Virus record (IMG/VR): IMGVR_UViG_3300050821_005343 | Location: 1-64,000 of that record | Reading direction: 5' to 3' (one strand) | Length of the DNA stretch: 64,000 nt | Source: a virus | Part shown: piece by piece, positions 1 through 64,000 of the stretch | How the letters are laid out: each line of letters begins with the position of its first letter | Numbering within the stretch: position 1 is the first letter of the stretch | Program-made: the position numbers and the translations under genes | Notes under the pieces: generated by a model | Seen by the model: only the letters and a program-made list of their open reading frames with translations | The model's database searches: none | Told to the model about the DNA's origin: nothing

Positions 1-137
1 GCTGCATCGATGCGAATGCGCTGCTCGTCGTGGTGGCAGTCGCCATAAGCGCCAATATCAGCGCCCGGAACAAGAACGATCGAGAAATCTAGATGCCCGA
101 CCTTGATGCTGGCAGGTAGCTTGGGCGCTGCCGGCAT
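1..137 (-). CDS. Phage hypothetical protein, N-terminal part (runs off the window)
   Basis: ATG at 137 with an upstream GAGG; reads MPAAPKLPASIKVGHLDFSIVLVPGADIGAYGDCHHDEQRIRIDA and stays open to base 1. Confidence 0.65.
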   Translation of the reverse strand, partial: MPAAPKLPASIKVGHLDFSIVLVPGADIGAYGDCHHDEQRIRIDA

Positions 138-322
138 GGTGGGCCTCGTGAAATTGGCGCCGCTATCCGGTGTGAGCGGAAGGTCGCGGCCGGCTGTGAA
201 GCTGGGCACTCATGCGACTTTGTTGCAGCAAATCCGAAGGCCGTGGCCAACGGAACCTGAATAAGCAAACTGGGGTTGTCTCCCCCGCTGAGCCGCCGGC
301 ACGCCGGTCGGTGGGTTGGTAA

Positions 323-399
323 TGGTTGCAGGGGAGGGACTTGAACCCCCGACCTCTTGGTTATGAGCCAAGCGAGCTACCGAGCTGCTCCACCCTGCT
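323..399 (-). tRNA. tRNA-Met(CAT), initiator (fMet)-like
   Basis: Reverse complement AGCAGGG TG GAGC AGCTCGGTA GCTC G CTTGG CTCATAA CCAAG AGGTC GGGGG TTCAAGT CCCTC CCCTGCA ACCA: full cloverleaf, encoded CCA, 1:72 mismatch, A11:U24 pair. Confidence 0.95.
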
Positions 400-430
400 A
401 TAATTGGCCGCCTAAGGGCGTCGCTGAACT

Positions 431-679
431 TTAGTAGTCTAAGTCGTCGTCTTCGTTGCTGTTATTTGCTAGCCACAGCTGGTATCCGTACAGGCGTTCG
501 CCAGTCTCTTCGTCGTACAGGCCGTGGCCGTCCTGATAATTCCCGCGCTCCGCCACGGGAATATTGTCGTCGCATTCTTCGCAGATTAAAGAATATCCGA
601 CTTCATTGTCGGTATCTGCATCGAAAGATCGTCCACAAAACCCACATATCAAAGAATCTACTATTTCAATGCTGCGCAT
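431..679 (-). CDS. Small acidic Zn-finger-like hypothetical protein
   Basis: Two CxxC motifs (CGFC, CEEC); overlaps the upstream ORF. Confidence 0.55.
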   Translation of the reverse strand: MRSIEIVDSLICGFCGRSFDADTDNEVGYSLICEECDDNIPVAERGNYQDGHGLYDEETGERLYGYQLWLANNSNEDDDLDY

Positions 680-965
680 CTAAATATAACTTTTCAGGGT
701 CGTCTAAAACGCCGTATATTTTCTCGACTACAAGCTGATGGTTGCCAGAGTTTGGAAATGCGTCTTCGCTTACGCCATTATTGTTGAGAGAGAACGGTTC
801 ATTATCGTTCAGGTATTGGTACGGGTCGCGCCTAATCGTTACGCTGCCGCCCACGCCCTTACGGACAAACGTTACCTGACGACCAGAGGCAATGAATTCG
901 CTGTAAAGACGATCGCACTCCTCGTGCTCCCTCATTTTGCTCGAGGGGACGCCAAGAATGCTCAT
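666..965 (-). CDS. Hypothetical protein
   Basis: 99-aa ORF on the coding strand. Confidence 0.5.
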   Translation of the reverse strand: MSILGVPSSKMREHEECDRLYSEFIASGRQVTFVRKGVGGSVTIRRDPYQYLNDNEPFSLNNNGVSEDAFPNSGNHQLVVEKIYGVLDDPEKLYLDAQH

Positions 966-984
966 TCAATACAGCCAATCAAAA

Positions 985-1020
985 ACAGAAAAACCCGCTC
1001 GCTTGTTATGCGGCGGGTCC
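985..1020 (-). terminator. Probable intrinsic terminator
   Basis: On the - strand, an ACCCGC...GCGGGT stem followed by TTTTCTGTTTTT. Confidence 0.5.
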
Positions 1021-1082
1021 AAAATCAAGGCGCAATTCAAGCGCCTCCATATTCGTAGGCTAGCACGTTATATAGGTATTCG

Positions 1083-1616
1083 TCAACACCTTTTTTTGCG
1101 TCCCACGCTATAAAGTGCATTCAAAGCAACCAGGCCGTCGAGCAAATGATTGTAATCATTGATGGAATGCTCAATCTCAAGAACACAAAGATTTTTCATT
1201 AAAGACGGCAAGCATAGAGCAATTCTCTTCAAAACATCATTTGATTCGTTCTCTTTGGCGCGCGTATCCCTAGCTCGCTCGGCGGCCTTCTCGTCGTCCA
1301 TCTCCTCTCCGTAGCTATCCCTACCGCCTGACCATCCGGAGTTTGTCATCCCCATCGCCTGGCGGGCCTCGAGCACGATCTCCCGATAGCGGCATCCGGC
1401 CCGGTATAGATCGCCGTGGAGGCCCCGTGACGCGCAAAACCTGCCTAGAGGGCTCTCCAGCCGTGGATCATCGCTACCCTGCCTGTGGGGCTGCGCTAGG
1501 GCCACGGACAGGGCATCGGTGCGCGCCTGGTCTTCGCGGCGTATAGGCTTGGCTTCGGCTCTGTGGCGCGCCGTGATGTCGTGCATCCACTTCTGGGCTG
1601 CCAGGGTGATTTTCAT
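1083..1616 (-). CDS. Putative late-transcription regulator (Q-position, DUF6456-like)
   Basis: Last gene of the early operon, after VRR-NUC; C-terminal LC..E...LLDGLVAL..LY pattern. Confidence 0.5.
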   Translation of the reverse strand: MKITLAAQKWMHDITARHRAEAKPIRREDQARTDALSVALAQPHRQGSDDPRLESPLGRFCASRGLHGDLYRAGCRYREIVLEARQAMGMTNSGWSGGRDSYGEEMDDEKAAERARDTRAKENESNDVLKRIALCLPSLMKNLCVLEIEHSINDYNHLLDGLVALNALYSVGRKKRC

Positions 1617-1782
1617 GACCGAAATGAAAATTCTGGTGGATTTAGTGATATGGCAAGAAGGACTCCCCACCAGCCGCCGATCTGATATCCGGCAACCACT
1701 GACATCACGGCCCAAAATATTTTCTGAAAAGAAAGCGTAAACTTGGCTGTCCTTCCATCTTCAATTTTACGTGTTACAGTAA

Positions 1783-2295
1783 TCACAACAACCCCCCAGC
1801 CGGATCACAAAACTTGGTTGCTATTTCTCGCGCTATGCTGCGCGCGTGGGCTTCATCTCGCGGCGCTACCACGAGCACCGTGTGGCCAAGCGCTGCTAGC
1901 CGATCGTGGCGGGCGTCCTGGGCGTCGGACTTCTTGCCCTTGGTGGTCTTGACCTCGAGGAACAAGATGCGGGCCGGATAGCCATATAGGCGGACGTCCG
2001 GCTCTCCAGCCTTCATGCCCATAGCCTTGCACTGCATGGCCGTCTGCGGGCTTCTGCGGGCCGCGTTCATGTCGCCCACGGCGGAGAACGCCCATCCTTC
2101 AGACTCAAGCTTGTTCCACTCAGCCATCATGTGGGCTTGCAGCAGCCACTCGGGGAGCGCTGCCGCGGCAGCCTTGCGCTTGGGCTTGGGGGCGGGGCGG
2201 GCTACCCACGGCACGTTGCTAACCGCGTTACCGGGCGAAGGCTCCCACAGCTTCACGTCTTTACGCGGCCACCCGGCAGGCTTGGACTGCCTCAC
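1783..2295 (-). CDS. VRR-NUC domain nuclease
   Basis: GMKAGEPD...FLEVKT.KG..S..Q...H..L...G motif; GTG start at 2295 overlaps the upstream stop. Confidence 0.88.
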   Translation of the reverse strand: MRQSKPAGWPRKDVKLWEPSPGNAVSNVPWVARPAPKPKRKAAAAALPEWLLQAHMMAEWNKLESEGWAFSAVGDMNAARRSPQTAMQCKAMGMKAGEPDVRLYGYPARILFLEVKTTKGKKSDAQDARHDRLAALGHTVLVVAPRDEAHARSIAREIATKFCDPAGGLL

Positions 2296-2429
2296 GACCG
2301 CAACGCCAGGATGATGTACAGAACTGCGAGATAGATAAGCACCGCTCCCACCAGCGTGTCTGCGATGTACGGTTTGGCGATGGATAAGCACGAGGCAGCC
2401 ATCGCCATCAGCGTCCAAATCACGCTCAC
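2292..2429 (-). CDS. Small membrane protein
   Basis: Hand-translated MSVIWTLMAMAASCLSIAKPYIADTLVGAVLIYLAVLYIILALRS; GTGA overlaps at both ends. Confidence 0.55.
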   Translation of the reverse strand: MSVIWTLMAMAASCLSIAKPYIADTLVGAVLIYLAVLYIILALRS

Positions 2430-2635
2430 GACCAACTCCTAAATTCCGCGCCCTCGCGCATTGCGGTCAGCGTTTCGTTGGCGCTCTTCAACTCCTGCTC
2501 GGCGAACTTCGCCTTGCAGCGGTAATAGTTCAGGGCGTCGAGGACGTTTTGGACCCGCGGCCCGTACCTCCCCAGCGGCACGACTGACCGCACCAACTCC
2601 TCGTCTTCCGGCAGCCGCTTTAGGTCGACGCTCAT
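2426..2635 (-). CDS. Hypothetical protein
   Basis: ATGA-coupled to the DUF4406 gene. Confidence 0.65.
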   Translation of the reverse strand: MSVDLKRLPEDEELVRSVVPLGRYGPRVQNVLDALNYYRCKAKFAEQELKSANETLTAMREGAEFRSWS

Positions 2636-2991
2636 AGGAACCGCTCCACAGGCTCGACGATGATCCCAAGCGCCCTACCGACCGCAGCCTCGGCCGACGC
2701 GCCCTTGCTGGCCTCCCAGCCGGGGAGAAGGGCCACAGCCTCCGACCACAGGCAGATCTGGGTCAGGTCGATGTGAAACACCGTGCGGCCGATGGTCATC
2801 TTCTCGCCGCCCATGCGCCCCTCATCGCCGTCGGCGTTGCTACGCACGTGGTCGCCGAACAGCTTGATGCTGTGCTCGGTAGGGACGAAAACCTCGTGCC
2901 ACTTGGAGCGCAGCTTGAACGCGGCGTCTGCGAACGCGGCCCGGTTGAATTCTGGATATCCGCGCATTGGACCTGCCAGGTAGATACGCAT
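2632..2991 (-). CDS. DUF4406 / nucleoside 2-deoxyribosyltransferase-like protein
   Basis: MRIYLAGPMRGYPEFN...LLPGWEASKGA.AE motif; GGAGG RBS before the ATG at 2991. Confidence 0.85.
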   Translation of the reverse strand: MRIYLAGPMRGYPEFNRAAFADAAFKLRSKWHEVFVPTEHSIKLFGDHVRSNADGDEGRMGGEKMTIGRTVFHIDLTQICLWSEAVALLPGWEASKGASAEAAVGRALGIIVEPVERFL

Positions 2992-3099
2992 GCCACCCTC
3001 CTGCGCGATTCGCGCCTGTGGCTTAGTAAGCATTTTTTGGCGTGGAGTGCAACACTGTTTTTCGGGGCGGGCGGGTTGCTGCTGCGGTTGTGGTTGCGT

Positions 3100-3310
3100 G
3101 TGGGTTTGAAGCGAAATTCCCCACACACATATATATTCCTATATTTGTCCTTTCTTTTTCGTCCTCCTCCTTCGTTCTTACTTTATTGATTCTATAATAA
3201 TATATATACATATATAGGATATAATATATAGATATATCAAACACTTAGCTGGAAAAACCATTGAAGCGAAAAACCTGCTTCAGTTTTGCTTCAATGCTTC
3301 TATGGAAACG
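3100..3310. other. Putative replication origin
   Basis: Very AT-rich tract ~3127-3247, IHF consensus TATCAAACACTTA at 3235-3247, repeated TGAAGC/GCTTCA motifs. Confidence 0.5.
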
Positions 3311-3395
3311 GCCGGCGAGGCTGTGAGGCATTGAATCCGAAATGAAGGACGCCGCTTCCTTTATCGAAAAGTCGCCTCGGACACCGGTTTACGAC

Positions 3396-3420
3396 AAAAA
3401 AAATCCCGCCGGAGCGGGAT
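3396..3420 (-). terminator. Intrinsic terminator
   Basis: ATCCCGC-TCCG-GCGGGAT hairpin followed by a T-run on the - strand. Confidence 0.75.
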
Positions 3421-3448
3421 GGAAGCGGTTTGTGGGGCGGGCTAGCGG

Positions 3449-3637
3449 CTAAGAGAAGCGGCCACCCATGCCGTTGTCAGACAGTATCTTGAGGGCCTTC
3501 CCCAGGCTCTCATATGGCTCCAACTCCTTGATCCGCTCTCCCCTCTTGCGCCAGTCGGCGATGAGGGCGCGCAGGCCGGCTGGGGAGGGAAGTGTTGCCC
3601 AGCGCTCAATATCCGCCACTATCTCCTCAACGGTCAC
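3449..3637 (-). CDS. Hypothetical protein
   Basis: GTGA-coupled small ORF. Confidence 0.6.
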   Translation of the reverse strand: MTVEEIVADIERWATLPSPAGLRALIADWRKRGERIKELEPYESLGKALKILSDNGMGGRFS

Positions 3638-4152
3638 TTCCCCTCTCCATTGCCCTTGAGGGCGGCGATGCGTGTGCGAACTGTCCGCAGGGCATAGTAA
3701 GCCGCTGATGCTGCCGCATACACGTCGCCGTCATCGGGGTGCGCGGCTTCAGCGGAATCAACCAATTCCGCCTCTACAATCTCTTCGCACTTGGCGCGCA
3801 TGGCCTCGGCGGGGTCGGGCGTGGTTGGTGGCCATTCGATGCGCGGCATCTTCATGTCCCAATCCTTGTCGATCTCGGCGGCCGCTGGAGAGCCGTTGAG
3901 GACGGCGTCGATGCGGTCAAGGACATCCTGCCCCCTGTGCCTATGATCAGCGTCAACGTCGTCCTGCACCCAGCCGCGGGCTTCCGCCAGCGCCTCCCGC
4001 AGCGCTGCGATCTCGCGAGCCTGCCTTGCGCTAAGTCTCATGCCCTCCTCCCGGATGGCGCACAGCCGCGCGATCTCGCGGTCTTTGGCGGCGAGTTCTG
4101 CGGTTAGCCTACGCTCGCGTGAGCCGCCGCTGTTAATGTGCATCTCGCTCAT
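3634..4152 (-). CDS. Hypothetical coiled-coil phage protein
   Basis: ATGA-coupled; start at MSEMH. Confidence 0.65.
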   Translation of the reverse strand: MSEMHINSGGSRERRLTAELAAKDREIARLCAIREEGMRLSARQAREIAALREALAEARGWVQDDVDADHRHRGQDVLDRIDAVLNGSPAAAEIDKDWDMKMPRIEWPPTTPDPAEAMRAKCEEIVEAELVDSAEAAHPDDGDVYAAASAAYYALRTVRTRIAALKGNGEGK

Positions 4153-4418
4153 TCTCCAAGCTCCTTGGTGATGCGGTCGCGGAGGTCGGCGTTGCAAATA
4201 CGAAGCTCTGGCACACACTCCCGCAGCAGCGCGCGGGCGGAGTCGCGCTGGGCAAAGGCACCTTCCTGCTTGTGCATTAAATCCAATCTCAAATCGGCAA
4301 GATTTCTCGCCTCGTCCCGCTCTCCCCGCGCCTTCTCCAACTCGGCGCGAAGCCGCCTAATCTCAGCCTTGTCATAGTCTGATTGAGGCGTGTCGCCTGG
4401 GTTTGTGTAATCGCTCAC
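4149..4418 (-). CDS. Hypothetical coiled-coil phage protein
   Basis: Coupled ORF with GGAGG RBS. Confidence 0.65.
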   Translation of the reverse strand: MSDYTNPGDTPQSDYDKAEIRRLRAELEKARGERDEARNLADLRLDLMHKQEGAFAQRDSARALLRECVPELRICNADLRDRITKELGE

Positions 4419-4639
4419 TTGCTTTCCTCCGCCAAGTCGGCCTCACGCTGCGCCAGCCCGACGCTGCGCCCGAACCTATAGACATCGCGCAGCAGGATAG
4501 CGTCTTCGGCGCCGTACACCGGGCCGATTATTAGTTTGGCAAGGGCCGACCTCATGACCAACGGCTGCTGGTCATACTCGTCGCGATAGCCCTTCTTGAA
4601 GGCCAGCTCGAGCCATTCCAGACCTTGGGCGCGGGTCAC
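4415..4639 (-). CDS. Hypothetical protein
   Basis: GTG start overlapping the upstream TGA. Confidence 0.55.
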   Translation of the reverse strand: MTRAQGLEWLELAFKKGYRDEYDQQPLVMRSALAKLIIGPVYGAEDAILLRDVYRFGRSVGLAQREADLAEESK

Positions 4640-4857
4640 TTGGCCGGCTCCAGCGGCGAGGCGCGGAGCATGGCTGAGTAGACCTCCCGCACGTAGCCGT
4701 TCTCGAACGCACAATCTCCAGCCTCGCTCATCTCCGCCGTCACCGTCTCAAGCGTGCGGCGGACTTCGGCGAGGATGTCCTCTACGTATTCCCGACGGCT
4801 TGCGTATAGCTTGCCGTTGCTCAGGATGCGTTCCACCAACTCCTCATATGCGCTCAT
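4636..4857 (-). CDS. Hypothetical protein (paralog of 5180-5380)
   Basis: MSAYEELVER...LAEVRRTLE; GGAGG RBS. Confidence 0.65.
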   Translation of the reverse strand: MSAYEELVERILSNGKLYASRREYVEDILAEVRRTLETVTAEMSEAGDCAFENGYVREVYSAMLRASPLEPAK

Positions 4858-5183
4858 CCCACCACCTCCGGTTGCTGAAACACCGACGAAATGCGAAGCG
4901 TGCAAGTCGGCGTCGTGCGGTAGTACGGCTCGAGGGCATCCTTGCCGAGCAGTTCGCACAGCGCCTTGGTGTCCAGCGTCTTGCGCTCGCCTGTGTCCAC
5001 GCTGATCCGGTAGTGACTGCCCTGCGCGATCTCGATGCCGCGGCGCTTGGCCTCCTCCTTGAGCGCGTTCAAGCGAGCCGTGGCTGCCTTGGCTATGGCG
5101 TCCTGTTGGCCGATCTCGTCGGCCAGGTAGTCGTTGGTGAAGTTGTGCATGTTGGGCGCCGCTGGGCGCGTGTGGGCATTCAT
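4854..5183 (-). CDS. Hypothetical phage protein
   Basis: Coupled ORF; LADEIG...RKTLDTKAL pattern common in phage early regions. Confidence 0.65.
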   Translation of the reverse strand: MNAHTRPAAPNMHNFTNDYLADEIGQQDAIAKAATARLNALKEEAKRRGIEIAQGSHYRISVDTGERKTLDTKALCELLGKDALEPYYRTTPTCTLRISSVFQQPEVVG

Positions 5184-5380
5184 GACTGCACCGTGGGGTT
5201 GAGGGGGCAACTATCCAGCCAATCAAGAATGGTGCGTGCTAAGGGCGTTTGCTCTCGTTCGGCGGCGTCCTCAAGCGTGCGTCGGACTTCGGCGAGGACG
5301 ACCCTAACCCATGTGTCCAGATCCCAAGCGCTAGGAGCGGCAATCATGCACCGCTCCACCAATTCCTCATATGCATTCAT
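5180..5380 (-). CDS. Hypothetical protein (paralog of 4636-4857)
   Basis: MNAYEELVER...LAEVRRTLE. Confidence 0.65.
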   Translation of the reverse strand: MNAYEELVERCMIAAPSAWDLDTWVRVVLAEVRRTLEDAAEREQTPLARTILDWLDSCPLNPTVQS

Positions 5381-5742
5381 GACCTTGCCTCCAAAGCCGC
5401 TAGAGCGGCAGCAACAATTGGTCCCATTTCTATGCGCCGCGGCGTGCGGTAAACATGCGGCTCGGTTGTTTCGGCATCATCTCGCCTGCTTTTCTCGTAT
5501 CGTCTGCGCCGTAGTTCTGCCTTGGTCTTCCTCGGCTTGAGGGGCGGCCTAGCTTGCGGACGCATACAGCCGCAGTGCCAAATAGCGCCGGTACGCAGAT
5601 GATCTCCGAGTACCGAATGCAATTGTCCGCAGTCGCATTCGCAAAACCAATATGCACGGTTAGTTACTGGTCGCTGGTGGCGGTTTACTACGAACAGCAT
5701 CCCGTAGCGTTTGCCAGTCTCGTCAATTAGCAGTTTGTTCAC
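5377..5742 (-). CDS. Homing-endonuclease-associated Cys domain protein without a nuclease domain
   Basis: DxTGKRYG.L.V...W.C.CDCG...L..G....CGC motif of AP2/HNH-associated N-termini. Confidence 0.65.
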   Translation of the reverse strand: MNKLLIDETGKRYGMLFVVNRHQRPVTNRAYWFCECDCGQLHSVLGDHLRTGAIWHCGCMRPQARPPLKPRKTKAELRRRRYEKSRRDDAETTEPHVYRTPRRIEMGPIVAAALAALEARS

Positions 5743-5923
5743 TACGCCCTCCTCGTAGCCATCGCGCGTGTCGTTCGCGCCACGACATCACCACGCTTCC
5801 ACCCTGCGGGATGGTGCGGTAGATGTGCAGATTGACAAACGGCTCGTCGCGGTCGAGGCGGTGGCCTTGAAAGTTGATTCGAGGCTCTTTTAGATAGGTT
5901 TCTGCGTAGGTGCGTCGGGTCAC
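5723..5923 (-). CDS. Hypothetical protein
   Basis: Coupled small ORF. Confidence 0.5.
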   Translation of the reverse strand: MTRRTYAETYLKEPRINFQGHRLDRDEPFVNLHIYRTIPQGGSVVMSWRERHARWLRGGRSEQTAN

Positions 5924-6276
5924 GCCGCAACTCCCGCATACCCCGGCTCGCCGTACATCGGCTGCAGGCGGCGTAACGTTTGCTGGTGGTACGCAACCCA
6001 GTCGATTAGCGCTGTGCGCTGCCAGTAGAGCAGACGACCGCCGAATGAATTGAAGGCTTCGGTTAGCGTTACTTGAATGTCGCTTATGAAGACCTGGACG
6101 GTGGCTTCTAGCAGCAGGCGCGAACCGTCGCTGAGTGTCCAGCTGTCGGCGGAGTAGGTGACTTCAGCGCTGTGCTGTGTTGGGACGCGGTCGCGCGCAA
6201 CAAAGCCACTATCGGTCTGCTCGATCACCCTGTTGGTGGGCTTGAAATCCCACTTGTCGCATTTGTCGGAGGTCAT
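5920..6276 (-). CDS. Hypothetical protein
   Basis: ATGA-coupled, with RBS. Confidence 0.6.
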   Translation of the reverse strand: MTSDKCDKWDFKPTNRVIEQTDSGFVARDRVPTQHSAEVTYSADSWTLSDGSRLLLEATVQVFISDIQVTLTEAFNSFGGRLLYWQRTALIDWVAYHQQTLRRLQPMYGEPGYAGVAA

Positions 6277-6461
6277 CGGCTCGTCCTCTTCTCAAAATCC
6301 TGAAGCGGCCATGCGTGCTGGAGCGCCCTGTCGAAGCGGTCGCGTACTTCCTGCAGGCGAAGGGCGTGCAACGTGGGGAATTCTGACTCTGAGATGAAGT
6401 CATCCTTCTTCTCAAGAAGTTGAGTGGCTAGGACAGCCATGTCCGGCCGGAAGGCGTTCAT
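6273..6461 (-). CDS. Hypothetical protein
   Basis: ATGA-coupled. Confidence 0.55.
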   Translation of the reverse strand: MNAFRPDMAVLATQLLEKKDDFISESEFPTLHALRLQEVRDRFDRALQHAWPLQDFEKRTSR

Positions 6462-6685
6462 GACTCGGACTCCACTTTGGCGAGGATGGCGTTGATGCGG
6501 GTGCGCACTACCGGAGTGGACCCGGTTGGCCAGCGCTCGTCGATATATTCAAGTTGGCGGTCAGCCTCCTTCACCGCCGCGACCAGCTCCGCGATCTGAT
6601 CCTGAAGATCGTCAACCGTCTTCATCCACGGCCAGAATATTAAATCATCATGTTGCTTCTTTAGGTCTCTCCAACGGTCGGTCAT
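6458..6685 (-). CDS. Hypothetical coiled-coil protein
   Basis: ATGA-coupled; start at MTDRW. Confidence 0.55.
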   Translation of the reverse strand: MTDRWRDLKKQHDDLIFWPWMKTVDDLQDQIAELVAAVKEADRQLEYIDERWPTGSTPVVRTRINAILAKVESES

Positions 6686-6906
6686 TGGACCCACCACAAG
6701 ATGATAGATGTGATAAAGAAGCCGATAATAAATGCCGAGATCACCGCCACCGAGCCGATGATGCGGTATTTACAGCGCTCGCTCATTTGCCAACGATGCA
6801 CAGTCTTGATGGCGTGCTCTGTCGTTTCCTCAAGTAGCCCTTCAGCCTCAAGTAAATCTTCAAGGCTAGAACCGAAGTGAGGATTTCGGTCTGCGTGCTC
6901 GTTCAT
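6682..6906 (-). CDS. Membrane-anchored protein with an antitoxin-like N-terminus
   Basis: NPHFGSSLEDLLEAEGLLEE....AIK.V..WQ followed by one TM helix. Confidence 0.6.
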   Translation of the reverse strand: MNEHADRNPHFGSSLEDLLEAEGLLEETTEHAIKTVHRWQMSERCKYRIIGSVAVISAFIIGFFITSIILWWVQ

Positions 6907-7052
6907 TGTCCCGCTCCCTGATGGTATTCGTGGCAGCCGCGATCGGCGGCTTCGTCAACTTCCTGTCCCAAGCACTTCGCGCAGCAGCGGTCGTAGCTAG
7001 CTGACCAATCCCAGTCTTGGGTGGCTTCCCCGCAGTCGTCGCACTTAATCAC
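6903..7052 (-). CDS. Small Zn-finger protein
   Basis: Hand-translated MIKCDDCGEATQDWDWSASYDRCCAKCLGQEVDEAADRGCHEYHQGAGQ. Confidence 0.5.
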   Translation of the reverse strand: MIKCDDCGEATQDWDWSASYDRCCAKCLGQEVDEAADRGCHEYHQGAGQ

Positions 7053-7074
7053 CCGTCTTGCTCCATTTCTCGTT

Positions 7075-7175
7075 TACAGTACGAATTTAGCACGACCAAA
7101 AATGGAGTCAAGATAGAAAATTAGCCTGTCAATACTTTTTTTCGCTTGACATGCCATTTCCGGAGCGTAAGGTGG
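7075..7175. promoter_or_regulatory. Divergent sigma70-like promoters
   Basis: Leftward TTGACT (~7106-7111) and TTGACA (~7127-7132), rightward TTGACA (7146-7151) with TAAGGT; the coding strand switches here. Confidence 0.6.
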
Positions 7176-7282
7176 GCGCGTGGGGAAAAGCTAGCCCTAA
7201 AGGCCCACGGCCCTACCCCGCTAGACGGCCGACGCTTCCCTCTCCCGGCGGCGTCGGCCGCGACCTAAAAGGAGGACAGGGG

Positions 7283-7453
7283 ATGGAAAAGCCCAAGTTC
7301 GTTGTCGGGCAGACTGTGACGCGCGGCGGTAAGACCTACATCATTACTTACGTTCTCGATGACAGAACTTCCACTGGCGTCGTTCGCTACCTCGCAACTC
7401 TTCAGGGGCGTAGCGTTATAATCATCGAAACAGGCTTGAGGGCAGTAGAATGA
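7283..7453 (+). CDS. Small hypothetical protein
   Basis: AGGAGG RBS, then MEKPKFVVGQTV... Confidence 0.65.
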   Translation: MEKPKFVVGQTVTRGGKTYIITYVLDDRTSTGVVRYLATLQGRSVIIIETGLRAVE

Positions 7454-7674
7454 CCGACGAGGAGCGGGCGGCAATGCTGTCCGGAGGCATCGCCGAGCTT
7501 GAGCCGGCCATAGAACGAGCCCTCGCCGCCGTCCGCGCAGAGGAGAGAGAGGCGTGCGCGAAGGTGGCGGCTGATCATCTTATTTTTGAAGAGCAATACG
7601 GAGACGATGCCGGGGCGGGTGCTGACGCCTCGCGCAGCATCGCCGACGCCATCCGCGCTAGGTCCGCGCAATGA
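7450..7674 (+). CDS. Hypothetical phage protein (EREACAKVA motif)
   Basis: ATGA-coupled; EREACAKVA...IADAIRAR is a common phage motif. Confidence 0.7.
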   Translation: MTDEERAAMLSGGIAELEPAIERALAAVRAEEREACAKVAADHLIFEEQYGDDAGAGADASRSIADAIRARSAQ

Positions 7675-7786
7675 CCCGCCACTTTCTAGTTTCTATCGAC
7701 GGCGCCGCGTGTGTCCATTTGACTCTGGCGCAATATGTTGTGGCGTGCGAGCGCGCCATAGCAGAAGGCAAGCCGGCGCCGCGAAT

Positions 7787-8299
7787 ATGCGCCTAGCCGC
7801 CGCCCTAGCCGCCTGCTTGGCCGCGACTCCCGCCTCTGCCTATTGGGTTTGCTATCCAGTCGCTAGGCCGCCTTTTCATTTGCGCCATTCGTTGCATACT
7901 ATGCATCCAACGCTGCGCCACCACCCACATCACCATAGGAGATGTCATGTTCATGTACATTGTGTTTGGATTGATGACGTTGGTGGGGGTGGTGGAGGCG
8001 GCGGTCCTGGCGGTAGTGATTACGCTAACGGTGAGGGATATTATAGCGGCGCGGCGGCGGGAGAAGGCGGCTCAGAAGCGTGGTTTCCCACGGGCGTGGG
8101 ACAAGTAGGAGGCGATGTACAGCCCGTCGAAGACATTGAAATTTATTTTAATTATAGCCAGCCACCGGCATGGTATCCGCCTAGATCTCCGCCAATCCCT
8201 CAAGTTCCCGAGCCGTCAACATGGGTCATGTTAATGCTGGGATTTGCGATTTTATTCGGCCTCAGACGCAAACATGCCAGTCAAAACATCGTTACTTGA
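7787..8299 (+). CDS. PEPxxWA-CTERM sorting-domain surface protein
   Basis: Signal peptide MRLAAALAACLAATPASA, His/Cys-rich and Gly-rich segments, C-terminal VPEPSTWVMLMLGFAILFGLRRK. Confidence 0.85.
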   Translation: MRLAAALAACLAATPASAYWVCYPVARPPFHLRHSLHTMHPTLRHHPHHHRRCHVHVHCVWIDDVGGGGGGGGPGGSDYANGEGYYSGAAAGEGGSEAWFPTGVGQVGGDVQPVEDIEIYFNYSQPPAWYPPRSPPIPQVPEPSTWVMLMLGFAILFGLRRKHASQNIVT

Positions 8300-8507
8300 C
8301 GTTTTGTGCCGGGTAGCACATTCATCGGGGCATGTGGTGGCCAAGGTTCGTTTTCTATAGCTGGACGATGCGCCATGCGTTCATTCAGCGCGTATCGTGC
8401 TGGTATCCAACAGCAGATGGGACCGGACCACCAAGCTTCCATTTCAACTCAGTCTCGCCGTTCTTCCGACGCGTCTGCAGGTTAAACGCAAACGCGGTGG
8501 AATTGTT

Positions 8508-8759
8508 ATGTCAGATGACCTTGAACGACGATCTAGACTTGTTACTTTAGCCTATGCGATAATTGGCGATATGCCTCCTCCGCCAGACGGGTTGTCCGAC
8601 AAGGAGGTATTTCTTGCTCTTGCGAGCGCTGCTTTGAAAAAGGCGGCAGAGGCAGTAATGGACACGCCGCCCATGCTTCCTCCTCCGGAACGAGAGGGCG
8701 TGCCGGATTTTATGATGTATCGCAAACGGCCAAAGAAGGATCAGGAGTCCGAAGACTGA
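8508..8759 (+). CDS. Hypothetical protein
   Basis: MSDDLERR start; convergent with the replication operon. Confidence 0.5.
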   Translation: MSDDLERRSRLVTLAYAIIGDMPPPPDGLSDKEVFLALASAALKKAAEAVMDTPPMLPPPEREGVPDFMMYRKRPKKDQESED

Positions 8760-8959
8760 GGCGGCTCGGGGAGAGGCATCCAGTGGGTGACAAGGGCTGG
8801 ATTAAACGACGGCTCAATTTGGTCGCGCTCGGCCCAGTGCCAGATTCTGGCTCCCTTAATCGGCTCGACCCAGCTAACGACTCTATGTTCTCCGTCGAAT
8901 AGGATCATGATGTAGCTGCCATCCTTCGGCGCGGTCTCTATCGGCTGCCATTTGCTCAT
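8741..8959 (-). CDS. DUF551 domain protein
   Basis: WQPIETAPKDG...THWMPLPEPP signature. Confidence 0.9.
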   Translation of the reverse strand: MSKWQPIETAPKDGSYIMILFDGEHRVVSWVEPIKGARIWHWAERDQIEPSFNPALVTHWMPLPEPPQSSDS

Positions 8960-11235
8960 TCCTCGTCGTCCTCTTCCACAGCCTCAAGGCCGTTCAACGA
9001 CATGTAGCGGAAGCCTCGCTTCTTTTTTATGGGCCTCCACCGGCCGTGGTCTGTTAGCCATTCGATCGCGTCGTTCAACTTGCGCTTGTCCATCTTGCTT
9101 ACACCTGCACGGCGAGTAAGTTCCGTCTTGGTCAAGCCTTTGGGGAAGCCTTCCACGGCCCTGAGCAGGGTCTTGCAATTGTCCTCGAACTCCGAGCCGG
9201 ACATGTAGCGGCGCATGCCGTCCTGGAGCATGGTGACGCTTTTGAAGACGATCGCCTCGCCGAACAGCACGTCGTCTACCGTTATCGCCGGAGCCGCGAA
9301 GTCTCGCGATACGGCGCGAATCATGGCCAGCTTGATCGTCTGCTCCGCGGTGCGCTTGACGAGTCCGGCAGTGTACGTCGCCTCCTCGATCATGCGCTCC
9401 TGCCAGTCCCAAACGGCGTCCCATCGCCCTTCCGCGGCCTCGTCGGCCCACGGCACCGGATATAGGAACGGATCCGCCAGCGGGTTCCTGTAGGCCGCCT
9501 TATGCGTCTGCGGAGCTGGCCACGCCTCGAAGGCAGCGTCGTAGGCTTCTTTTAGCGCGCTTGGTATACCGGCTTTGGTAGACAGCTTACGGTTGCGCAC
9601 GCTGCAGGGTTGAATGGATATGACGGTCAATCTATTAAGGAAGCCGTCTACGGTGTTCTCTTCGGTCAGTCCTTTGAAGAACAGGTCTGGCGTTGACACA
9701 CCAGCAATTGAAAAACACGGGCTGAAGATCGGCTCGCTCGAGGACAGCGTTTCGCTGCCGGCCTTGTCCTTGCCGAGGTAAATTCCTCCGACCTTGGAGT
9801 TTCCGTATAGCTCGAGCAGCGTCTTGCGACGGTTTTTGGCATATTGCGGCGAGTTGCGGCCGGAGCCCTCCTGCAGCCATGCGCCGATTTCATCCATTGG
9901 AGAAACGGAGCCGGGCTTGAAGCGGACGATTCGCTCAATCGCCGCGTCGCTACTGAGGTCGCCCGCACCGAGCATATGATCCATTCCGCCGCCGCGCAGT
10001 AAGATGTTTTTGACAGCAAATGGAACCACGTCCTTTCCATAGCCAGTCCCGGCCAGGCCGACCAAGTAGAGGTTCGGCGCCAGCCCGGACGGGCCGACGT
10101 AGCGGCGCCCCATGAACGCCGACATGATGCCGATAGCGGCCAGGAGCGACAACTCAAGCGAAGGCACGAAGCTGTTCTCAAAGATCCACTGAGCTGTAGT
10201 TTCTAGCAAGCCGCCGGCAACCTTGAAGTCGAACGGATCGAGCTTTGCTTCCGGCGCGCCGAGCGGGACTTCGACGTCGGCGGGCGGCGGGTCTGCCTTA
10301 ACCGGCTTGCGGAACACGAACTTGACCGGCTCCGGATCTTTGAAGCCCAGCCGTTCGCGCAACCACTTTTCGGCGGTGGGGAAGTCCACGGAGTGGCTTT
10401 CCATCACGACGTCTAGGGCGGTCATCCCGCGGTCGTCGCCCCAGTCCTTGATGCCCTGCGGAGAAAACCCGACGTTGGCGTTCTCGGCGCCCTTCCAGAT
10501 CGCCTTGCCGCGCCATGTGCCGTTGTGTGCGCGCTTGGCGTCGATGCCCAACTCGGGCACCCAGTCGGAAAAGCGCGTCAGGGCGACTTCGTTGATCTCT
10601 CGCCATAGGCCGCCGCCTTCTGACGCCGCCGGCCGTTCGACCGGTGCGTAGTAGCCATGGGGGGCCAAAGCTGCGCCCAGCCGTGCTGCGATGTCGTCAG
10701 GCAATAGCGGCAGGCGGTCGGTTGTGATGTGCTCTAGCGTGCTGGCCGTGAGCCATTCATATGGGCGCCCGGTGTCGGGATGGACGGTCGGAGGAAGAAT
10801 CGTTTGCTTGCCGTGGCACAGGAGATCAAGGACGCGCTCGCCGTGGACATTGTAGGCGGTGCTGACGACTGCCGGTCGCGCGCGATAGAAAAGCGTCCGG
10901 CCCTTCCGGCCCATTTTCTGTACTGGGCTTTCCTCCGGTATGGCGCCTTCGATGGCCTTGACGATCTCTGAGTTATCCGTATCGATATCCACGCCCACGA
11001 GGCCGCCGCTGGCCTTACCGAGGGCTACGCATACTTGAGCGTCTGGCCACTTCTCCCAGATCTCAGTCTCGAGCGTTGTAGGCAGGCGGTCGCAGAAGCG
11101 ATTCCACTCGATATCACCCCACCAGCGACCTTTGGAGAACGATCCGGGGCGCTTGGTGCCGGGCAAGACGGGAATAGCGCTGAAGCCTTGGTCGACGAGT
11201 CGGGCGCCGACGCGGGCATAAGGGCTATCAGACAT
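8956..11235 (-). CDS. Bifunctional primase/polymerase (Prim-Pol) fused to a DUF3987-like helicase/ATPase
   Basis: GVDID and LPPTVHPDTGRPYEW prim-pol motifs; C-terminal GTGYGKD, DEIG and DGFLNR motifs. Confidence 0.88.
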   Translation of the reverse strand: MSDSPYARVGARLVDQGFSAIPVLPGTKRPGSFSKGRWWGDIEWNRFCDRLPTTLETEIWEKWPDAQVCVALGKASGGLVGVDIDTDNSEIVKAIEGAIPEESPVQKMGRKGRTLFYRARPAVVSTAYNVHGERVLDLLCHGKQTILPPTVHPDTGRPYEWLTASTLEHITTDRLPLLPDDIAARLGAALAPHGYYAPVERPAASEGGGLWREINEVALTRFSDWVPELGIDAKRAHNGTWRGKAIWKGAENANVGFSPQGIKDWGDDRGMTALDVVMESHSVDFPTAEKWLRERLGFKDPEPVKFVFRKPVKADPPPADVEVPLGAPEAKLDPFDFKVAGGLLETTAQWIFENSFVPSLELSLLAAIGIMSAFMGRRYVGPSGLAPNLYLVGLAGTGYGKDVVPFAVKNILLRGGGMDHMLGAGDLSSDAAIERIVRFKPGSVSPMDEIGAWLQEGSGRNSPQYAKNRRKTLLELYGNSKVGGIYLGKDKAGSETLSSSEPIFSPCFSIAGVSTPDLFFKGLTEENTVDGFLNRLTVISIQPCSVRNRKLSTKAGIPSALKEAYDAAFEAWPAPQTHKAAYRNPLADPFLYPVPWADEAAEGRWDAVWDWQERMIEEATYTAGLVKRTAEQTIKLAMIRAVSRDFAAPAITVDDVLFGEAIVFKSVTMLQDGMRRYMSGSEFEDNCKTLLRAVEGFPKGLTKTELTRRAGVSKMDKRKLNDAIEWLTDHGRWRPIKKKRGFRYMSLNGLEAVEEDDEE

Positions 11236-11443
11236 CCGCGTCCTCCACCGTCCACACTTCGTCGCCGTCCAGAACGATGTCGCGGCACAAGCGGCCGGGG
11301 TGGTGCTGGAACTCGCAGTAGTGGAGCGACCAGCGGTCCCAGTACGTGACCTTCGAAAAGCGCAACGCTTCGGCCGCCCGTAGCACCGTCAGCCAGTCCG
11401 CTACGGCAGCGGCTGGTTGCGTGGTATGCAACTTGCTGGACAC
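11228..11443 (-). CDS. Hypothetical protein
   Basis: Coupled ORF upstream of the primase. Confidence 0.5.
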   Translation of the reverse strand: MSSKLHTTQPAAAVADWLTVLRAAEALRFSKVTYWDRWSLHYCEFQHHPGRLCRDIVLDGDEVWTVEDADV

Positions 11444-11712
11444 TAAAACGGCGCCGTACCTAGATCCATTTGGCGGCGGATAGAATCCCCGACGCCCAGA
11501 AAGACAAAACGAACGAACTCGAACCCCTCCTCTTCGCTCATCCCCAAGTGCTCCCTCACCGTAGCGGCCATTTCGGAGATTGCCGTCTTTTCCCATTCGT
11601 CTAGATTCTTCGTAGTCATGGGCAAACACTCCTCGCAGACATCTTTGTTTCTGGATTTGAACATTGCGGTTCGGCGGCAGATGACACAGGCTGTGGGACA
11701 CCAGGTGGTCAC
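11443..11712 (-). CDS. DUF6511-like Zn-finger protein
   Basis: PTACVICRR...C..C and C-terminal APF; typical position before the primase. Confidence 0.65.
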   Translation of the reverse strand: MTTWCPTACVICRRTAMFKSRNKDVCEECLPMTTKNLDEWEKTAISEMAATVREHLGMSEEEGFEFVRFVFLGVGDSIRRQMDLGTAPF

Positions 11713-11833
11713 AGGTGCAACCAGACGGCCACGCGCTGCCCGTCGACCCAAAAGCGGACGATTGTCTCGCGGGGATTGGCCAACCCCGGCCAGATCGAGC
11801 CGCCGGTGACGATGCGGAGGAAGTCGGCGTCGG

Positions 11834-12520
11834 TCATAACAGCGACTCCTGCCTCGGCTTAACCGGCTCGTCGAACGGCAGGCGCGGGCGAGACAGCGCC
11901 TCGGTTATGCGTCGGCGAGCGATGTCGAAATATTTAGGCTCGCGCTCTATGCCGATAAATGAGCGGCCAAGATTTACGCAGGCTACGCCAGTAGTGCCCG
12001 AGCCCATGAAGGGGTCGAGGATGGTTTCCATTCCTGGCGGCAATTGATCAACGCACCACTCCATCAGACCTAGCGGCTTTTGGGTGGGGTGAAACTTTGG
12101 ATCGCCGCCGTTTATGGACTGAGATTTCCAGCGATAGATTTTCGCTGGTTTTCTCATATTGGTCCACGCAAGCTCGGCCATTGCCAGCGTGAATTGTTCA
12201 GGCTGGATCTTGTCCCAAATCAAAAAGCATGGTGACGGAGGGAGGCGAAAATAGTTCCCGCCGAATATAATTGCATACTGGCAGGCATCTAATATCGAGG
12301 CAAAAGTGTCCTCGTCAGGAGGGGCGGAATCCCACTGCGACTCCCCTCTGAAATCGCTGCCCTCCTTCGTAACCTTGCCGATGCCAGTACCAGCATTGAT
12401 CCCATACGGCGGGTCAGTCACCACCGCATCCACGCGTCCGATCAGCGGCAGCACCTCGCGGCAATCGCCAAGCCAAATCTCGACACCGTCGGCTAGCGTC
12501 TCTTTGCGAGGGGCGGTCAT
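11834..12520 (-). CDS. DNA N6-adenine/N4-cytosine methyltransferase (beta class)
   Basis: TDPPY, HPTQKP and LDPFMGSGTTG motifs. Confidence 0.95.
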   Translation of the reverse strand: MTAPRKETLADGVEIWLGDCREVLPLIGRVDAVVTDPPYGINAGTGIGKVTKEGSDFRGESQWDSAPPDEDTFASILDACQYAIIFGGNYFRLPPSPCFLIWDKIQPEQFTLAMAELAWTNMRKPAKIYRWKSQSINGGDPKFHPTQKPLGLMEWCVDQLPPGMETILDPFMGSGTTGVACVNLGRSFIGIEREPKYFDIARRRITEALSRPRLPFDEPVKPRQESLL

Positions 12521-13092
12521 TCTGCGGCCAATGTTGTTTGGTATGCAACTTCGGAGTCAAGCGGAAGCGGCAGCGTTTCCGGTTCTTGCGTTGCCTTGCT
12601 GGGCTTTTCCTTAGCCTTCGCGAACAGCATGCGCCGCTCAATGTCGGCTTGGTATTCTTCCTCGCGCTCAATCAGCACGGCGCTGAAGCCTTCGCGCCAA
12701 GCGGCTTCGCCTGTCGTGCCGGTCCCGGCAAAACAATCCAAAACGGTTCCGTTGGGAGGCGTGATCAACCGCACCAGCCATTGCATGAGCTTGACGGGCT
12801 TGACGGTCGGATGCTTGCTGAGCGCGCGGTCGGCTTTTGAAGCCTTTGCGGAATAAAAAAAGCGAGCGACGGAGCCGGAGTCCATGTAGCCGCCACGATA
12901 GGTGTCGTCGGCATACTCTCCGTAAACATCAGCAGCCTTGGTGTACTTTTCCCCGGCGCAGTTTGGGCGGCCGTTTACGCCAGTGCTCGGAAACGCCGCC
13001 AGCACTTCGTCCTTGGCTGGGTTTGCGCGCTTGCGGAATAGGCTCCGCAGATGCTCTGGCAGATGTTCGAATTCTCTCTCGCTCAGAATCAT
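12517..13092 (-). CDS. DNA methyltransferase, C-terminal (SAM-binding) piece
   Basis: ARFFYSAKA, HPTVKP and LDCFAGTGTTG present; no DPPY. Confidence 0.88.
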   Translation of the reverse strand: MILSEREFEHLPEHLRSLFRKRANPAKDEVLAAFPSTGVNGRPNCAGEKYTKAADVYGEYADDTYRGGYMDSGSVARFFYSAKASKADRALSKHPTVKPVKLMQWLVRLITPPNGTVLDCFAGTGTTGEAAWREGFSAVLIEREEEYQADIERRMLFAKAKEKPSKATQEPETLPLPLDSEVAYQTTLAAE

Positions 13093-13709
13093 GCCGCAAG
13101 TTTCCTTCCGTGTTCGGCGTAGTGACAAGGCTCGCAAAGAGTCTCGCCGTTGTTGATGTCGAAGATGATCGCCGCATGACGACGCGCGTCATCGCGGTTC
13201 TTAACGCCAAGACGTTCAATCAACTCGGACATCGGGATCTGGTGGTGGCTCTCAAGCCTATCCATTGAGCCGCAACGAACGCAGCATCCGTCGCGCTCTT
13301 TAACGGCATCAGCCCAGCGGCGATTCTCGAACATTTGACGGATAGACGTATTTAGCCGCGACGACCCACCATTCCAATTCACATTCAGTTCCCCACGCGT
13401 CTTAACGCCGCGCATAATCGCTATGGATGGGTCTTCAGCGTGGACGCGCTTGAGCGTTATCGCGCGCTTCTCTCTTGTCTCGGGCGTGTCTTTTCTGCCG
13501 TTGCGATAATTGAATCCCTTCTTACGCGCCGTCGCCAAAGCGCGATGCTGCGCGTCGGTGATTCCAGCTACCTTCTGAGCCTCGCTGCGGTGCGCCATGC
13601 ACGCCGCGTAACGCGCCCTTGCTTGGTCGGACGCGCGCCTATAGAGCGGCTTCGCGCAAATCAAGCAGGACGTGTTAGGCGTTCTCACGGAACCACCCAG
13701 ACAGTTCAT
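13089..13709 (-). CDS. HNH homing endonuclease inserted in the methyltransferase gene
   Basis: NWNGG, V.ERD..C..CG...HH...NG.TLC..CH..EH; the start may be the GTG at 13688. Confidence 0.88.
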   Translation of the reverse strand: MNCLGGSVRTPNTSCLICAKPLYRRASDQARARYAACMAHRSEAQKVAGITDAQHRALATARKKGFNYRNGRKDTPETREKRAITLKRVHAEDPSIAIMRGVKTRGELNVNWNGGSSRLNTSIRQMFENRRWADAVKERDGCCVRCGSMDRLESHHQIPMSELIERLGVKNRDDARRHAAIIFDINNGETLCEPCHYAEHGRKLAA

Positions 13710-14709
13710 GCAGTTGCGACTTAGTGATGTCTGGCCTTATTTCGTACTCGTCTTCAGGCCAAGAAAGGCAGAGATTGGCGGGCCATCTCCCGAGGGGCGA
13801 GCCGGATAGCGGGACGTCCAAGTTGCTGCCAAGACCGTCGCGACCTTGCCAGCCCTCGCCTCCTCGACCGTTTGGATACGAATACGGCTTGTCGCCACTC
13901 TCCACCCTACACCCATCCACATTGATCGCGCCCGTTCCCCAGCGCAGGACGTTCGCAGCGACTGTCTTTTCCGACAGAGGCTTGCGGGCGAGGCAGATTG
14001 GCTCCCATGCGGGCTTTAGAGCAGTGCCGAAGCCATCGTAATGTTTTGCTTGCTCAGAACTCGGGAGATAGATGCGGCCGACGTTTGCGACAGCCTCAGG
14101 ATCGTCCATCCAAGGACGTCTCCAACCCTCGTTGGTCTCCTCTTCGCTGTTAAATTTACCCTTGTCGATAAAGTGTTGATGCGCTGGCGACTTGGCGCTG
14201 CCAAACGATCCAGAAACGCCGAGTTCCTTATCGATAAATCTCGCTACGTTCTGGCTCTTTGGAAAACCCGAACCATAGGTCCAAGCCAATTGATCCCTAA
14301 TCTCAAACCCCGCGTCCTCGATCGCGCACGCCAGCCGGTGGTAGGAGCGCGTACCGCCGAACGCTGCGACATGCGCTCCTGGCTTCAAGACGCGCAGGAC
14401 TTCGGCCCAGAATTCCACGGAGAAGGCTGTCTCGCCGGTGTCCCAAGTTTTTCCCATGAAGCCGCGCGATAGGCGCTTGTACTGCGCGCCTCTGTTCGGC
14501 GGCTGCGCGTCGGCGTTGGATTCCATGTTAGAGCGCGCCGAATAGTCCGCATCAGCACCAAACCGCTTCGTGATGCTAACCAACGCATACGGCGGATCTG
14601 TACACACCGAGTCCACGCTGTTGTCCGCCAGCCCGCGCACGACATCCATTGCGTCGCCACCATGCAAGGAAACGCGCCCGTCGAGAAAGGTTTTCAAGAT
14701 TCGCTCCAT
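13675..14709 (-). CDS. DNA methyltransferase, N-terminal (catalytic DPPY) piece
   Basis: TDPPY, RVLKPG, GFEIRD..W.YGSGFPKS, GTALKPAWEPI, GRWPANL; no motif I. Confidence 0.9.
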   Translation of the reverse strand: MERILKTFLDGRVSLHGGDAMDVVRGLADNSVDSVCTDPPYALVSITKRFGADADYSARSNMESNADAQPPNRGAQYKRLSRGFMGKTWDTGETAFSVEFWAEVLRVLKPGAHVAAFGGTRSYHRLACAIEDAGFEIRDQLAWTYGSGFPKSQNVARFIDKELGVSGSFGSAKSPAHQHFIDKGKFNSEEETNEGWRRPWMDDPEAVANVGRIYLPSSEQAKHYDGFGTALKPAWEPICLARKPLSEKTVAANVLRWGTGAINVDGCRVESGDKPYSYPNGRGGEGWQGRDGLGSNLDVPLSGSPLGRWPANLCLSWPEDEYEIRPDITKSQLHELSGWFRENA

Positions 14710-14817
14710 ATGCAAGAAGTCGCGTACCATGCCACAAGCGGCGCGCAAAGCAATACTTGTTTTCACGCCAAGTCGCGCACGTTACGATTTTTCACGTCCA
14801 GTTACGATTTTTCGCGG

Positions 14818-16422
14818 CTATTCCGCCGCAACGGCCAGCGCTGCAGGACGCGCGTCGACCACGTTGATCCACTTGTCCTTCGGCTTGACGGCGATCTCAG
14901 TCGTTGGCCTAAGTTCCGCAGCCCGCGACATCCACGAAACAGCCGTTCGCGGCAGCGGCATCTGCCCGCCGTGCGCAAGCCAGAACTTGTCTGCGATCTT
15001 GCCGCGGAAGTCTGTATGCTCTGGAGAATACCAAGCTTTGTGCGTCACGATGCCGCATCGGAATTTCGCCAGCACGCTTGTCGGCCTCTCCGGCTTGTAG
15101 TGCATCGCGAACGTCCGCTCGCTAACCCGCACCCACTCGGCCGGCGCGTTGCCCATGATCGCCATGGCGCTCGCTTTGGCGGTCAGCTTGCTTACGGCGC
15201 TGGGCGTGAACACATGGCCGCAGTCTGGGCATTCCATTATGCTGGCGTGTATTAGCGAGTGGCACGTCGGGCATTCCTTGACCGGCGCGACTCCGCCGCC
15301 TGTTTTCTCTCCGGGGGGCTTCACGCAATCGACCGGGCCGTGGGTGCGGATGAGGCCGGCGAAGTCCAGCACCAAGCAGTTGTCCTTCCCCGGCGCATTG
15401 CGCGTGCCGCGGCCCATCATCTGGACGTACAGGCTGGCCGATGCGGTCGGCCGGAGGGCCATGATCATGTCCACTCCAGGCGCGTTGAAGCCGGTGGTCA
15501 GGACGTTCGCATTAGTCACGCATCGGATATGACCTGCCTTGAAGTCTTCGAGAATACGACGCCGTTCCTCCGAAGGGGTCGCTCCCGTAATGGTCTCCGC
15601 CACAAATTGTCGTAGTCGAATCTCGTCTCGAACGTGATAGGCGTGCTCGACACCAGAACAAAAGGCGAGCCATGACTTGCGGTCCCGCCCATACGCGACC
15701 GCTTCGTCAATCGCACGACGCGTTGTTTCGGTTTTGTCAACCGCAGCTTGAAGTTGTTTCTCAATGTATTCGCCTCCTGATTTGCCAACGCCTGTTAGGT
15801 CAAAGCCCGTCTCGGTTGCTTTGGTGACGAGCCGTGCTAGATAGCCGTCTCTAACTCCGTCGCTGATGCCGTAGGTGTAGACTATGCGGTCGAACATCGC
15901 GCCGTCGCCTTTGTCTAACCGGCCGGAGCCGAGGCGGTACGGAGTCGCGGTCAAACCAGCGACGCGCATGTCAGGATTAGCCAAGCGCAGCTCGGCTATA
16001 AAGCGTCCGTACATCGTGGACGCCTTACGCGGCACAAGGTGCGCTTCGTCGATCAGCAGCAAGTCAACAGAGCCGAACGCCGCGGCGTTGCGATGCGCGG
16101 TTTGAATGCCGGCGAAGATGATTTGCTGACGTGTCGCGCGTGCTGTCTTGCCAAAGCCTGCGCTGTGGATACCGGCATAGTCAGCGCCCCGCCACCAATT
16201 GGCTAGGAATTCCTTGTAATTCTGTTCGATGAGTTCCTTAACGTGCGTTACTACGACAATTTTCTTGTCGTAACTTCTAACTACCGCTTTACAAAGCTCG
16301 GCCAGAACAAGCGACTTTCCTGTCCCGGTAGCCATGTCGACTAGCGGCGAACCGCTGTCCGTCTCTAAAAAATCTAAGACGGCGTCGACGGCGGCTCGCT
16401 GATATGGTCTAAGCGTGTGCAC
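14818..16422 (-). CDS. SF2 DEAH helicase with C-terminal Zn finger
   Basis: ATGTGKS, DEAH, TATP, QMMGRG.R, CPTC...CPDCG. Confidence 0.95.
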   Translation of the reverse strand: MHTLRPYQRAAVDAVLDFLETDSGSPLVDMATGTGKSLVLAELCKAVVRSYDKKIVVVTHVKELIEQNYKEFLANWWRGADYAGIHSAGFGKTARATRQQIIFAGIQTAHRNAAAFGSVDLLLIDEAHLVPRKASTMYGRFIAELRLANPDMRVAGLTATPYRLGSGRLDKGDGAMFDRIVYTYGISDGVRDGYLARLVTKATETGFDLTGVGKSGGEYIEKQLQAAVDKTETTRRAIDEAVAYGRDRKSWLAFCSGVEHAYHVRDEIRLRQFVAETITGATPSEERRRILEDFKAGHIRCVTNANVLTTGFNAPGVDMIMALRPTASASLYVQMMGRGTRNAPGKDNCLVLDFAGLIRTHGPVDCVKPPGEKTGGGVAPVKECPTCHSLIHASIMECPDCGHVFTPSAVSKLTAKASAMAIMGNAPAEWVRVSERTFAMHYKPERPTSVLAKFRCGIVTHKAWYSPEHTDFRGKIADKFWLAHGGQMPLPRTAVSWMSRAAELRPTTEIAVKPKDKWINVVDARPAALAVAAE

Positions 16423-17242
16423 GGGCGCGCCATTCTTGGCTTACACGAGCAGCCGCCGGATCTCCAACAAGACACGGCTTTACCTTAGTCTTATTGCCAT
16501 CAGGCAATCTCCTGACGTGGCCACGGCGCCAATGAAGTCTTGGGGATGCGTGCGTGCCACTGCGATCAGACATCTCAACGACAGCAGAACTTGTATCTAT
16601 GGTAACTATTTTATGACCAGAAATAGGACAGGCTCCGCGTTTTTCTCTTGCTTTGTTGAGGTTTTCCGGAGCGGCTTCGTCCGTTATTCTGACATGCTTT
16701 GTTTCCAAGCACACTAACGATTGCAGAACTCTTTGGGCAGAATGGGTTGCCTGACCTAAGTTAGCATCAACCAACTTGTGTTCAGATGCGAACTCTAGTT
16801 TGTTAATTACAACTCCTCCCTTATCAAGATTTTTCCCAGTATATATACAAGTAGCCCAAGGCATAATCAACCATGCGTTATCCACTCTAATGATCTGCTG
16901 AATGGTAAACCCATGATAACTCTTAACAACCAAATCACATACTGCTATGCTTTTGTCCTTGACGATGCCGCCAAAATTAAAAAGAACTATATCAAATGGC
17001 AACGGCAACATATCTTCGTGGAACGCTTCAATTGCCGTTCCCAACAGTGCGTCGCAGAACGTCGTAGTAATGGTGGATATGTCGAATCCGTGCGCCATAG
17101 ACAGACCACTGCGTAGCTTAGACATCTCTAGGTCTACTATAGGTCCGGTGAACGATCCTGGCGGCTTTGGAAATGGATATCTAGTCTCTCCAGTCGCCAT
17201 GCCGTCGATTATTTTGTGTCGATAATCCAGCGGTGCCTCCAT
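16409..17242 (-). CDS. Hypothetical phage protein (HWRRGH motif), low GC
   Basis: C-terminal HASPRLHWRRGHVRR; AT-richer than its neighbours. Confidence 0.75.
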   Translation of the reverse strand: MEAPLDYRHKIIDGMATGETRYPFPKPPGSFTGPIVDLEMSKLRSGLSMAHGFDISTITTTFCDALLGTAIEAFHEDMLPLPFDIVLFNFGGIVKDKSIAVCDLVVKSYHGFTIQQIIRVDNAWLIMPWATCIYTGKNLDKGGVVINKLEFASEHKLVDANLGQATHSAQRVLQSLVCLETKHVRITDEAAPENLNKAREKRGACPISGHKIVTIDTSSAVVEMSDRSGTHASPRLHWRRGHVRRLPDGNKTKVKPCLVGDPAAARVSQEWRARAHA

Positions 17243-17285
17243 TGTCGATTAGCACGCAAACTTATGGCATACTACGCAACAACCG

Positions 17286-17615
17286 TCAAATAGAAACCCC
17301 GTCGTCGAGAACATTTTCTAGCAGCACTGAGTCGGCCAGAGCCGTTGCCACGTCCGCCATCATCGCCCCCACGCTTTTGCCCCTGGCTGACGCCGATGCG
17401 TGTAGGCTGCGCCACGCCTCGTCATCGACAGTAAAGACGACAGGCTTGCCGGGGGAGCGCTTGTCTTCGGTCATTCCCTCAAGAAGCAGCCTGTCTCTAA
17501 CGGCGTATTCCGAGCAGCCAATGGCTCTAGCGATGTTTGACCGATGCTCGCCGGCCCTGAACATCTCCAAGGCCAGCGCTACCAACTCAGGAGTCCATTT
17601 GGTACGCTTTCTCAC
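17286..17615 (-). CDS. GcrA-like HTH DNA-binding protein
   Basis: WT.E......M...G....IA..IG.S..AV N-terminal pattern. Confidence 0.55.
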   Translation of the reverse strand: MRKRTKWTPELVALALEMFRAGEHRSNIARAIGCSEYAVRDRLLLEGMTEDKRSPGKPVVFTVDDEAWRSLHASASARGKSVGAMMADVATALADSVLLENVLDDGVSI

Positions 17616-18088
17616 GCGACGGCCATAAGCTCACGAACCTCGCTCTCGTTCATGACCTCGCCGACAGTCTTCGCTCCAGCTCGCTTGGCTATTTTAGCGT
17701 AGCCTTTGCCGAATTTCGCCATTTCCAGGCCGGTGCAGTGGCGCATTTCTTTTCCGTTCAGCATGGGGTGGGACAGGAACTGATTCACGACCTGCGCAGT
17801 GGCTGCCCTGACCATCTCCTGCCGTTCGGCCCGACGCTCTACGGTTACGGCCCTTTGACCTTGGCTCTGCGCGTAGGTGAGCATATTGACGAAGAAGTAC
17901 CAATCAATCGCGCTGCGGTGATCCTCGTCTCCTTCGATTAGCTCACGGAACCTATCGAATAGATCTTCCTTGCTAGCGCGCGGGTTACTCTGCACAAGGT
18001 CGACCAAAAGAGCGCGCGTGGTCATGGGCGAGTTCTTCGCGAGGAAGGTAGCGCCGCGCCTAGAAGTGTCAGTGTTAGCGTGTAACAT
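17612..18088 (-). CDS. Hypothetical protein
   Basis: Coupled ORF. Confidence 0.65.
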   Translation of the reverse strand: MLHANTDTSRRGATFLAKNSPMTTRALLVDLVQSNPRASKEDLFDRFRELIEGDEDHRSAIDWYFFVNMLTYAQSQGQRAVTVERRAERQEMVRAATAQVVNQFLSHPMLNGKEMRHCTGLEMAKFGKGYAKIAKRAGAKTVGEVMNESEVRELMAVA

Positions 18089-18590
18089 TGCTCATCTCCG
18101 GTATAGTTATGCCAAGTTCTTTAAGGGCCTTTAGCGCAATGATAAGCTTTAGGTCTCTGGCCCTACTATATTCCTGAATTTTTTCCCGATTAGCCTCGCG
18201 ATAGCAGCGCTTTCTTTCCCGATACTTATCTCGATTGCCCTCGCGGTAGAGGCGGTCTTTTTCCCGCCGCTTATCCTGATTGGCCGCGCGGTAGAGGCGG
18301 TCGTACTCCATCCTCTTCTCCCGATTATCTGCATAGTAGCGTCGAGCCCGTTCCCGTAACTTCTCCTGGTTGTTTGCGTAATTGCGGCGCGCGCATTCCC
18401 GGCTCCGCTCCCTCTCCTTCTCCGGATCGTCTGCTCGCCGGAGGCGCATCGCCTCTTTTGAGCATGCGAGGCACCCGCCATTTACAGAGCGCTCAGCCAC
18501 ATGGCCATGGCAACACGGATTGCCAGTGAAATACCTCTTCAGTCCCATTGCGCGGGCTGTCTTGCAGTCAATGATCTCAGGCATTGCCAT
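18075..18590 (-). CDS. HNH-associated N-terminal domain with Arg/Glu-rich 15-aa repeats, nuclease missing
   Basis: RYFTG.PC.HGH..ER....C..C, then repeated (R)LYR.AN.DK.RE units. Confidence 0.65.
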   Translation of the reverse strand: MAMPEIIDCKTARAMGLKRYFTGNPCCHGHVAERSVNGGCLACSKEAMRLRRADDPEKERERSRECARRNYANNQEKLRERARRYYADNREKRMEYDRLYRAANQDKRREKDRLYREGNRDKYRERKRCYREANREKIQEYSRARDLKLIIALKALKELGITIPEMSNVTR

Positions 18591-19503
18591 TCACCCACGT
18601 TTCGCCGTTCGCCAGACGGTATGTGACGGTCTCGGCCTCTGGATCTGAATCAACCTGCTTGCCAGGAACCAGAGACGGGATGTAAAGATGACTGGGACAA
18701 CCGGCAGCCTGCTCATCCAGAGTCAGCGGCCGATTCCACCGGCTACAATCCCAGCAGGCGTTCTCGCTCGTTGTGATCGGCGTACTGTGCAGACACGTCC
18801 GACAATTACGCCGCGCTAACTCGCCCTCGTGGCACACCGCCTTGTGCTTGCACCAGATACATGGAGGCACGCGGGGGTTTTCGCTTATCTTACTTGGCGG
18901 ATCGTCCGCCTTGATGATGCGCTCGGCCTTTGCCAGGAGTTGTAAGCAAAAAGTGGCATCATACTCAACGCGCCGCTCAAAGATATCATCATCGTTCTTG
19001 TTTACGCATATGTACAAGCATCGTGTCAGGCCGCGCCCGTGCATGTACATCTGGCATTGCGCGTAATGCATCGGCTTGCCTTTCTGCAAGCCCTTCGTCA
19101 AAAGCTCCTTGAATCCCTTGTCGTTCGATGACTTACACTCGACAAGGTGGACCGTCTTCGGCGCCTCCGGAACGCCCCTCGCTTCGGCGTCAATCTTGCC
19201 CCGGACATGGCCGCCGACAAACTTAACGCGCTCCTGCTCTTCGCTGATATAGCAGCCTATTGAGCGCAGGTCGTCGAGGATGCGCTTTTCCTCGATATCG
19301 CCCGTGTCGAAGATGCGGAGCTTGCGGCCTTCTATGACTTCGGGCGGCGAGACGCGGCGGAAGTTCATCCACAAAAATCTATCGCACTCGTGTCCCAAAT
19401 CACCAACATTTATTCCGACAGGCTCGTAGCTGGAGCGCGCGGCTTCATAGGCCTTGAAGATCAGCGCGCGCACGGTGTTGGGCGGCGTGAGGTCGAATCC
19501 CAT
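18577..19503 (-). CDS. Cas4-like/RecB-family PD-(D/E)XK exonuclease
   Basis: LG.EC.R, GKID, VECKS, HYAQCQ.YM and terminal Cys cluster C.WC....C...CRTC. Confidence 0.88.
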   Translation of the reverse strand: MGFDLTPPNTVRALIFKAYEAARSSYEPVGINVGDLGHECDRFLWMNFRRVSPPEVIEGRKLRIFDTGDIEEKRILDDLRSIGCYISEEQERVKFVGGHVRGKIDAEARGVPEAPKTVHLVECKSSNDKGFKELLTKGLQKGKPMHYAQCQMYMHGRGLTRCLYICVNKNDDDIFERRVEYDATFCLQLLAKAERIIKADDPPSKISENPRVPPCIWCKHKAVCHEGELARRNCRTCLHSTPITTSENACWDCSRWNRPLTLDEQAAGCPSHLYIPSLVPGKQVDSDPEAETVTYRLANGETWVNGNA

Positions 19504-19688
19504 TATCCAACCGCCTTCTCGATGGCGTGTACAATACATCCCAGAGCAGTGCTTACCAATATTATAGCTATGCACCACATGCCAAAAGTTTCTATCGGAG
19601 GATGAAATAATTGATAGGACAGGCAGAAAAAACCCACGGCTCCGCCCAAATCAACCACTATAGAGACTATCCTGCCCATCTTAGTCAT
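19503..19688 (-). CDS. Small two-TM membrane protein
   Basis: Two hydrophobic segments; AAGGA RBS. Confidence 0.55.
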   Translation of the reverse strand: MTKMGRIVSIVVDLGGAVGFFCLSYQLFHPPIETFGMWCIAIILVSTALGCIVHAIEKAVG

Positions 19689-19729
19689 CCTTTAGAGGTT
19701 TGGGGCGGCGCTAGGCCGCCCCATTAACG

Positions 19730-20248
19730 TTACGCGCGCTTGGCCCACGGGCGGGCGCCAGTAGCCGCAACAGCGGCTGGACGTACGACCGCGGCGGGTA
19801 CCGGCCTAGCGGCAGCGGGCGCAGGAGGAGGAGCCGGCGTCTCGTTCTGCCGGTAGTATTTCAGGATCTTGTTCTTGTCCTTATACTGCGGGTCTTTGCT
19901 TTTCTCGATGCCCACCCGTGCAAGAAATGGCTTATAAAGCAACGCATCAGAGTCGCCTGTGAGCACTCCGACCGCGTGACCCCATGCCGAAAGATCACGC
20001 CACGCAATCTCGACGGCCTTCGGGTTCTTGTTCTCGATGTTGAAGTTGACGTAGAACGAGGAGCCCTCAAGTTCGCCCTCGATCACGGTGAACTTGGCGG
20101 TGACATACTTTCCGGTGCCGTCCTTGGTGACGTTTTCGTCGCTGATTTCGTCGGCCTGCAGCCGGTAGTCGTCGATCGGTAGTAGTTCTCCTCCACCACC
20201 GCCTGTAGACGGCTCGATGGTGCTCAAGTCTTGTAGTTGAAAACCCAT
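19730..20248 (-). CDS. DUF669 phage single-stranded DNA-binding protein
   Basis: Follows the Sak4-like gene; TKDG.G.Y, N.KAVEIA and C-terminal PW motif. Confidence 0.85.
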   Translation of the reverse strand: MGFQLQDLSTIEPSTGGGGGELLPIDDYRLQADEISDENVTKDGTGKYVTAKFTVIEGELEGSSFYVNFNIENKNPKAVEIAWRDLSAWGHAVGVLTGDSDALLYKPFLARVGIEKSKDPQYKDKNKILKYYRQNETPAPPPAPAAARPVPAAVVRPAAVAATGARPWAKRA

Positions 20249-20259
20249 AGTCGTTGCTC

Positions 20260-21057
20260 CTACTCTGCTGCTTGTTGAACTTGTGTACTGATGCCCGTCG
20301 GCTGCGGGAAGTATTTGGCGATGGCCTCGTAGCCTTTACCGGCGCGGTATTCGACCGATTCAGGCATCTGGTAGCGGTTCTTAGCCAAAAAACCGGCACG
20401 CTCCTCGAGATGAATTAGACGCGATCCGCCGCCTACTCCGTGCGAAACTTTCTTGTTGAAGCCTACTTCCTTCTCCTTGATGCTGATTCGATAGTTGAAG
20501 AACCCGACAATATCGGCGTGCTCTTGCACGAGGGCTCCGGCGCGCTCGTGCAGCTTGATTAGATATCTCGAGTATGGGTCGGACGTCGGCGAGTCGAAGC
20601 GTTTAACTTCGCTATGCGCGATCATAACTACGGCCATGCCGTATGCGGCCATCGCGTTCATGCGAGCAATGAATTCTAGCCATGCCGAATCCGCGATCTT
20701 AAAGCCCTTACCCCAACCAGGGGTTTCGATGTTCGCCCATTCTGGCGTCTGCTGCTTGCAGACGTAGCTCCAAACCATCGGCTCCATAGCGTCGAGAGAA
20801 TCAATGACGACGGTTTTGTATTCGTGCCGTTCGGTCAGCAGCGATTCCATTGCGCCGAGAACGTCATCGAATGTCTCAATTTCTCCAAAGCTGTCGATCT
20901 CGATGCCGCCCGGAGTTCCCTGTTCGCACTGAATGAAAACCGGGTCTGGCCACTCGGCGGCAAAGCTCGTCTTGCCGATGCCGTGTACGCCGTAGGCAAT
21001 GAACCTAGGCGGGTTTACTGCCTTGACGCGGCGCAGCGATGCGAGAGATTTTGCCAT
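20260..21057 (-). CDS. AAA_24 / Sak4-like ATPase recombinase
   Basis: YG..GIGKTSFA, TVVIDSLD, G.GKG, IAH, AKNRY. Confidence 0.92.
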   Translation of the reverse strand: MAKSLASLRRVKAVNPPRFIAYGVHGIGKTSFAAEWPDPVFIQCEQGTPGGIEIDSFGEIETFDDVLGAMESLLTERHEYKTVVIDSLDAMEPMVWSYVCKQQTPEWANIETPGWGKGFKIADSAWLEFIARMNAMAAYGMAVVMIAHSEVKRFDSPTSDPYSRYLIKLHERAGALVQEHADIVGFFNYRISIKEKEVGFNKKVSHGVGGGSRLIHLEERAGFLAKNRYQMPESVEYRAGKGYEAIAKYFPQPTGISTQVQQAAE

Positions 21058-21254
21058 CAGACGTTCTCCACTATTACCGGAGGCTCTCCTAGGCTGACGC
21101 GGGCGACGAGCCGGTAGATAGCCATATTCTCTCCGTTCTCTATGGCCTCGACCTTGGCTTCGTCGATCGCTGCCTGTAAGGATAAGACGTCGCCCGATGG
21201 ATCATCCGTGCAGACAAAAAACTGTCCCTTGTCGTTATCGTTCTTTGCCATCAC
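21057..21254 (-). CDS. Hypothetical protein
   Basis: Coupled small ORF. Confidence 0.6.
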   Translation of the reverse strand: MMAKNDNDKGQFFVCTDDPSGDVLSLQAAIDEAKVEAIENGENMAIYRLVARVSLGEPPVIVENV

Positions 21255-21655
21255 GCAAACCTCTCGATTTTAACTTCCGGCCTTGCTATTGCGAGGCGCT
21301 TGAAGACCGCGAACTGAGCCCCAGGATCGTCGCGCGCGAGTTCGTAAGCGTGCGCTTCGGCTTCCTCTTGCGTGTCGAAAGTCTCGTCTTCGTCCTCGAT
21401 GTAGACGACCTGGAACCTGGCGGCGGGGGAGGAGGCTGCGGTGGGAGAGGCGAGTTCTATGTTGTCCTCCCTCACCCACCAACGATTTTCCTCGAGGTCT
21501 CCCAAGTCGGCATCGTGGCCTCCGGTCCAGTCGGGGAACTCAACGGCTATGCCTGCGTCGCCATTAATGACAATCGTCCCTAAATCAGTCTGTGGGTGAT
21601 GCGTCGACACCCATGCCTTCACCCTCACCCTATCGCCAACCTTAAACTTGCTCAT
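21251..21655 (-). CDS. Hypothetical phage protein (KFKVGDRVRV N-terminus)
   Basis: AGGAG RBS; SH3-like N-terminal motif. Confidence 0.7.
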   Translation of the reverse strand: MSKFKVGDRVRVKAWVSTHHPQTDLGTIVINGDAGIAVEFPDWTGGHDADLGDLEENRWWVREDNIELASPTAASSPAARFQVVYIEDEDETFDTQEEAEAHAYELARDDPGAQFAVFKRLAIARPEVKIERFA

Positions 21656-21918
21656 GCTCTTGCTCCTTCCGTATCGCCGTGCTCTCTATGCAAATCCTGT
21701 AAGTGCAGCAGACACCAAAGCGCCATTTCAGTTAGTGTAGGCTCTGGCCGTCCATACCGAGCCGCTGTTTTTTTCTTGACCATACCTTCGCGTTCCAGAA
21801 TCTTACGCACGCTAGTCTCGGAACAATCCAGGTGCGCTGCTATGCGAACGACCGACAACCCCGTCCGCCTTGCTTCAAGAACAACCGTCGTATCAGGGGC
21901 TGGTCGCTGTTTACCCAT
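21652..21918 (-). CDS. Cro-position HTH regulator
   Basis: GLSV.RIA.HL.CS.TSVRKIL HTH; first gene of the leftward operon, divergent from the repressor. Confidence 0.65.
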   Translation of the reverse strand: MGKQRPAPDTTVVLEARRTGLSVVRIAAHLDCSETSVRKILEREGMVKKKTAARYGRPEPTLTEMALWCLLHLQDLHREHGDTEGARA

Positions 21919-21929
21919 TGCGTGTGACG

Positions 21930-22080
21930 CCCCGTTTTTGCACCCGATTCCATTTGTAGCGTAGTATGCGCTTGCATGTCAACCAAAAATATGCCAACTT
22001 CAAAAAATTGTTACGCAACCACGGGGTTGCGGTGTTAAGGAGATGGCGTCTTTTTAAGCGGGAAATATAGGGGTACGACA
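21930..22080. promoter_or_regulatory. Immunity switch region
   Basis: Leftward TTGACA at 21977-21982 with a 17-bp operator copy at 21956-21972; inverted repeat CGCAACC-ACGG-GGTTGCG at ~22014-22031. Confidence 0.65.
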
Positions 22081-22082
22081 CG

Positions 22083-22496
22083 ATGGCTAGACGAAAACGC
22101 CCGGAAGGCGTGGTCCTCCATCCGACCTACTTGCGCGAATGGCGAAATTATAAAAAGATGACGCTCGAGCAGGTAGGCAAATTGATCGACTTAGATAAGA
22201 GCGCTCTGGCTCGGGTCGAGAATGGGCATAGTCCATACGATCAAATTCATTTGCAGCAATTAGAGCGGGTGTACGGGGTGTCCATCATTGACCTCCTCTA
22301 CACCGACCCCAAACGGCCAATTGACGTCAACGCGCCGTGGGCGACTCATTTTACGCAGCAGGAAAAGAGAGCGCGCGTGGCGAGAGTTCCGCGCGCGACC
22401 GCTGACCTGATGAATCTGGTTCAGAAAGTCGCACCAGAGGATACCGAGACGATTAAAATGGTCGTCGAGGCGGTACTGGCGAAGGGCAAGAAGTGA
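22083..22496 (+). CDS. XRE-family HTH repressor (CI-like, no peptidase domain)
   Basis: LREWR....MTLEQVG......KS.LARVENG. Confidence 0.88.
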   Translation: MARRKRPEGVVLHPTYLREWRNYKKMTLEQVGKLIDLDKSALARVENGHSPYDQIHLQQLERVYGVSIIDLLYTDPKRPIDVNAPWATHFTQQEKRARVARVPRATADLMNLVQKVAPEDTETIKMVVEAVLAKGKK

Positions 22497-22600
22497 CGGT
22501 ATGCGCTATGTCGTGCATTTTTTTGCTTGACATTAATGTGCAGAGCGGTTATTAGTGATCCGTCAGCCCAATATCGGACTGCCGAGAAGGAGACGTCAAT

Positions 22601-22807
22601 ATGGATAAGGTTAATGTTAGATTTATTCCGCGCGTAACCGATATGCGCAACGGCACATTTAGGCCAGAGGTGGTTATAGATGACGGCGCGCTGGGCGACA
22701 TCATCATCGGCGCACCCGTAGCCTCGTACGAAGAGGCGATGAGCGTCGCTAATGAACGCACCCGTAGCCTCGTACAGAGAGGCAGTTACCGTTGGGCGCG
22801 GAGCTAA
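22601..22807 (+). CDS. Hypothetical protein (paralog of 23204-23482)
   Basis: AGGAG RBS; IPRVT.M.NG.FRPEVV motif. Confidence 0.7.
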   Translation: MDKVNVRFIPRVTDMRNGTFRPEVVIDDGALGDIIIGAPVASYEEAMSVANERTRSLVQRGSYRWARS

Positions 22808-23058
22808 AGGTGAGAGAAACGCACGAGGCCACGCAACCTTGGGTGGCCGAAGGAATATGTCGACGCACTTGGTATCTCCGACGGGCTAAGGCTGGAATAA
22901 GGACAGGAAAGAGACAGGATAATAAGGTCAAGTGTTTTTTCCGAGCGGAGGTTTCCACGTTAGAGGCGGTCCGGGCCAGAGCGAAGATAACAGGTAAAAC
23001 ACCCAGCGCTGTTATTCGCGATGTCGTTGAGCGGGCCGTTGCCAGTTGGGGGGATTAG
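22792..23058 (+). CDS. Small DNA-binding protein (PWxAEGIxRRTWY plus RHH-like tail)
   Basis: The motif named above and C-terminal A...GKT.S.VIR..VE. Confidence 0.55.
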   Translation: MGAELKVRETHEATQPWVAEGICRRTWYLRRAKAGIRTGKRQDNKVKCFFRAEVSTLEAVRARAKITGKTPSAVIRDVVERAVASWGD

Positions 23059-23203
23059 CGGCCTCCACAAATATGTTATTTTCGTTTGGTATGCCCCCCC
23101 CCAATGTGTCAACAAAAACCCTTTGCAAATCTTTGTGAACTAAGGTCAATGTACGAAACCGTACAGAAAGTTTCTTGACGGCAAGGAGGCGAACGTAAAC
23201 ACC

Positions 23204-23482
23204 GTGCAAACGATCGAAAGGGGCGGCCTGATTATAATACCGCGAGTTACGAACATGCAAAACGGCTTTTTCCGGCCGGAGGTTGTCTATAGCAACGGAA
23301 GGACCAGCGACATAATCTTTGGTGATCTGCATCTTAGCCGTGTGCGTTGCGCGTCGATCGCAGAGCACGCCGCGCTGGCTGCGGCGATGATGAGTAAGAA
23401 CATGGGTGGTGCGTGGGACGAATGCGCTCGAGGATTGGCCAATTGTAAGCGCATGGCCGAGATTCTTGTGGGTTCGATTTAG
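23204..23482 (+). CDS. Hypothetical protein (paralog of 22601-22807)
   Basis: AGGAGG upstream; IPRVT.M.NG.FRPEVV motif. Confidence 0.65.
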   Translation: MQTIERGGLIIIPRVTNMQNGFFRPEVVYSNGRTSDIIFGDLHLSRVRCASIAEHAALAAAMMSKNMGGAWDECARGLANCKRMAEILVGSI

Positions 23483-23518
23483 TTTTTGCTTAATTCTTAG
23501 GACGCCTATTTCTACCCT

Positions 23519-23545
23519 GGCCCGCTTCGGCGGGCTTTTATTTTG
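23519..23545 (+). terminator. Intrinsic terminator
   Basis: GGCCCGC-TTCG-GCGGGCT followed by TTTATTTT. Confidence 0.8.
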
Positions 23546-23607
23546 CTAGGTCGCCGTGTTTGGAACTTTAAGCATTTCAATGGGTCTTTCCGGCGAGCTA
23601 GGTCGTG

Positions 23608-23678
23608 TAAGAGGTTGATTTTATTGCTTGCTGGTGCGGGCGGAGGGACTCGAACCGGCCATATAAATCAAAGACTTA
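23608..23678. other. attP site (tRNA 3'-end core with flanking IHF boxes)
   Basis: 23632-23656 is the reverse complement of GGTTCGAGTCCCTCCGCCCGCACCA; WATCAANNNNTTR matches at 23608-23620 (-) and 23666-23678 (+); abuts the integrase stop. Confidence 0.85.
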
Positions 23679-24689
23679 GGCATTTGTTTTCGACCGATCG
23701 GCAATAAGCCTGGCCAGCGCGGCGTCGGAAAGTTTTGGCACGCTCGCCTTGCGCGCATACAGCTTGGCCATGTCATTGCCAAGGATTGCTCCAATCTCCC
23801 GGTCAGTCGCTCCGCTCTCGGCGAGCTTGACCGCAAGTGCTTTGCGCAGCCCGTGCGCGCTGCCGGGAACGCCTGCGGCGACGCACGCTTCCTTAAACCA
23901 ATTGCCGAACGACTCCTTGACGAACGGGCGGCCGTAGTCGTTCACGACGAACGACTCACCGCCTGGTGTCGCTGCGATCGACCGCGCAAGGGGCGGCAGG
24001 ATGCGAATAGAGACCCGCTGGCCGGTCTTGGCGGTGTCTAAGATGATTGAGCCGTCCATGACGTTCTTCGGCCCTACGCGGGCAGCGTCGCCGCGTCGTA
24101 GGCCGGTCCATAGCATTAGGTCAAACGCCAGCCGTTCTCGCGTACCGACGTGCCAGTGCGACTCGAACCTCGAAAGTTCTTCGGTAGTCCATGTATGGAA
24201 ACCATCGCCACGCAATCTGGAGACTTTGATTCCGACAGTAGGGTCGACGTCTATGTGTTCTCTGGACAAAGCCCATTGAAAAATGGCGCGAAGCGTTCCG
24301 AGGAAGTTTCTGGCTTGAGCGGGTGTGCCAGATCGTGCATCAAGGCTTGCGATGATGAATTTACGGGTCCAGACTTCGAGGGGCTGGTTTCCGGCGCGCT
24401 CGAGGGCGACGCGCATGAGGTTGTCTCGCTGACGTTTAGTTGCAATGGATAGCCTAGACCAAGCCGGGCTTGCGCGGTAGAGATTCCAAAGCCACTCGAA
24501 CGAGCCTTCACCCCTTCTAGGTCGAGCAGCATTTGTTCCCGAGTCTGCAAGTCGGTATTCTCGTAAGAACTCTGCGCTTCCGTAGTCCCCGCGCAGACGA
24601 ACACGCCGCCCAGTTCCCCTCCGATAGTACCAAAACGTTTTACCACGGGATTCCTCTCGGCGTAGGTAGGGGAGTCTTGGTCTGGGCAT
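23676..24689 (-). CDS. int: Tyrosine integrase
   Basis: TGLRRGD, KTG, HGLRK and catalytic Y (LYAR); start at MPRPRLPYL. Confidence 0.95.
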   Translation of the reverse strand: MPRPRLPYLRREESRGKTFWYYRRGTGRRVRLRGDYGSAEFLREYRLADSGTNAARPRRGEGSFEWLWNLYRASPAWSRLSIATKRQRDNLMRVALERAGNQPLEVWTRKFIIASLDARSGTPAQARNFLGTLRAIFQWALSREHIDVDPTVGIKVSRLRGDGFHTWTTEELSRFESHWHVGTRERLAFDLMLWTGLRRGDAARVGPKNVMDGSIILDTAKTGQRVSIRILPPLARSIAATPGGESFVVNDYGRPFVKESFGNWFKEACVAAGVPGSAHGLRKALAVKLAESGATDREIGAILGNDMAKLYARKASVPKLSDAALARLIADRSKTNA

Positions 24690-24869
24690 GCACCCATTAT
24701 GCGTGCGCAACAGGTGGAGGCAAGCGTTTTTGTTTCGGCGCCGGCCCCGCCGACTGCACAATGCAAATCGCGCCGCTCGGCAAAAGCTCGACTTGCCAGA
24801 CGCCTGGTGCTTTGGCCGCCGCGCGTAGGGCGCGTGCAAGGTCGGCTTGGCGGTGGGTGGCGCGCTGGG

Positions 24870-25526
24870 TCACGGCTTGCTCCCCGGAGAGATCGGCAGC
24901 CCGCGCACGCGCTCGAGCAGAACCTGAAGGTTTGCCAGCGCGCGCCAGGCGACCTTGACGTCGTGAAAAAAACCGTCATCGTCGACAGTGCCGGCTTCCG
25001 CAAGATGGCGCATGAGGCAGTCAAGCTGGTCGGTGGACTTGCCGCGCGCCCAGTGCAGCGGCTCGCCCTTGTTGTGCTTCTCGTTGCCGGCGTGTGACAG
25101 AGCGGCGACTTCCGCCAATGCGTCAGGAAAATAACGTAGCAGGCCGGAGTGCATTGGAAGCTTCTTGCGCGATTCGCTGTCAGTCAAGAGGCGGGTCGGG
25201 CAACCGGCGGCGGCTATCAGTTCCGCCATAGCGTCGACAACGGGGGGGTCAAACGCATCTTCAGGCTTTCGGTCCCGCGAACCTTCCCTCTCGCCCGCGC
25301 GAGGCGTGTTGGTGATGCCTGGCGTGTGAACGCCGGTCGCGTACCATTCAGACCCGTCCCATTTGTACTCGCCGCCGTCGACCCACTTGCGGTCGCCAGG
25401 TAGGGGACTGTTGGGGACAGTGACCCAACATGAAGAATCGTCCCGCCAGACCTGCTCTGTACCGTCGGCAAGGACTCGGCGGCCTTCGGTTTTATTTCCC
25501 ATCTCTCCACCCCATCCACTCATCAA
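24870..25526 (-). CDS. dATP/dGTP diphosphohydrolase domain protein (DUF5664)
   Basis: FPDALAEVA..S..G.EKH...HW.RGKS.D..D...RHL...AWRALA.LQ. Confidence 0.82.
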   Translation of the reverse strand: MMSGWGGEMGNKTEGRRVLADGTEQVWRDDSSCWVTVPNSPLPGDRKWVDGGEYKWDGSEWYATGVHTPGITNTPRAGEREGSRDRKPEDAFDPPVVDAMAELIAAAGCPTRLLTDSESRKKLPMHSGLLRYFPDALAEVAALSHAGNEKHNKGEPLHWARGKSTDQLDCLMRHLAEAGTVDDDGFFHDVKVAWRALANLQVLLERVRGLPISPGSKP

Positions 25527-26719
25527 GCCACACTCACAATTGTCTGCCCGTACCAGCCGCTAGCGTTGTGATAGACGTTCGCCGTCATGCTGCGGCCGGA
25601 CTGATAGCCCTTGCCAGCGTGCCAGGCGTCCTTGGCGGCTATCGTCTCGTATGATCTCCAGATCATGCTCCCCGCAGTGCCGCCCTTCGCATAGTGGTGG
25701 ACGTGGCCGAAGTCAGCGTAACGCCAAATCGTGTCGCCCCACATCTTCGGCCATTCGGTTGCGGCAAACAGCGCGGCGCGCTCTGGCTTAAGCTCGTCTC
25801 CGTGCGTCTTGAACAGCATTGTCTTGCCGAACTGGTGGACGAAGAACTTGCTAGGGTTGAAGTTGAGTTCGACCCGCGGCTCGTTGCGAAACCAAGCCCA
25901 CAGCGCGAGCGCCGCAGCCATTGCGATTTCAGGGTCGTGATTGCCGCGAAGCCAGCAGACGATTACTTTTTCGTGCTTAGCAAGTAGCCGCTCGATGCAG
26001 GAAACTGCCAGTTTTAGGCCAACTTGCAAAACCTTGCCGTATCGGCCGTCAACGTCAACCAGTGTTCCCTTGGCGGTTTCGTTCTTGGAGCTGTTGGAAT
26101 GAAAGAAGTCGCCGAGGTTCGTAAAGATAGCAGTTTCGGAAGCCTGCGTGCGCCCGACTAGCTCATCCATCTTGTCGACCAGCAGCTTCTCGCCGATCTT
26201 CAGATCATAAGATGTGCCGGTCTCTGGCTTCCATGCCAGCAAGCCGAGATGGTGGTCACCGAGGATGTAGTCGGTCAGCAGCGCCGATTGCGACACCGTA
26301 GGCCGCACGATCGGCAGCCTTGGCGTTATCGAGGACAGCGCCTCTTTGATGCTGTCGATTGAGAACGCGGCGACGCTGGCATCGCGGTCTGACTTGATCC
26401 ACTTGGCGACTTCTCGTCCTTCCGCATCAACGAGCGCCGAGACGCCCTTGATGCGCTGCCCGGTAGGAAGCTCGTAGACTTCGCCGGCCGCTTTGGTTTG
26501 CTTTACCCAGACGTCTCCGTCCTTCGCGGATATCTGGCGGGTGGCCATCCCCGGCAGCCCCAGCCGGTACCCAAGCGCCCCGCGCTCGGCGCGACGCCGC
26601 TGCTTGCTGCGCCGCAAGCGCATACAGTCGTAGGAGACGTTGGCCTTGTCGGCAGCCTCTTGCAGGCCGCCGCACTCGTCGACAAAGGCCGTCCAGTTGG
26701 TTTCTTGTTCGGCCGTCAT
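25523..26719 (-). CDS. Calcineurin-like metallophosphoesterase with N-terminal HTH
   Basis: GDHHLG, LGDFFH, GNHD, HGD, GHVHH. Confidence 0.85.
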   Translation of the reverse strand: MTAEQETNWTAFVDECGGLQEAADKANVSYDCMRLRRSKQRRRAERGALGYRLGLPGMATRQISAKDGDVWVKQTKAAGEVYELPTGQRIKGVSALVDAEGREVAKWIKSDRDASVAAFSIDSIKEALSSITPRLPIVRPTVSQSALLTDYILGDHHLGLLAWKPETGTSYDLKIGEKLLVDKMDELVGRTQASETAIFTNLGDFFHSNSSKNETAKGTLVDVDGRYGKVLQVGLKLAVSCIERLLAKHEKVIVCWLRGNHDPEIAMAAALALWAWFRNEPRVELNFNPSKFFVHQFGKTMLFKTHGDELKPERAALFAATEWPKMWGDTIWRYADFGHVHHYAKGGTAGSMIWRSYETIAAKDAWHAGKGYQSGRSMTANVYHNASGWYGQTIVSVA

Positions 26720-26750
26720 TTGTCGTCCTTAGCTGTGAGGAAAAACGAGA

Positions 26751-27254
26751 TCATTGGTCGACTTTGTTGGCGTTCAGCATGAACGATGGGTCGATGAATA
26801 TTCCACCTTCGGCAGACGATGCGTTGTGGCCCCCATATGGATTGCCAGACGACGCCGCGTCCCCTCCATTTCGGCACACATGCACAGTCCCGTTTTGGGC
26901 TAGAGAGTCGGCTATGTCGTGCAGGCTATCCTTTAGTCCTTTGGTGAGTTCTATTTCGTAAGACCTTGGTACGCCGCCCTTATAGATGGCCCATAGATCG
27001 GCTTTGCCGTCGTCGTCTCTGGCCAACATCCCCACCAGTTCAAAGCAGGTTGGCAGCCCATTCAGGGATGTCATGACGGGAAGCCCAGCGATAGAATTGG
27101 CTGCAAAGGGGCTATAGATAGCCAATAGCGCGAGCAACGCCGACGCCGATACCTTAGTCAGGGTTGGAGCCGACGAGGTTCGGAACAGCCACGCAACAAC
27201 CACACCCATAATCAGCAGCATAGCACCGATTGTAAGGGAGAACTGAGATATCAT
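26751..27254 (-). CDS. Two-TM membrane protein with soluble C-terminal domain
   Basis: Two N-terminal hydrophobic helices; ATGA-coupled. Confidence 0.75.
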   Translation of the reverse strand: MISQFSLTIGAMLLIMGVVVAWLFRTSSAPTLTKVSASALLALLAIYSPFAANSIAGLPVMTSLNGLPTCFELVGMLARDDDGKADLWAIYKGGVPRSYEIELTKGLKDSLHDIADSLAQNGTVHVCRNGGDAASSGNPYGGHNASSAEGGIFIDPSFMLNANKVDQ

Positions 27255-27841
27255 TTTGTGGATACCGGCTTGAGTGGAGGGTCTACGAAAGTCATATCAC
27301 CATTAGGGGAAAGATCAAAAGACGCTACATTGATCGTTTGTTTTTGATATGTGAGCGATATGTCTTTAGAGAACAGCGTCTTCACTTCAGGATTTAGTCC
27401 TGTAATCTCTACGTGCGCGGGCAGAGGGAGGCCGGGGGCACCTTCATGATTGGAAAATCCGAAGAGATTTACGGCTAAGTCGTAATGCCCAGGCTCAATG
27501 CAGCGGAGAGCTATTGTTTCCTTGACGGCGCGCACCTTCGTCGTGGACCCATCTGGTAGATGGATAATGCTGTCTCCCCACCCCTTATTGTCTTGGTCTA
27601 GGGTTGCGCATCCGACCTGCCGAGAGTTGAAAAAAACCGGCATCTTGCGAGGGGTTTGGAGCCATATGTCAACGTCGGCATCGGGCTCAGTGCTCCACTC
27701 GACAGTCAGTAGATACTCGGCTTTTTCATCAACTCCGGCATGAACCGGCTTAGGTGGATTAACGGCGACGATGACGACGCAGACCACGCACAAGAGAAGG
27801 TCTGAGATGCCGATCCAGATGGTGGAGCGGTCGCGGGTCAT
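27251..27841 (-). CDS. ExbD/MotB/ZorB-like anchor with a YfaP/DUF2135-like periplasmic domain
   Basis: WIGISDLLL TM containing Asp; W....D.D.W...LD.D...E.I......G.Y...VN.F. Confidence 0.65.
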   Translation of the reverse strand: MTRDRSTIWIGISDLLLCVVCVVIVAVNPPKPVHAGVDEKAEYLLTVEWSTEPDADVDIWLQTPRKMPVFFNSRQVGCATLDQDNKGWGDSIIHLPDGSTTKVRAVKETIALRCIEPGHYDLAVNLFGFSNHEGAPGLPLPAHVEITGLNPEVKTLFSKDISLTYQKQTINVASFDLSPNGDMTFVDPPLKPVSTK

Positions 27842-27966
27842 AGATGGAAAGCCCAGCCCAGGAAAACACCAAGCGCCACTAGCGTAATCCAGAAGATCAC
27901 AAGCCCCACGGCTTGCTTAACGCCTTGGCGCTGCGCCCAGTCAGGGTCGCTATCCCACGGGCTCAC
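27838..27966 (-). CDS. 42-aa single-TM protein
   Basis: Hand-translated MSPWDSDPDWAQRQGVKQAVGLVIFWITLVALGVFLGWAFHL; GTGA and ATGA overlaps. Confidence 0.65.
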   Translation of the reverse strand: MSPWDSDPDWAQRQGVKQAVGLVIFWITLVALGVFLGWAFHL

Positions 27967-28418
27967 TTCCGCGCCCTCCGAATGCCTTGCTCAAGCGAAT
28001 AGGTCATCACGCCGATAAGAATCGCCGCCGTGCCGCCGCTCGCCGTGGTGAAGAGGGAGGTCGCCAGCGCCGTGAAGCTGGTTGAGCCACCGGCCAGAGA
28101 TTTTGCCTGAAGGGAAAGGCCGATAGCGGTGCCGACGAACCCCAGCATGACCGCCCATCGCTCGGCGTTGTGGCCGAAGTCCGTCGACGGCGGCTTCGTC
28201 ATGAAGTTGTGATTGGCGGCGTAGTTATCCACCAACCACGCCTGCCGTCCCAGATACACAGCGGTCCCGACGAACAGCACCGCAATCACGCTGGTCATCA
28301 TGCTTGCGTCGTTAGCGTAGACCGATTGAGGAACGCCGCGCGTCCACGCAAAGAATGCGAGGCCGGCGCAGGCTAGGCAGATAACGAAGTGGGATAAGAA
28401 GGTGAGGCGGCCGTTCAC
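27963..28418 (-). CDS. MotA/TolQ/ExbB proton-channel family protein
   Basis: Four TMs; LGFVGTAIG and ALATSLFTTASG...AI motifs. Confidence 0.75.
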   Translation of the reverse strand: MNGRLTFLSHFVICLACAGLAFFAWTRGVPQSVYANDASMMTSVIAVLFVGTAVYLGRQAWLVDNYAANHNFMTKPPSTDFGHNAERWAVMLGFVGTAIGLSLQAKSLAGGSTSFTALATSLFTTASGGTAAILIGVMTYSLEQGIRRARK

Positions 28419-28876
28419 AGCTTCAACTCATCTTTTGGGTCGTTGGCAGGCGTGGCGATTTCGTCTTTGCCGCCGACGATGTCCTTGAGGACCATCACGA
28501 TTGCGGGCGGCAAAATCATGGGCGAATACATCAGGTGAGGCTGATGATCCGACCCCTCTAGCTTTAGAGGAACGATGCAGGCTTCCTTGTCGCCCTTAGT
28601 CCAGAATAGAAGGCTAGCTGACTTTGCCTGAACCAACATCGCGCCGTCGCCGGGGGGCAAGCCTTCCGGGGTGATGGCCGACCCGATATAGACGCCCATC
28701 ATAAGGTGGTACTGACCGGCATTCAGCTTGGTGAACTTCGCGCCCTTCGCGTCAGCCTCCATCTTGGAGATGGGCTCGCACTTGGCAGTCGGCGCTTCCG
28801 CCGCCGAAACCGGCAACGCTATGAAACCCATAAGGAACGATTGTACGATTCCGTACATAAGGCATGCGCGCTTCAT
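28415..28876 (-). CDS. Secreted/periplasmic hypothetical protein
   Basis: GGAGG RBS; signal peptide ending VSA-AE. Confidence 0.7.
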   Translation of the reverse strand: MKRACLMYGIVQSFLMGFIALPVSAAEAPTAKCEPISKMEADAKGAKFTKLNAGQYHLMMGVYIGSAITPEGLPPGDGAMLVQAKSASLLFWTKGDKEACIVPLKLEGSDHQPHLMYSPMILPPAIVMVLKDIVGGKDEIATPANDPKDELKL

Positions 28877-28892
28877 TTGTTGAGACCTCCGA

Positions 28893-28926
28893 ATCAAAAA
28901 GGGGCGGCGAGCCGAAGCCCGCCGCC
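28893..28926 (-). terminator. Intrinsic terminator after the lysis genes
   Basis: GGCGGCGGGC-TTCG-GCTCGCCGCC followed by CCTTTTT. Confidence 0.75.
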
Positions 28927-29010
28927 TAGCAAACATTATTTTGCGTGGTATGCAACACTTGTTTTGTAAATTTGCTCTCTATGCAACTAACATATATGTG
29001 GGGGTGGAGA

Positions 29011-29298
29011 TTAACGGGTGCGGTGAGGGCGGAAAATCGAGATGAGTGAATCGATCCCGCCGTGGTGGATGGCGTGCGGATGCGCGACGTGGGGCGCGGG
29101 GCGCGCTGCGGCGACTCGACTCGGCGCGTGGCGCGGGGCGATCACGGGATGCGGGTCGCACTGGATCATCGTAGTGTAGTCGTTAGGACGAGTTACAACC
29201 CACCTGTTGCAGTCATCGTCTGCAAAAGCGCTAGTGGGGAGCGGCGCGAGTAGGGCGAAAATAATCGATGACCGCGCTAAGCTGCTGCTTAATCTCAT
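29011..29298 (-). CDS. Small exported His/Arg-rich protein
   Basis: Signal peptide (AFA-DDD), two Cys; overlaps the upstream gene. Confidence 0.5.
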   Translation of the reverse strand: MRLSSSLARSSIIFALLAPLPTSAFADDDCNRWVVTRPNDYTTMIQCDPHPVIAPRHAPSRVAAARPAPHVAHPHAIHHGGIDSLISIFRPHRTR

Positions 29299-29623
29299 TC
29301 ATCTGCTCCTTTCTTGCCTCGTCGGAGTCCTTTAATATTTGCAGAGTCGCCGCATTCGCATTTTGCGACGCCAGAATCGCAGCTATTGAGGATTCTGTCC
29401 CCTTAACCTCCACGCCTAACGCCGTCACCGTGATCTTCAACGCATCAATGGCGATATCGTCTGCGTGTAACCTTTCCTCCACGGATTTGTCATACTCCTG
29501 GCTATTGTGGCCTTGAGTAAAATAAGTCTGAGAAAGAAATACCAGCGCCGCCCCGACGACCGCCCCCATCGTCCCATTCCACAAGTTTGATCCTGCTCTT
29601 TCACTTAAAACCGGCATATTCAT
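29231..29623 (-). CDS. Single-TM coiled-coil lysis-region protein
   Basis: One TM then a coiled coil; start codon uncertain. Confidence 0.6.
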   Translation of the reverse strand: MNMPVLSERAGSNLWNGTMGAVVGAALVFLSQTYFTQGHNSQEYDKSVEERLHADDIAIDALKITVTALGVEVKGTESSIAAILASQNANAATLQILKDSDEARKEQMNEIKQQLSAVIDYFRPTRAAPH

Positions 29624-29746
29624 AATATTGACAATCCTGCTAGCGCTGGCAGTGACAAACATGATAACGCACGGCCAGCCGTGCGCACGGTCAGGCCGTC
29701 GCCCATGCCCTGCTAGCTGGGCGACGGCCGTCTGGTTTTTAGTTGG

Positions 29747-30118
29747 TTAGCGGGGGATATCCTCGATAGCGCCGGTTTTGGTAAGGCCAACGGCTGGACT
29801 CGCCGATGTTATGGCGACAACCTTGACGAAGGGAACGCTGGGGCTATTCACAACGTCGACAACGGCCGAGGCAACGGCTGGATTGCTGCCCACGGCGGCG
29901 GCCACACCGGCGGGTGAATGCGTCATCACGCCCCATCTGGTTAGCAGAGCGCCGCCGCCCAGGGTTATGGCAGCAGTCAGGGGAACAATAAGTTGCTGTG
30001 CCAGATCGGCAGGAAGGATTCCTTTCAGGACAAAATAAGATCCGGGAGCGAGCGCTACTTGAACCGTACCTCTAACGATGGACGTCCACTGTTCCTGGTT
30101 CAGGATTTGATGGTTCAT
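29747..30118 (-). CDS. Putative holin
   Basis: Hydrophobic helices; ATGA-coupled to the endolysin. Confidence 0.6.
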   Translation of the reverse strand: MNHQILNQEQWTSIVRGTVQVALAPGSYFVLKGILPADLAQQLIVPLTAAITLGGGALLTRWGVMTHSPAGVAAAVGSNPAVASAVVDVVNSPSVPFVKVVAITSASPAVGLTKTGAIEDIPR

Positions 30119-30990
30119 GGCTTTACCGCCGGAGCCGGGGGGACAAGCTTCGCCACTTCCGCGGCGATCAATCCGGGGAGAGATGTGCTCAGTTGCGACG
30201 TGAGCAACGGCACGAGCGTCGTCACTAGCGAGCCGAGATCGAGCGACGGTGCAGGAGTAAGGGTCGCTCCGGCTGCGGGGGTAGCACCCGAAGTCTGGGC
30301 GGAAAGTTGCGTGATAAGCGCCCGGAATAGGCCGGCCGCGAGGGATTCAACGATCGGCGCAAGCGCCGCAATCAATGCTGGGTCCATAAGTGTTACTCCA
30401 AGGGGTGCGGGTGTGGGCGTGGGGGTTGGCGCTGTAGTTGGCGCGGGGGCTGCAGCGACGGGCGGAAGGGGAACTGAGGCCGGAACGGCCGGCGATAGTA
30501 CAGTAGACGGAGGCGTCCAAACTTTTGCAAATTCCTGTGCGAAACCAATACGAATGTCGAGTACACGACCAGCTGCTGAAGGGTGTTCATACTGGTCACA
30601 AATGTTGGCGGTTAAGGTTTCGAGGCTCTTCGTGCCCGCTACCAAATCGTTCCAGAGGCTTTTATACCAGCCTTTAAGTTCGTAGAGGTAAAACGCTGCT
30701 TGTGCCTCAATCGACTGCCAAGCGCCAAACCACTTTACACCAAACGCCTGCATGTTCGACAAGCGCGCCGCTTGCCCCGTACCGCTATCACGCCATTGGA
30801 AGAGACCGTTGGAACCGTGATCTAGGGCACCAACCGTCACACTTTTGTCTTGGTTCTCTCGAGTCGCATTGCCAACTGAGGCTTGAGCTGATCTCGCGGC
30901 AATCCCAGGAATTGCGAGGTTCGGAAATCCTTGGACAAGGTAATTTGCTAGCTGCGTCTGTCGATCGATGAGATTTACCGGATCTGTCAT
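30115..30990 (-). CDS. Endolysin, phage tail-type lysozyme (Phage_lysozyme2) domain
   Basis: VGN...E, GLFQW, R, Q..F..YEL, YE.P motifs; Pro/Thr linker. Confidence 0.8.
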   Translation of the reverse strand: MTDPVNLIDRQTQLANYLVQGFPNLAIPGIAARSAQASVGNATRENQDKSVTVGALDHGSNGLFQWRDSGTGQAARLSNMQAFGVKWFGAWQSIEAQAAFYLYELKGWYKSLWNDLVAGTKSLETLTANICDQYEHPSAAGRVLDIRIGFAQEFAKVWTPPSTVLSPAVPASVPLPPVAAAPAPTTAPTPTPTPAPLGVTLMDPALIAALAPIVESLAAGLFRALITQLSAQTSGATPAAGATLTPAPSLDLGSLVTTLVPLLTSQLSTSLPGLIAAEVAKLVPPAPAVKP

Positions 30991-31000
30991 ACCCTGACCC

Positions 31001-31240
31001 TCACGAAATGGGATGTTGTTTTGTCTGGGTGCCGCGCAAGGTGGCGACTAGCTCTTCAAATCCGAACTCTTTCTCGTATATTTTGGCTGAGAAAAATAAC
31101 TTGCCAGCTAACGATGCCTTGGCCAGGGCCAGAGTCCCGGAAAAATTGTATCGCCGCTTTTGCAGCGTGACCCTGCGGCGGCCCTCGACCCATATTGATT
31201 CGACGATGGCGAACTCTGTAAGCGGCGAAGGATTGATCAC
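31001..31240 (-). CDS. Hypothetical protein
   Basis: GTG start overlapping the GT stop. Confidence 0.4.
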   Translation of the reverse strand: MINPSPLTEFAIVESIWVEGRRRVTLQKRRYNFSGTLALAKASLAGKLFFSAKIYEKEFGFEELVATLRGTQTKQHPIS

Positions 31241-32280
31241 GCGCGTATCTCCATTTCGACAAACGACAGCCAAGCCCTCTCGCTTGCCTCGACGTATTTT
31301 GTCAGGTCATATTGATTGATCTTGGCGTTTCGGATTGGCTGTTCGTAAATGTTAAGCAGATGGTCTCGGATGTCTTTCGCATCGTTCATGGACACCGGCC
31401 CTTGGGTAAACCAAGGGATCTCATCGCATCCCAAGAAAGGAATTCCCTGAACGACCTGATCGGCGCCAACTATGTTGAAGGTTTCGGAGAAGCTGATCTG
31501 CATCGCAATGTCCATATCCGAAGATAGAGACATGAAATCTTCGTGACTGGTCCACGTATGAAGGATCAATTCGTAGCGGCTTGGGTCTAGCTGCCCGAAC
31601 AAGCCGCGCAGATTCTGATCAACGGGCATGCCGTTGGCCTCAACCCGGCCGGTGTTCATGTGGAACTTAAGTCGCTTCTTGCCGACCTTCTGGACGAAAT
31701 CTACTGCGGCAACGGCTTGAATCAGTTGGTTCTTGAGCGGCCTGATGGCGCCGAAGCAGCTTACATCTACCCACGGCTTGTCGTAATCGATCGGCTTGGG
31801 GGCCGTCATAGACGTCGGATAGTAGTTTGGAAGATAGGTGATGTCTTTGTTAAGGACGCCGTGCTTGCCTACGCAGATCGTCTCGATGTCGTATAGCATC
31901 TTGGGCGAATTTGGCGATACCTTAACGTTGGCAAAGCTGACGTAGTCAAGAATCCAATCCATCGCCATGCCTTCGCAGGACATGAAAGGCATGTCGGAAT
32001 GGATTCTAATTACCCATTTAACCTTTGGGTGTAGCTTTTGTAGGATGTGGAATTTTTCTGGAACTACCCATACGGCCTCGATGATGACGATATCCGGCCG
32101 GAACTTAGTTACTTCGCGGTCGATGCTGTTGTTGTCAATGACCACGACCATCTTTGAGTTGATGCCGTTCTTAACCAGCATCTCATTGACGAAGTTTGCC
32201 GAGTTGTACAGACCTGTAGATATCGGAAGGTCGCCTATCTGGCTCTCTCGCCGCTTAAGAACGAAGAGGATCTTTGTCAT
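31237..32280 (-). CDS. Glycosyltransferase (GT-B, GT4-like)
   Basis: PDIVII, FGAIRPLKN, S.SETFNIV.AD....G.P. Confidence 0.82.
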   Translation of the reverse strand: MTKILFVLKRRESQIGDLPISTGLYNSANFVNEMLVKNGINSKMVVVIDNNSIDREVTKFRPDIVIIEAVWVVPEKFHILQKLHPKVKWVIRIHSDMPFMSCEGMAMDWILDYVSFANVKVSPNSPKMLYDIETICVGKHGVLNKDITYLPNYYPTSMTAPKPIDYDKPWVDVSCFGAIRPLKNQLIQAVAAVDFVQKVGKKRLKFHMNTGRVEANGMPVDQNLRGLFGQLDPSRYELILHTWTSHEDFMSLSSDMDIAMQISFSETFNIVGADQVVQGIPFLGCDEIPWFTQGPVSMNDAKDIRDHLLNIYEQPIRNAKINQYDLTKYVEASERAWLSFVEMEIRA

Positions 32281-32350
32281 CGCACGACACTCCTTCAGGT
32301 TATGGACCTATAAACCATAAGTGGCGTGGTATGCAACACTTTGTTTATAA

Positions 32351-35293
32351 TTAATTGGCCTCATAAGCCCCGATGGAAGGCGGATTAGCCCATGCCTTGC
32401 CGGCGTGGTCAGCGATTGGCTGTTGCGGTCCCAAATTGGTCCCCGCCCCTATGATGCCTGGGGTGAAAGTGGCTGTGACGAATATCCAGTTTGGCGTGTC
32501 TGGCACGGCGCCCGCACATCCAGCAGTGCAAGACTTCCACACACCCGCGGGATGATGACCCTGGCCTGTGGGAAGATCTGAGGTAACGACCCCATACGTC
32601 CCGTCGGGTTGTCCTGTCGGAAGGTTGAAGGCTGTCTTGACGGTTGCGACGATAGGAACCGAAGTCCCGGCGAAGGTCGGGTTGGGCCGCAAGTTGATGA
32701 CGCCGCTTGCCCCTACTGAACAAGCGCCCAGATCGGGGAACGAGTTCTCATTGCAGGGGTTGGCGAGCGGCACGGTGTAGCCCTGACCGCCACCGGGAGA
32801 CGAGTTAGTCGCGGGCTGGAGCAGCGGGTTATAGGCGACGAATAGGGAGGAAACCCCTGGCATGCCTGACCGGAAGTCCGTCTGCGTCCATGTGCTTAGG
32901 CCGATGTATTTCCCCAGAGTCGCACCAAAAGAACTGGCCCCACCGCCAATCGGGCAGTAAACCTGAGAGTTCGAGCCGACTCCTGGCGGCAGGAAGGGGA
33001 TGCTTAGATTAGTCTCGACCGTGCTTAAGTCGCCGGCAACAGGATCGCATAGGTTCGGGATTTCTGCTCTCGCGTCGCGCGAAACACCGTCGCCGATGTT
33101 GTTGGCTAGCAGAGCGTGGAGTGGGCCTTTGCCGCCGCCTTTCGGCTGGTTTCCAACCTCGACATCTTTGCCGAGTATGTCGTTATGAACTACAACATTG
33201 TATTGGCCGCTAATTCCTAGGCCGTTTGTTGACGCGACAACGATATTGTCAGCAACATAATCCCCCCAATGGTTATGTTCCGTGGTGTTGATACCTTGCA
33301 TGGTACGGGGGAAGTAGTTAGTCAGATCGGAGAATTGATAGAACTCATTCTCGATTGCCGCGTTGTTGAAGAAGGTATCGGTTGTCGCGGCTGATTCTCC
33401 ACGCCCGTTAGTGTCTCCGTATTGTATACCGTCTTGGTGCGCCCATATCTCAGTTGGGTCAGAATAGTAGTTGTGAACGACCCAATTTCGATGAGTTGAG
33501 TATTCATCGATTCCGTCGCCCGACGCCCATTTTATTTTGTTGTTATATAGGACGGTGTTGGTTGTGTTGCCCATGCCGAGGCCGTCATATACATCGCGGA
33601 TGATACTATCCTTCACGGACATGCATGTTGCCCCGACAAGAAGATTTGGGTGCGTCGGGTCAAAGCTGTGGGCAGTGTCTAACGCGCCGTGGAAAGATAT
33701 CCCAGATACTGAGCCGCCGTCCCAATCGACACTGTTCCAAGCACCGGCAGGTGTTATCTTCATTTGATCGGTGAAGGTGACTTTCTCGCCGGTCAGCGCG
33801 CGGGTCGTTCCGCTCCACGTGGGCGACGTTCCAACAGGGCATCCGCCTGTTTTGGTGGAGCTTCTCACTGCAAGGAATACCGGATCGCAGCCGGGGACGT
33901 TTGACGATAGGCCGGGGTAGTTCGTAGTCGGACAACCAGTGGCCGCGTCGGCGACTGGATCGCACGGCGCGATTGTCGCGACCAAGCCGTTTACGGCTAT
34001 GACCTTAGACCCGCTTGGGATACCTGTGGAGGGAGCAATCGTTACCGACCCATTATGAAAGTACCCAGGAGACCACACGTAATAGCCTAATGGGGCGGGG
34101 GAAGACGTTGTGATGGTAGTTGAGTTAGCGGGCGCAGTCACAGTCAAGATCGGGGGGTCTTGCGCGGCGCGGGCCGAGATCACTGGCGATGCGGTTACGA
34201 CCGTGCCGTCTGACAGCCCCCCGCTATTCGGATAACTGGAAGAAAACCACGGGTCTTCAGAATGGCCAAGCCATCCTGAGACGTGGATATCCTCAAAAAC
34301 GATATCTTTTCCGCTGGCGGAAACCGGGGGGTTGGCGCGATACTGCTCGACGTTGAAGCTCTTGAATAGATAGCCAGCAGCGCCGTTTTGGAGCAGGACT
34401 CTATGAAGGACCGGCCGCGTTGCTGCTGCCGGATCGCCCATGATCCACGTCCAAGCTACAGTCCCGTTCGCCGTCCCGTCGATTGTGCTATAGATGCCAT
34501 TAGTTTCCGTTATGTCACCGATGGGGTGGGTAGCATCTCCCGGTTCGATGTAGATCGTATCGCCGGGTTTAATGATCTTACCAATACCAAAGAGCGCGCC
34601 TCCGGTGTAGCCTGTGCCGCCGTTGAAGATCGCCGAAACGTCCTTGAAAGGAGAGCCGGCGTGTCCGGTCGCGCCGGCGTCCTTGGTCGTCCCTTTGATC
34701 GGGTCAAAGTACCAGACGTGAGCCTGGTCGAGGTTTGGCGAGACAGGCGGAATGTCACAGCCGGGGTAGATCGCGTGGCCCTGCTGTAGGAAGTGCGCGG
34801 GCGAAACAGGGAGGACTGCGGCGGCGGGATTAGTAGTCCAATTGCTCGTCTCAAACGCCGGAGGAGCAACTGGCGCGGACGGCTCAATCGGGCCGAACCA
34901 ATGGCTTGTCTGTGTGGTCGATCCGGTCAAACCATTAACCGTTTCGTCCAGCTCAATCGCTTGCCCGACGACAGCCGGCGTGGCCGAGACATCTACGGTG
35001 AGCGTCGAGCCGGAGCCAAGCGAGACTGTGGGCGCGTTGACCGTGTGCCAGTTGTAGGCCCGAGTAATGACTGAGCCCGTCCACTGCCCTGCCCCTGCCG
35101 TGAGCGTCAGCGTCGTTCCTTGGGCTACGGTGGACGTGCCATTGTTTGGATAATCAAGCCCGACGATCTCCGGGATGGCTGTATTGGCAGGAGCTAGATC
35201 TGCGCTGAGCGTAAACGCGGGAATGGAGGTAGGCGCAGCATGCGCCGCTGCACTTGCCGCAAACACGCACACCAATGCGATTAGCGCCCTCAC
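32351..35293 (-). CDS. Large secreted right-handed beta-helix (polysaccharide lyase-like) protein
   Basis: Signal peptide; IKPGDTIYI.PG, DGI/NN beta-helix repeats, HQDGIQ, C-terminal PSIGAYE. Confidence 0.75.
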   Translation of the reverse strand: MRALIALVCVFAASAAAHAAPTSIPAFTLSADLAPANTAIPEIVGLDYPNNGTSTVAQGTTLTLTAGAGQWTGSVITRAYNWHTVNAPTVSLGSGSTLTVDVSATPAVVGQAIELDETVNGLTGSTTQTSHWFGPIEPSAPVAPPAFETSNWTTNPAAAVLPVSPAHFLQQGHAIYPGCDIPPVSPNLDQAHVWYFDPIKGTTKDAGATGHAGSPFKDVSAIFNGGTGYTGGALFGIGKIIKPGDTIYIEPGDATHPIGDITETNGIYSTIDGTANGTVAWTWIMGDPAAATRPVLHRVLLQNGAAGYLFKSFNVEQYRANPPVSASGKDIVFEDIHVSGWLGHSEDPWFSSSYPNSGGLSDGTVVTASPVISARAAQDPPILTVTAPANSTTITTSSPAPLGYYVWSPGYFHNGSVTIAPSTGIPSGSKVIAVNGLVATIAPCDPVADAATGCPTTNYPGLSSNVPGCDPVFLAVRSSTKTGGCPVGTSPTWSGTTRALTGEKVTFTDQMKITPAGAWNSVDWDGGSVSGISFHGALDTAHSFDPTHPNLLVGATCMSVKDSIIRDVYDGLGMGNTTNTVLYNNKIKWASGDGIDEYSTHRNWVVHNYYSDPTEIWAHQDGIQYGDTNGRGESAATTDTFFNNAAIENEFYQFSDLTNYFPRTMQGINTTEHNHWGDYVADNIVVASTNGLGISGQYNVVVHNDILGKDVEVGNQPKGGGKGPLHALLANNIGDGVSRDARAEIPNLCDPVAGDLSTVETNLSIPFLPPGVGSNSQVYCPIGGGASSFGATLGKYIGLSTWTQTDFRSGMPGVSSLFVAYNPLLQPATNSSPGGGQGYTVPLANPCNENSFPDLGACSVGASGVINLRPNPTFAGTSVPIVATVKTAFNLPTGQPDGTYGVVTSDLPTGQGHHPAGVWKSCTAGCAGAVPDTPNWIFVTATFTPGIIGAGTNLGPQQPIADHAGKAWANPPSIGAYEAN

Positions 35294-35682
35294 GGTGCTG
35301 TTGCTCCAGTTCCGGCCGGGTAGGTCTGTGCGACGCCAGCCGCAACAAGCGCGAGGCTAAATGTTGGCGCGCTAGCCGTACTTGGCACCGAAATATTGAC
35401 CACCCGAAGTGCTGGGTCATTAATTGTTATACCGCTCGGCGTGGTTACCCAACCGACTGGAGACACGACACAGTTGAATATGATGGTTCCAGCAGGCGCG
35501 GCAGAGGCCAGACCAGATGCAGCCGCTGTGGGTGTACAAACCGTACCTGTCGAAGGCGGCCCGCTAAGAGTGAAGCTAGGGATATTGATTGAAGATACTT
35601 GCGCAGACGCGCTGCTAGCGCCGATGATAGATGCGGCGGCTATTGCTCGGATAACGCTTGCGGTCATTTTGAAATTCTCCAA
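35290..35682 (-). CDS. Small secreted Ig-like protein
   Basis: Signal peptide ending ASA-Q; two Cys; Ser/Thr/Ala-rich. Confidence 0.7.
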   Translation of the reverse strand: MENFKMTASVIRAIAAASIIGASSASAQVSSINIPSFTLSGPPSTGTVCTPTAAASGLASAAPAGTIIFNCVVSPVGWVTTPSGITINDPALRVVNISVPSTASAPTFSLALVAAGVAQTYPAGTGATAP

Positions 35683-35695
35683 TGTTTGGGCGGAC

Positions 35696-37150
35696 CTACT
35701 TGGCGGTCATCAGAAGGGCGAGTGCGCGGCCGAACGGCTCGCGCTCTTTGTGGATGTTGAATCTCTTGAGTATTTCAGCCATGAATTCTTCCCGCGGAAA
35801 GCCGGGGTGGCCGACGAACGGCGGGTAAAAATCAGTCGCAATGGCGAACCGCGCTCCCGGTCGCCCGTATGCCAGCATGTTGTCTAGGATTGAGCGCCAG
35901 CCGATTGCGTGGTCAATGGCGTTCCAGCAGATGACGGTATCGGCCCGCAGATTGGGAATGAGCTGCTCGGCTGGCTGGGAGTAAACCGTCACGCCTTCCC
36001 AATATTCCGTAGGGACGATTCCCTGATAGGCTAAGGCTAGCGGCTCGATAACCGCGCACGGGGCAAAGGGTGGACGCGGGCCGCAACCGATATCTAGGAT
36101 GTCGCCAGTCGGCTCAATGAACTCCTTGACTTCGTTCCACTGGATGGTGAACCCAGGATCAGCAAGGTGTCCCGTAGGAACGTGCTCTTTCCACCAATCT
36201 AGTTCGAACGGCTGATGGATTTGATGCCACGCATCCATCGTGCGGAGATTGTCGGTCATGGTAGCCTTGTCGTCGACCCAGGTTTGGTGATTTCCCGGCG
36301 CCAGCGAATAGCGCGTGGCGCGGGTGCATGATTTACAGATACTCGTGCCAGCGTTGCCGCATTTACGGTTCTCTGCTTGAAGCGACCGCATGACGTGGGA
36401 GTCGAACAGGCTCCAGTAGTCGCCCGTTAGCAGGTTGCCGATTACGTGCTTCATGGAATAGTCCATGCAGCACAGCACAACGTCGCCAGATGGGAGGACT
36501 ACGTTCTGGTCGTAGAATGGCGTATAACTGCAGGATACAGGCGTGTCGTATTGGGGCGTAGCCTCGATGGGCTGCTCGCCAATTTGTGCGGTGTCAAGGC
36601 TACCGGCCCGCGTTAGGCCGACCCACCCGGCTAGTTCTCCGACAGCCGCCTTCAAGCGGTCGTGGACCTCTCCGCCCTTGTCCATCGTCATGGCTTGGAA
36701 ATAGACGCGCTCGGTTTCTCCGAATTGCAGGAACTTCTTGAGGACTTTCCCGTATTCAGCTTTGTACCGCCAGCCGCGCATATTCCCCTTACTGTCGGGG
36801 AGGTGGAGGCAAAGAACCTCGACCTGATGCGCGTGCTTGTCTAAGAGCGCGATTATGCGCTCGGCGTCAGGGACCGTGATTCCGTAGAGGGTCGTATAGA
36901 CCGCAACGCGATAACCGCTTTCCAGGGCGTGCTGGAGCATGTCCGTGCAGTCGTCGTTGCTCCACGGTTCGGCCATGCCGCTAAAGTCGATGCGGACGTA
37001 GGTAGGAACTTTGGATAGGATGACCTTGAAATTATCCAGACTCATATATTTGTCTGGGTCTTTACCGTAGGTGGTTCGTAGCGCGTCCTGTGGGCAGAAG
37101 GTGCATTTTAATGGACAGCCGACCATCGTGGTAATTTCGAGGGATGGCAA
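35696..37150 (-). CDS. Radical SAM/SPASM protein fused to a class I SAM methyltransferase
   Basis: CPLKCTFC, G..EP, C...G.V..CC.D...IGNL...C..C, then ILDIGCG. Confidence 0.9.
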   Translation of the reverse strand: MPSLEITTMVGCPLKCTFCPQDALRTTYGKDPDKYMSLDNFKVILSKVPTYVRIDFSGMAEPWSNDDCTDMLQHALESGYRVAVYTTLYGITVPDAERIIALLDKHAHQVEVLCLHLPDSKGNMRGWRYKAEYGKVLKKFLQFGETERVYFQAMTMDKGGEVHDRLKAAVGELAGWVGLTRAGSLDTAQIGEQPIEATPQYDTPVSCSYTPFYDQNVVLPSGDVVLCCMDYSMKHVIGNLLTGDYWSLFDSHVMRSLQAENRKCGNAGTSICKSCTRATRYSLAPGNHQTWVDDKATMTDNLRTMDAWHQIHQPFELDWWKEHVPTGHLADPGFTIQWNEVKEFIEPTGDILDIGCGPRPPFAPCAVIEPLALAYQGIVPTEYWEGVTVYSQPAEQLIPNLRADTVICWNAIDHAIGWRSILDNMLAYGRPGARFAIATDFYPPFVGHPGFPREEFMAEILKRFNIHKEREPFGRALALLMTAK

Positions 37151-37170
37151 ATTATGGCTCCAGGCGCAAC

Positions 37171-37223
37171 TTTTAGCTTGACATGAATCGCATTAGTGCT
37201 ATTGTGGGGGTGTTGAAACGGAG
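37171..37223 (+). promoter_or_regulatory. Moron promoter cassette, copy 1
   Basis: TTTTAGCTTGACATGAATCGCATTAGTGCTTATTGTGGGGTGTTGAAACGGAG; near-identical to 43857-43910. Confidence 0.75.
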
Positions 37224-37230
37224 CAAGCAG

Positions 37231-37401
37231 ATGAAAACAGGCTGGAGACTACAGGCTAAGGACGGCGTACCGCACTTTCGCCTTATGACTAACGGCTGGC
37301 TATTGCGGCCGCTCGTAAGGGCTAATTGCGAAAGCTACGCCTATGTCGCGCGCATAGATCGAGGTACGGTGTTGCCGCTCCGGCGGCCAGTGTTTTTTTG
37401 A
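37231..37401 (+). CDS. Small hypothetical protein (moron)
   Basis: GGAG RBS; start at MKTGWRL. Confidence 0.55.
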   Translation: MKTGWRLQAKDGVPHFRLMTNGWLLRPLVRANCESYAYVARIDRGTVLPLRRPVFF

Positions 37402-37994
37402 TGACCCCCGCCGAACTCATCTCATGGCGCAACGATAGGAGTAAGCATATGACCCTCTACACAGTCACAGCGGGCAACGCCTACTTCTGGCAGAACTTAG
37501 CCGTCAGAGCCCATTCGAAATACCAAGCTGCGGCGGCGTTCCGCGCCTATCTAGCCGCGCCTGAGCAGCGGGCCGAGGAGGAGTACGAGCAGAAGCAAGG
37601 CAAGATGCTCGTTGGCGATGACGAGCCGACAGACCGCAACCTGTACGTCTACAAGTTCGACGACGAAGACGTAGAAGAGACCGACCTGATTTCCCGTTAC
37701 ACGGGGAAGGTTGGAACTACTGTTTACGATGACCGACAGCGGCGGGAACGGTTGATGACTCCCCAACAACTAATAGACTGGCGCAAGCGCCTTGGCCTAA
37801 CCGCCAAGGCAGCCGCCGAGCAGTTAGGGCTTAGCATAAACGGCTATGCCGCTTATGAGCGGGGGTATGTAGGACGAGGATCGGCTATGAAAAAGCGCAT
37901 ACCTCGCCCCATCCCAAGGCACGTCGCGCTGGCGTGCGAACGGCTAGAACAGTTGAAGGCAACAGGAGAGATAGATGCCAATGTATCATGCTGA
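37401..37994 (+). CDS. Hypothetical domain fused to an XRE HTH regulator
   Basis: C-terminal WRKRLGLT...AAE.LG.S......YERG...IPRHVALAC; alternative starts at 37449 and 37755. Confidence 0.75.
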   Translation: MTPAELISWRNDRSKHMTLYTVTAGNAYFWQNLAVRAHSKYQAAAAFRAYLAAPEQRAEEEYEQKQGKMLVGDDEPTDRNLYVYKFDDEDVEETDLISRYTGKVGTTVYDDRQRRERLMTPQQLIDWRKRLGLTAKAAAEQLGLSINGYAAYERGYVGRGSAMKKRIPRPIPRHVALACERLEQLKATGEIDANVSC

Positions 37995-38184
37995 ACCAAA
38001 CCGCAGCGAACCAAACCGTTGGATGTGGTTTTCGGTAGAAACGCCGTCCGTATTCAAGGAACACAAGCTTCCAGCCTCTAGCGCTGATTGGTCAACTGCC
38101 GATCAGCGCAAGTTCCGAGAACTTGAAACCCTAGCCGAAAACTATAGCACGCACATCCATCGATCAGGATATCGGCGTGGCTAA
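37981..38184 (+). CDS. Small hypothetical protein (moron)
   Basis: AGGAG RBS; start could also be 37975. Confidence 0.5.
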   Translation: MYHAEPNRSEPNRWMWFSVETPSVFKEHKLPASSADWSTADQRKFRELETLAENYSTHIHRSGYRRG

Positions 38185-41100
38185 CTCCGCAGCCGCCGGC
38201 CGCCCAAACATCTCCGCCGTCCAGCCCGACATAGACCGTACAAACGGCGCTATCTCGCCCTTATATTTCTCCCAGCCGCGCCGGAACGTAACCCCGGCCG
38301 GCCACGGCTGGGCGCGGACGACGTGCTTGGCCGACGGCTCCATTGGCACCCCGCATAGGATGATGCGCTCAAAGCCAAGCTTGCGGGCGATTTTGACCGA
38401 AAACAGGCCGCTTGAGCCGGCCCAGTCCTCGACGTGGTGCGTGACGTTCGGCCCGCTGCGGTGTGCCCAGACCTGAGATGGCGCCGGATGACCGTTGGCC
38501 TCACGGCGTTTAAGCCAGTCAGCTAGTTTGGTTGGGTGTAGGCTGACGGCGATGCAAGGGCCGGCCGCTTGTGGAATCATGTCGTTGATGACGAATCGGG
38601 TTACTTCGCAGCCGACGCAAAGCGCCTCGGCTTCGGCCAGCTCCTCTTTGACTCTCTCGGAGCCGCCGACCACGAGGGCGATCTTGCGGGTGGTGGGCGC
38701 GACCGGCGCGGCAACACGCCCCGGCTTTGTCGCCTCGAAGCACATGGACTCGATGCGGTTGAACTTGTCGCCAATGACGCGCCCATGGCCCTCCACGCCG
38801 CGCAGGGCGGAATGGCGGCTGATGCCCACCTGACACTGCTCAATCGCCTCAAAGCCAGCGTAGCGCAGCAGGTTGGACATTACGCTGGCGGTCCACGCCA
38901 TCTGGTGCCCGTGAGAGAACAGGATAGCCTTAAGCGCGCCCTTTAGCGTTCCGTCACCTCCGAATTTCTTGGCAAAGTCGAAATAGGCTTGGTCCGCCAT
39001 GTTGGCGATCTGCTCAACCGATGGCACGACCACTCGCAAAACGCCACCCGGAGCCAATACGCGGAACGCCTCTTCAAAGAATCCTATGGCTTGGTGGCAT
39101 GAGACGTGCTCTATGCAGTGCTCAATGAAAATGTAATAGGCGCTATTTTCTGCCCACGGCAGCGGCTGGGTTACGTCTACGTCCGCGTCGTGATTTAGCC
39201 AGCCGGATAGCTTGTTTGTGCCGCAACCGAGATTGAGGAGGAGACCGGCTTCGACCGCCGGTAAGACCCCCTTCCCTTCTTCGGACGGACCACACGCGGT
39301 CGATACTTGGGGGACCGCAGATCCTTGGCTACCGGGTTCCTTTTTCGCTGACATCGCATCTTCAAAGAACCTATCCGTAGCCCACACGTCATTGTGGCAG
39401 TGGGTGATCCAGTCCAAGCCTAAACTCAAAACATTGTCGTGCGTAATCTGATGCTTGTCGCCCCTCACGGCTTTAATCGGCAACAGAAACACATCTGATT
39501 TGATCAAGTTCGCTATTACAATTTCAGGCGTCGGAGCGACCCGCCTAGCCTTCCAGTTGTAATTCTGAATGAATCCTGAATCCCGGACATAAGCGGTCTT
39601 GAAAACCATTAGGCCGGTTTCAATCCAACCGGCTATGTCCTTCTTCATGCCGGATACTTTGGTCGTGCAGCACTCCCGCTGCGCCTGAAGCATTTGGTCG
39701 ATGAGGCCGTCCACCGGAAGGCGCAGCAGGGAGTCGCCCTCGACGTGCGCGACGTAGGTAAATCCCTCCTCGACGGCAATCTCCAGCCCCTTGCAGAAGG
39801 CGCGGCCCCAGCCGTCTTTGCCCCCGCGGCTGAGATGTCCGACATTGTCACCAAAGTCGAAAACTCGATATTGGACCGAAGGATGCTGCTTCTTCCATGC
39901 CTCGCTGACGAGGGGCAGCGGCGAGGCGCTGTCGACCAGCAAGAGCGGAGCGCCGGGGTTAAGCGCGCTGGTTAGCTCCAGCCATTGCTCAGTGAGCGTC
40001 TGGCGAGCATCGCTGTCGACGTAGGTTGTGGCGAAGATTAGGAGCGGGGAGGTCTGGGATCGTCGCTCCCCGCCCGCACAAGAAGCAATCACAGCGCCAA
40101 GATCCCCTTGGGTGTTCGCTGCGTATCCTGTGGCACCGTGTATATGCGCGAACTCGCGCACTTTGTCAAGTGCCGATGGCATATCAATCCGCTTGTCGCA
40201 AGGATGCCGTTCTGTGTGACAGTCGCACGGATTGACTGGATCAATACCCAGCGTCGGCGTTAGGTGGGCGCCGGCCGCTTGTGTCGTGCGGAAGCTTTCC
40301 CTCCCGCCGTAGACGACAACCGAAGGCAGTCCGACCGCTTGCGCCAGGACCGGAGCAAACCCGGCATTGAAGAAACCAATGTCGGCAATCGAGAACAAAG
40401 CCGCCATCGTCTCGAAATCAAGCTCACCGCTGTGTAACTTAACGTCGGCTGGCTGTTCTTCGCCGACTATCCACTCCAGCTTCGGCTCAAGGTCAGCAAT
40501 CGAGACAACGAAATACCCAGATCTAGCCGCTGCATAGAGCGCCGCATAGGCAGCCGAATCGGGGTTTCTGCTTTCACCGTTCCACTCCCGTCGACGAACA
40601 ACCGGCCGGTAGAGCATAAGCGGCTTGCCGCCCGTGTCCCACCCGGCCCGCAGCGCCTCGGCCTTCGCGCGCCATTCGGCCGGGATCGGCAACGAGAAGT
40701 CGCCCCGCTTACCCGCTAAGCCGCACTCGGCCATCATCGTCTCGAGGATAGAGCCGTAAATATCTATTTGCTCTTTTTTGTACCAAAGCTTGACGCGCCG
40801 AGCGTCCCCCGGTTCACGCGATGGTACTTTGAATAAATGCTGCTCGCGCTCGATCGTCTTGGATTGCGCGCGTAGTCTCGTCGACTTGAATGTTAGGTGA
40901 AGTCCCTCGGCGACGAGATCATGGTAGAGCTGCCAGTGGCACGTCGATAGCCAAACCTCGTGGGTTTGCATCAGCTCGCGCACGACGGCGCGCTGGTGCA
41001 AATTGTCGCCGATTCCCCACATGCCGTCGATGACAATGGCGGGCTTGGGCGTTCCTGGCGCGACCGCAGGCAGGACGAAGGGCGGCTGGGTGTCAACCGC

Positions 41101-41256
41101 CGTCACAACCATGCCGGAAGAGCGAAGCCGGTCGGCCTCCTTATCGACTAGCTCTACACCCTCAAGGGTCTTATGCGGCTGGAGATAGCGCTGTATGCTG
41201 CTCGCGTCATAGAATATGCGCAGGCTAGGGCTGGGGTTGCGGATGTTGTAGATCAT
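38164..41256 (-). CDS. Multi-domain glycosyltransferase/methyltransferase (GT9-like, GT-A-like, class I MTase, DUF115/Maf-like)
   Basis: GIGD and PC.C....C...I (GT9); LLVDS.S and VEGD (GT-A); LNLGCG, EH.IEH, RVL.PGG (MTase); ALVVGG and SSG...GF.RIILCGV. Confidence 0.85.
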   Translation of the reverse strand: MIYNIRNPSPSLRIFYDASSIQRYLQPHKTLEGVELVDKEADRLRSSGMVVTAVDTQPPFVLPAVAPGTPKPAIVIDGMWGIGDNLHQRAVVRELMQTHEVWLSTCHWQLYHDLVAEGLHLTFKSTRLRAQSKTIEREQHLFKVPSREPGDARRVKLWYKKEQIDIYGSILETMMAECGLAGKRGDFSLPIPAEWRAKAEALRAGWDTGGKPLMLYRPVVRRREWNGESRNPDSAAYAALYAAARSGYFVVSIADLEPKLEWIVGEEQPADVKLHSGELDFETMAALFSIADIGFFNAGFAPVLAQAVGLPSVVVYGGRESFRTTQAAGAHLTPTLGIDPVNPCDCHTERHPCDKRIDMPSALDKVREFAHIHGATGYAANTQGDLGAVIASCAGGERRSQTSPLLIFATTYVDSDARQTLTEQWLELTSALNPGAPLLLVDSASPLPLVSEAWKKQHPSVQYRVFDFGDNVGHLSRGGKDGWGRAFCKGLEIAVEEGFTYVAHVEGDSLLRLPVDGLIDQMLQAQRECCTTKVSGMKKDIAGWIETGLMVFKTAYVRDSGFIQNYNWKARRVAPTPEIVIANLIKSDVFLLPIKAVRGDKHQITHDNVLSLGLDWITHCHNDVWATDRFFEDAMSAKKEPGSQGSAVPQVSTACGPSEEGKGVLPAVEAGLLLNLGCGTNKLSGWLNHDADVDVTQPLPWAENSAYYIFIEHCIEHVSCHQAIGFFEEAFRVLAPGGVLRVVVPSVEQIANMADQAYFDFAKKFGGDGTLKGALKAILFSHGHQMAWTASVMSNLLRYAGFEAIEQCQVGISRHSALRGVEGHGRVIGDKFNRIESMCFEATKPGRVAAPVAPTTRKIALVVGGSERVKEELAEAEALCVGCEVTRFVINDMIPQAAGPCIAVSLHPTKLADWLKRREANGHPAPSQVWAHRSGPNVTHHVEDWAGSSGLFSVKIARKLGFERIILCGVPMEPSAKHVVRAQPWPAGVTFRRGWEKYKGEIAPFVRSMSGWTAEMFGRPAAAELATPIS
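39195..39359 (-). CDS. Overprinted ArfA-like basic peptide (alternative frame)
   Basis: KRNPVAKDLRSPKYRPRVVRPKKGRGSYRR in the +1 frame of the GT linker. Confidence 0.55.
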   Translation of the reverse strand: MRCQRKRNPVAKDLRSPKYRPRVVRPKKGRGSYRRSKPVSSSISVAAQTSYPAG

Positions 41257-42218
41257 GGCGTCGGGTAGGTTCCAGTGTATGCATTGGAAGCAACAGGCGG
41301 GCCGCCAAACTTGTAGAATCCCGTACCTGGGGACACTGAATAGATGCCGAAATTGTAGTCCGGCGGAGGATTTGGAACAAAATAGCCAGCAGCATCAAAA
41401 GATCCGCCGGGGAACCGCGCTCCCCCTACATAGCTCACCTGAAACATTGATGGCGTAGACGGCCAGACAACAGGTGTCGAGCCCGCTGTAGATTTATCAA
41501 CATTTAGGGTTAAGGAACCACCGCGGAATAAGCCAACCCGAGAATACGTCCCGCCCTCTATTACAGCAGGATGAAAGCCAATAAAAGAATACAGTGCGTC
41601 ATCTGTGGAGGGGGTCGTATCAAGGACGGTTGCGACAAAGTGCGTCGTGGATGTTGGCCCTGGATCGTTGAGCGGGTTTTTGGGCTTGATGGGGAACCGT
41701 GGGTCATTCTCGTCAAAAAAATAAATAGACTTGGAGTATAGACTAATGCCGACAGGAGAGGGCCACGGGCCGGTGGCTGTTTGAGGTTGGCTGCGGTCCT
41801 GAGATATGCCAGTACCCACAACAAGCTGCGTATATCCATCAGGCAGCTCTGGCGCCCCCGTTCCCCACACATAATCGGTCGTATCATCAGCCTGATCAGT
41901 TAGCGAAAACTGGACCGAGGATTGCAGGGAGCTAACGTCAAAAATAAATGTTCGGATATATTCGTTTTGGGTAAGATCGTCTACCGGGACGGGGATTGTT
42001 TGCAAGTTATTCAGAAGCTCAGCCCCCGAAGGGGCGTTATTGGTTATCGTAACACTTACCGGCTTAACGGTATTGAAGAGGGCTGGGTGAGCCACTGAAT
42101 TATTATTGATGATCAAATCAGACCACTCGAATATGACCAAAAGCAGATATGCCCCCCAATTGACGTTGACGATCATCTGAAGCGGGTCAAGCCTATACGG
42201 CGGATTGATCTTCGCCAT
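41253..42218 (-). CDS. Putative tail tip/receptor-binding protein
   Basis: End of the tail operon; N-terminal PPYRLDP.Q.IVNV.W; beta-rich. Confidence 0.6.
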   Translation of the reverse strand: MAKINPPYRLDPLQMIVNVNWGAYLLLVIFEWSDLIINNNSVAHPALFNTVKPVSVTITNNAPSGAELLNNLQTIPVPVDDLTQNEYIRTFIFDVSSLQSSVQFSLTDQADDTTDYVWGTGAPELPDGYTQLVVGTGISQDRSQPQTATGPWPSPVGISLYSKSIYFFDENDPRFPIKPKNPLNDPGPTSTTHFVATVLDTTPSTDDALYSFIGFHPAVIEGGTYSRVGLFRGGSLTLNVDKSTAGSTPVVWPSTPSMFQVSYVGGARFPGGSFDAAGYFVPNPPPDYNFGIYSVSPGTGFYKFGGPPVASNAYTGTYPTP

Positions 42219-43012
42219 CAGAGATGCACCGGCGTTAAATCGTTAGTGAGGCCGCCAGTCGTGACGGTGAACGACCCGCTCCCTCCGAGCGTGTTCAGGC
42301 GGAACGTCGAAGCATTGCCTGACAGCATGACGGCCGGGTGCCCTAATGCGGCGATGGCTGTCGATGGATTGACTGGTGCACCGCTTGCGTCGATGAACAG
42401 CCTGCGTGTTTCGAGCGGGATGTCTCCGCCGCTCTCAAGAAAGGAAATCCCCGGCCAGAATGAAAAGTCCGCCATTGAACCGAAATACGGATCGCTCTGT
42501 CCATCGTTGCCAACCCAAAATGGCAATCCGTTTGCCAATGGAATGACGTCCGTGTTCGTATCTGTTGTAAAAAGATCAATGACTTGCGCGTTATTAACGT
42601 AGAGCTGAAAGAAATGGGGCGGAGCACCAGTACCTTCCACGCTCCCAATCACATGGCACCACGCTCCAGCAATAAGAGTTGGGTTGCCACCAGTGTTGTA
42701 TCCCACCTGTATCGATCCGCTCGTCTCTGCTGCGATGAAATTAAGTTGTTCTGGTGTCCCCTGAATAGCGAAGTTAGTCCTTACATGAAAATAGTTACCG
42801 CCATTGGCGGTCGGGTCAACCACGAAAGGAACGGAAAAGCTTAAATCAGATGATGTTGGCCTAAACCATCCGGCAAAGCTGACGAAGTTGTTGTCGGTGC
42901 TTGTGAGCGAAGAATTGACCAACGTCGTTGTGCCGCCGAAGGTGACGGCGTTAGCCTGATAAGTGACGCCAGAGTGTCTGCGGCGTTCGCTGGCGGTAAT
43001 GCCGGGGATCAT
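42218..43012 (-). CDS. LamG/concanavalin-like tail protein
   Basis: SF.GWF, W.HV, LYVN, F.G.MADF.FW. Confidence 0.7.
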   Translation of the reverse strand: MIPGITASERRRHSGVTYQANAVTFGGTTTLVNSSLTSTDNNFVSFAGWFRPTSSDLSFSVPFVVDPTANGGNYFHVRTNFAIQGTPEQLNFIAAETSGSIQVGYNTGGNPTLIAGAWCHVIGSVEGTGAPPHFFQLYVNNAQVIDLFTTDTNTDVIPLANGLPFWVGNDGQSDPYFGSMADFSFWPGISFLESGGDIPLETRRLFIDASGAPVNPSTAIAALGHPAVMLSGNASTFRLNTLGGSGSFTVTTGGLTNDLTPVHL

Positions 43013-43013
43013 G

Positions 43014-43835
43014 CTATGCTCCGGATGTTGGCTCTAGGAGGCCGAACAGATCCCATTCGTCGGCGGCTACTTTCTTGATCGTGCAGGTCGCGCCCTCGGC
43101 CGCCGTCTCGTCAAGGAATCCGGTTACTCCGTTCAAGACTACGGGCGATGATCCAACAAAACTGATTCCGGCTGCATTCGCCTGCCGAAAATGGATTTCA
43201 GTTCCGATTGAAAAATTGACAGACGTATCAGCAGGGATGTGTACCGTGCAGCCGCTGGAGTTGGTCAGTCGATTGTAGGTGCCCGCGTCGGTGAGTGCGG
43301 GTGTGAATGACGTCCCGGTTTTAGTCTGGACCGGAGAGCCTGCAGCGCCGGGGGGCTCCCACGCCACGTCAAAGTCAGTTCCCGAAACCTTGGTCAGCAC
43401 TTCGCCGGTAGAGCCGCCTGTCGGCAGCGCCTCGCTTGGGTTACTCAGCAACAGTCCGTAAAAGTCAGAGCCGCTGCCGTTGTTGGCTCCAGGATCGAAG
43501 GTTCCATCGCTGGTATGGCCGATGAGTACAAGGTAGGTTGATCCACCTTCAGTGATAATGTCATTGGCGCTATAGACGGTGTCGGGCGCCCAAGCGCCGC
43601 GGAACGTGAAGGTCGCAGTCGGCAGGGTGACTGCCGGAAGAAAGGTGCCGTCGGTGAGTCGGGTCTGAAGTTGGTTGTTCGAGACCACCGCCATACTGGC
43701 GACGCCAGCGCCGGTCGCTGCTTTGGCGTTGATCAGCCCAACGAGAGTGAAGAAGTTCTCGTCGATCTGCGCAGCCGCAAGGTCGCTGCCCTGGCCGCCG
43801 CCCCATGCGCCGGGGGTTCTGTAGATGACCGTCAT
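43014..43835 (-). CDS. Tail fibre-like protein with a CBM5/12-like motif
   Basis: QID.NF, FRGAW...T.Y..ND......Y.....HTS, LP.GG..G.VL.K....D.D..W, terminal W.L.G.L. Confidence 0.75.
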   Translation of the reverse strand: MTVIYRTPGAWGGGQGSDLAAAQIDENFFTLVGLINAKAATGAGVASMAVVSNNQLQTRLTDGTFLPAVTLPTATFTFRGAWAPDTVYSANDIITEGGSTYLVLIGHTSDGTFDPGANNGSGSDFYGLLLSNPSEALPTGGSTGEVLTKVSGTDFDVAWEPPGAAGSPVQTKTGTSFTPALTDAGTYNRLTNSSGCTVHIPADTSVNFSIGTEIHFRQANAAGISFVGSSPVVLNGVTGFLDETAAEGATCTIKKVAADEWDLFGLLEPTSGA

Positions 43836-43856
43836 TTAGTTTCCCGTTAATGCTAT

Positions 43857-43910
43857 TTTTAGCTTGACATGCAATCGCATTTGTGCGAGTGTGGCTTTGT
43901 TGAAACGGAG
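43857..43910 (+). promoter_or_regulatory. Moron promoter cassette, copy 2
   Basis: TTTTAGCTTGACATGCAATCGCATTTGTGCGAGTGTGGCTTTGTTGAAACGGAG. Confidence 0.7.
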
Positions 43911-43929
43911 TTGATGACGCGGGTCTAGG

Positions 43930-44133
43930 GTGAAGGAAGCTAAAGCAAGAGCTGAATTATACCGCCGCTAACGCAAAGACTTCGTTTCAACATTGACCCA
44001 GACCGAGCAGGCAGACCAAATGCGCAAGCGCGCGAAACACAATCCTGATCACAACTGGCACGTATTCGCATATTACGACCACTTATTGGCGCTTAGAGCC
44101 TCCGCCAAGGTAGTCAAATCCAAAATGACCTAG
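43930..44133 (+). pseudogene. Decayed moron ORF with one in-frame TAA
   Basis: GTG-KEAKARAELYRR*RKDFVSTLTQTEQADQMRKRAKHNPDHNWHVFAYYDHLLALRASAKVVKSKMT*. Confidence 0.4.
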
Positions 44134-44762
44134 GTCTGTTCTATGGCGTTCACTACGTCCTCGTTCTTCGGGACGTAATCGGACAATTGCCCGTTGACGG
44201 TCGGCGGGCTTGGAGGCGGTTCTGTCGCCATAGACGCATCGAAGGTCGGCACGGCTGCCCACAGCAGCTTGAAGTGGGTCGGAATCTCTGCCTGAAGAGA
44301 CTGGCTTGTGTCCTGCTGACCCGCGATCAGGACCGGATAATATTCGTCCCAATCAACCGGCTTGCTCATGTCTAGCGAGGAAACGTCAGTATTGTGGACC
44401 GTCACGACGTCGGCCTTCCGAAGGTCATTCGTGGCGCCGTTCTTAAAGGCGTAGTTGGTAGCCTGCCCGTTAACTGAACTCGTCAACTTCATCTTCTCAA
44501 TGATGTCGATATCAATGCTCTGCGTGCTGTCGTCGGGATTGGTGACGGTTAGCTTCGATGTTTTGCGTTGGGTGTTCGGGCCGTTGTCGCCTTTCCAACC
44601 ATCGGCCCATTTAAGGACGTGGTTGGTGTCTTGGCCGCCTGTACGGAAGTCTAAATCTGCATTGTCGATGCGCAGCACGTCCACCCAGACATCGCTGGTC
44701 GGGTCGTTGTTCTGGTAGATTCTGATTACGTGCGCCTTGCGGATTTGGTTGAGGAGGGGCAT
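44130..44762 (-). CDS. Minor tail protein
   Basis: Within the tail operon; start at MPLLNQ. Confidence 0.65.
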   Translation of the reverse strand: MPLLNQIRKAHVIRIYQNNDPTSDVWVDVLRIDNADLDFRTGGQDTNHVLKWADGWKGDNGPNTQRKTSKLTVTNPDDSTQSIDIDIIEKMKLTSSVNGQATNYAFKNGATNDLRKADVVTVHNTDVSSLDMSKPVDWDEYYPVLIAGQQDTSQSLQAEIPTHFKLLWAAVPTFDASMATEPPPSPPTVNGQLSDYVPKNEDVVNAIEQT

Positions 44763-44805
44763 AATCCGCCTTGACATTGATCTAAAAGTTGCGTACCAAG
44801 CCTCG

Positions 44806-44887
44806 GCGCGCTACGCACGGGTCCAACGCCTCATCCGCAGTGGTGAGCGTGAGCCCTGAGTGATCAGGGCTTGCCAGCGTAGCGCGC
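44806..44887 (+). ncRNA. Putative structured small RNA
   Basis: TTGACA-17-TACCAA promoter; 11-bp closing stem enclosing two hairpins. Confidence 0.45.
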
Positions 44888-44888
44888 G

Positions 44889-45110
44889 CTAACCCGCCTG
44901 CTCAACCTCCACCGCCGCCTGATCACAGTAGAGCGATATGGTGCAGGAGAACGACGTGTTGAACGTCCGGACTGAGCCCACGGACGCCCCCTGCCCTGCC
45001 TTTACGATGATCGGCACTTGCGAGGACTGACCAGTCTGCGGCAGATAGAGGTCCGCAGGGGCGTTATTCGGAAGCTGGAAGAAGCGGACAAAGTCTTCTA
45101 TTGCGGCCAT
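44889..45110 (-). CDS. Small tail protein
   Basis: TAATG-coupled to the hub gene. Confidence 0.65.
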   Translation of the reverse strand: MAAIEDFVRFFQLPNNAPADLYLPQTGQSSQVPIIVKAGQGASVGSVRTFNTSFSCTISLYCDQAAVEVEQAG

Positions 45111-47758
45111 TACGGAGACCCCGCCGCTTCAAGATTAATGGTCTGCGGCAACACCAGCTTCGTCGTCTGAAGCGTGTAAGCGGCCGAGAACGGGCCGTTG
45201 GTCAGTGGTCTCATGGCTAGTTCATACCAAGGTCCGGTTCCCTGCGCAGCGGCGTCGTCAATTGCAGCTTGCACGGCGGGGAAGTTGGCCTCGGTATTGC
45301 TAATTGTGACTGAATTCTGTCCCGCCACGGTGATAGAAAAAGGAAATCCGTTGATCCCATCAAAGACTGCTTGCTGAAAGGCTTCCTCAATTACCAATGC
45401 TTCGGCGTCTAACGAGCCGTGGAATGTGCTGGTTAAGATCGCCTGATCAGCCGTGAGAGGAAACACCAGCCCATCGTCGGTTACCTGCGGGACTGGAGGC
45501 GTGTAGCCGACATCATCGGCCGCTGTAGCCAAAACCGCCCCAGTATAAGCCTGATATCCAGGCTGCGCGTAGCCAGTGCCCGCCGTGTATTGCGGCGTTC
45601 CGGCGGTGAACGAAAGATGGTCTCCGAGACCAATCGAGCAGCCGATTGTCACCTGCCCCTTGAAGACGGAGGTATCGCCATTGCCCAGGATCTTGTAGGC
45701 GATGACCTTGCCGCCGGCGACCCCACCTGGAATACGCGGGTCTGTTATCGTTGCGTTCACCCGGCATGACATAGTGACCATTTGCGACATGGGCGTTTCC
45801 CACGACGCCGTCACCGCACGCGCGCGCTTGCGCAACTTCGCCCTAGCGCGGCAGATCAGATTTTCTCTGCTGATCTTTCCCCGATCAGTCGTAAAATAAG
45901 CGCTCGCCCCCGTGAACCCCGGCCAACCGCCGATGGGAAGATTTACCCGGCCTATGTTTGTCCATTTAACAGTGCCGTCGGTTGTCACCGACCCAGGCGT
46001 CTCATCGAAGGTTGTATGAAATTCCCCGGTCTGCCCCGCCTGGGTGGCGATATACATGAACGCGCCGGTGGGGTTGGTGAAGGACTGGAAGGTCGCGGTG
46101 GCAGGATTGCCAGGACTGTCAACAGGGCCGCCGGCCATGCCGCCCTGAGTGCAGTCGAACATCAGTCCGCCAGGAACCGAAAGCCCATGAGAGAAGAGGT
46201 CGAACTCCGAAACCAGCACGCCGACCGGAGGCCAACTGAGTAGGCCTGGAGCTATCAAGCTATCCAGATCCTTGCCGATCATGGGCAACGGAACCAACAA
46301 AGTTCCAAGTCCAACATTGACTAGCCGGTTCCAATCTCCTGCCGACTCCGTTGGAGGAGTGCTTCCCAAGCTCGCCCAGATGACGCTGCCGTCGTTGGTC
46401 GTAGCCCCCGCGATATTTGAGAAGATGGGCTCAATGAGGCCCGCAGTACCCGCCTGAACCGCAATCTGTGTCGACGTCTGCCCTGGCACAAGCGGATTAT
46501 CGGGAAAGACCATCTCGCCGAGCGAGACCGGCTGTCCAGCAACGCTCGACCAGTTTAGCAAAGTCAATTCAGGCAGCGAAAGATTGCTGCTCGAAAGCGT
46601 TATTTGCTCTGTGTCCTCCGTCACCAGCGGGTCGGTGATGATCGGCTGTACGTCAGATTGTAACGTAAGGAACATCCACTCAGCGCGCTTACGCTTGGCC
46701 TTATAGATGATGCTTAAGTGATAGCTGACATTCCAACTCGCCGCCGTCATCTCGACCCAGTGAACTTTCGCTGGGATGTTGATCGGCGCCGGATCACCAT
46801 TGGCATCTACGGCATTGGGGTCGATGATGCCAACGACGTCTTGAAGGAATACGGTCTTGGTGATGCCGGGGATCTTAACGGCCGGATGGGAGTAGGAGAG
46901 CGACTGCGACATCACGTCGCCGTTATGATGGTGCTTCGCTAGATTCTGATAAGAAAATGTATAGGCAACATTACCCAGCGTGCTCGCCAACCGGAGCAGG
47001 GAATCCGCGTTGGCAGCCCAGCCGACGCCGACCGTGTATCCGCCGCCCAGTCCAGACCCCGTCTTGGGCCAATCCGAAATAAAGCCCTCACCCGTGTATG
47101 TCGTCATAGCGCCGGAAGTAACGGGGAAATTACCCTCGTATTCCTGGTCCCAGGTGACATTGGCTGCGACATTGACCGCAATCAGGGGCGGCTGGTCGAG
47201 ATGGACCTTGACGCTATCGTAGAACGCCGTTCCGCCGCCGAAGTTTATCGTCCCATCCTCGCCTATGAGGATGTCAGAGGCGGTTACATCCAGGCTAATG
47301 CGGTCGATGTGGTAGAGGGACGACCAACCTTCGAGGATGGTGTCAGGATCATCGCGCTTGGCTAGGGGAATCCATATGGGGTCGTAGTAAGGTGCGACTT
47401 TGAGTGTCTCGGCGACGAGTTGCTTGGCTTTAATGTAGTTGGTCGGCCGGGCGATGAATTTCATTTGCACGGTTTGATTGACTAGATCAGTTGGAACGCC
47501 AACTAGCCGGCCGAAGAATAGCGGCCAGACGTGCGACGTGGTCGGGTCTTCCCAGGCGAACCATGCCCAAAAGAGTCGACCCGGATTAAGGAATCCCTCG
47601 AATGGATTGGGAACCGTGATCGTCAGAGTGGGAAAGTTGCCTTCTGTGTGCTCGATGACGAAATCAAAAATGTTCTCGTCCCACACCTCAAACTCTGATG
47701 ACCAAATATTCTCAGTGGGTTCGACCCAGTGGAAGAAGAATGGACCAGCCACGGTCAC
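45110..47758 (-). CDS. Tail hub/central tip protein
   Basis: Two genes after the tape measure; PLFFGRLVG.P; repeated T.DG.V.W..+G modules. Confidence 0.75.
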   Translation of the reverse strand: MTVAGPFFFHWVEPTENIWSSEFEVWDENIFDFVIEHTEGNFPTLTITVPNPFEGFLNPGRLFWAWFAWEDPTTSHVWPLFFGRLVGVPTDLVNQTVQMKFIARPTNYIKAKQLVAETLKVAPYYDPIWIPLAKRDDPDTILEGWSSLYHIDRISLDVTASDILIGEDGTINFGGGTAFYDSVKVHLDQPPLIAVNVAANVTWDQEYEGNFPVTSGAMTTYTGEGFISDWPKTGSGLGGGYTVGVGWAANADSLLRLASTLGNVAYTFSYQNLAKHHHNGDVMSQSLSYSHPAVKIPGITKTVFLQDVVGIIDPNAVDANGDPAPINIPAKVHWVEMTAASWNVSYHLSIIYKAKRKRAEWMFLTLQSDVQPIITDPLVTEDTEQITLSSSNLSLPELTLLNWSSVAGQPVSLGEMVFPDNPLVPGQTSTQIAVQAGTAGLIEPIFSNIAGATTNDGSVIWASLGSTPPTESAGDWNRLVNVGLGTLLVPLPMIGKDLDSLIAPGLLSWPPVGVLVSEFDLFSHGLSVPGGLMFDCTQGGMAGGPVDSPGNPATATFQSFTNPTGAFMYIATQAGQTGEFHTTFDETPGSVTTDGTVKWTNIGRVNLPIGGWPGFTGASAYFTTDRGKISRENLICRARAKLRKRARAVTASWETPMSQMVTMSCRVNATITDPRIPGGVAGGKVIAYKILGNGDTSVFKGQVTIGCSIGLGDHLSFTAGTPQYTAGTGYAQPGYQAYTGAVLATAADDVGYTPPVPQVTDDGLVFPLTADQAILTSTFHGSLDAEALVIEEAFQQAVFDGINGFPFSITVAGQNSVTISNTEANFPAVQAAIDDAAAQGTGPWYELAMRPLTNGPFSAAYTLQTTKLVLPQTINLEAAGSP

Positions 47759-48237
47759 ACTTCCTGCAAAACGACTTCCCAGCTATAGGTTGCTGGGTAC
47801 TCCGCAAAGCTGTTCTTGATGTCCATTACCATCATGGTCAGGAGCGGACGATAGAAGGTGAAAGCCCCCTCGACATAGCTCGAGCCGGAGACTTCCGGGC
47901 GGGCGGGAGTTCCGCCTGTCAGGTAGTTCAACTCTGCAGCGCATGCGACGGAGATAATTTGCCCTAGCCATGCATCGTCCAGGGCTGGCGTCTCTACATC
48001 GCGGCATGTGACGACGCTTTGGTACTTGCGAAGCTGAACGGGAAACATGTTGATGAGGAACCCGTTAATATCGCGTCGGATAAAGGTTCCTGCAGCCCGG
48101 CCGTCCCCGTTAACTGTGGCGATCGGCTCTAGGGTCTGCGTCACTCCTCGAGCGGCAAATGGCGTAAGAGTTAGTGCGTGGCCGCTTTCCGGCGCGAAAC
48201 TAAGCAGCGTGACGGGAGGTAGGATACCAGGCGGCAT
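47755..48237 (-). CDS. Distal tail (Dit-position) protein
   Basis: Directly after the tape measure; ARG.TQTLEPI, RR.ING, FYRP.L. Confidence 0.7.
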   Translation of the reverse strand: MPPGILPPVTLLSFAPESGHALTLTPFAARGVTQTLEPIATVNGDGRAAGTFIRRDINGFLINMFPVQLRKYQSVVTCRDVETPALDDAWLGQIISVACAAELNYLTGGTPARPEVSGSSYVEGAFTFYRPLLTMMVMDIKNSFAEYPATYSWEVVLQEV

Positions 48238-51200
48238 CAGGAGCCCCAACTCGGGGTTATGCCGGTCCTAGTCAGCTTGCTCGCTAGCGATGACTGACTC
48301 AGGCTAGACATCATGTCCTCGGTCATCATGGCTGGAACGATTCCCTTGTCAGTAGTGACGTCGAGCGCGTAATGACCGGCGAAGCTGGGGCTGTTGGATG
48401 ACGAGCCGACTAGATTGCTTGCTAATAGCGGTGAATTGTCGCCCAGCATCATGCCGGAAGAGAAAGCGGACCTTTCTTGGCCTATTTGGCCTACTGCCTG
48501 CATCATGACCCCCCCAGACGGCGGAGGCGGGGAACTCCACGGAGAAACCATCATACCGCTCGCAGCAGCGGCGTTCTCTCCCATGATCTGTCCACCAGAT
48601 AGGTAGGACGGGATCGACACCGACCCACCCGCAGCGAAGCCAGCCTCTTCTGTTGTCCTGCCAAGGTGATGGTTTAGACCAGCTGCGGTGCCTGCCTCCT
48701 CGGTAGTCTCGCCGAAGTAGCTAACCATTCCTCCGCCAGCAAAGCCGAGTCTCCCTTCATTGAAGGCGTGCATATTGTCGACGCCGACCTGGGCAACTCT
48801 ATCGGCTTTGATCACGTATTCGCCGTTGGAGACCCACGGAGCGCTGATGCTATCGCTAGTTCCGGTTCCGGGGCCTTGGATGAGGCCGCCTTCTGCAAAA
48901 CTAGGGGGGGGAGTCGGAGGGGGAGTCGGCGGAAGGAGTTCTAGATGTGAATAGAAATCATGTTGTGGTTGCCTTTGCCCAGGTTCCCCGGAGGGTTCAC
49001 CCATCCCCGGTACCTTACTCAACCATTTACCTTCGAAAGAGACCGGAGACGTAAGCTTTCCTACCTCCGGCAAAGTACCTTCATGCCATTTGCCTTCAAA
49101 AAAGACCGGAGATGCTTTTTTCCATGTCAATGGTGCAAAGTTTTGCCCTTCATCCCCCTTATAAGCCTTGGCAAATTGTGCCTGCTCTTTTGGACTAAAG
49201 GGCAAGCTTTTATTATGGTGCGCGTATTCTGCTGAATCGAACCAGGGCGCTTCTAGATTGTTTTTGGAATACCACGTATTTTTACGGTCATCGCTCCAAT
49301 AATCAAAACCTTGTGGCAAAATCGAATCGCGACTGCCTAGTCGGACATTTGGGTGGCTATCTATGCCGTGGGACGCCTTGCCTTGATCAGTTGAGGCTCC
49401 ACTACCACCCCTTCCTGTCGCATCATCCCACCAAGAGCGCACGCCTGGTGCGAGGGCTATCCTGTCTTCCCAGCCCTCTGGAACACGGCCGGCGTTGGTT
49501 GCAAAATTTATCTTACCTTCCGGGAACTTCGCCGATGGCGGCTCACCACCATTAGACGCCCAATTTATGAATCCGTCTGAAGTATGGGGATTGGGAGACT
49601 TGTCCCACCAAGACTTAACACCTGGGGCTAGGGCAATCTTCTTTTCCCAGCCCTCTGGAACACGGCGGTCGTTAGATGCCCAGTTTATTGGGCCCTTTGG
49701 TCCTGGATGTTGATCAACAGTTGAATCCCACCAAGACTTGACGCCAGGTGCTAGAGCAATTTTGTGCTCCCAGCCTTCTGGAACGCGGCCGAAGTTAGAG
49801 GCCCAATTGATTCCGCCTACCCCAGTACCGTTCCCGATGCTCGACGGATGACTCGGCTGCGTTACGGTCGGCGGAGTTGCCGCCACTGATGGCGGCGCTG
49901 CGGGCGCGGATGCTTCGGACGACGTTCCAATCGGCTGCCCCTCTGCTAGGGGTGCTGGAACTGAGGCGTGGATTCCACCAGTAGAGCCACCAGCCGACGC
50001 GGGATGCATGGGCATTAAGGCATGCACTTCGGCGGCGGCTTTAGGCGATAGAATTGTTAGGAGCGCCTCGTCGGCATTCTCGGGAACTTTGCCGGCATCA
50101 GAAGATAAGCTAAACTTTCTCGCCTCGGCTATTTTAGCAATGAACTCATCTGGCGATTTAACAATCTCAGCCGCCAACTCGCCCAAATCAACGACGCCGC
50201 CTTCAGCGAAACCCTTGCGCTGGACATAGCCGCCATCAGCAAAGCTATCGGTCTTGTGGTGAGGATGATCCCACAAGTTAACGGCGTCTTGCGGGACCAT
50301 GGTTGATGGGGCAGCGGGAGGATGTTCAAAAATCTTGGCGTCTGGTAAAATGCCACTGCTCGGCTGCACATCTCCTTCTGCGTAGGACGGACGGCCCTTG
50401 ATATAGGCCATGGTTCTAGGCGACATTTCAGGGTCGGGGCAGTCCCCGTGTCCAGCGTCAACCAAGCCGCCGTCGGCAAAGCCAACGCGACCAGCATTGA
50501 GGTCATCGAGCTTGTCTTTGCCGACTTGGGCTACGCGGGCTGCCTTGACGACATATTCGCCATTGGACAACCACGGCGCGCGAATCGAGTCGCTGGTGCC
50601 GGTGCCCGGTCCGGTGATGTAGCCGCCGGAGGAATGACGTTCCCCAGTAGCGCTTCCGCCCGCGCTCTTAAGCGCCTGAGCCGCCTCTTTAAGTTGGCCC
50701 GCGGCATCCTTCAGGTAGCTTCCGTCCTCGCTTCCCTTGATGGCGGCATTCTTTAGGTCTTCAGCCGCACCCTTAAGTTCCGGTCCTGATTGCTGATTAA
50801 AAAGATCTCCGCCTTGCTGCTTGACGTCGCGCTCCTCAAGCGGCTTGGCAGATTGATTTATCTCCCTTATCTGCCCAACAACAGCGTCAAGCCGGGACTG
50901 TAAAACGTCCGCCTGCTTCTGTTGCGGTTCTGTTAAAACAGCGCCGGGGGTCAGCCCCTTAGCGCGCATTTCCCCCGTGATATCTTCTCTTTGCTGCTGT
51001 AGCGCTGGGAGCTTGGCGTATAAGTCCTGAAGTGGTTTATCCTCACTAATGGCTTGGCGCACACCTGGGGAGAATGCCTTGTCTACTGATATTGCTGCCG
51101 TATTAAGGGCTGTAGATAATGCGTCAGCCGATGCTGCAGCGCCGTCAAACGCCGCTTTGGCTTTATCTGGTATACTAGAGATAACAGCGCCCATCCCCTC

Positions 51201-53237
51201 GGCGCTTTTAACGGCAAACGTATCCAAATGGGAATTTTTTACGGTCTCAATTACCGAACTGCGGATATCCTGTCCCATTTTTACTAGGGAGTCTCGGATT
51301 CCTTCTGCTGATTTTAGATTCTCCTCGCCCATATCTTTGGAGGTTTTTTCAGTCTCCGGCGTTAATTTATTAAATTCCCCCTTCGTAAGGGCGTCCAGAA
51401 TCGGGCCGATGCCTCCCCTCAGACCAAATTGCTGCGCGACGGCGCCTGCCACTCCCTGATTGGCTTCGGTTTGCCCCTGCATAGCGGGCATGGTTACGAA
51501 CTGATGGGCCGCCGAAAGCGTCCCCATCATCGTTCCGCCGCCCATGAATGCCAGCGACCGGAAAATATCCGGAGCGGCAATTTCTCTCCAGTTTACTCCG
51601 CCGCCGCCGCCGCGAATGGCTTCCGCCAATCTGGCTGGGTCTTTCTGCATGGCGTCGGTCTGCGCCCGCTGAGTTGCGCGCAACTCCAAAGCCGCCCGCT
51701 CTTGCGCCTCTTTCGCCTCGGGCATCGCATTGCGCTCGTTCTTCGCAGCGTCTATGCGCGCCTGTTCCTGAGCCTCGCGGGCCTCTGGTATAGCGTCTCG
51801 CGCTATCCTTGCGGCATCCAGCCGTGCCTGTTGCTGCCCTTCTAAGGCTTCTGGAATGGCGTTGCGTTCTTCCTTGCGCGCCGCTTCGCGTACCCTCTCC
51901 TGGCCCTCCTGAGCTTCCGGAACGGCGTTGCGTCGGGTCTTCTGTTCAGTCTCCTCTGCCTCATCTCGGTGCATCTTGGCACGTTCAATGTTGCGGCCGT
52001 CCTCCTTTTCTTGGGCCTTCAGTGCCTCGATGTGGGAGGCATCTGCCTGCCGTTGTAATAGCTGAAGTCGCTGATTATCTTCCGGCGTGATCGGCTCGCC
52101 AAGATACTTCGCCCTAAACTGCAATTGAGCTTTAGTTAAATCAAATTCCGTCTGCTGCTTGGTACGCTCTGCCCCAGGCACCGCATCTTCTGCGCTTCTA
52201 GCGCCAAGCTCCGCGCTTTCAATTTTTCTCTCTGCCTGCTTAGGTAGAGTGACGGCGTCGACTTCTTCTCGCTCCGCCCTGGCGATCCTCATTTCCGCCT
52301 GAGTAGTCAGGTCAGACGAATCGGCCACATCGCGGCGCGACTTGGCAATCTTCATTTCCGCTTCGACGGACTTATCCGCCGAATCGACCACTTCCCGCCG
52401 AGACTTCGCAATTTTCATTTCTGCTTCAACGGGGAGATCCGCTGAATCAGTCAACTTGCGATGCGACTCGTTTATTTTAATGGTGCCTTCTGCGTAATGA
52501 TCAGCAGAATCCCGCACCGTGCGGACAATGTCGCCCCATTCCCCCTGCAGTCGGTTGGTGGTTACGCGGACGACCTGATGCAGTTGCTCCAGGCCCACGC
52601 CGGAGCGGGCGAAAGCTCCTTCAAGATTGGCAAATTGTTGATTATCTAGACCGGCCGCCTTGCCTAGTTCGTTGAATTCAAGGACGTTCTCGCTCATGCG
52701 AGAGGCTAGTTCGTTAAAGAGAACAGCCAAGCCGCCTATGGAACCCGCCACCGCCGACCCTACCGCGCCGACGAGTCCTAGCTTACCGAGGAAGCCGCCA
52801 ACAACAGAACCAGCTTCCTCAACGCTGGAAGAAAACCTTTGGAATCCAACGATGCTGGCTTGTAGAGAGCCAGATATCATGGCTTGGCCGACGCCCTCTA
52901 CGCCGCGCTTAAGAACCTCAAATGACTTATTTGCAATCTCGGCGCCCTTGCCGAGTTCCTCAATCTCCTTATGGCCGCTGGCGGACGCCTCGACATGGAC
53001 GTGTCGTTCTTCGGTGGTCGCCTCGTGACTGACCGCAGCGTGAGCAGGCGATAGAGACGGTGGCCGCCACGGCTCGCTTGCGCCTCCTGGGGAGACGTTC
53101 GCGATGTTAAACGGCTGCGCTTGTTGCGCCTGCTGACCTTGCTTTATCCGCTCATTGATGGCGTCAACGGCCGACAGGACTCCCGACTGCCCTTCGGTCT
53201 GGAACTGGAAAGTAATGATAACGTTGTTGTCGGCCAA
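48237..53237 (-). CDS. Tape measure protein with internal repeats and duplicated C-terminal motifs
   Basis: 1666 aa, largely helical; GPGTGTSDSI...SNGEYV twice; several FAxGG motifs. Confidence 0.85.
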   Translation of the reverse strand: MADNNVIITFQFQTEGQSGVLSAVDAINERIKQGQQAQQAQPFNIANVSPGGASEPWRPPSLSPAHAAVSHEATTEERHVHVEASASGHKEIEELGKGAEIANKSFEVLKRGVEGVGQAMISGSLQASIVGFQRFSSSVEEAGSVVGGFLGKLGLVGAVGSAVAGSIGGLAVLFNELASRMSENVLEFNELGKAAGLDNQQFANLEGAFARSGVGLEQLHQVVRVTTNRLQGEWGDIVRTVRDSADHYAEGTIKINESHRKLTDSADLPVEAEMKIAKSRREVVDSADKSVEAEMKIAKSRRDVADSSDLTTQAEMRIARAEREEVDAVTLPKQAERKIESAELGARSAEDAVPGAERTKQQTEFDLTKAQLQFRAKYLGEPITPEDNQRLQLLQRQADASHIEALKAQEKEDGRNIERAKMHRDEAEETEQKTRRNAVPEAQEGQERVREAARKEERNAIPEALEGQQQARLDAARIARDAIPEAREAQEQARIDAAKNERNAMPEAKEAQERAALELRATQRAQTDAMQKDPARLAEAIRGGGGGVNWREIAAPDIFRSLAFMGGGTMMGTLSAAHQFVTMPAMQGQTEANQGVAGAVAQQFGLRGGIGPILDALTKGEFNKLTPETEKTSKDMGEENLKSAEGIRDSLVKMGQDIRSSVIETVKNSHLDTFAVKSAEGMGAVISSIPDKAKAAFDGAAASADALSTALNTAAISVDKAFSPGVRQAISEDKPLQDLYAKLPALQQQREDITGEMRAKGLTPGAVLTEPQQKQADVLQSRLDAVVGQIREINQSAKPLEERDVKQQGGDLFNQQSGPELKGAAEDLKNAAIKGSEDGSYLKDAAGQLKEAAQALKSAGGSATGERHSSGGYITGPGTGTSDSIRAPWLSNGEYVVKAARVAQVGKDKLDDLNAGRVGFADGGLVDAGHGDCPDPEMSPRTMAYIKGRPSYAEGDVQPSSGILPDAKIFEHPPAAPSTMVPQDAVNLWDHPHHKTDSFADGGYVQRKGFAEGGVVDLGELAAEIVKSPDEFIAKIAEARKFSLSSDAGKVPENADEALLTILSPKAAAEVHALMPMHPASAGGSTGGIHASVPAPLAEGQPIGTSSEASAPAAPPSVAATPPTVTQPSHPSSIGNGTGVGGINWASNFGRVPEGWEHKIALAPGVKSWWDSTVDQHPGPKGPINWASNDRRVPEGWEKKIALAPGVKSWWDKSPNPHTSDGFINWASNGGEPPSAKFPEGKINFATNAGRVPEGWEDRIALAPGVRSWWDDATGRGGSGASTDQGKASHGIDSHPNVRLGSRDSILPQGFDYWSDDRKNTWYSKNNLEAPWFDSAEYAHHNKSLPFSPKEQAQFAKAYKGDEGQNFAPLTWKKASPVFFEGKWHEGTLPEVGKLTSPVSFEGKWLSKVPGMGEPSGEPGQRQPQHDFYSHLELLPPTPPPTPPPSFAEGGLIQGPGTGTSDSISAPWVSNGEYVIKADRVAQVGVDNMHAFNEGRLGFAGGGMVSYFGETTEEAGTAAGLNHHLGRTTEEAGFAAGGSVSIPSYLSGGQIMGENAAAASGMMVSPWSSPPPPSGGVMMQAVGQIGQERSAFSSGMMLGDNSPLLASNLVGSSSNSPSFAGHYALDVTTDKGIVPAMMTEDMMSSLSQSSLASKLTRTGITPSWGS

Positions 53238-53801
53238 CTATTTCACCTTTCCAAGTCTAGTTTTGAAGAACTCGCCCGCCCGCGCCGCAACAGCGCGAGC
53301 GATTTCAAACGTATGGAATTTCTGCGGAATCGTGACCGAAGACTTGCCGAAATACTTAGGTTCTGCGGGCTTCTGGCCAAAGGAGAACAGAAGCGGCGCT
53401 TTCCCACCCCTGCGGTCAACCCGGAATAGTGGGCCATAATCACGCGCCCGCTTGCCGATCGCGTCGGCGGCAAAGGACAAGGGAATCCAAAGCATCGGCT
53501 TGCCTTGGATGGTGGTGGTTTTGGTGAACGTGCTGAAATACGGAACTTGATGGTCGATATCGAGCCGGATGTTGCCGCCGCCTTGGGTGACGTTGGCGGT
53601 GAAGCCGTCTGTCCAGCGGGAACCGAACTTACCGGCCCCCTTGATGTCCTCGCCAGCAGCTTTGATGAAAGCTGTGGCGATATCGTTCGCAGTCGCTCGC
53701 ATGATGTCGCGGGTGACGTCGCCGCCTCGCGCGGTTCCGCGCGAAAACAGCGGCCCGGTGCGCTGTTCCTTGAAGTATGTCCTTACAACGTTATCGGGCA
53801 T
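53238..53801 (-). CDS. Tail/virion morphogenesis protein
   Basis: TI.GKP.LWIPL motif; lies between the chaperone and the tape measure. Confidence 0.65.
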   Translation of the reverse strand: MPDNVVRTYFKEQRTGPLFSRGTARGGDVTRDIMRATANDIATAFIKAAGEDIKGAGKFGSRWTDGFTANVTQGGGNIRLDIDHQVPYFSTFTKTTTIQGKPMLWIPLSFAADAIGKRARDYGPLFRVDRRGGKAPLLFSFGQKPAEPKYFGKSSVTIPQKFHTFEIARAVAARAGEFFKTRLGKVK

Positions 53802-53841
53802 TGTGTTATATGGTGTTTCTCATGCAAGATGTGGAGGTGGC

Positions 53842-54357
53842 ATGAAGCCCAAAAAGCGCATGGACCGGCGCAAGGCGTTAAGCCACATACTCTCGATTTC
53901 CAGCGATCCGGATTTCATCACAGGAGCCAAAGAAGTGCTTGCACGCAAGCCGTTCGACTACGGACTACGCAGCGATAAATCTCAGGTGAGATACGAAAAC
54001 GGAAGGCTGATAGCTATCCGGGTACTTCAATCTAGCTTGTGTTTCTTAGTTATGCTTGCGCTGTGGGCCATCCCGGCACTGGCGCAGCAAAAGTGGTGGG
54101 CATTGGTGCGGGGCGAAGGCGACGTTTTTAGCACCTGCACCGACCATCCACCGGTCGAATCCCCGGCCAAATGGCACGAGGGAGCCTTGGCGAATGGATG
54201 GCCTGCGCAAATAGTTGATCAGGGTGATGAGGTTAATGTTTATACTATCAGCGACGGAAAACAAATTAAGGTGTCTTATTTCCGCACGCAGGATGCCTGC
54301 CATAAGGCTGCTCAAGCCAATATCGACGAGAATGCGAAAATGGACAAGTACCGCTAA
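53842..54357 (+). CDS. Moron: membrane/exported protein
   Basis: GGAGG RBS; internal signal-like segment ending ALA-QQ; two Cys in the C-terminal domain. Confidence 0.6.
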   Translation: MKPKKRMDRRKALSHILSISSDPDFITGAKEVLARKPFDYGLRSDKSQVRYENGRLIAIRVLQSSLCFLVMLALWAIPALAQQKWWALVRGEGDVFSTCTDHPPVESPAKWHEGALANGWPAQIVDQGDEVNVYTISDGKQIKVSYFRTQDACHKAAQANIDENAKMDKYR

Positions 54358-54638
54358 AGCTCCTTCTCCAGCTTCTTGAGTTCCTTTTCCAGTTCTTCCT
54401 TTTTAACTCTCGCCCCCATTGTCGCGGCGGTTATGCCGTCAACGAGGTCTCGGATGCGCCTTCGCTCTCCGAGGAAGGCGTGCGCGGCAAGCTGTCTGGG
54501 GGTAAGTCCGAAGACCCACTCTTCGTCTTGTCCGGCAGCGATGAGGGCTGCCGCGGCCTCTGCGAGGTCGTATCCGGGGCCTTTCCAGTTTCGCCCTTGA
54601 CTGCCAGCCCCAGAGCCCTCAGTCGGGCGTCGAAAGGG
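54354..54638 (-). CDS. gpT portion of the G-T chaperone, reached by -1 frameshift
   Basis: C CCT TTC slippery heptamer at 54632-54638; -1 frame open to TAG at 54354 (…LIAAG....V..LTPRQL…). Confidence 0.8.
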   Translation of the reverse strand, partial: PFRRPTEGSGAGSQGRNWKGPGYDLAEAAAALIAAGQDEEWVFGLTPRQLAAHAFLGERRRIRDLVDGITAATMGARVKKEELEKELKKLEKEL

Positions 54639-54994
54639 CCGAAGCCGCGGGTGAACGTCGCCTTCCCAATCGCCTCGAGCAATTCGCTTTGTTCTTCGAT
54701 GGTCAGGTCGGCGGCGGCCTCGATCTGCTCTAGGTCATCCCCCTTCTTAAATCCCATGGCGATTATGAGCGGGATTGCGTCCGGCGCAGTCTTCACTATT
54801 TCGCCGACAGTGACAGGCGCTCCCATGAAGAACTTCTGCATGGGAACGAATTTCTCCATCAGATCGCCGACGTTGCCGGTCGAGAGTCCGACTACTTCAG
54901 ACTCTCGACCGTCAGAGAATGTCACGACCTGCGCCTTGCGGCGCAGATCGAGCAACCCCAATTTATCTGGGGCTTTAATATCTTTCAGTTTCAA
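54431..54994 (-). CDS. Tail assembly chaperone (gpG-like)
   Basis: Follows the tail tube gene; TF.RG.GPF motif. Confidence 0.8.
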   Translation of the reverse strand: MKLKDIKAPDKLGLLDLRRKAQVVTFSDGRESEVVGLSTGNVGDLMEKFVPMQKFFMGAPVTVGEIVKTAPDAIPLIIAMGFKKGDDLEQIEAAADLTIEEQSELLEAIGKATFTRGFGPFDARLRALGLAVKGETGKAPDTTSQRPRQPSSLPDKTKSGSSDLPPDSLPRTPSSESEGASETSLTA

Positions 54995-55038
54995 AAAGGT
55001 TGCTCCCTTTTAATGCCACTTATTTCTTACTATGCAAC

Positions 55039-55587
55039 TCAGAGGTCAGCGAAATTCGCGCAGGTGAAGCTGCCGAAGCCTTCGACCGAATCATGCTGCA
55101 CGTCGCAGGTGATCGACAGCTTCTGCCAATCTCCCGAGCCGGCGGCGATGAGTTCAAACGGCTGGTCAGGCGTCAGAAGAACGAGCGGGAAATGCGCATT
55201 CCACTTCGGGCCGGTGACGTTCGCATCGGTAAAGTTCAACGTCGCATAGAACAGCGGGTTGCTCATCGGAATGATGCTGGCCGAGCCGGAATCCTGAGGT
55301 AGGCCGAGGAGCGCCAAGCCCATGTTGCGGGCCGTGATTTCCTCGAGTTCGATCATCAGAGTAGCCTCGAGCCGAGTCGCGACCGAGCGGTCCTTGATCT
55401 GCACGCCTTGACGTGAGCTGTAGTGATGAAGCAACGTCGGCTTGACCTGGAATTTTGCCGAAGTAACGTTGCCCATATCGAGGGCGCCGTGACCGTCGTT
55501 CAAATCCATAGTCATGAAGCCGCGGCCGACGCGATAGTCGCCGATGTTGGGGGAAGTGGTGGTGGGTTGAATTACGCCAATGGGCAT
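55039..55587 (-). CDS. Major tail tube protein
   Basis: Y.VGRG, DMGNV, HYSSR.G...KD, LEE.T..N..LAL.G. Confidence 0.85.
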   Translation of the reverse strand: MPIGVIQPTTTSPNIGDYRVGRGFMTMDLNDGHGALDMGNVTSAKFQVKPTLLHHYSSRQGVQIKDRSVATRLEATLMIELEEITARNMGLALLGLPQDSGSASIIPMSNPLFYATLNFTDANVTGPKWNAHFPLVLLTPDQPFELIAAGSGDWQKLSITCDVQHDSVEGFGSFTCANFADL

Positions 55588-55608
55588 TTTAGTTGTCCTT
55601 TCTGGACA

Positions 55609-55633
55609 TAAAAAAAGCGCCCACTGGGCGCTT
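55609..55633 (-). terminator. Intrinsic terminator
   Basis: AAGCGCCCA-G-TGGGCGCTT inverted repeat running into a T-tract. Confidence 0.7.
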
Positions 55634-55687
55634 GATTGGAGGGTTGTTGCGTGGTAAGCCACGGCGCGCAGAAGAAAGGCGACGCCT

Positions 55688-55909
55688 GTGTTAGAAGATT
55701 GGTTTGACGAGCCGTCAGACGATCCGTGGACCCAAGGATACAGAACTTGGTGTAAGGGCCACTCAGCCTGGGAAGACGGCTACGGGTTTGACGAGAAACG
55801 GTTTGGCATTGACACCAACCCGTGTCCCCCATCGAGTCCTGATCACTTGGAATGGCAAAAGGGTTGGGGAACCGCGCTTGATGACTATATTGCCGGCCTA
55901 TACGCCTAA
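55688..55909 (+). CDS. Moron: Rmf/CrpP-fold-like small protein
   Basis: G..A...G.......NP.P......EW.KGW; has its own promoter and operator. Confidence 0.55.
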   Translation: MLEDWFDEPSDDPWTQGYRTWCKGHSAWEDGYGFDEKRFGIDTNPCPPSSPDHLEWQKGWGTALDDYIAGLYA

Positions 55910-55910
55910 C

Positions 55911-56414
55911 TCAGGGCCGGATTGGTGTTAGCCAGTAGCGGAAAGAGTAACGGACGAGTAATCGGCCAAAAAGCGTCATAGACTCTGGGTCCATGTCCGT
56001 ATATGAGCCGAGATAGGTGATCTGGCCACTAGGACCAAGAATAGAGATTAGAGTCGGATCGTTCTCAATGGCGGCTCGCACGCTCATGCGCCACTGAGAT
56101 ATTTCCGGACCGATAGGGGCCGCAACCACAGTGCCGTTCGGCCCGTCTAACGTTAGGTTTGTGGCATCCGAACGCGGCTGTGGAACAACGACGATATGCG
56201 GCTTGAGGTTGATAATACCGCCAGGAAACCTTACCGACTTATTTCTGACCGCCTCGTCGGCCATGGTATTGTCTTCTTCGCCGTCGAGCAGAATGATGGC
56301 CGGAAGTTCCATCGTGCTGAAGTCTCCGCGATCACGATAAACGCCAGCAATTCCCGAGACGCCAGAAAGAAGGGTTTGTAGCTGCTCGAGGATGGCCTCG
56401 CGGGTGTCGCTCAT
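55911..56414 (-). CDS. Tail terminator protein
   Basis: D.RE.IL..L, LPAIILLDG.E, ND.TL; position before the tube gene. Confidence 0.75.
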   Translation of the reverse strand: MSDTREAILEQLQTLLSGVSGIAGVYRDRGDFSTMELPAIILLDGEEDNTMADEAVRNKSVRFPGGIINLKPHIVVVPQPRSDATNLTLDGPNGTVVAAPIGPEISQWRMSVRAAIENDPTLISILGPSGQITYLGSYTDMDPESMTLFGRLLVRYSFRYWLTPIRP

Positions 56415-56815
56415 GCGCGCACCGGCAAGAACCAATAGACAGGTACGCCGCTCATATTCACCGGCACCGCCGGCTCCATAAGCTTTAGCGTCTCTTCGAC
56501 TACCGGAGGATCGGTCCACGGAAACTTGTAAACAAGCAGGGATTCACGTTCGTGGTCAGGCGGTCCCGCAGGAAGATCGAGCGCGCCAAACAACGCGCGC
56601 CTAACCAGCGGATCGTAAGCCTTGCCGAAGATGTCCTGCACGCGCCAGCCGGTTAGGACAACGCGGCACTTCCTAAGCGCGCCAGTCTTATTGGAGCGCA
56701 GCGACGCTGGCCTGCCATAGCGGGCAATCATCCGCTGGACGGTCGCCTGCGCTCTTGCGTAGTCGAACCGCGAAGCGGTGGGGTCGTCTATTGTAGGAGA
56801 ACCTAGGAGCGTCAC
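56411..56815 (-). CDS. Head closure protein
   Basis: FDY......RMI.RYG; position after the adaptor. Confidence 0.7.
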   Translation of the reverse strand: MTLLGSPTIDDPTASRFDYARAQATVQRMIARYGRPASLRSNKTGALRKCRVVLTGWRVQDIFGKAYDPLVRRALFGALDLPAGPPDHERESLLVYKFPWTDPPVVEETLKLMEPAVPVNMSGVPVYWFLPVRA

Positions 56816-56892
56816 AGGACGATGCCCATATTAGCGCAACGAGATCACGTAACAGGCCAGACCATAGCAGCCCATGAAAATGAAAAATGGCA

Positions 56893-57264
56893 TCAGCATA
56901 TCGCCACGGCCGGGAAGTTAATTCGCATCAAGTTGACGAATCTAATGCCGTAATCGGTTGTATTGTAATCGCTGCGGTCGCTGGGATCTGGCTGCGACGG
57001 CTGGGCATAGGTGACGGAGAAGTCGCTGCCGATCTTCTCGCTGGTAATCTGCTGATTAGTGCCGCTCTGCTCGCGCTGAATCGCCACCATCAGGTAGTGG
57101 GCAGCGAGATAAGAGAACGCCAGCACGTAATAGTCAGCCATCCACGTCGTCACGTCCATGATCAGGGACGCTTCCTCGATGGCAAACTGGACGCGCGCGT
57201 CATCCTGATGCCTGAATTCAGGAAAGCGGATTTTGACCGAGGTGGCGTCGATCGGGAAGGGCAT
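56893..57264 (-). CDS. DUF4054 head-tail adaptor
   Basis: RFPEF, LAAH.L, SV.Y, T.YG..F..L. Confidence 0.88.
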   Translation of the reverse strand: MPFPIDATSVKIRFPEFRHQDDARVQFAIEEASLIMDVTTWMADYYVLAFSYLAAHYLMVAIQREQSGTNQQITSEKIGSDFSVTYAQPSQPDPSDRSDYNTTDYGIRFVNLMRINFPAVAIC

Positions 57265-57295
57265 TGACAATCCAAAAAGTGCGTGGTAAGCAACA

Positions 57296-57400
57296 CGAGT
57301 CAGGTGGCTTATGCCCAATGACTCGAAACCGGGAGGCTGAAATGAACCCGGCCGGTGCAAAGACCGGCAACCGGAGGGCGTCCGAAAGGGCGCCCTTTTT
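57296..57400 (+). ncRNA. Putative multi-hairpin small RNA with terminator
   Basis: TTGACA (57264)-17-TAAGCA; three hairpins, then AGGGCGTCC-GAAA-GGGCGCCCT-TTTT. Confidence 0.55.
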
Positions 57401-57407
57401 GTTTCCC

Positions 57408-57650
57408 TTAAATCCCGAGCGCCGTTCCCAACGCTGGCGGCGACCAGCCTGGATCAGTCACGCCCTTGGACAGCGGCCCGTTTTCGCGGAACACCTCTGG
57501 CGAGCCGTGCCAGGCGTTGATTTCAGCTTCCGCGCGTGTTGGATCAAGACGGCCGTGTTTGGTCACGACGGTATGCCCCGCGGCGGTATTGATTTGATTG
57601 TAAAGAAGATTGAGGTCGAGGATCGACCATTGAGTGACGACGCTCGTCAT
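57408..57650 (-). CDS. Hypothetical virion-region protein
   Basis: ATGA-coupled. Confidence 0.6.
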   Translation of the reverse strand: MTSVVTQWSILDLNLLYNQINTAAGHTVVTKHGRLDPTRAEAEINAWHGSPEVFRENGPLSKGVTDPGWSPPALGTALGI

Positions 57651-58027
57651 GGGGAGCTTCCTTCAAGGTTGGCGTTGATCGGCGAGGCGGTCACCGTCAT
57701 GATTCCAGCAACCACGGTGGCGGGATTTCCCCCTGCATCGACCGTCGTCGCACTGTGATAGTAATTTCCGAGCAGGGAGATGGTGTCCTCAATTACGAGG
57801 CTGACCACGAACGTATCAGGGGGCGATGCCGCAATGACGATGTCTCCAGGACTGCCGGTCGATTTCACGATGATTGGAACTAGCGAAGTCACGCTGCCAG
57901 ATGTCTGGCTATAGGCCCGCCAATTCACCGTCGCGTTGACGAGCGAGATGCCGTCAGCGGGATCGAGATGAAAGGTTACGTTAAGATTATCGCCCGCGGC
58001 GATAGGGAAATTCTGGAGCGCTGGCAT
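57647..58027 (-). CDS. BppU-N-like Ig-fold virion protein
   Basis: AGD.....F, L...DT..L.G.YYH, TV..G...V. Confidence 0.65.
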   Translation of the reverse strand: MPALQNFPIAAGDNLNVTFHLDPADGISLVNATVNWRAYSQTSGSVTSLVPIIVKSTGSPGDIVIAASPPDTFVVSLVIEDTISLLGNYYHSATTVDAGGNPATVVAGIMTVTASPINANLEGSSP

Positions 58028-58888
58028 TTAGTTTGACTTCCTTCCAGCACGGAGTTGCGGGCTGTCTCGGTCGGCTAGAAGAAAAGGCGAATCCCGGTCA
58101 GCGCGTAGGTTTATGTTGCGGGGTGGGACCACAATCTGGGGTCGTATTGAGAAAGCAAAGATATCGGCAGTTTCAGTTAGCGACAGTTCTGCCTGATTGT
58201 CGTTAAATCCAGCGAAAGCAAAGGAATCGGCCGCTTCCGTGAGGGCGAACGAGACGGCGTTGGCGTTAAAGGTAACTAAGGCGAAAGCGTCAGGCGGCTC
58301 AGTGAACGCAAACGATGCGCTGATGATGTCGGACGCATTAAACGAAAAGACGTCTGGCTGCTCGGTGACGGCGAACGAAGCGCTATTGACATCAGATGCG
58401 GCGAAGGCGAAAGAGTCCGCAGTCTCTGTTACTGCGAACGATGCTTGGTTGGAATCAGTAGCCGCAAAAGCAAAGGCGTCTGCGGCTTCCGTAACCGCAA
58501 ATGAAACGCTATTAAGATTGGCGGCAACGAAGGAGAATGCATCCGCCGCCTCTGCGACAGCTAAGGCTGCTTGGTTAACGTCCGTCGCGGCGAAAGCAAA
58601 GGTATCTGCGACTTCAGTGACTGCGAAGGATGCGTTATTTGCGTCAGAAGCCGCGAAAGCGAATGTGTCTGCGGCTTCAGTAACGGAGAATGATGCGCTG
58701 TTAACATCCGTCGCGGCAATGGAAAAAGTATCAGCAGGCTCCGTGACGGCAACGGACGCATTGTTGACATCTGCGCCGACGAAAGAAAAAGTATCAGACG
58801 GCTCTGTGAGCGCCAGGGTCGCCTGATTAGCGGGCGACGAGGCAAGAGAGCTTACCGGCGCTTCTGATACTGCTTCTAGCCCAAGCAT
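58028..58888 (-). CDS. Virion fibre protein with 22-aa tandem repeats
   Basis: About 11 copies of NxASFAVTEAADxFAFAAxDxx. Confidence 0.8.
   Translation of the reverse strand: MLGLEAVSEAPVSSLASSPANQATLALTEPSDTFSFVGADVNNASVAVTEPADTFSIAATDVNSASFSVTEAADTFAFAASDANNASFAVTEVADTFAFAATDVNQAALAVAEAADAFSFVAANLNSVSFAVTEAADAFAFAATDSNQASFAVTETADSFAFAASDVNSASFAVTEQPDVFSFNASDIISASFAFTEPPDAFALVTFNANAVSFALTEAADSFAFAGFNDNQAELSLTETADIFAFSIRPQIVVPPRNINLRADRDSPFLLADRDSPQLRAGRKSN
58160..58830 (-). repeat. 66-bp degenerate tandem repeat
   Basis: DNA underlying the 22-aa protein repeat. Confidence 0.85.
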
Positions 58889-58905
58889 GGCAGCCCCTGC
58901 TTAGG

Positions 58906-59826
58906 TTAGTGTTGGTACCAAGACTTTAGGGTGGCTGCAATGGCGGCTGTTTGCGTCCCGATAGCTCCTGTATTGAAATCTATAAATATGCCTACATTTG
59001 TATAGCCAGACGTTCCTAAATAGCCAGAAGATTTTGCTACTGTAAACAACTGGATAAAACTTACCCCATCAACTGAATTGGAGAACGTTACATTAGTCCC
59101 GTCGTCGCTAACTCGGAAATAAACCTCTGATGGCGAATATTGGAAAAACACCGGCCCGTAATCAGTCGCGGTAAATGTTGTCGCGTTTGAATAATGCTCA
59201 ACTACAAGTTTGTTTACAATTGGTGCCGAATTGGTAACAAATACTTCCATCGCCTGGTATTTTGTCCCGTCTGTCCATCCCATGCCAAACGTATTATTAC
59301 CATCCGACGGCCCGTAAACACTAAGTGTAGCATCTATTGTGTACGGGGTTGATGGGGACGCAATCGTCATGCCCCTCAATATAATGCTGTTCTGACTCGC
59401 CGTTTCCTTTAGAAATGGACCTATCGGACTGTCGACAAGACTCGTAGTGCCCGCAAAATTTCGCTGCGTCCAGTTGGCTGCTAGTGGAGGGGCTACGCGA
59501 GGCGGGTGGCGCAGCGCCGAGGCCGGCTCCGTCAGAAAGACGGTGCTGGTGCCGGTAAGGCTGACAAGGACTCCGGGACCACTTGAGCCGTCCAACACAT
59601 TCGCAGCCGTTCGCGTTAGCGTTGTCCCACTCAGAGTATAGGTGCTGGCGCCCTGTATTTCCCAACCTGTGCCGTTGCCGCTAATGATGCAAATATTGCA
59701 CTGGTTGCCGTTGCCGACGACGGCAAACGATTGGAACCCCGTCGCCGCCCCAGCAAGGGTCAGCGTGCCGGTTCCTGTTGTCGCGGTCGTTTCTTTGACG
59801 CGATCCGCAATGACTAGGCCGGTCAT
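58906..59826 (-). CDS. Fibre/receptor-binding protein with lectin-like C-terminus
   Basis: ADRVKET..T.GTG..TL.GA..GF.SF N-terminus; AT-rich beta-sandwich-like C-terminus. Confidence 0.75.
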   Translation of the reverse strand: MTGLVIADRVKETTATTGTGTLTLAGAATGFQSFAVVGNGNQCNICIISGNGTGWEIQGASTYTLSGTTLTRTAANVLDGSSGPGVLVSLTGTSTVFLTEPASALRHPPRVAPPLAANWTQRNFAGTTSLVDSPIGPFLKETASQNSIILRGMTIASPSTPYTIDATLSVYGPSDGNNTFGMGWTDGTKYQAMEVFVTNSAPIVNKLVVEHYSNATTFTATDYGPVFFQYSPSEVYFRVSDDGTNVTFSNSVDGVSFIQLFTVAKSSGYLGTSGYTNVGIFIDFNTGAIGTQTAAIAATLKSWYQH

Positions 59827-59829
59827 TGG

Positions 59830-60204
59830 TTACGGCCCAGGCGCGGTCGGGACGATCTGCGACGTCGACACCCAATCGGCTATTACCTGGTCAAGCGCCG
59901 GAACTGGTTTAGGATTTGGGTCTGTCACAATATCGAAGAAGTAAGTAATTGATGTGATACCAATACCTGAGATGGTGACTGGGATGCTGGTCGACGCCAG
60001 CACTAATGGCGTCAGTTGGATGCGATAAGCTACACCCAAAGCCGGATTCTGTACTACCATAACAGCCCCAAGACTATTCGGCAGTCCGCTAGTTACTGCG
60101 GGATTAGAACCGGCGGGAGGAGTCGTGCTACTTACGCCATTCGTGACGAAGGTAAGCGGCGGCGAGGTCCAGACTTTGTCGTTGAATATTACAAGATTTG
60201 CCAT
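59830..60204 (-). CDS. Hypothetical virion protein
   Basis: GGAG RBS; beta-rich. Confidence 0.6.
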   Translation of the reverse strand: MANLVIFNDKVWTSPPLTFVTNGVSSTTPPAGSNPAVTSGLPNSLGAVMVVQNPALGVAYRIQLTPLVLASTSIPVTISGIGITSITYFFDIVTDPNPKPVPALDQVIADWVSTSQIVPTAPGP

Positions 60205-60261
60205 GAGGATCTCTCCGCTTATAGGATTGCCGGAAACCGAGGACTGAGAAGGCATTACGCG

Positions 60262-60675
60262 CTACGGGCTGGTAATAGTTCCCGAGGTGACGCTGACCGG
60301 AATGCCGGTCGAAAACGTCGTTGTGGTTACAATGATGCTCGTCGCGCTGGTGCCGACCGTGAGTCCGCTAACGACGGTATTGCCGGCGCTGTCACGCAAT
60401 TCAGCCAGAGCCGCCGTGCCGTTGGCGGCTGGAGTTGCTGAGAGCGGTGTGCCCTGCAGCGTCGCCACTTTTGAAGCAACCGTGAAGGGGGGCGTGGAAG
60501 TCAGCGTGACGGTAGCCAGCACGCCCGTAGCGCCGGAAAGCCCAGAGGTGCCGATGACGAGCAAGCCACCTCCAGCAGTCTGACCATTGACCGAGACGCC
60601 CGCCGCAGTGCCGGTGGCGTTATAGGTTTGAGTAAGCCGGGCATTGGCCGCGGCGGTAGAATAGGCGATAGCCAT
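60262..60675 (-). CDS. Virion structural protein (Thr/Gly-rich)
   Basis: YS....NARL...GTA..A......G..V..GLTVG.S. Confidence 0.75.
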   Translation of the reverse strand: MAIAYSTAAANARLTQTYNATGTAAGVSVNGQTAGGGLLVIGTSGLSGATGVLATVTLTSTPPFTVASKVATLQGTPLSATPAANGTAALAELRDSAGNTVVSGLTVGTSATSIIVTTTTFSTGIPVSVTSGTITSP

Positions 60676-60679
60676 GACC

Positions 60680-60988
60680 TTAGCCCTCTATGGGTTGTTT
60701 TGGAGGACGCCCACGACGAGGCGCTATAGTGACGGCCTCGTCTGGGTCCGCGTGAAGAACGGCCGGAATGTCAACCGGCTGGACACGCTGCGGCTTCACC
60801 ACCGGATCTCGTTCCGTAATCTTGAGATCCGGCCGGATGGCGCGCTTTAAGATGGAAACCACATGCTCTGCGAGCTTCACGCCCACGCGGGTCTCGCCGG
60901 GGTCGATGCTGATGGGCTTAAGATTGCTAATCCCATCATAGAATGTGCGCCGACTGGCGGTCGGGTTGTGAATATCGCAGAGGATCAT
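60680..60988 (-). CDS. Post-capsid small protein with C-terminal AT-hook
   Basis: Directly after the major capsid gene; ends PRRGRPPK. Confidence 0.75.
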   Translation of the reverse strand: MILCDIHNPTASRRTFYDGISNLKPISIDPGETRVGVKLAEHVVSILKRAIRPDLKITERDPVVKPQRVQPVDIPAVLHADPDEAVTIAPRRGRPPKQPIEG

Positions 60989-60996
60989 GTGTTTGC

Positions 60997-61983
60997 TCAG
61001 CTAATGCCGTCGAGATACAGACAGGCATTGGGGCGACGGAACTCGACCGAACCGACGCGGAGATAGCCCGGAATATCAAAAGTCATCGGTCCGGTCTGCC
61101 AAACGGGCAGGAAGCGGAAGGGCGCCGGAACGTGCATCCTGACGATGCCGCGATCGTTGCGGTAGACAACGCCACGCCCGCCGCCGCTAGCCGAAGCGGT
61201 GTCGAGGTTAAGCGTCTGCCGAATCGTCAGCGGACGGTTGAACGTCATGGTGTAGAAGTTGTGCTTCTGCAAATATTCCAAAGCAGAGATAGGAGTATTT
61301 GGGATACGGGTATTTGCCAAAGCCTGCATCGCCGCAACCGGCAGAAGCACGGTGTCGGCATATTCAACAGTCTGCGAGTTAACCTGAATCTGGGTCAACG
61401 CATTCTGCACGTCCGCGACAATCTGGTCCGCAGTCTTGGCAGACCAAAGCGGCGAAGAGTTCGTGCCGTTTGCCGCAGCGTTCATGATCGGAACGCTGGT
61501 GTTGTTGAACAATCCGGTGACGCCCTTCTGGGTGTCGCCAACGCGCACCAGACGGTCGATGAACTCCTCAGAGGCGCGCCGAGCCGCTTCCGCGCGCTCT
61601 GCCGTGAGGTTCAGGCCGGGGATCATCATCGCCTGGCCGATTTCCTCGAGCGTGTAGCGGTAGCCAATGCCGGCCATCTCGACGCCCTGTTCGCGCTGGA
61701 AGCGATTGATATCGGCCATCGGAATGTTAGCCGACATGCCCGAAATCCAGCCGGCTTCACCAACACGGTCTAGACCATAGTAAGTGATGCTTTTCGCCCA
61801 CTCACCGGCCGAGGTGTCGATGCTAATAATCTGCGGATACATGATTTCCGGATAGAGAACCCGGAAGACTTCAGCCTCGATATACGTGACTTCGGACTGT
61901 AGGAAAGAAAGCGCTTGCTGATTGTCTTTGACATAGAAACTGTCAGACAGGGCGGTGCCGCCGCCGTCGCGGAAACTATACAT
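60997..61983 (-). CDS. Major capsid protein (DUF2184)
   Basis: FL..E...IE, Y...E...A, GLFN, W..KT..QI.AD, P....Y.DGI. Confidence 0.93.
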   Translation of the reverse strand: MYSFRDGGGTALSDSFYVKDNQQALSFLQSEVTYIEAEVFRVLYPEIMYPQIISIDTSAGEWAKSITYYGLDRVGEAGWISGMSANIPMADINRFQREQGVEMAGIGYRYTLEEIGQAMMIPGLNLTAERAEAARRASEEFIDRLVRVGDTQKGVTGLFNNTSVPIMNAAANGTNSSPLWSAKTADQIVADVQNALTQIQVNSQTVEYADTVLLPVAAMQALANTRIPNTPISALEYLQKHNFYTMTFNRPLTIRQTLNLDTASASGGGRGVVYRNDRGIVRMHVPAPFRFLPVWQTGPMTFDIPGYLRVGSVEFRRPNACLYLDGIS

Positions 61984-62118
61984 TTTGTATTTCTCCTGGC
62001 CCGCGGCTCTTAGGCGCAGGGCTGAAATGTGAATGGGGGTTTGTGATGCAAAAACTTGCGTATGACGCAACGTCTTACGCAAGCCTGTAGGTTTAGTTGC
62101 GTGGGCGCGAGCTTAGGT

Positions 62119-62646
62119 TCAGCTCATGATGCCGAGGCGAAGGGTGGCGAGGCCGGCGGAAGTTGTAAGTTCGCCAGCGGGGCGCGGCAGATGGGTCTCC
62201 CAACGCGAGCCTGCAATGGCGACGGCATTGGAGATGCCAGAGTTGCCAAGCGCGCCAGTGACCGAGTTGAAATAGCCCTGCGTGCCGATAGCAACGGCAG
62301 TGGCCGGAGCAACCCAGACGTCGCCGAAGGTCAGAACGGAGCAGTTGTCGCCGTCGCCGTACTTGTCCGTGAATTGGCCAGCAACGATGCCGGCAAGGTT
62401 CGGGAGGGTCGGGTCGGCCAGTGTAATGCCGACAAACACGCTGCCGGAAGTCTCGCCAACGGCAACCGACTTATCGCCATGCGTGCCGCCTTGGCACACT
62501 GCGATACCGAAGCCGATGCCTGTGCCGGCCACATCGTCAGCGATGCGGGCGTCAACGTTAAAATTGGCCATCGTGGCAACCGTGCCAAGCTGGGCGACCG
62601 GCTCGTACTGGATGTACGTGGTCTGAAGGGGAGCGGGAGTGATCAT
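62119..62646 (-). CDS. Head decoration/cement protein
   Basis: Between scaffold and capsid genes; I.FG.AV, FVGI, G.VWV. Confidence 0.8.
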   Translation of the reverse strand: MITPAPLQTTYIQYEPVAQLGTVATMANFNVDARIADDVAGTGIGFGIAVCQGGTHGDKSVAVGETSGSVFVGITLADPTLPNLAGIVAGQFTDKYGDGDNCSVLTFGDVWVAPATAVAIGTQGYFNSVTGALGNSGISNAVAIAGSRWETHLPRPAGELTTSAGLATLRLGIMS

Positions 62647-62748
62647 TTTTGGAATTTCCTAAGAAGTTGAGCGCAATGAACCAACCCGCGCCGCGAGGCG
62701 CAGGGCTTGGCCTGCGTGAAGGTGGGAAGGGTGCGGCTGTTGGCGCCT

Positions 62749-64000
62749 TTAGGCGATCTTGCGACCGTCCGCGTCGTAGGACTTCGGGAACCGCATGCGG
62801 TCGACCATCAGGGCATGAGCCTCGTCCCGAAGGCGGACGCCTTCGCTGCGAGCATCGCCGACGACAGTGGTGCTGCGCGTATGGCTGCCAAGAGCATCGG
62901 CAAGCCGGCTTGTGCCGCCGTTGGCCGCAGCCGCCGTCAGAGCAACGAACGCGCCGGCCACAGCCGCTTCGTTCATGTCCTTGACCGTTGCATCGCCGAG
63001 CTTGGCTGCAACTGCGGCGAGCTTGATTTCGGCAACCGACTTCCCGTCAAAAGGGAACTTGGCGTCGAGCACCTTGCGGGCGGCATCCTTGACCGTCTCG
63101 CGGTCGCGCAGCATGGCGTCGAGCGCTGCAGGAGTCACAGCGGCGTCAGCGAGTTGCTTCTTGAGGACCGCGATTTCGCCGGCAGCGGCGTCGAACTTAG
63201 CCTTGGCGTCGTCGCAATCGGCCTTGTTCGCCTTATCCTTCTTGTCCATATCGTCTTCGTCGTCCTTCGCCTTTTTCTCGGCGTCCTTGAGTTTCGCCTT
63301 GATCGAGGAGAATGCGGTATTCATGTTGCTTGCCGACAGCTCGTCGGCGAACTCGACGGTCACGCCGTCAAAAGCTGCAGTGATGGGCATTTTATATTTC
63401 CTGGTTGTTGAGAGAATGACGGGCTTGCCGTCGGTTTGGGATGATTTAGAATCACCGGGAAGAACGTCTGCGAGTCCGGGAAAGACAGCGTCGACGTTTT
63501 TAAGTTCATCGCCAAAGCGCAGCTTTTCGCCGCCTCTGGCCTGCGGTACGAAAGCCAAATGGTTGGCTCGGATCTTGCGCTGAACGCCGTCGTAAGCTTC
63601 GCCCTTGGGCGTAACGCCAGCCGTCCAATCGATGTCAGTGGTATAGCCCATCGACAATTCGCAGGCATCGCCGCTATCGTAGGCGTCTATTGTTGCCTGA
63701 TCCATCAGCGTGATTGGAACGGAAACATAGTCTCCGTCGCGCACGATCGGGTCTGTGGTCTGCCCTTTGGCGTATTTCTTCCAGTTCTTACTGTCGACCA
63801 TAACGGGCGGGTGGGTCAGCGTTACTGGCCGGTGCGCCATAGAATGCATGGCGTCAACGTGAAAGACCTCTTCGGCCGGACGATAGAGCGTGACCTTAGC
63901 CTTGTCGGGCTGGCCGACCTCGCAGCCCTGGTAGACTTGGACTCCCGTGCGCGCGACTTTAGCGTGGGCCGCCAGATAGCCGCTTTCTGATCTGTGGACG
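62749..64000 (-). CDS. DUF2213 prohead protease/scaffold (5' end beyond the window)
   Basis: ARTG.Q.Y, YRP.EEVF, PVTL.HP, ELSMGY, NHLA.V..ARGG; coiled-coil C-terminus. Confidence 0.92.
   Translation of the reverse strand, partial: VHRSESGYLAAHAKVARTGVQVYQGCEVGQPDKAKVTLYRPAEEVFHVDAMHSMAHRPVTLTHPPVMVDSKNWKKYAKGQTTDPIVRDGDYVSVPITLMDQATIDAYDSGDACELSMGYTTDIDWTAGVTPKGEAYDGVQRKIRANHLAFVPQARGGEKLRFGDELKNVDAVFPGLADVLPGDSKSSQTDGKPVILSTTRKYKMPITAAFDGVTVEFADELSASNMNTAFSSIKAKLKDAEKKAKDDEDDMDKKDKANKADCDDAKAKFDAAAGEIAVLKKQLADAAVTPAALDAMLRDRETVKDAARKVLDAKFPFDGKSVAEIKLAAVAAKLGDATVKDMNEAAVAGAFVALTAAAANGGTSRLADALGSHTRSTTVVGDARSEGVRLRDEAHALMVDRMRFPKSYDADGRKIA

Follow-up and report, generated by a model that had tools for sequence, protein, structure and literature searches.

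Known motors of the MotA/ExbB/TolQ superfamily power flagella, gliding, Ton uptake, Tol-Pal division and Zorya defence, and to our knowledge all of them are cellular. TerD, a soluble tellurite-resistance protein with a Ca-binding beta-sandwich, is encoded in ter operons, and its fold is known mainly from a poorly understood operon of tellurite, phage and colicin resistance. TolQ-like genes lacking a tolR/exbD pair with 'transpore-helix' vWA proteins, in which a periplasmic domain is attached to a helix bearing an Asp; this helix is predicted to occupy a pentamer, ringed by threonines (Mol Biol Evol 2025, PMC12204202). The conserved threonines of the TolQ/ExbB type line the pore, and the same paper makes no mention of TerD, of a phage cassette or of a third gene like the one described below (PMC12204202).

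Here we describe a cassette of three genes (A, B and C) carried by a temperate soil phage whose complete genome measures 77.9 kb. In this cassette, a minimal protein detectably related to TolQ/ExbB by sequence is followed by two partner proteins that belong to no described family. We give a probability of roughly 0.6 to the reading that A, B and C form a self-contained, phage-encoded, ion-driven inner-membrane machine of the TolQ-TolR-TolA/ExbB-ExbD-TonB kind, whose assembly, ion flow, topology and role we infer from the evidence below. No published description of the cassette was found in the literature, our coverage of which was incomplete, so its novelty is weakly supported.

The source record (IMG/VR IMGVR_UViG_3300050821_005343) comprises a virus genome of 77,861 bp, which carries direct terminal repeats and has a completeness rating of 100%; this bears out the view of the preliminary description that the locus is phage-encoded. 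The window analysed here is the first 64,000 nucleotides of that record. It contains five overlapping open reading frames (g1-g5), all on the minus strand, whose coordinates agree with those first reported:

28903..28926, minus strand: strong terminator-like hairpin with a T-run and a 10-bp stem (9 G-C pairs), lying between lysis genes and cassette
28415..28876, minus strand: g1, exported accessory protein with a signal peptide (...LPVSA/AEAP)
28415-28418, minus strand: g1/g2 junction, GTGA overlap
27963..28418, minus strand: g2 (A), 151 aa, four membrane helices
27963-27966, minus strand: g2/g3 junction, GTGA overlap
27838..27966, minus strand: g3, 42-aa single-helix open reading frame
27838-27841, minus strand: g3/g4 junction, ATGA overlap
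27251..27841, minus strand: g4 (B), single membrane helix and outer beta-sandwich
27251-27254, minus strand: g4/g5 junction, ATGA overlap
26751..27254, minus strand: g5 (C), two membrane helices and external domain

All four junctions were read directly from the sequence, so the ATGA and GTGA overlaps said to join the five genes are real. The start of g1 was likewise upheld, with an ATG at 28876 and GGAGG 9 nt upstream. A longer version starting at 28936 was also considered; it is excluded because the hairpin at 28926-28903, just upstream of the GGAGG and ATG, falls inside that open reading frame. A scan for sigma-70 promoters found none upstream of g1 on the minus strand.

The preliminary description took all five genes as one operon encoding one complex and called for a survey of operon conservation. 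That survey, in which the A-B-C order recurs, supports the proposal for g2, g4 and g5, which are a deeply conserved three-gene core, but not for g1 and g3, which lie outside the conserved set. The exported protein g1 is a lineage-specific accessory: its relatives are confined to Roseiarcus-type loci, where they mostly lie downstream of C and not upstream of A, and searches of Pfam, PHROGs, NCBIfam and PADLOC assigned it to no family. In one soil metatranscriptome, 28586-28882 is covered by two 151-nt contigs, which is weak evidence and concerns g1 only. The 42-aa peptide g3, which had no match in Pfam, PHROGs or PADLOC, is strain-specific and stems from an insertion of 122 nt. None of the 18 related A-B-C loci examined has it; in a soil DNA contig about 94% alike, position 27963 is joined directly to 27840, so that exactly these 122 nt are missing and a TGATG stop/start overlap is recreated at the join. 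Neither protein is a core part.

Protein A is predicted to have four membrane helices with both ends inside, as MotA does, and the charges of its loops agree with this topology. Its cytoplasmic loop is variable (about 24 aa in the source phage, 28 aa on average in the family), its tail is about 10 aa, and no sizeable cytoplasmic domain lies between the membrane helices. The source-phage protein matches Pfam MotA_ExbB (PF01618) over residues 88-144 with 15.2 bits (E = 0.018; 16.7 bits in a six-frame search), below the gathering cut-off of 22.9 bits, and AF2 models its monomer poorly (pLDDT 58); both observations count against a motor reading. The assignment comes from the family: all ten distant relatives tested exceed the cut-off (26-37 bits), 66 of 88 members match PF01618 at E <=1e-3, and the family profile finds host ExbB/TolQ at about 1e-5 per genome. 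Profile-profile alignment with host TolQ/ExbB gave a probability of 90.3% (hhalign, E = 1.5e-6), pairing T97 and T125 of A with the invariant host residues T128 and T161. The same comparison with host MotA reached only 5%, and the top PDB sequence matches, the MotA chains 8ucs and 6ysf, fall in the same TM3-TM4 register but are not significant. The closest cellular relatives of A are TolQ/ExbB and not MotA, which had been named beside them; its description as a minimal member of the MotA/ExbB/TolQ superfamily holds.

The segments LGFVGTAIG and ALATSLFTT..G, on which that description was based, are present in A, and their Gly and Thr positions are conserved across the 88 family members: there is no variation at G93, G96, G100 or G128, and at least 90% conservation at T97 and T125. 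The GxxGTxxG motif and both threonines lie in the last two helices. Searches with distant A proteins found no match in PHROGs, and single ones used as queries retrieved no loci from viral or metagenome collections; distant A and C proteins also gave no tblastn match among GenBank phages.

Protein B is predicted to be a single-pass protein with its N-terminus inside and its outer domain facing the periplasm. Its helix carries about one acidic residue per sequence (mean 1.06) behind an N-terminus of net positive charge. This residue, D14, lies in the WIGISDLL segment noted earlier, which is indeed present, and is invariant in 139 of 139 sequences whose overall identity is 20-30%. The AF2 model (pLDDT 88; helix 6-27, strands 43-186) and the alignment of the 139 sequences agree with a single-pass partner that has a membrane Asp and no OmpA-like domain, as had been proposed. 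Membership of a MotB/ExbD-type family, on the other hand, found no support, with no ExbD Pfam match among 70 members, an hhalign probability of 0.3% against host ExbD/TolR, and MotB_plug in one of the 70 (E = 0.004). Having no detectable homology to ExbD, TolR or MotB, B is an analogue of these proteins and not a member of their families. This want of profile similarity to ExbD/TolR counts against a motor reading.

Structural comparison of the modelled outer domain (residues ~40-196) shows a TerD-like beta-sandwich, with TerD 2qz7_B as the best match (Z = 10.2, 134 aligned residues, rmsd 3.9), followed by TerD 2kxt (Z = 9.0); the next structure scored Z = 5.7. Foldseek also returned TerD entries (E = 1.5e-3 to 3.5e-3), and among the viral fold matches is a similarly sized protein of a Rhizobium phage that is annotated as TerD-like. 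The preliminary description had instead assigned a YfaP-like domain, of which there remains a weak match to DUF2135 (PF09906) in 3 of 70 members (best E = 0.0039) and none in the source-phage protein. Besides D14, the residues W49, D56, D58, L81, D84, G87, E108, G118 and P151 are invariant and D82 is nearly so (n = 139). The acidic clusters D56/D58 and D82/D84 together with E108 supply candidate Ca-binding positions, and the sandwich probably binds Ca. In contrast to TerD, B is membrane-anchored and predicted to face the periplasm, no member of its family matches Pfam TerD (PF02342) at E <=0.1, and no ter genes were seen among its annotated neighbours. Searches with source-phage B in Pfam, PHROGs and PADLOC returned nothing, distant B proteins gave one weak PHROGs match to a family of unknown function, and the B profile found only a chance-level sequence match in the PDB. 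In NCBIfam, g4 and g5 had chance-level matches only (E >0.05, far below cut-off).

Protein C is the third conserved subunit, and takes the place of TolA/TonB in the gene order. Of 140 distant loci, 132 have a two-helix gene after B, as do 11 of 12 genome loci. An HMM of the distant C proteins recognises orthologues of g5 with E-values down to 1.8e-9 and g5 of the source phage at 0.065, and tblastn ties the latter to those orthologues at about 1e-20. W16, K28 and G51 are conserved. Unlike TonB and TolA, C has a two-helix hairpin as its anchor and no conserved membrane His of the SHLS type, and these two features count against a motor reading. Distant members of the C family carry a Gly/Lys-rich linker and, at the C-terminus, a conserved motif resembling FYELPPPKFP; the source-phage protein has only a short Gly/Ser-rich stretch. 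There was no match for source-phage g5 in Pfam, PHROGs or PADLOC, nor for distant C proteins in PHROGs, and among the named clusters of an Atlas feature search only DUF4811 appeared, at a chance-level 0.77.

Across very different phages the A-B-C synteny is strict. In all 141 informative distant phage and metagenome loci, B starts on the strand of A, no more than a few bases from where A ends (15 loci lacking B, cut off by contig ends, were left out), and the A-B-C order recurs at 11 of the 12 Pseudomonadota genome loci sampled, the remaining one having A and B only. The cassette is present in hundreds of other phages and viral contigs. Its neighbours vary and include sigma factors, a sugar dehydratase, nucleases, primase and terminase, and the three genes therefore form an independent module. 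The cultured Rhizobium phages RHph_I1_9 (gp146-148), P10VF and RL38J1 carry it, so that genetics is possible now.

Set beside TolQ-TolR-TolA and ExbB-ExbD-TonB, the cassette shares a ring-type protein that is homologous in the two pore helices and retains both threonines, a single-pass, N-in partner whose helix has an Asp close to its inner end, and a gene order running from the ring protein through the Asp-helix protein to a third, membrane-anchored periplasmic protein. It differs in being carried by phages, in the four helices, ~150-aa length and missing cytoplasmic helical domain of A, and in the TerD-like beta-sandwich of B, which has neither the fold of ExbD/TolR nor sequence similarity to them. 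The transpore-helix vWA systems likewise join a TolQ-like gene to an unrelated periplasmic domain on an Asp helix; there, however, the outer domain is vWA and not TerD-like, and the pairs are chromosomal and heterologous (PMC12204202). With MotA-MotB and PomA-PomB the cassette has in common a partner with an Asp-bearing helix, but A lacks the torque-generating cytoplasmic domain, and B the OmpA-like domain and the plug. ZorA-ZorB of Zorya belongs to the same motor superfamily, is non-flagellar and is linked to phage-host conflict; yet it is host-encoded, and the cassette has no counterpart of the long ZorA tail, the peptidoglycan-binding domain of ZorB or partners of the ZorC/D type. The suggested connection to Zorya fails accordingly, with none of the five proteins matching PADLOC at E <=1.

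On the motor reading, A would form a ring, a pentamer by analogy with solved relatives; the conserved Gly motifs lie in its last two helices, as do both pore threonines. The helix of B would lie in the pore, where the invariant Asp would take up and release protons, and its TerD-like, probably Ca-binding beta-sandwich may anchor to the wall or sense it. C, held by its helical hairpin, would extend an output arm toward the peptidoglycan or the outer membrane. Since A is nearly devoid of a cytoplasmic domain, work would have to be delivered in the membrane or the periplasm, an output outside the cytoplasm being expected as in Tol/Ton. Our best guess for the role is the maintenance or remodelling of the envelope in the infected or lysogenic cell.

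It is unlikely that the phage proteins instead parasitise host motors, mixing with TolQ/ExbB or TolR/ExbD (host rings plugged by the B helix would be one form of this) and so blocking or redirecting Tol-Pal or Ton, which would lead to superinfection exclusion of phages and colicins or to an altered envelope. Such a function would suit the closeness of A to TolQ/ExbB, and filamentous phages and colicins do enter cells through Tol and Ton (PMC10424213, PMC7391070). It would also suit the intact B genes that occur in 14 related genomes, on bacterial chromosomes, next to a CI-like repressor and with no A or C within 5 kb; these orphans count against the motor reading and indicate that B may act without a neighbouring A, though the same genomes carry a full A elsewhere. 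The strict co-inheritance in 141 of 141 loci, however, argues that the partner of B is its own A, and B has no detectable similarity to the host TolR/ExbD proteins.

We consider quite unlikely a device for lysis or depolarisation, whether a gated proton leak or a PMF sensor that times lysis, controls a membrane-tethered wall hydrolase, or kills on superinfection. In the source phage the cassette comes directly after lysozyme, holin-like and spanin-like genes, and the Atlas model of g5 resembles a 297-aa viral cluster (TM 0.67) whose members all carry Phage_lysozyme, a likeness that is a lead only. Nevertheless, the terminator-like hairpin lies between these lysis genes and the cassette, and elsewhere the trio lies among replication, sigma-factor, sugar-metabolism or packaging genes and not among lysis genes. 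None of the 132 C genes examined is fused to a lysozyme; a search for longer, fused C proteins found none at 416-2000 aa, a range above the ~300 aa of the lysozyme fusions that the Atlas match suggests.

A passive membrane complex without ion flow, in which A would be a degenerate TolQ-like scaffold and B a membrane-anchored, TerD-type Ca-binding sensor or adhesin with a structural Asp, is improbable: A does lack the cytoplasmic domain of every characterised relative, B and C fall outside all motor-partner families, and a complex prediction of four A and two B chains (residues 1-45) with deep alignments yielded no usable model (score 0.11 against a mark of 0.32), but a lone membrane acid kept in every B sequence at such low identity, together with the threonines and Gly motifs of A, is the signature of the proton path in this superfamily and hard to credit to structure alone.

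Taken furthest, the motor reading leads to a proposal that we put forward tentatively, as one more apt to prove wrong than right: that many phage lineages, among them temperate soil phages, marine jumbo phages and T4-like rhizobiophages, carry an autonomous proton-driven envelope motor, made of a minimal TolQ-type ring, a TerD-fold, Ca-dependent wall anchor and a hairpin output arm, and working on the peptidoglycan or outer membrane of the infected cell. If true, this would add a new class to the known viral machines, and no natural member of the 5:2 motor superfamily would be smaller. Its ring protein, at ~150 aa and with no cytoplasmic domain, would offer a minimal natural scaffold for studying how ion flow is turned into work, and its partner would give the TerD fold a first mechanical context. 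With a phage version of these motors encoded on hundreds of viral contigs, viruses would be supplying their own conversion of PMF into work on the envelope.

The 77,861-bp virus genome from which the window is taken has direct terminal repeats and is rated 100% complete. Five ORFs, g1 to g5, are joined by overlaps that read GTGA, GTGA, ATGA and ATGA in the sequence, exactly as the preliminary description had them, and they sit in the following gene order.

Genes around the cassette, all on the minus strand and listed in minus-strand order.
Ahead of the lysis genes, minus strand: structural and tail genes, first in order
30115-30990, minus strand: tail-lysozyme-like gene
29747-30118, minus strand: weak holin-like gene
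29231-29662, minus strand: membrane and coiled-coil gene
26751-28876, minus strand: g1-g5, including g2 (A, 27963-28418), g4 (B, 27251-27841) and g5 (C, 26751-27254)
25523-26719, minus strand: DNA-repair exonuclease (phrog_704)
After the exonuclease, minus strand: dATP/dGTP diphosphohydrolase-like gene
23676-24839, minus strand: integrase, last of the listed order

Window A scores below the threshold of Pfam MotA_ExbB (15.2 bits, cut-off 22.9), and its best matches in a PDB sequence search were MotA chains at E about 1. All ten distant family members tested lie above the Pfam cut-off (26-37 bits), and PF01618 matches 66 of the 88 members of the A-family alignment, A6. Alignment of A6 by hhalign with TolQ/ExbB of two related host genomes gave a probability of 90.3% (E = 1.5e-6) over the last two helices, against only 5% for host MotA, and a direct search with the A6 profile finds ExbB/TolQ of the hosts at about 1e-5 per genome. 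From these sequence relationships, A is a minimal TolQ/ExbB-type protein, and its distant family members provide the link to the superfamily. Its GxxGTxxG motif and residues T97 and T125, at least 90% conserved across the family, are paired by hhalign with T128 and T161, two threonines that are invariant in host TolQ/ExbB and that, in the literature, ring the Asp of the partner protein (PMC12204202). Loop charges agree with four helices and both ends inside, the cytoplasmic loop being about 24 aa in window A (family mean 28 aa). A profile search of 1.84 billion representatives returned only 196 proteins, nearly all of 50-240 aa and many of them fragments; the A family is small and separate, and stays apart from the bulk of MotA/ExbB.

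Several variants of A were also observed. One soil DNA contig lacks 88 nt (window 28181-28270) in the variable loop between helices 2 and 3; because one side of the joint is only 30 nt long, this may reflect another strain or an alignment artefact. Matches of the A profile in some host genomes are split into two parts (positions 4-74 and 78-164) within 275-356-aa open frames (host loci G406:C4:160744-161379, G405:C8:880226-880858 and G404:C9:231008-231643), which suggests that longer A-like proteins exist, with a cytoplasmic segment inserted. Two distant relatives, P0364 (304 aa) and P0387 (287 aa), carry a C-terminal extension of ~130 aa past the fourth helix, comprising a Cys/Lys-rich linker plus an unclassified beta-rich domain.

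The AF2 model of B, built from a 30-sequence alignment (pLDDT 88), consists of an N-terminal helix (6-27) and a beta-sandwich (43-186). The sandwich matches the Streptomyces TerD homologue 2qz7 (Z = 10.2) and Klebsiella TerD 2kxt (Z = 9.0), the next match being at 5.7, and Foldseek also points to TerD; the outer domain of B is TerD-like. Among 70 B-family members, Pfam gave no TerD or ExbD match, weak DUF2135 matches in three and a MotB_plug match in one, and hhalign of B with host ExbD/TolR gave a probability of 0.3%. By sequence, B is an analogue of ExbD/TolR/MotB and not a member of their family. Its helix still carries the functional signature of these partners: D14, situated close to the inner end of the helix and practically its sole acidic residue, follows a net positive N-terminus and is invariant in 139 of 139 sequences, 109 of them distant (20-30% identity). 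In the outer domain, D56, D58, D84 and E108 are invariant as well and D82 nearly so, and these five residues may form a metal site. Neither B nor C of the window falls in a Pfam or PHROG family; Pfam matches in the wider B family are weak and scattered, and one distant B weakly matches a PHROG of unknown function.

C is one family. In 132 of 140 distant loci the gene after B encodes a two-helix protein, and an HMM of the distant C proteins matches the g5 orthologues of Roseiarcus-type loci (E down to 1.8e-9; 0.065 for window g5), to which tblastn ties window g5 at about 1e-20. The C proteins of distant phages have a long Gly/Lys-rich low-complexity stretch and then a conserved SQEQ..MFYELPPPKFP-like motif at the C-terminus (e.g. 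loci L132:2795-3436, L185:1247-1924 and L194:3704-4354, and many others), which looks like a short docking motif ending a periplasm-spanning linker.

Proteins closely related to g2 (385) and g4 (131) are confined to metagenome genomes of Roseiarcus-type and other Hyphomicrobiales, and none has a Pfam family. Twenty-one related loci have A, B and C in that order, with relatives of g1 mostly downstream of C and not upstream of A, a distribution and position that mark g1 as a lineage-specific accessory. The 42-aa g3 occurs in none of the related A-B-C loci, and a soil DNA contig, ~94% alike, runs from 27963 straight on to 27840: the gap (window 27841-27962) is exactly the 122 nt holding g3, and leaves the A stop and B start overlapping as TGATG. 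The g3 ORF is thus a natural presence/absence polymorphism and a strain-specific insertion, so the core is A-B-C (g2, g4, g5). Two 151-nt soil metatranscriptome contigs match g1 at 100% identity (window 28586-28882), the upstream one ending 6 nt before the ATG; they are weak evidence of g1 expression, DNA carry-over being a possible alternative source.

The trio is a widespread phage module. A search with an alignment of distant A proteins found 378 loci on viral contigs and at least 431 in metagenomes, on contigs that include some of 100-527 kb; 80 of each were kept. Of the kept loci, 141 have enough sequence downstream, and in every one of them a homologue of B (E down to 1e-34) starts within a few bases of the A end, on the same strand; the 15 loci without B all end at a contig edge. 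Of 401 Pseudomonadota genomes sampled, 14 have B; among the 12 loci fetched from these, eleven carry A-B-C in order and one shows A and B only. The only cultured phages with the trio, all genes being annotated hypothetical, are Rhizobium phages: 150-kb Pootjesviridae such as RHph_I1_9 (gp146-148), P10VF and RL38J1, and 68-kb phages such as RHph_N3_19; p040 of phage 16-3 is a weak match.

An intact B gene with the Asp, and without A or C within 5 kb, was seen in fourteen related genomes (loci L025:10001-10606, L008, L010, L011, L014-L018, L021, L023, L027 and L028; L033 is frameshifted), at one syntenic chromosomal spot (DapE-like gene, CI-like repressor, small genes, B, GNAT, MgtC, YebC). Each of the five such genomes searched has a full A elsewhere. 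These orphan genes hint at mixed assemblies through which B might interfere with host Tol/Ton, a reading weakened by the strict co-inheritance of A and B.

A lysis-timing or depolarisation device is suggested by the lysis genes that the cassette adjoins in the window phage and by one structural match to lysozyme-bearing viral proteins. Against it, a terminator-like hairpin (28926-28903, minus strand; 10-bp stem, 9 G-C pairs, T-run) sets the cassette apart from the lysis genes. The hairpin lies just ahead of GGAGG and the ATG of g1, which places the g1 start at 28876 and not at that of a longer ORF. No sigma-70-like promoter was found after it; the cassette may be transcribed by read-through, under attenuation, or from an unusual promoter in 28937-29010. 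Contexts in other phages also argue against lysis: the neighbours vary (sigma factors, GDP-mannose dehydratase, ERCC4 nuclease, primase, terminase), which makes the trio a self-contained module, part of neither a lysis nor a replication block. An SbcD/Mre11-type exonuclease lies just downstream of the trio both in this temperate phage (25523-26719) and in the unrelated lytic phage RHph_I1_9 (locus L199:5099-7471), there with a small ORF and a late sigma factor in between, which may be coincidence.

The invariant Asp of B and the conserved threonines of A are difficult to reconcile with a passive complex that conducts no ions. The trio fits a phage-encoded, ion-driven TolQ-R-A-like machine, whose assembly, ion flow and biological role we infer: A would form a ring, the B helix would occupy its pore with D14 as proton site, the TerD-like domain would serve as periplasmic anchor or sensor, and C would be the output arm. 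Our literature search found no published description of the A-B-C cassette, the nearest concept being a TolQ-like gene with Asp-bearing 'transpore-helix' vWA proteins (PMC12204202). As A has no cytoplasmic domain, any work would have to be delivered in the membrane or periplasm, an output nearer to that of Ton and Tol than to that of flagellar stators.

Follow-up and report, generated by a model that had tools for sequence, protein, structure and literature searches.

A domain shared by a post-capsid protein and several phage glyco-enzymes: a possible address tag for glycosylation at the phage head

Why does a large phage enzyme, apparently devoted to glycan assembly, begin with a domain that also forms a small protein encoded next to the major capsid gene? 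The question is raised by a 1030-residue open reading frame (positions 38164-41256) in the complete, 78-kb genome of an uncultured phage, of which the window analysed here covers 64,000 nucleotides. All features given with coordinates lie on the minus strand. A preliminary description had proposed that the shared N-terminus docks the enzyme on the capsid. To our knowledge, glycosylated phage particles are proven for a few actinophages only, and we know of no account of how phage glycosylation enzymes find their targets.

The small protein (102 aa; 60680-60988) has 11 close homologues and 43 representatives at E ≤ 1e-3, and matches no Pfam or PHROG family. Pairwise similarity between the two N-termini is marginal (BLASTP, 14/40 identities, E 0.002). 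Their Smith-Waterman raw score of 55 was matched in at most 1 of 20,000 shuffles and ranks second among 5253 N-terminus pairs in the genome. A narrow HMM of the 11 close homologues gave 7.5 bits (E 0.32) on the enzyme. A broad HMM, constructed from 45 diverse family members found among 1.84 billion proteins with the enzyme left out, aligned profile positions 2-50 with enzyme residues 1-47, starting at Met1 (22.3 bits, E 4.3e-6); the runner-up among 1562 six-frame ORFs of the genome reached only E 2.9. The pairwise E value, the narrow profile and the further N-terminus pairs that score nearly as high would be compatible with a resemblance due to chance or composition, but we consider this extremely improbable and reject it. 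The broad profile match is anchored at Met1, an orthologous metagenome enzyme (L010) carries a canonical copy of the domain (52.8 bits), and the other pairs with high scores reflect genuine features, either signal peptides or methylase paralogues. Judged by profile comparison, which the preliminary description had recommended, the resemblance it noticed by eye is a real homologous domain.

This domain represents an undescribed family of about 60 residues, beta-rich, with the pattern YDIHNPT...RR.IYDG...PGET and without a Pfam or PHROG family. It occupies residues 1-62 of the small protein (60803-60988), where it is nearly invariant in close homologues and modelled by AF2 with pLDDT >90, and residues 1-53 of the enzyme (41098-41256; pLDDT 75-85). 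Two independent AF2 runs, that of the enzyme using a four-sequence enzyme-only alignment, were compared by secondary-structure order and gave the same beta-beta-beta-beta-alpha-beta arrangement (small protein: E2-7, E14-16, E26-28, E33-39, H41-49, E56-60; enzyme: E2-6, E13-16, E22-25, E30-35, H38-46, E50-53). The near-invariant residues of the small protein are N8, P9, R14, D18, G19, I26, T33 and L55. The most conserved positions of the domain lie in loops (NPT...R.IYDG, PGET) and not in the core, and the domain ends in a conserved hydrophobic-x-hydrophobic-T-E stretch. The enzyme tag retains N, P, R, D and T, with T10 changed to Ser (NPT to NPS), G19 to Ala (YDG to YDA) and PGET to PHKT; the L010 tag retains NPT and YDG. 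Compared with P0013, a metagenome homologue of the enzyme (86% identity), the tag is 98% identical and the later linkers 22-38%; the tag is under constraint. No known decoration or capsid-binding protein matches the predicted fold convincingly (Foldseek PDB E ≥ 0.15, VIA Z ≤ 5.3, BFVD E ≥ 2e-3), and the domain matches no known carbohydrate-binding or DNA-binding fold in structure or sequence.

The enzyme tag is closer to distant family members (Smith-Waterman scores 99, 86 and 85) than to the small protein of its own genome (55), and its branch in the family tree is long. These observations point to an old modular domain and not to a recent intragenomic copy, so that the earlier wording, in which the enzyme "copies" the post-capsid protein, was misleading.

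Sequence searches indicate that the domain also heads several different phage glyco-enzymes in metagenomes, a new observation. The proposed search for other fused enzymes returned at least four other architectures, with the domain N-terminal. L010 is a full-length orthologue of the whole enzyme (975 aa, 50% identity). L015 combines the tag with a phrog_6804 GT-B domain, L014 and the fragment P0037 combine it with a stand-alone MptE/Maf-like domain, and P0028 and L012 carry two tandem tags in front of a possible GT-A (GT2-like) domain. Four tags on three different catalytic domains form one clade (support 98/84). Because it fronts other sugar-adding enzymes in other phages, the domain looks like a portable address tag.

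The gene for the free-standing form, the small protein, lies 8 nt from the major capsid protein gene immediately upstream (60997-62082; phrog_264, E 2.4e-83), and the same order, directly after the capsid gene, is found in L011 and in a separate L009/L013 lineage, giving at least two lineages. The head module further contains a cement/decoration-type protein gene (62119-62646; phrog_563, E 4e-17), placed where cyanophage Pam3 encodes its annotated cement protein, and a protease-scaffold fusion (phrog_530). The capsid protein is 38-42% identical to those of Rhizobium and Sinorhizobium phages and of Pam3; its relatives infect Gram-negative hosts and cyanobacteria. Beyond its domain, the small protein continues as a long linker, flexible in the AF2 model, and carries near its C-terminus an AT-hook-like basic motif, PRRGRPPK (60698-60721). 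Within it, RRGRP (R91, R92, G93, R94, P95) is invariant in 11/11 homologues despite the varying linker before it. The motif has the R-G-R-P core and basic flanks of an AT-hook, from which DNA binding is predicted, and tails of basic or GRP type are found repeatedly in the family. With such a tail, a role directed at DNA or at the interior is conceivable. Serine and threonine make up 9% of the small protein, which is therefore not an obvious O-glycan acceptor.

Behind the tag and a Pro-rich linker (residues 54-72; 41041-41097; low pLDDT), the enzyme is composed of four domains, whose borders were set by the variable linkers of the P0013 and L010 homologues. The preliminary description had named them GT9-like, GT-A-like, SAM-methyltransferase and DUF115/Maf-like. 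The methyltransferase assignment is borne out, the GT9 and MptE assignments are weak, and the GT-A assignment is only a lead; all but the methyltransferase fall below curated thresholds. Residues 73-368 (40153-41040) match phrog_6804 (E 2.5e-35) and, by tblastn, Pseudomonas phage D3 orf12-type proteins, some records of which are annotated GT9 or GT-B. The only PDB match of a profile of six phage sequences, which did not hit TibC, is 1PSW, the ADP-heptose LPS heptosyltransferase II (WaaF), over about 95 residues of the C-terminal half (E 0.014). Neither PF01075 nor any other Pfam or NCBIfam model matched this region, even at E 10 and 0.1, and a GT9-like, heptosyltransferase-like GT-B domain is thus a weakly supported assignment. 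Residues 405-635 (39352-40044) have no Pfam or NCBIfam match; their ESM Atlas neighbours are viral and bacterial clusters of about 240 aa (scores 0.97-0.98), one auto-named 'glycosyl transferase family protein' and the others unnamed, a language-model lead towards a possible GT-A-like (GT2-like) transferase.

Residues 673-845 (38722-39240) form a class I SAM-dependent methyltransferase domain, which passes the PF08241 gathering cut-off of 21.2 bits both in isolation (27.3) and in the whole enzyme (22.8), and also matches phrog_6636 (methyltransferase). The C-terminal domain (residues 858-1030; 38167-38685) scores 16.2 bits against PF01973, below the cut-off of 34.6 (E 0.009). It shares 45% identity with the C-terminal part of L014, itself a match to phrog_4603 ('alpha-2,3-sialyltransferase'), and has a tblastn match in Paracoccus phage Pkon1 (E 4e-13); we regard it as weakly assigned to the MptE-like/DUF115/Maf-like group. 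The AF2 model of the whole enzyme is unusable past residue ~55, which leaves the fold of the second domain unreadable. The enzyme has no transmembrane segment.

The enzyme gene is placed in the late structural operon, apart from the replication genes. Its start codon, ATG, and the stop codon of the preceding ORF (41253-42218; 321 aa) overlap as ATGA, read directly from the sequence. The coupling is therefore real, but this ORF has no Pfam or PHROG match and is not recognisably the last tail gene, as had been thought. The closest tail-fibre-like gene lies two genes upstream of the enzyme (43014-43835; weak PHROG tail-fibre/minor-tail matches, E 1e-6 to 2e-3); the L010 gene comes after a tailspike-like gene. 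A radical SAM/SPASM-methyltransferase fusion is encoded next to the enzyme. Between the terminase (TerL) and portal genes, the phage encodes a split HldE (TIGR02198, rfaE_dom_I, E 4e-83; TIGR02199, rfaE_dom_II, E 1e-43) and HldD (TIGR02197, heptose_epim, E 1e-72). The phage thus has genes that help to make ADP-heptose, the donor of GT9 enzymes, which fits heptose transfer by the enzyme. The genome also carries a MazZ-like domain and DNA methylases, and no hydroxymethyl-pyrimidine synthesis gene was found among the ten largest early ORFs.

We tentatively propose, at a little under an even chance, that the tag brings the glyco-enzyme to a common partner, likely the head; capsid docking is plausible from gene position. 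The enzyme would be soluble and late-expressed, a glycan assembly enzyme of four modules (GT9-like GT-B, second probable transferase, SAM methyltransferase, MptE/Maf-like). Its likeliest product would be a methylated, heptose-containing glycan on phage proteins, with ADP-heptose partly supplied by the HldE and HldD of the phage. The domain, present as a tag of ~53 residues joined through the Pro-rich linker and, in free-standing form, as the AT-hook-tailed post-capsid protein, may be a portable adaptor that carries a fused DNA-binding tail or glyco-enzyme to one common partner. The most likely partner is some site on the head during its assembly, where the enzyme would be concentrated on its substrates. 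The homology of the two segments, the recurrence of the tag, the gene order, the ATGA coupling and the heptose genes are observations; we infer which sugar and which protein are involved and, more than anything, what the tag binds, and it is only gene position that suggests the capsid. The homology, the constraint on the tag, the late-operon placement, the ATGA coupling, the heptose genes, the recurrent tag, the capsid-adjacent free form and the lack of a transmembrane segment favour this proposal, and virion glycosylation in Che8-type mycobacteriophages is a precedent. Against it, the AT-hook-like tail suggests DNA inside the head while glycans are expected outside, the enzyme tag in the window has lost near-invariant family residues and has a long branch, Pseudomonas D3-like phages have the same enzymes without a tag, the predicted fold matches no known decoration or capsid-binding protein convincingly, and the catalytic assignments apart from the methyltransferase stay below curated thresholds.

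If the proposal is correct, the tag would become the first candidate for a targeting device in phage self-glycosylation, a small, conserved and transferable domain linking a head-module protein with several unrelated sugar-transferring enzymes and a direct experimental handle on targeting. It would also suggest heptose-based particle coating in phages of Gram-negative-type lineages, which matters for how the immune system recognises phages and for their interactions with receptors and defences. A tag that binds a capsid lattice site might serve as a display or loading tool.

Alternatively, the domain may be an encapsidation signal that binds scaffold, core or portal within the procapsid, so that small protein and enzyme are packed and ejected with the DNA, as are the internal proteins and Alt of T4, whose capsid-targeting sequences are also N-terminal and common to small basic proteins and a large enzyme. 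We regard this as unlikely. The enzyme would then have its targets in the next host and act on them at an early stage of infection. The strictly N-terminal tag, the basic tail suited to packaged DNA, the protease-scaffold fusion and the conserved stretch at the domain end agree with such a signal. The T4 elements, however, are short peptides that the prohead protease cuts off, whereas the tag is a conserved domain of 60 residues with a fold of its own. A 113-kDa protein would also need to pass through the tail. Heptose-nucleotide genes co-expressed late with the head genes would be pointless for an enzyme acting after ejection. Tags on several separate single-domain glyco-enzymes are easier to explain if these act at a site of assembly than if many enzymes are injected. 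The full form of this idea, a head loaded with DNA-bound small protein and a 113-kDa heptose-transferring enzyme that are both injected, we consider slightly less probable still; it would mean that a ready-made protein-glycosylating enzyme is delivered to the next host and modifies targets at the onset of infection.

It is also possible, though improbable in our view, that the domain homo-oligomerises, so that the free small protein is what the enzyme tag binds, with no third partner; the small protein would then be the substrate, a regulator or the bridge to DNA or head. One genome does have the same fold in both proteins, the tandem tags of P0028 and L012 indicate that two copies can sit adjacent, and the small protein's linker is long and flexible. 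A Ser/Thr-poor protein makes a poor candidate acceptor, however, and the greater similarity of the enzyme tag to foreign small proteins argues against tight co-evolution of the pair. We are similarly sceptical that the domain binds a small or polymeric ligand (glycan, sugar nucleotide or DNA) instead of a protein site. It would then resemble a carbohydrate-binding module on the enzymes and cooperate with the AT-hook on the small protein, a variant being that the enzymes modify phage DNA instead of proteins. Conservation in the loops and the tandem duplication, which is typical of carbohydrate-binding modules, would suit ligand binding, as would the neighbouring radical SAM fusion gene, the MazZ-like domain and the DNA methylases. 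The lack of a match to known carbohydrate-binding or DNA-binding folds, the late structural setting away from replication genes and the absence of a hydroxymethyl-pyrimidine synthesis gene among the early ORFs surveyed count against it, and the known targets of MptE/Maf and GT9/BAHT-type enzymes are proteins or LPS.

Several known systems resemble parts of the proposed adaptor. In the post-capsid gene slot, the lambda packaging chaperone gpFI and YqbF of a B. subtilis prophage (HeH-type end) join a small folded domain through a flexible linker to an end that binds nucleic acid, a layout like that of the small protein, whose DNA-directed end is predicted. YqbF and HeH/LEM phage proteins are among the weak fold matches of the domain (Z 4.4, rmsd 6.4 Å, Foldseek E >0.2, not significant), but sequence similarity is absent, and we know of no protein of this type that lends its domain to enzymes. 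Che8-type mycobacteriophages encode glycosyltransferases that are believed to build a coat of glycans on the capsid proteins of the same phage (Freeman et al. 2023, Cell Host Microbe, as cited in PMC11256854). Our phage is comparable by analogy; its capsid relatives infect Gram-negative hosts and cyanobacteria. The Che8-type enzymes are encoded by separate genes near the genome end, in phages of Actinobacteria, whereas here the enzymes are fused in one chain with an address domain and accompanied by ADP-heptose genes. We know of no report that the Che8-type enzymes share a tag with a head-module protein.

Among cellular enzymes, the GT9 LPS heptosyltransferases WaaC and WaaF and the bacterial autotransporter heptosyltransferases TibC and Aah are of GT-B type, as predicted for the phage domain, and use ADP-heptose. 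The likeness to GT9 consists of 1PSW together with the HldE and HldD genes, and its limits are those of the short PDB match and of the unmatched PF01075 and TibC. The Maf/MptE-like flagellin nonulosonic-acid transferases (PF01973, formerly DUF115) offer a further analogy. The weakly similar C-terminal phage domain is, like Maf, paired with sugar-modifying enzymes and probably acts on a protein; it lies outside a flagellar locus, and nonulosonic-acid synthesis genes were not seen here. A phage parallel is the split DUF115-like/GT9-like/methyltransferase cassette of Pseudomonas D3-like siphophages (PMG1, PAJU2, Psp6). It differs in having separate genes between the head-tail joining genes, without the N-terminal tag or domain 2, and no members of the tag family were found in these cassette loci. 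It does encode a homologous GT-B domain (~30% identity, E 1e-17 to 4e-24), with methyltransferase and 'sialyltransferase' neighbour genes inside the virion module.

The window covers the first 64 kb of a viral record that is complete (77,861 bp, with direct terminal repeats), and whose late genes lie nearly all on the minus strand. Their order runs from terminase through HldE/HldD-type sugar genes to the portal, all past the window end, and continues with a protease-scaffold gene (from 62749(-); phrog_530), a cement-type protein (62119-62646(-); phrog_563), the major capsid protein (60997-62082(-); phrog_264, E = 2e-83) and, directly after the capsid gene, a 102-aa small protein (60680-60988(-)). 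Next come other virion genes, those for the very large tail proteins, a tail-fibre-like gene of the late module (43014-43835(-)), two ORFs and finally the 1030-aa glyco-enzyme (38164-41256(-)). The enzyme is ATGA-coupled, as the preliminary description had stated, its ATG overlapping the stop of the ORF at 41253-42218; the coordinates and translations in that description were both correct. The capsid protein shares 38-42% identity with its counterparts in Rhizobium phages, Sinorhizobium phages, cyanophage Pam3 and others, and the Pam3 equivalents of the window's head slots are annotated as scaffold, cement and capsid.

The enzyme N-terminus had been described as copying the post-capsid protein. 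By BLASTP the two share 14/40 identities (E = 0.002), which is marginal taken alone. Their raw Smith-Waterman score of 55 was matched by no more than 1 in 20,000 shuffles, and the pair ranked second among 5253 N-terminus pairs of the genome's proteins. The other top pairs are explained by signal peptides and DNA-methylase paralogues, which are real features, so the tail of this score distribution is not noise. Among 1.84 billion representative proteins, a profile search identified 43 members of the small-protein family. A narrow profile, made from 11 homologues nearly identical to the small protein, scored the enzyme at 7.5 bits; being too specific, it was replaced by one of 45 family members, built without the enzyme. 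This broad profile matched enzyme residues 1-47 with 22.3 bits in an alignment starting at Met1 (E = 4.3e-6 in a search of the genome's 1562 six-frame ORFs, where the second-best match had E = 2.9). Judged by sequence, the N-terminal segment of the enzyme is a genuine member of the family. It scores higher against distant members (Smith-Waterman 99, 86 and 85) than against the small protein of its own genome, indicating that it is no recent copy of the capsid-neighbour protein. Thus, the proposed relationship holds as homology, but not as recent copying.

Nearly all family members are 72-162 aa long; they share the pattern YDIHNPT..RR.IYDG....I.I.PGET..GV.LA.H, have a linker rich in Pro and end in a basic segment. 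AF2 modelling from the family alignment predicts residues 1-60 of the small protein as four strands, a helix and a fifth strand (pLDDT >90), and the remainder as disordered. In a model of the whole enzyme, based on four enzyme sequences only, residues 1-53 (hereafter the tag) reach pLDDT 75-85 with the same element order, the two models being compared through secondary-structure order alone; the mean pLDDT is 39.8 and the catalytic domains are not usable. Fold searches with the domain gave no convincing match in the PDB by Foldseek (E ≥0.15), by VIA-align (best Z 5.3) or in BFVD (E ≥2e-3), and neither Pfam nor PHROGs has a family covering it. YqbF and small phage proteins of the HeH/LEM type, which likewise combine a small domain with a DNA-binding end, appear among the weak fold matches; we treat this likeness as a lead only. 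Close homologues of the small protein share an invariant R-R-G-R-P near the C-terminus, behind a variable linker, and this tail is, from its residues, an AT-hook-type motif.

We did not detect the small protein in cultured phages by tblastn (E ≤1), and neither the post-capsid proteins of Pam3 and HMSP1-Susan nor the Pseudomonas D3-like phage loci match the family profile. Scans of IMG/VR, by related-locus search with queries including the enzyme and by DNA pattern, returned no relatives. In GTDB genomes a first DNA pattern had 0 matches, and three matches to a second were rejected as chance because agreement was confined to the pattern itself. A related-locus scan of JGI data gave 75 pattern matches, 0 of them confirmed, and a direct JGI scan with a degenerate DNA pattern for the motif recovered 8 metagenome loci. 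In the window and the closely related L011 the small protein directly follows the capsid gene, as it does in the separate lineage of L009 and L013. An apparent capsid-tag fusion in L013 (3496-4656(-)) could have served as a Rosetta-stone argument but was rejected: relative to L009 (763-2036(-)), about 147 nt encoding the conserved capsid C-terminus are missing and the frame reads into the small-protein gene. This capsid copy is probably defective or misassembled, and the fusion was not used as evidence.

Other enzymes fused to the domain, a search for which had been suggested in the preliminary description, are present in metagenome loci L010, L012, L014 and L015 and in the metagenome protein P0028; these fused forms came from the representative-protein profile search and the degenerate DNA-pattern scan. 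L010 encodes a 975-aa protein that aligns with the window enzyme from end to end at 50% identity, with a canonical tag (52.8 bits), phrog_6804, methyltransferase and MptE-like domains, in a gene that follows a tailspike-like gene. In L015 the tag precedes a phrog_6804 domain in a gene cut at the contig end. L014 joins the tag to a domain that shares 45% identity with the C-terminal domain of the enzyme and matches phrog_4603 ('alpha-2,3-sialyltransferase'). L012 and the 477-aa P0028, found in the representative search, carry two tandem tags before a domain that matches GT2 faintly (E = 0.08). P0037, listed among the small proteins, reads as a cut enzyme, ending in the start of an MptE-like domain.

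In the domain tree, four tags borne by catalytic domains of three kinds group in a single supported clade (98/84), the tag of the window enzyme lies on a long branch, and enzyme-borne tags cluster beyond chance (4/500 shuffles); the inferred topology requires at least two origins for them. The relative P0013, 86% identical to the window enzyme, shows 98% identity in the tag and as little as 22-38% in the later linkers; against L010 the tag is 34% identical and the catalytic domains 50-62%. The tag is thus constrained over the short term and, over the long term, evolves faster than the catalytic domains. Free and fused forms are known together from one genome only, the complete genome of the window. 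These comparisons identify the domain as a mobile N-terminal module of several predicted phage glyco-enzymes, and its free form as a head-module gene.

Behind the tag, the enzyme comprises four modules, whose borders were drawn from linkers that vary in P0013 and L010. The first (residues 73-368) hits phrog_6804 (E = 2.5e-35) and also resembles the orf12-type proteins found in D3-like phages of Pseudomonas, labelled GT9 or GT-B in some records. A profile built from six sequences had one PDB match, the ADP-heptose LPS heptosyltransferase II (E = 0.014). The Pfam GT9 model does not match this region, and the earlier GT9-like assignment is weakly supported. For residues 405-635 no family match was found; a language-model search retrieved viral and bacterial proteins of ~240 aa, one cluster of which is automatically named glycosyl transferase, and the GT-A-like assignment is a lead. 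Residues 673-845 exceed the Pfam threshold for class I SAM methyltransferases, in line with the predicted methyltransferase domain. Residues 858-1030, where a DUF115/Maf-like domain had been proposed, resemble MptE-like PF01973 weakly (E = 0.009, below the Pfam cut-off). A PDB sequence search with the whole enzyme gave no match, and no membrane segment was found in it.

Four minus-strand genes lie between terminase and portal, beyond the window (70761-74296 of the whole record; L016:6761-10296). They encode a heptose-7-phosphate kinase (HldE domain I; TIGR02198, E = 4e-83), a heptose-1-phosphate adenylyltransferase (HldE domain II; TIGR02199, E = 1e-43), an ADP-heptose 6-epimerase (HldD; TIGR02197, E = 1e-72) and a small cupin. 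The three TIGR matches fall below equivalog cut-offs, yet are the best by far. Given these genes, ADP-heptose is the likely donor for the GT9-like module.

For Che8-type mycobacteriophages, glycosylation of virions by phage-encoded enzymes is already established (as cited in PMC11256854). In the D3-like Pseudomonas siphophages PMG1, Psp6 and PAJU2 (L001-L003), MptE-like/'sialyltransferase'-like, GT-B and methyltransferase genes are separate; this cassette is untagged, split and located between head-tail joining genes, whereas the window enzyme is tagged and fused. We found no published function for the D3-like cassette. Literature searches returned no paper in which phage particles are the target of heptose-type or Maf-type enzymes, no targeting domain reported for phage-particle glycosylation enzymes, and nothing relevant on Detrevirus glycosyltransferases. 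What is new is a domain family with no earlier description, which is linked to the post-capsid gene and has been fused more than once to glyco-enzymes of different kinds.

Beyond the established segment homology, late-operon translational coupling of the enzyme and heptose-nucleotide genes, we tentatively propose, with slightly less than even confidence, that the domain is an adaptor by which different cargoes reach one shared partner. This partner would most likely be a site on the head as it assembles, and there the enzyme would equip virion proteins with a methylated glycan that contains heptose. The AT-hook tail suits an exterior role no better than one on the DNA side or in the interior. 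That the tag instead packs its cargo into the head for ejection seems unlikely; we consider it about equally improbable that it pairs with the free small protein itself, and give similarly little weight to a ligand-binding module, including a variant acting in DNA modification. Chance resemblance of the two segments, set beside the broad-profile match, is very improbable indeed.

Under the proposed head-directed adaptor, two virion proteins are possible glycan acceptors. Directly after the small protein lies a 137-aa 'virion structural protein' (phrog_3758; 60262-60675(-)) with 32% Ser+Thr. A 286-aa acidic virion-module protein (58028-58888(-)) contains about eleven 21-residue repeats (..ASFAVTEAADTFAFAA.D.N..); despite this protein period, TRF detects no tandem repeat in the DNA of 57900-59000. 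Its build resembles that of the heptosylated repeat passengers of AIDA-I-type adhesins, and by this analogy it may be glycosylated.

One gene cluster downstream of the enzyme, a 484-aa radical SAM/SPASM-methyltransferase fusion (35696-37150(-)) may tailor a sugar, peptide or base; between the two genes lies a 222-aa plus-strand protein with an XRE/MqsA-like helix-turn-helix (37326-37994(+)). A gene with a MazZ-like dATP/dGTP diphosphohydrolase N-terminal domain (PF18909; 24870-25526(-)) adjoins a tyrosine integrase (23676-24839(-)), hinting at nucleotide-pool editing and a temperate lifestyle. Four late minus-strand proteins, arranged as two small-plus-large pairs (32351-35293 with 35290-35682 in the window, and 64709-66382 with 66339-66665 in whole-record numbering), share signal-peptide-like starts and similar N-terminal regions.

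Follow-up and report, generated by a model that had tools for sequence, protein, structure and literature searches.

This work describes an intact, ArfA-like open reading frame (ORF) that lies out of frame within the interdomain linker of a phage glycosyltransferase/methyltransferase gene and that may well be a live, overprinted gene; this is the leading reading of the locus, at what we judge to be even chances. The window analyzed here comprises the first 64,000 nucleotides (nt) of IMG/VR record IMGVR_UViG_3300050821_005343, from an uncultured soil phage whose genome is complete at 77.9 kb, with terminal repeats. The nested ORF (39195 to 39359, minus strand) consists of 54 codons followed by TAA, sits wholly inside the enzyme gene (38164 to 41256, minus strand) in the +1 frame of that gene, and has conserved enzyme domains on either side. 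The analysis establishes that it is homologous to ArfA, intact, fitted precisely to the linker, and confined to one lineage, and that comparable overlaps recur elsewhere.

The enzyme gene encodes a protein of 1,030 amino acids (aa), the architecture of which was delineated using domain searches, an AlphaFold model (mean pLDDT of 88), and 119 homologs of the same architecture. A GT9-like domain (residues 74 to 358; phrog_6804) is followed by a GT-A-like domain (residues about 400 to 632), a linker (residues 635 to 670), a SAM methyltransferase (residues 673 to 830), and a C-terminal MptE/DUF115-like domain. Within the linker, main-frame residues 639 to 669 (39250 to 39342, minus strand) are disordered: AlphaFold models them with pLDDT values below 50 (33 to 37) between a helix (residues 624 to 636) and a strand (residues 672 to 675), and the linker alignment shows the region to be hypervariable among homologs in both length and sequence. 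Across the linker, the main frame reads ...FFEDAMSAKKEPGSQGSAVPQVSTACGPSEEGKGVLPAVEAGLLLNLGCG.... Linkers of this enzyme family are prone to recombination, as some homologs lack the methyltransferase module and others are split.

Read in the +1 frame from the ATG at 39359, the same DNA yields MRCQRKRNPVAKDLRSPKYRPRVVRPKKGRGSYRRSKPVSSSISVAAQTSYPAG; both this translation and that of the main frame, as given in the initial annotation, were reproduced exactly from the sequence. The ArfA-like core, QRKRNPVAKDLRSPKYRPRVVRPKKGRGSYRRSK (39249 to 39350, minus strand), corresponds to main-frame residues 636 to 669, which bears out the original observation that the match fits exactly the interdomain linker. 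This core is the sole part of the region that looks foreign to the enzyme family, and it is the only ArfA-like copy in the 77.9 kb searched. The start and stop codons of the ORF, on the other hand, both fall within sequence conserved in the enzyme and could be fortuitous. The ATG (39357 to 39359, minus strand) is created by the GAT codon of D633 together with the G of the GCG codon, at the end of an enzyme helix (RFFE-D-AM) where homologs have A, K, S, or E in place of D633; other in-frame starts are available at TTG 39363 to 39365 and ATG 39390 to 39392. No GGAG-type Shine-Dalgarno sequence was found upstream of ATG 39359, where a GGATAGG ends 10 nt before the start; many genes of the same phage do carry GGAG or AGGAG. 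The TAA stop (39195 to 39197, minus strand) arises from CTA|AAT within the W-L-N-H motif conserved in the methyltransferase, and the tail of the nested ORF, PVSSSISVAAQTSYPAG, is therefore dictated by methyltransferase motif I. Constraint is thus divided between the two frames: where ArfA is conserved (the core), the enzyme has nothing but its disordered, hypervariable linker, and where the enzyme is conserved (motif I), ArfA has its variable tail.

At the level of sequence, the homology of the nested ORF to ArfA is real and unambiguous. The initial annotation had named an HMM search as the check, with the lack of a hit counting against ArfA membership; the 54-aa ORF matched the Pfam ArfA model (PF03889) with 27.3 bits, above the gathering cutoff of 25.5, over profile positions 18 to 40 of 44 (39252 to 39320, minus strand). 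The margin with this model is small, the 65-aa longer ORF scoring 25.1 bits and a six-frame search of the genome 25 bits. A profile made with the window excluded, from 24 distinct phage relatives that stand alone, gave 56.0 bits for the nested ORF (E value of 1.2e-15) among 7028 six-frame segments, of which the runner-up reached 6.9 bits. When the nested peptide was used to search the PDB, only ArfA chains matched, and it aligned without gaps to residues 10 to 42 of Escherichia coli ArfA. The score against phrog_20887 was only 19.7 bits, and neither the Pfam DUF7230 model nor a search of NCBIfam gave a match. In addition, the nested ORF keeps all nine invariant columns of the phage family, has its Met at the spacing typical of stand-alone members (6 residues ahead of RNPVAK), matches the family signature RNP[VI]AKDLRxPKYRxR[VI]V, and at 54 aa falls inside the family range of 41 to 62 aa. 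It shares 14 consecutive identical residues with P0003, and the differences from its nearest family members are conservative (R/K and S/T).

Like E. coli ArfA (YhdL; PF03889; PDB entries 5MGP, 5MDV, 5U4I, 5H5U, and 7OJ0), the nested product would be a small, basic peptide, and it retains Pro23 (aligned with nested Pro17), Phe25 (Tyr19 in the nested peptide), Arg26, Arg28, Val29, and the KKGKGSY-R tail. The nested PKKGRGSYRRSK aligns ungapped with the positively charged C-terminal region of E. coli ArfA, in which the KKGKGSY-R tail occupies the mRNA tunnel (PMC5378476). Residues Ala18, Leu19, Pro23, Leu24, and Phe25 of the E. coli protein form a hydrophobic N-terminal minidomain that binds RF2 (PMC5378476). 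In the nested peptide, Ile11, Ala18, Leu19, and Leu24 of this N-terminal patch are replaced by the charged residues Arg, Lys, Asp, and Lys, respectively, and activation of RF2 is accordingly uncertain. Unlike E. coli ArfA, the nested ORF is phage encoded and lies out of frame within another gene. Moreover, it ends at a normal TAA stop, whereas E. coli ArfA involves a stop-less mRNA, an RNase III hairpin, and feedback from tmRNA; no RNase III-type hairpin was detected between 39180 and 39420, where the z score of the fold (−0.29) argues against an ArfA-type hairpin and one 6-bp stem is discernible by eye at about 39245 to 39263.

Phage ArfA-like proteins (DUF7230, PF23876; phrog_20887), exemplified by Pelagibacter phage HTVC027P gp30 and Citromicrobium phage vB_CbaS-RXM gp10, the latter annotated as ArfA, share with the nested peptide the signature K/R-R-N-P-V/I-A-K-D-L-R-x-P-K-Y-R-x-R-V-V. 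The KKGKGSY subgroup (L032, L135, and CRP-212) is 50 to 70% identical to the nested peptide over the core. The phages carrying this family mostly infect Alphaproteobacteria, and the stand-alone phage ArfA gene of HTVC027P (gp30) is expressed both early and late (PMC12753301). Family members mostly stand alone (67 of 76 distinct cores), several with a clear Shine-Dalgarno sequence, whereas the whole of the nested copy falls within the gene of a conserved enzyme, at the junction of two folded domains. In phage lambda, the small Rz1 ORF is embedded in the +1 frame of Rz. The arrangement in the window is similar in that a larger phage gene entirely encloses a small ORF read in its +1 frame, with both products plausibly needed late in infection. 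In contrast to Rz/Rz1, the nested reading is the evolutionarily older one, given its homology to a wide family, with the linker reading as the newcomer; furthermore, the enzyme and the candidate nested peptide have no evident functional link.

To place the element in the history of the enzyme, homologs and related loci were compared. The fused architecture, with a hypervariable, ArfA-free linker, is common to the 119 homologs, down to about 45% identity, and is shared by 50 viral loci, likewise without an ArfA-like element. Homologs at 45 to 90% identity reside in phage contigs of 72 to 82 kb and in Mesorhizobium genomes. The closest of them (P0004 at 88% and P0005 at 77% identity) have no frame that could encode the peptide, and the genomes of four complete relatives are free of ArfA-like genes throughout. 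Searches with P0001 of viral contigs and, by blastn, of GenBank phages gave no relative with the element, nor did the 50 loci; a metagenome scan with P0004 recovered only two C-terminal fragments (L090 and L091), in which the linker is not covered. Since the element is absent from all of these homologs and loci and the fused architecture is old, the comparison points to a capture in this lineage, in which the element entered an already fused gene, rather than to a relic of domain fusion. As the nearest homologs lack the element, the capture may be recent, and intactness alone is no proof of selection. The initial annotation had also looked to frame-specific conservation, with homologs that conserve only the glycosyltransferase frame speaking against a live gene; the homologs do conserve that frame alone, but only trivially, because they lack the element altogether. 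A decayed ArfA remnant in the relatives was rejected within detection limits, as the back-translation compatibility of the P0004, P0005, and P0006 linkers with the ArfA core was at background in both alternative frames. Similarly, the split homolog P0034 gave no sign of a stand-alone arfA hidden between its halves, its tail being a truncated P0005-like linker.

Five soil DNA sequencing runs, and no RNA runs, were listed with matching sequence. Contigs from two other soil runs, which may share a sampling campaign with the window, agree with it without a single difference over 39268 to 39411 (X2) and 39329 to 39660 (X3). Both confirm the five A's of the run at 39341 to 39345 (minus strand; GCG AAA AAG G), the verification of which had been recommended at the outset. 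The matching contigs are short; variant ones (80 to 95% alike) span the flanking domains and thin out over the linker, contributing no scorable variants within the ArfA core. One contig departs at 39246 into an unrelated linker (...SISSPVQSP-GLLLN).

Overlap with a larger gene is a recurrent feature of the phage family. Nine of the 76 distinct cores overlap a long gene on the same strand, and in every case the frame of that gene is the ArfA frame minus 1, as in the window; by our judgment, made without a tree, the nine fall into five separate groups. Two cultured Roseobacter phages carry unannotated nested ORFs: that of CRP-212 (MZ892988.1; complement 39067 to 39192) is inside gp38 (MRQKNPVAKILRTPRYRQRKVMPKKGKGSYKRN...), and that of CRP-13 (MW514247.1; complement 39901 to 40026) is inside gp52, with a GGAGG Shine-Dalgarno sequence 6 nt before its GTG start. 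Both belong to the same family and show the same frame relation as the window (ArfA in the +1 frame of the larger gene), and the overlapped reading is acidic, of low complexity, and probably disordered. Each of these ORFs maps close to one end of the larger protein, in either a tail at the C terminus or an extension at the N terminus, beside scaffold and coat genes, whereas that of the window lies between catalytic domains. Caulobacter phage Cr30 also harbors an unannotated ArfA-like copy. In the L035 to L039 group, the ORF straddles the tail of the terminase small subunit gene and the next gene; codon differences between pairs, which are not independent, amount to 42 synonymous and 49 nonsynonymous in the ArfA frame and to 20 and 66, respectively, in the frame of the tail. 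The possibility that the overlapped frame is intrinsically free of stops opposite ArfA codons was rejected, since the frame is open in only 3 of 90 family core DNAs and, in simulations with the codon usage of this phage, in 22% of synonymous core encodings, compared to 61% for the other frame. A family-wide reading, which we find plausible but hold at slightly less than even, is that phage ArfA-like peptides recurrently persist as hidden +1-frame genes where larger late genes encode disordered linkers or tails. Of this pattern, the window would then be the extreme case, between two catalytic domains, with the nested copy translated from the enzyme's own late mRNA and acting on stalled ribosomes of the host.

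If the nested ORF is a live gene, the core of a phage ArfA-family peptide, encoded by roughly 100 nt, would have been captured in the linker DNA of a multidomain glycan-modifying enzyme gene that was already fused. Because the capture was in phase, the enzyme would read the foreign DNA, in the −1 frame relative to ArfA, as harmless disordered linker. We infer that ribosomes on the late mRNA may start at the internal AUG at 39359 (or at the UUG at 39365) and produce, in the +1 frame, the basic 54-aa peptide. Its R-x-R-V-x-x-x-KKGRGSY-R-R tail could, in the manner of the ArfA C terminus, enter the vacant mRNA tunnel of ribosomes that have stalled on broken mRNAs lacking a stop, whereupon the peptide may recruit the host release factor RF2 to free these ribosomes or may simply occupy them. 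The outcome would be that translation capacity is kept up late in infection. Activation of RF2 is the least certain of these steps, as the peptide preserves just part of the hydrophobic patch found at the N terminus of E. coli ArfA.

Alternatively, illegitimate recombination, in a linker prone to module shuffling, may have recently rebuilt the linker DNA with part of an ArfA-like gene of a phage; the main frame alone would be in use, and the +1 ORF would be intact for lack of time to decay. We regard this as a serious contender, with a probability appreciably under one-half. The absence of the element from all homologs and related loci, including those at 88% and 77% identity, is consistent with such an origin, as are the recombination-prone linkers of the family and the derivation of the start and stop codons from the enzyme. 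An in-phase, tolerated insertion would not be rare, given the 22% of encodings open in the overlapped frame. Signals for separate expression were also lacking at the locus, where neither a Shine-Dalgarno sequence nor a sigma-70-like promoter on the strand of the gene was found and RNA structure was not significant. Codon statistics (a frame test based on codon usage and GC3) lean to the main frame, for which the log-likelihood difference between the coding and +1 frames is +7.5; the alternative frame has a value of −7.7, which is unremarkable for a +1 frame, as 25% of such frames reach it. What speaks against a silent insertion is that the core shows no decay, with every invariant family position kept, that the ATG is at the family-typical distance and requires a D633 unique among homologs, and that the genome has no other ArfA-like copy. 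Comparable overlapping copies elsewhere, moreover, display a strong Shine-Dalgarno sequence or frame-specific constraint. With these points on both sides, a live nested gene, which was among the origins proposed in the initial annotation, remains the leading reading, and the homology behind that proposal is real; the two other origins proposed there, frameshifting and recycling upon fusion, were not supported.

In the frameshift scenario, ribosomes would shift by +1 (or −2) at GCG AAA AAG G to yield a glycosyltransferase with an ArfA-like C-terminal tail. The A5 run does fall inside the nested ORF, shortly before the core, a shift gives ...MSAK-RNPVAK..., and removal of one A from the run, as originally noted, would indeed give MSAKRNPVAK. 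However, judged by eye, no known +1 shift signal is seen at the run, which is not followed by a stop codon in frame 0; what G AAA AAG does recall is a −1 site, and the −1 frame stops after 3 codons and never enters the ArfA frame. A shift of +1 or −2 is required at a run of only five A's, a length confirmed in other contigs, and the fold is not significant, nor do relatives have the context of the site. Most distinct family cores stand alone, and none of the 76 is in frame inside an ORF of at least 150 aa (two are in ORFs of 124 to 142 aa). An N-terminal extension of 640 aa would also be unlikely to suit a peptide that binds at the ribosomal decoding center (as extrapolated from PMC5378476). 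We therefore consider a frameshift product very improbable. A merger of glycosyltransferase, arfA, and methyltransferase genes, with arfA read through out of frame, would explain why the core fills exactly the interdomain gap. This reading is largely refuted and still less probable, since the fusion is ancient, homologs have linkers of varied length and sequence that are unable to encode ArfA, and the four complete relatives are devoid of ArfA-like genes. Least credible of all is an assembly or sequencing artifact or a chance resemblance due to basic composition. While the sequence is a metagenome assembly, and acidic or Gly-rich linkers, when read in another frame, are apt to give sequence rich in Lys and Arg, zero-difference contigs from two further runs cover 39268 to 39660, and a long open main frame with conserved flanking domains would require two compensating errors. 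Chance is further countered by the 56 bits against the family profile, compared to 6.9 bits for the best other segment, and by the 14 residues identical with P0003.

Phage-borne ArfA-like genes are already known from annotation, and embedded phage genes are textbook knowledge; in the literature, we found no report of an old and widespread translation-factor gene that occupies an alternative frame of the linker region in an enzyme to which it is unrelated. If the nested ORF is live, the usual overprinting scenario would be reversed, with the nested frame as the ancestral one. Disordered linkers would then serve as landing pads for foreign genes, tolerated there because the overlapped frame reads them as harmless spacer. 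Gene callers, for their part, would systematically overlook a portion of the ribosome-manipulation repertoire of phages, the copies in two roseophages and Cr30 being unannotated. The general description of Alphaproteobacteria is that they depend on tmRNA and ArfB, not on ArfA, and the finding bears on why their phages carry ArfA-like factors. Should the family-wide reading be true, it would define a class of unannotated, overlapping translation-factor genes.

The IMG/VR phage genome whose first 64 kb form the window is complete (77,861 bp, with direct terminal repeats) and is represented in soil metagenome runs. On its minus strand, a 1,030-codon ORF (38164-41256) encodes a multidomain enzyme comprising a GT9-like domain (residues 74-358; phrog_6804), a GT-A-like domain, an SAM methyltransferase (residues 673-830; Pfam Methyltransf_11 and phrog_6636), and a C-terminal MptE/DUF115-like domain. 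The AlphaFold model, built with 48 homologues, is confident (mean pLDDT 88) except in four short segments. One is the linker at residues 639-669 (pLDDT 33-37), which follows helix 624-636 and precedes strand 672-675, the first of the methyltransferase; the further interdomain segments with a pLDDT of <50 (residues 56-67, 377-401, and 848-855) gave no match to the ArfA-like family profile in their alternative frames. Elsewhere, a tRNA-Met (CAT) gene lies at 323-399 (minus strand), and no tmRNA gene was found within the window.

Nested in the enzyme gene is a 54-codon +1-frame ORF (ATG 39359 to TAA 39195-39197, minus strand) encoding MRCQRKRNPVAKDLRSPKYRPRVVRPKKGRGSYRRSKPVSSSISVAAQTSYPAG; the translations of both frames in the initial annotation were reproduced exactly. 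The ATG is made by D633 (GAT+G) at the end of a host helix, a position taken by A, K, S, or E in homologues, and the TAA falls in the methyltransferase's conserved W-L-N-H motif. Only the QRKRNP...RRSK stretch looks foreign. An A-run occupies 39341-39345 (minus strand). Contigs from two other soil runs, which may share one sampling campaign, show zero differences to the window over 39268-39411 and 39329-39660, making a homopolymer or assembly error, and hence an artefact, unlikely. The main-frame G AAA AAG at 39338-39347 (minus strand) resembles the dnaX-type slippery heptamer for -1 frameshifting; ribosomes slipping there would reach a stop after three codons (GGA ACC CGG TAG), and the shortened product would retain both glycosyltransferase domains but lose the methyltransferase. 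Homologues naturally split at this very linker exist (e.g., P0034, 665 aa).

Homology to ArfA and nesting in the enzyme gene are both established. The ArfA resemblance proposed in the initial annotation held in an HMM search, where the 54-aa product scored 27.3 bits against the Pfam cut-off of 25.5 bits. A PDB-wide sequence search retrieved ArfA chains only, aligning residues 4-36 without gaps to E. coli ArfA 10-42, and a protein search found P0003, a stand-alone 56-aa protein sharing 14 consecutive identical residues (VAKDLRSPKYRPRVV). A family profile was built from 24 distinct stand-alone peptides, with the window left out, and run against the window and 50 related loci, translated into 7,028 six-frame segments; the window's +1 frame scored 56.0 bits (E value of 1.2e-15) versus 6.9 bits for the runner-up. 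The four results agree, and a chance resemblance is unlikely.

Back-translated pattern searches found relatives on 38, and later >262, viral contigs. The family joins Pfam DUF7230/phrog_20887 (N-terminal RNPVAKDLRxPKYRxRVV) to true ArfA (KKGKGSY tail), both halves being present in the window's peptide and in loci L032 and L135, among others. GenBank phage matches are mainly to phages of Alphaproteobacteria (hosts include Roseobacter, Ruegeria, Caulobacter [Cr30], Brevundimonas, Citromicrobium, Erythrobacter, and Pelagibacter). An ArfA annotation already exists for Citromicrobium phage RXM gp10, and HTVC027P gp30 is reported to be an ArfA-domain gene with high expression early and late (PMC12753301).

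The fused ~1,000-aa architecture is common to 119 homologues at 45-90% identity, many on 72-82-kb contigs and some in Mesorhizobium genomes. Aligned, they differ strongly in both length (about 10-50 aa) and sequence across the hypervariable segment that joins ...RFFEAAL to GL.LNLGCG. Some relatives (among P0118, P0119, P0033, and P0034) lack the methyltransferase module, with GT-A-like fused straight to MptE-like, and others end in the linker; such linkers are therefore module-shuffling joints, places of module gain, loss, and splitting. No ArfA-like match occurs in any frame of 50 homologous viral loci. When linkers were tested by back-translation for a +1-frame capacity to encode the 30-residue ArfA core, the window was compatible at 30/30 positions and all others at ≤17/30, which is background and includes the enzyme homologues P0004 (88% identical) and P0005 (77%); shorter core pieces and the other alternative frame were likewise empty. 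The phage genome holds a single ArfA-like copy, and four complete related genomes hold none. The comparison indicates that ArfA-like DNA was captured into a pre-existing linker and is not a relic of domain fusion. An arfA recycled when two enzymes fused, as the initial annotation had also entertained, is thus unlikely, the architecture being shared by 119 homologues and the element absent from 50 loci.

Among 76 distinct family cores, stand-alone ORFs account for 67, and 9 overlap a long same-strand ORF, which we judge to represent five separate groups. In all nine, as in the window, the host frame is the ArfA frame minus 1. Stop avoidance was rejected as the cause: given the codon usage of this phage, an open reading is expected more often in the other frame (61% versus 22% for the observed host frame), and AT-rich members seldom have either frame open. 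The -1 reading presumably yields a Glu/Gly/Ser/Pro-rich spacer that proteins tolerate.

The overlapped hosts are genuine genes. In L035-L039, the overlapped host gene is the terminase small subunit, at its tail; the ArfA-like ORF (e.g., L036:3960-4145) spans the ATGA junction with the next gene, overlapping both. Pairwise synonymous:nonsynonymous codon differences are 42:49 in the ArfA frame and 20:66 in the host-tail frame, and variation is maximal at the ArfA third codon position, in a small set of nonindependent pairs. HTVC027P carries its ArfA gene immediately upstream of the terminase small subunit, and the two cases together suggest a recurrent link with the packaging module. In the cultured Roseobacter phage CRP-212, an ArfA-like ORF of 41 codons (MRQKNPVAKILRTPRYRQRKVMPKKGKGSYKRNTKHRKETT; KKGKGSY tail; L092:1498-1623, MZ892988.1 complement 39067-39192) is missing from the annotation; it is wholly nested, +1, in the acidic C-terminal tail of gp38 (1,203 aa; DUF7178). 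Roseobacter phage CRP-13 likewise contains an unannotated ArfA/DUF7230-like ORF of 41 codons (L097:1489-1614, MW514247.1 complement 39901-40026; GTG start, GGAGG 6 nt upstream). It is nested +1 in gp52, within the acidic N-terminal part and shortly before the coat gene, a spot syntenic with that in CRP-212 but in a different host ORF. Unannotated in Caulobacter phage Cr30 (KF301602.1) is a 50-codon ArfA-like ORF (L095:1165-1317; ...SKRNPIAKALRSSHLQPKIVKPRKGKGSFTRKGK) between two annotated CDS, the upstream one being overlapped at its 3' end. In Ralstonia phage RsoM2USA (MG752970.1), a 62-codon ArfA-like ORF (L096:1132-1320; ...NVVAKDLRDPSGKYRMRVAKKKKGKGSFRRGKKGKHDE) lies antisense to the annotated hypothetical CDS RsoM2USA_176, which may be a miscall.

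Of the options in the initial annotation, a live nested gene with a putative product leads, at about an even chance. The ORF starts 6 residues ahead of RNPVAK, the spacing of stand-alone members. Its conserved core (39249-39350) faces only the host's disordered, unconstrained linker, in agreement with the confinement to the interdomain linker noted initially, and its C-terminal tail, variable in the family, lies opposite conserved methyltransferase motif I. The part of E. coli ArfA corresponding to this tail is dispensable. The constrained part of each frame thus faces the free part of the other, an anatomy that fits a working nested gene.

The main rival, a substantial possibility short of an even chance, is a recently captured, untranslated passenger acting only as a linker. 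Against a live gene, no GGAG-type Shine-Dalgarno sequence precedes the nested ORF, whereas GGAG or AGGAG stands 6-10 nt ahead of many other genes in this phage; the GGATAGG found here stops 10 nt short of ATG 39359 and 4 nt short of TTG 39365. Searches revealed neither a promoter on the strand of the enzyme gene nor any significant RNA structure. By codon statistics, the main frame fits and the +1 frame looks like an ordinary +1 frame, in a test penalized by Lys/Arg-rich composition. The element may be recent, given its absence from the closest relatives, and its intactness is therefore no proof of selection. The initial annotation's remaining option, a frameshift product of the enzyme mRNA, is unlikely.

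As a live gene, the nested ORF would be expressed by internal initiation on the enzyme's late mRNA, and the resulting peptide would lodge in the vacant mRNA tunnel of stalled ribosomes, either freeing them through a release factor or merely occupying them. In E. coli ArfA, Leu19, Leu24, and Phe25 bind RF2 Trp319, with Ala18 packed into the N-terminal fold (PMC5378476). The nested peptide keeps Pro23 and the tunnel-binding tail, whereas Leu19, Leu24, Phe25, and Ala18 are replaced by Asp, Lys, Tyr, and Lys, respectively; judged from these residues, RF2 activation is doubtful. Embedded genes and ArfA-like genes were each already known from phages, and the case described here combines the two.
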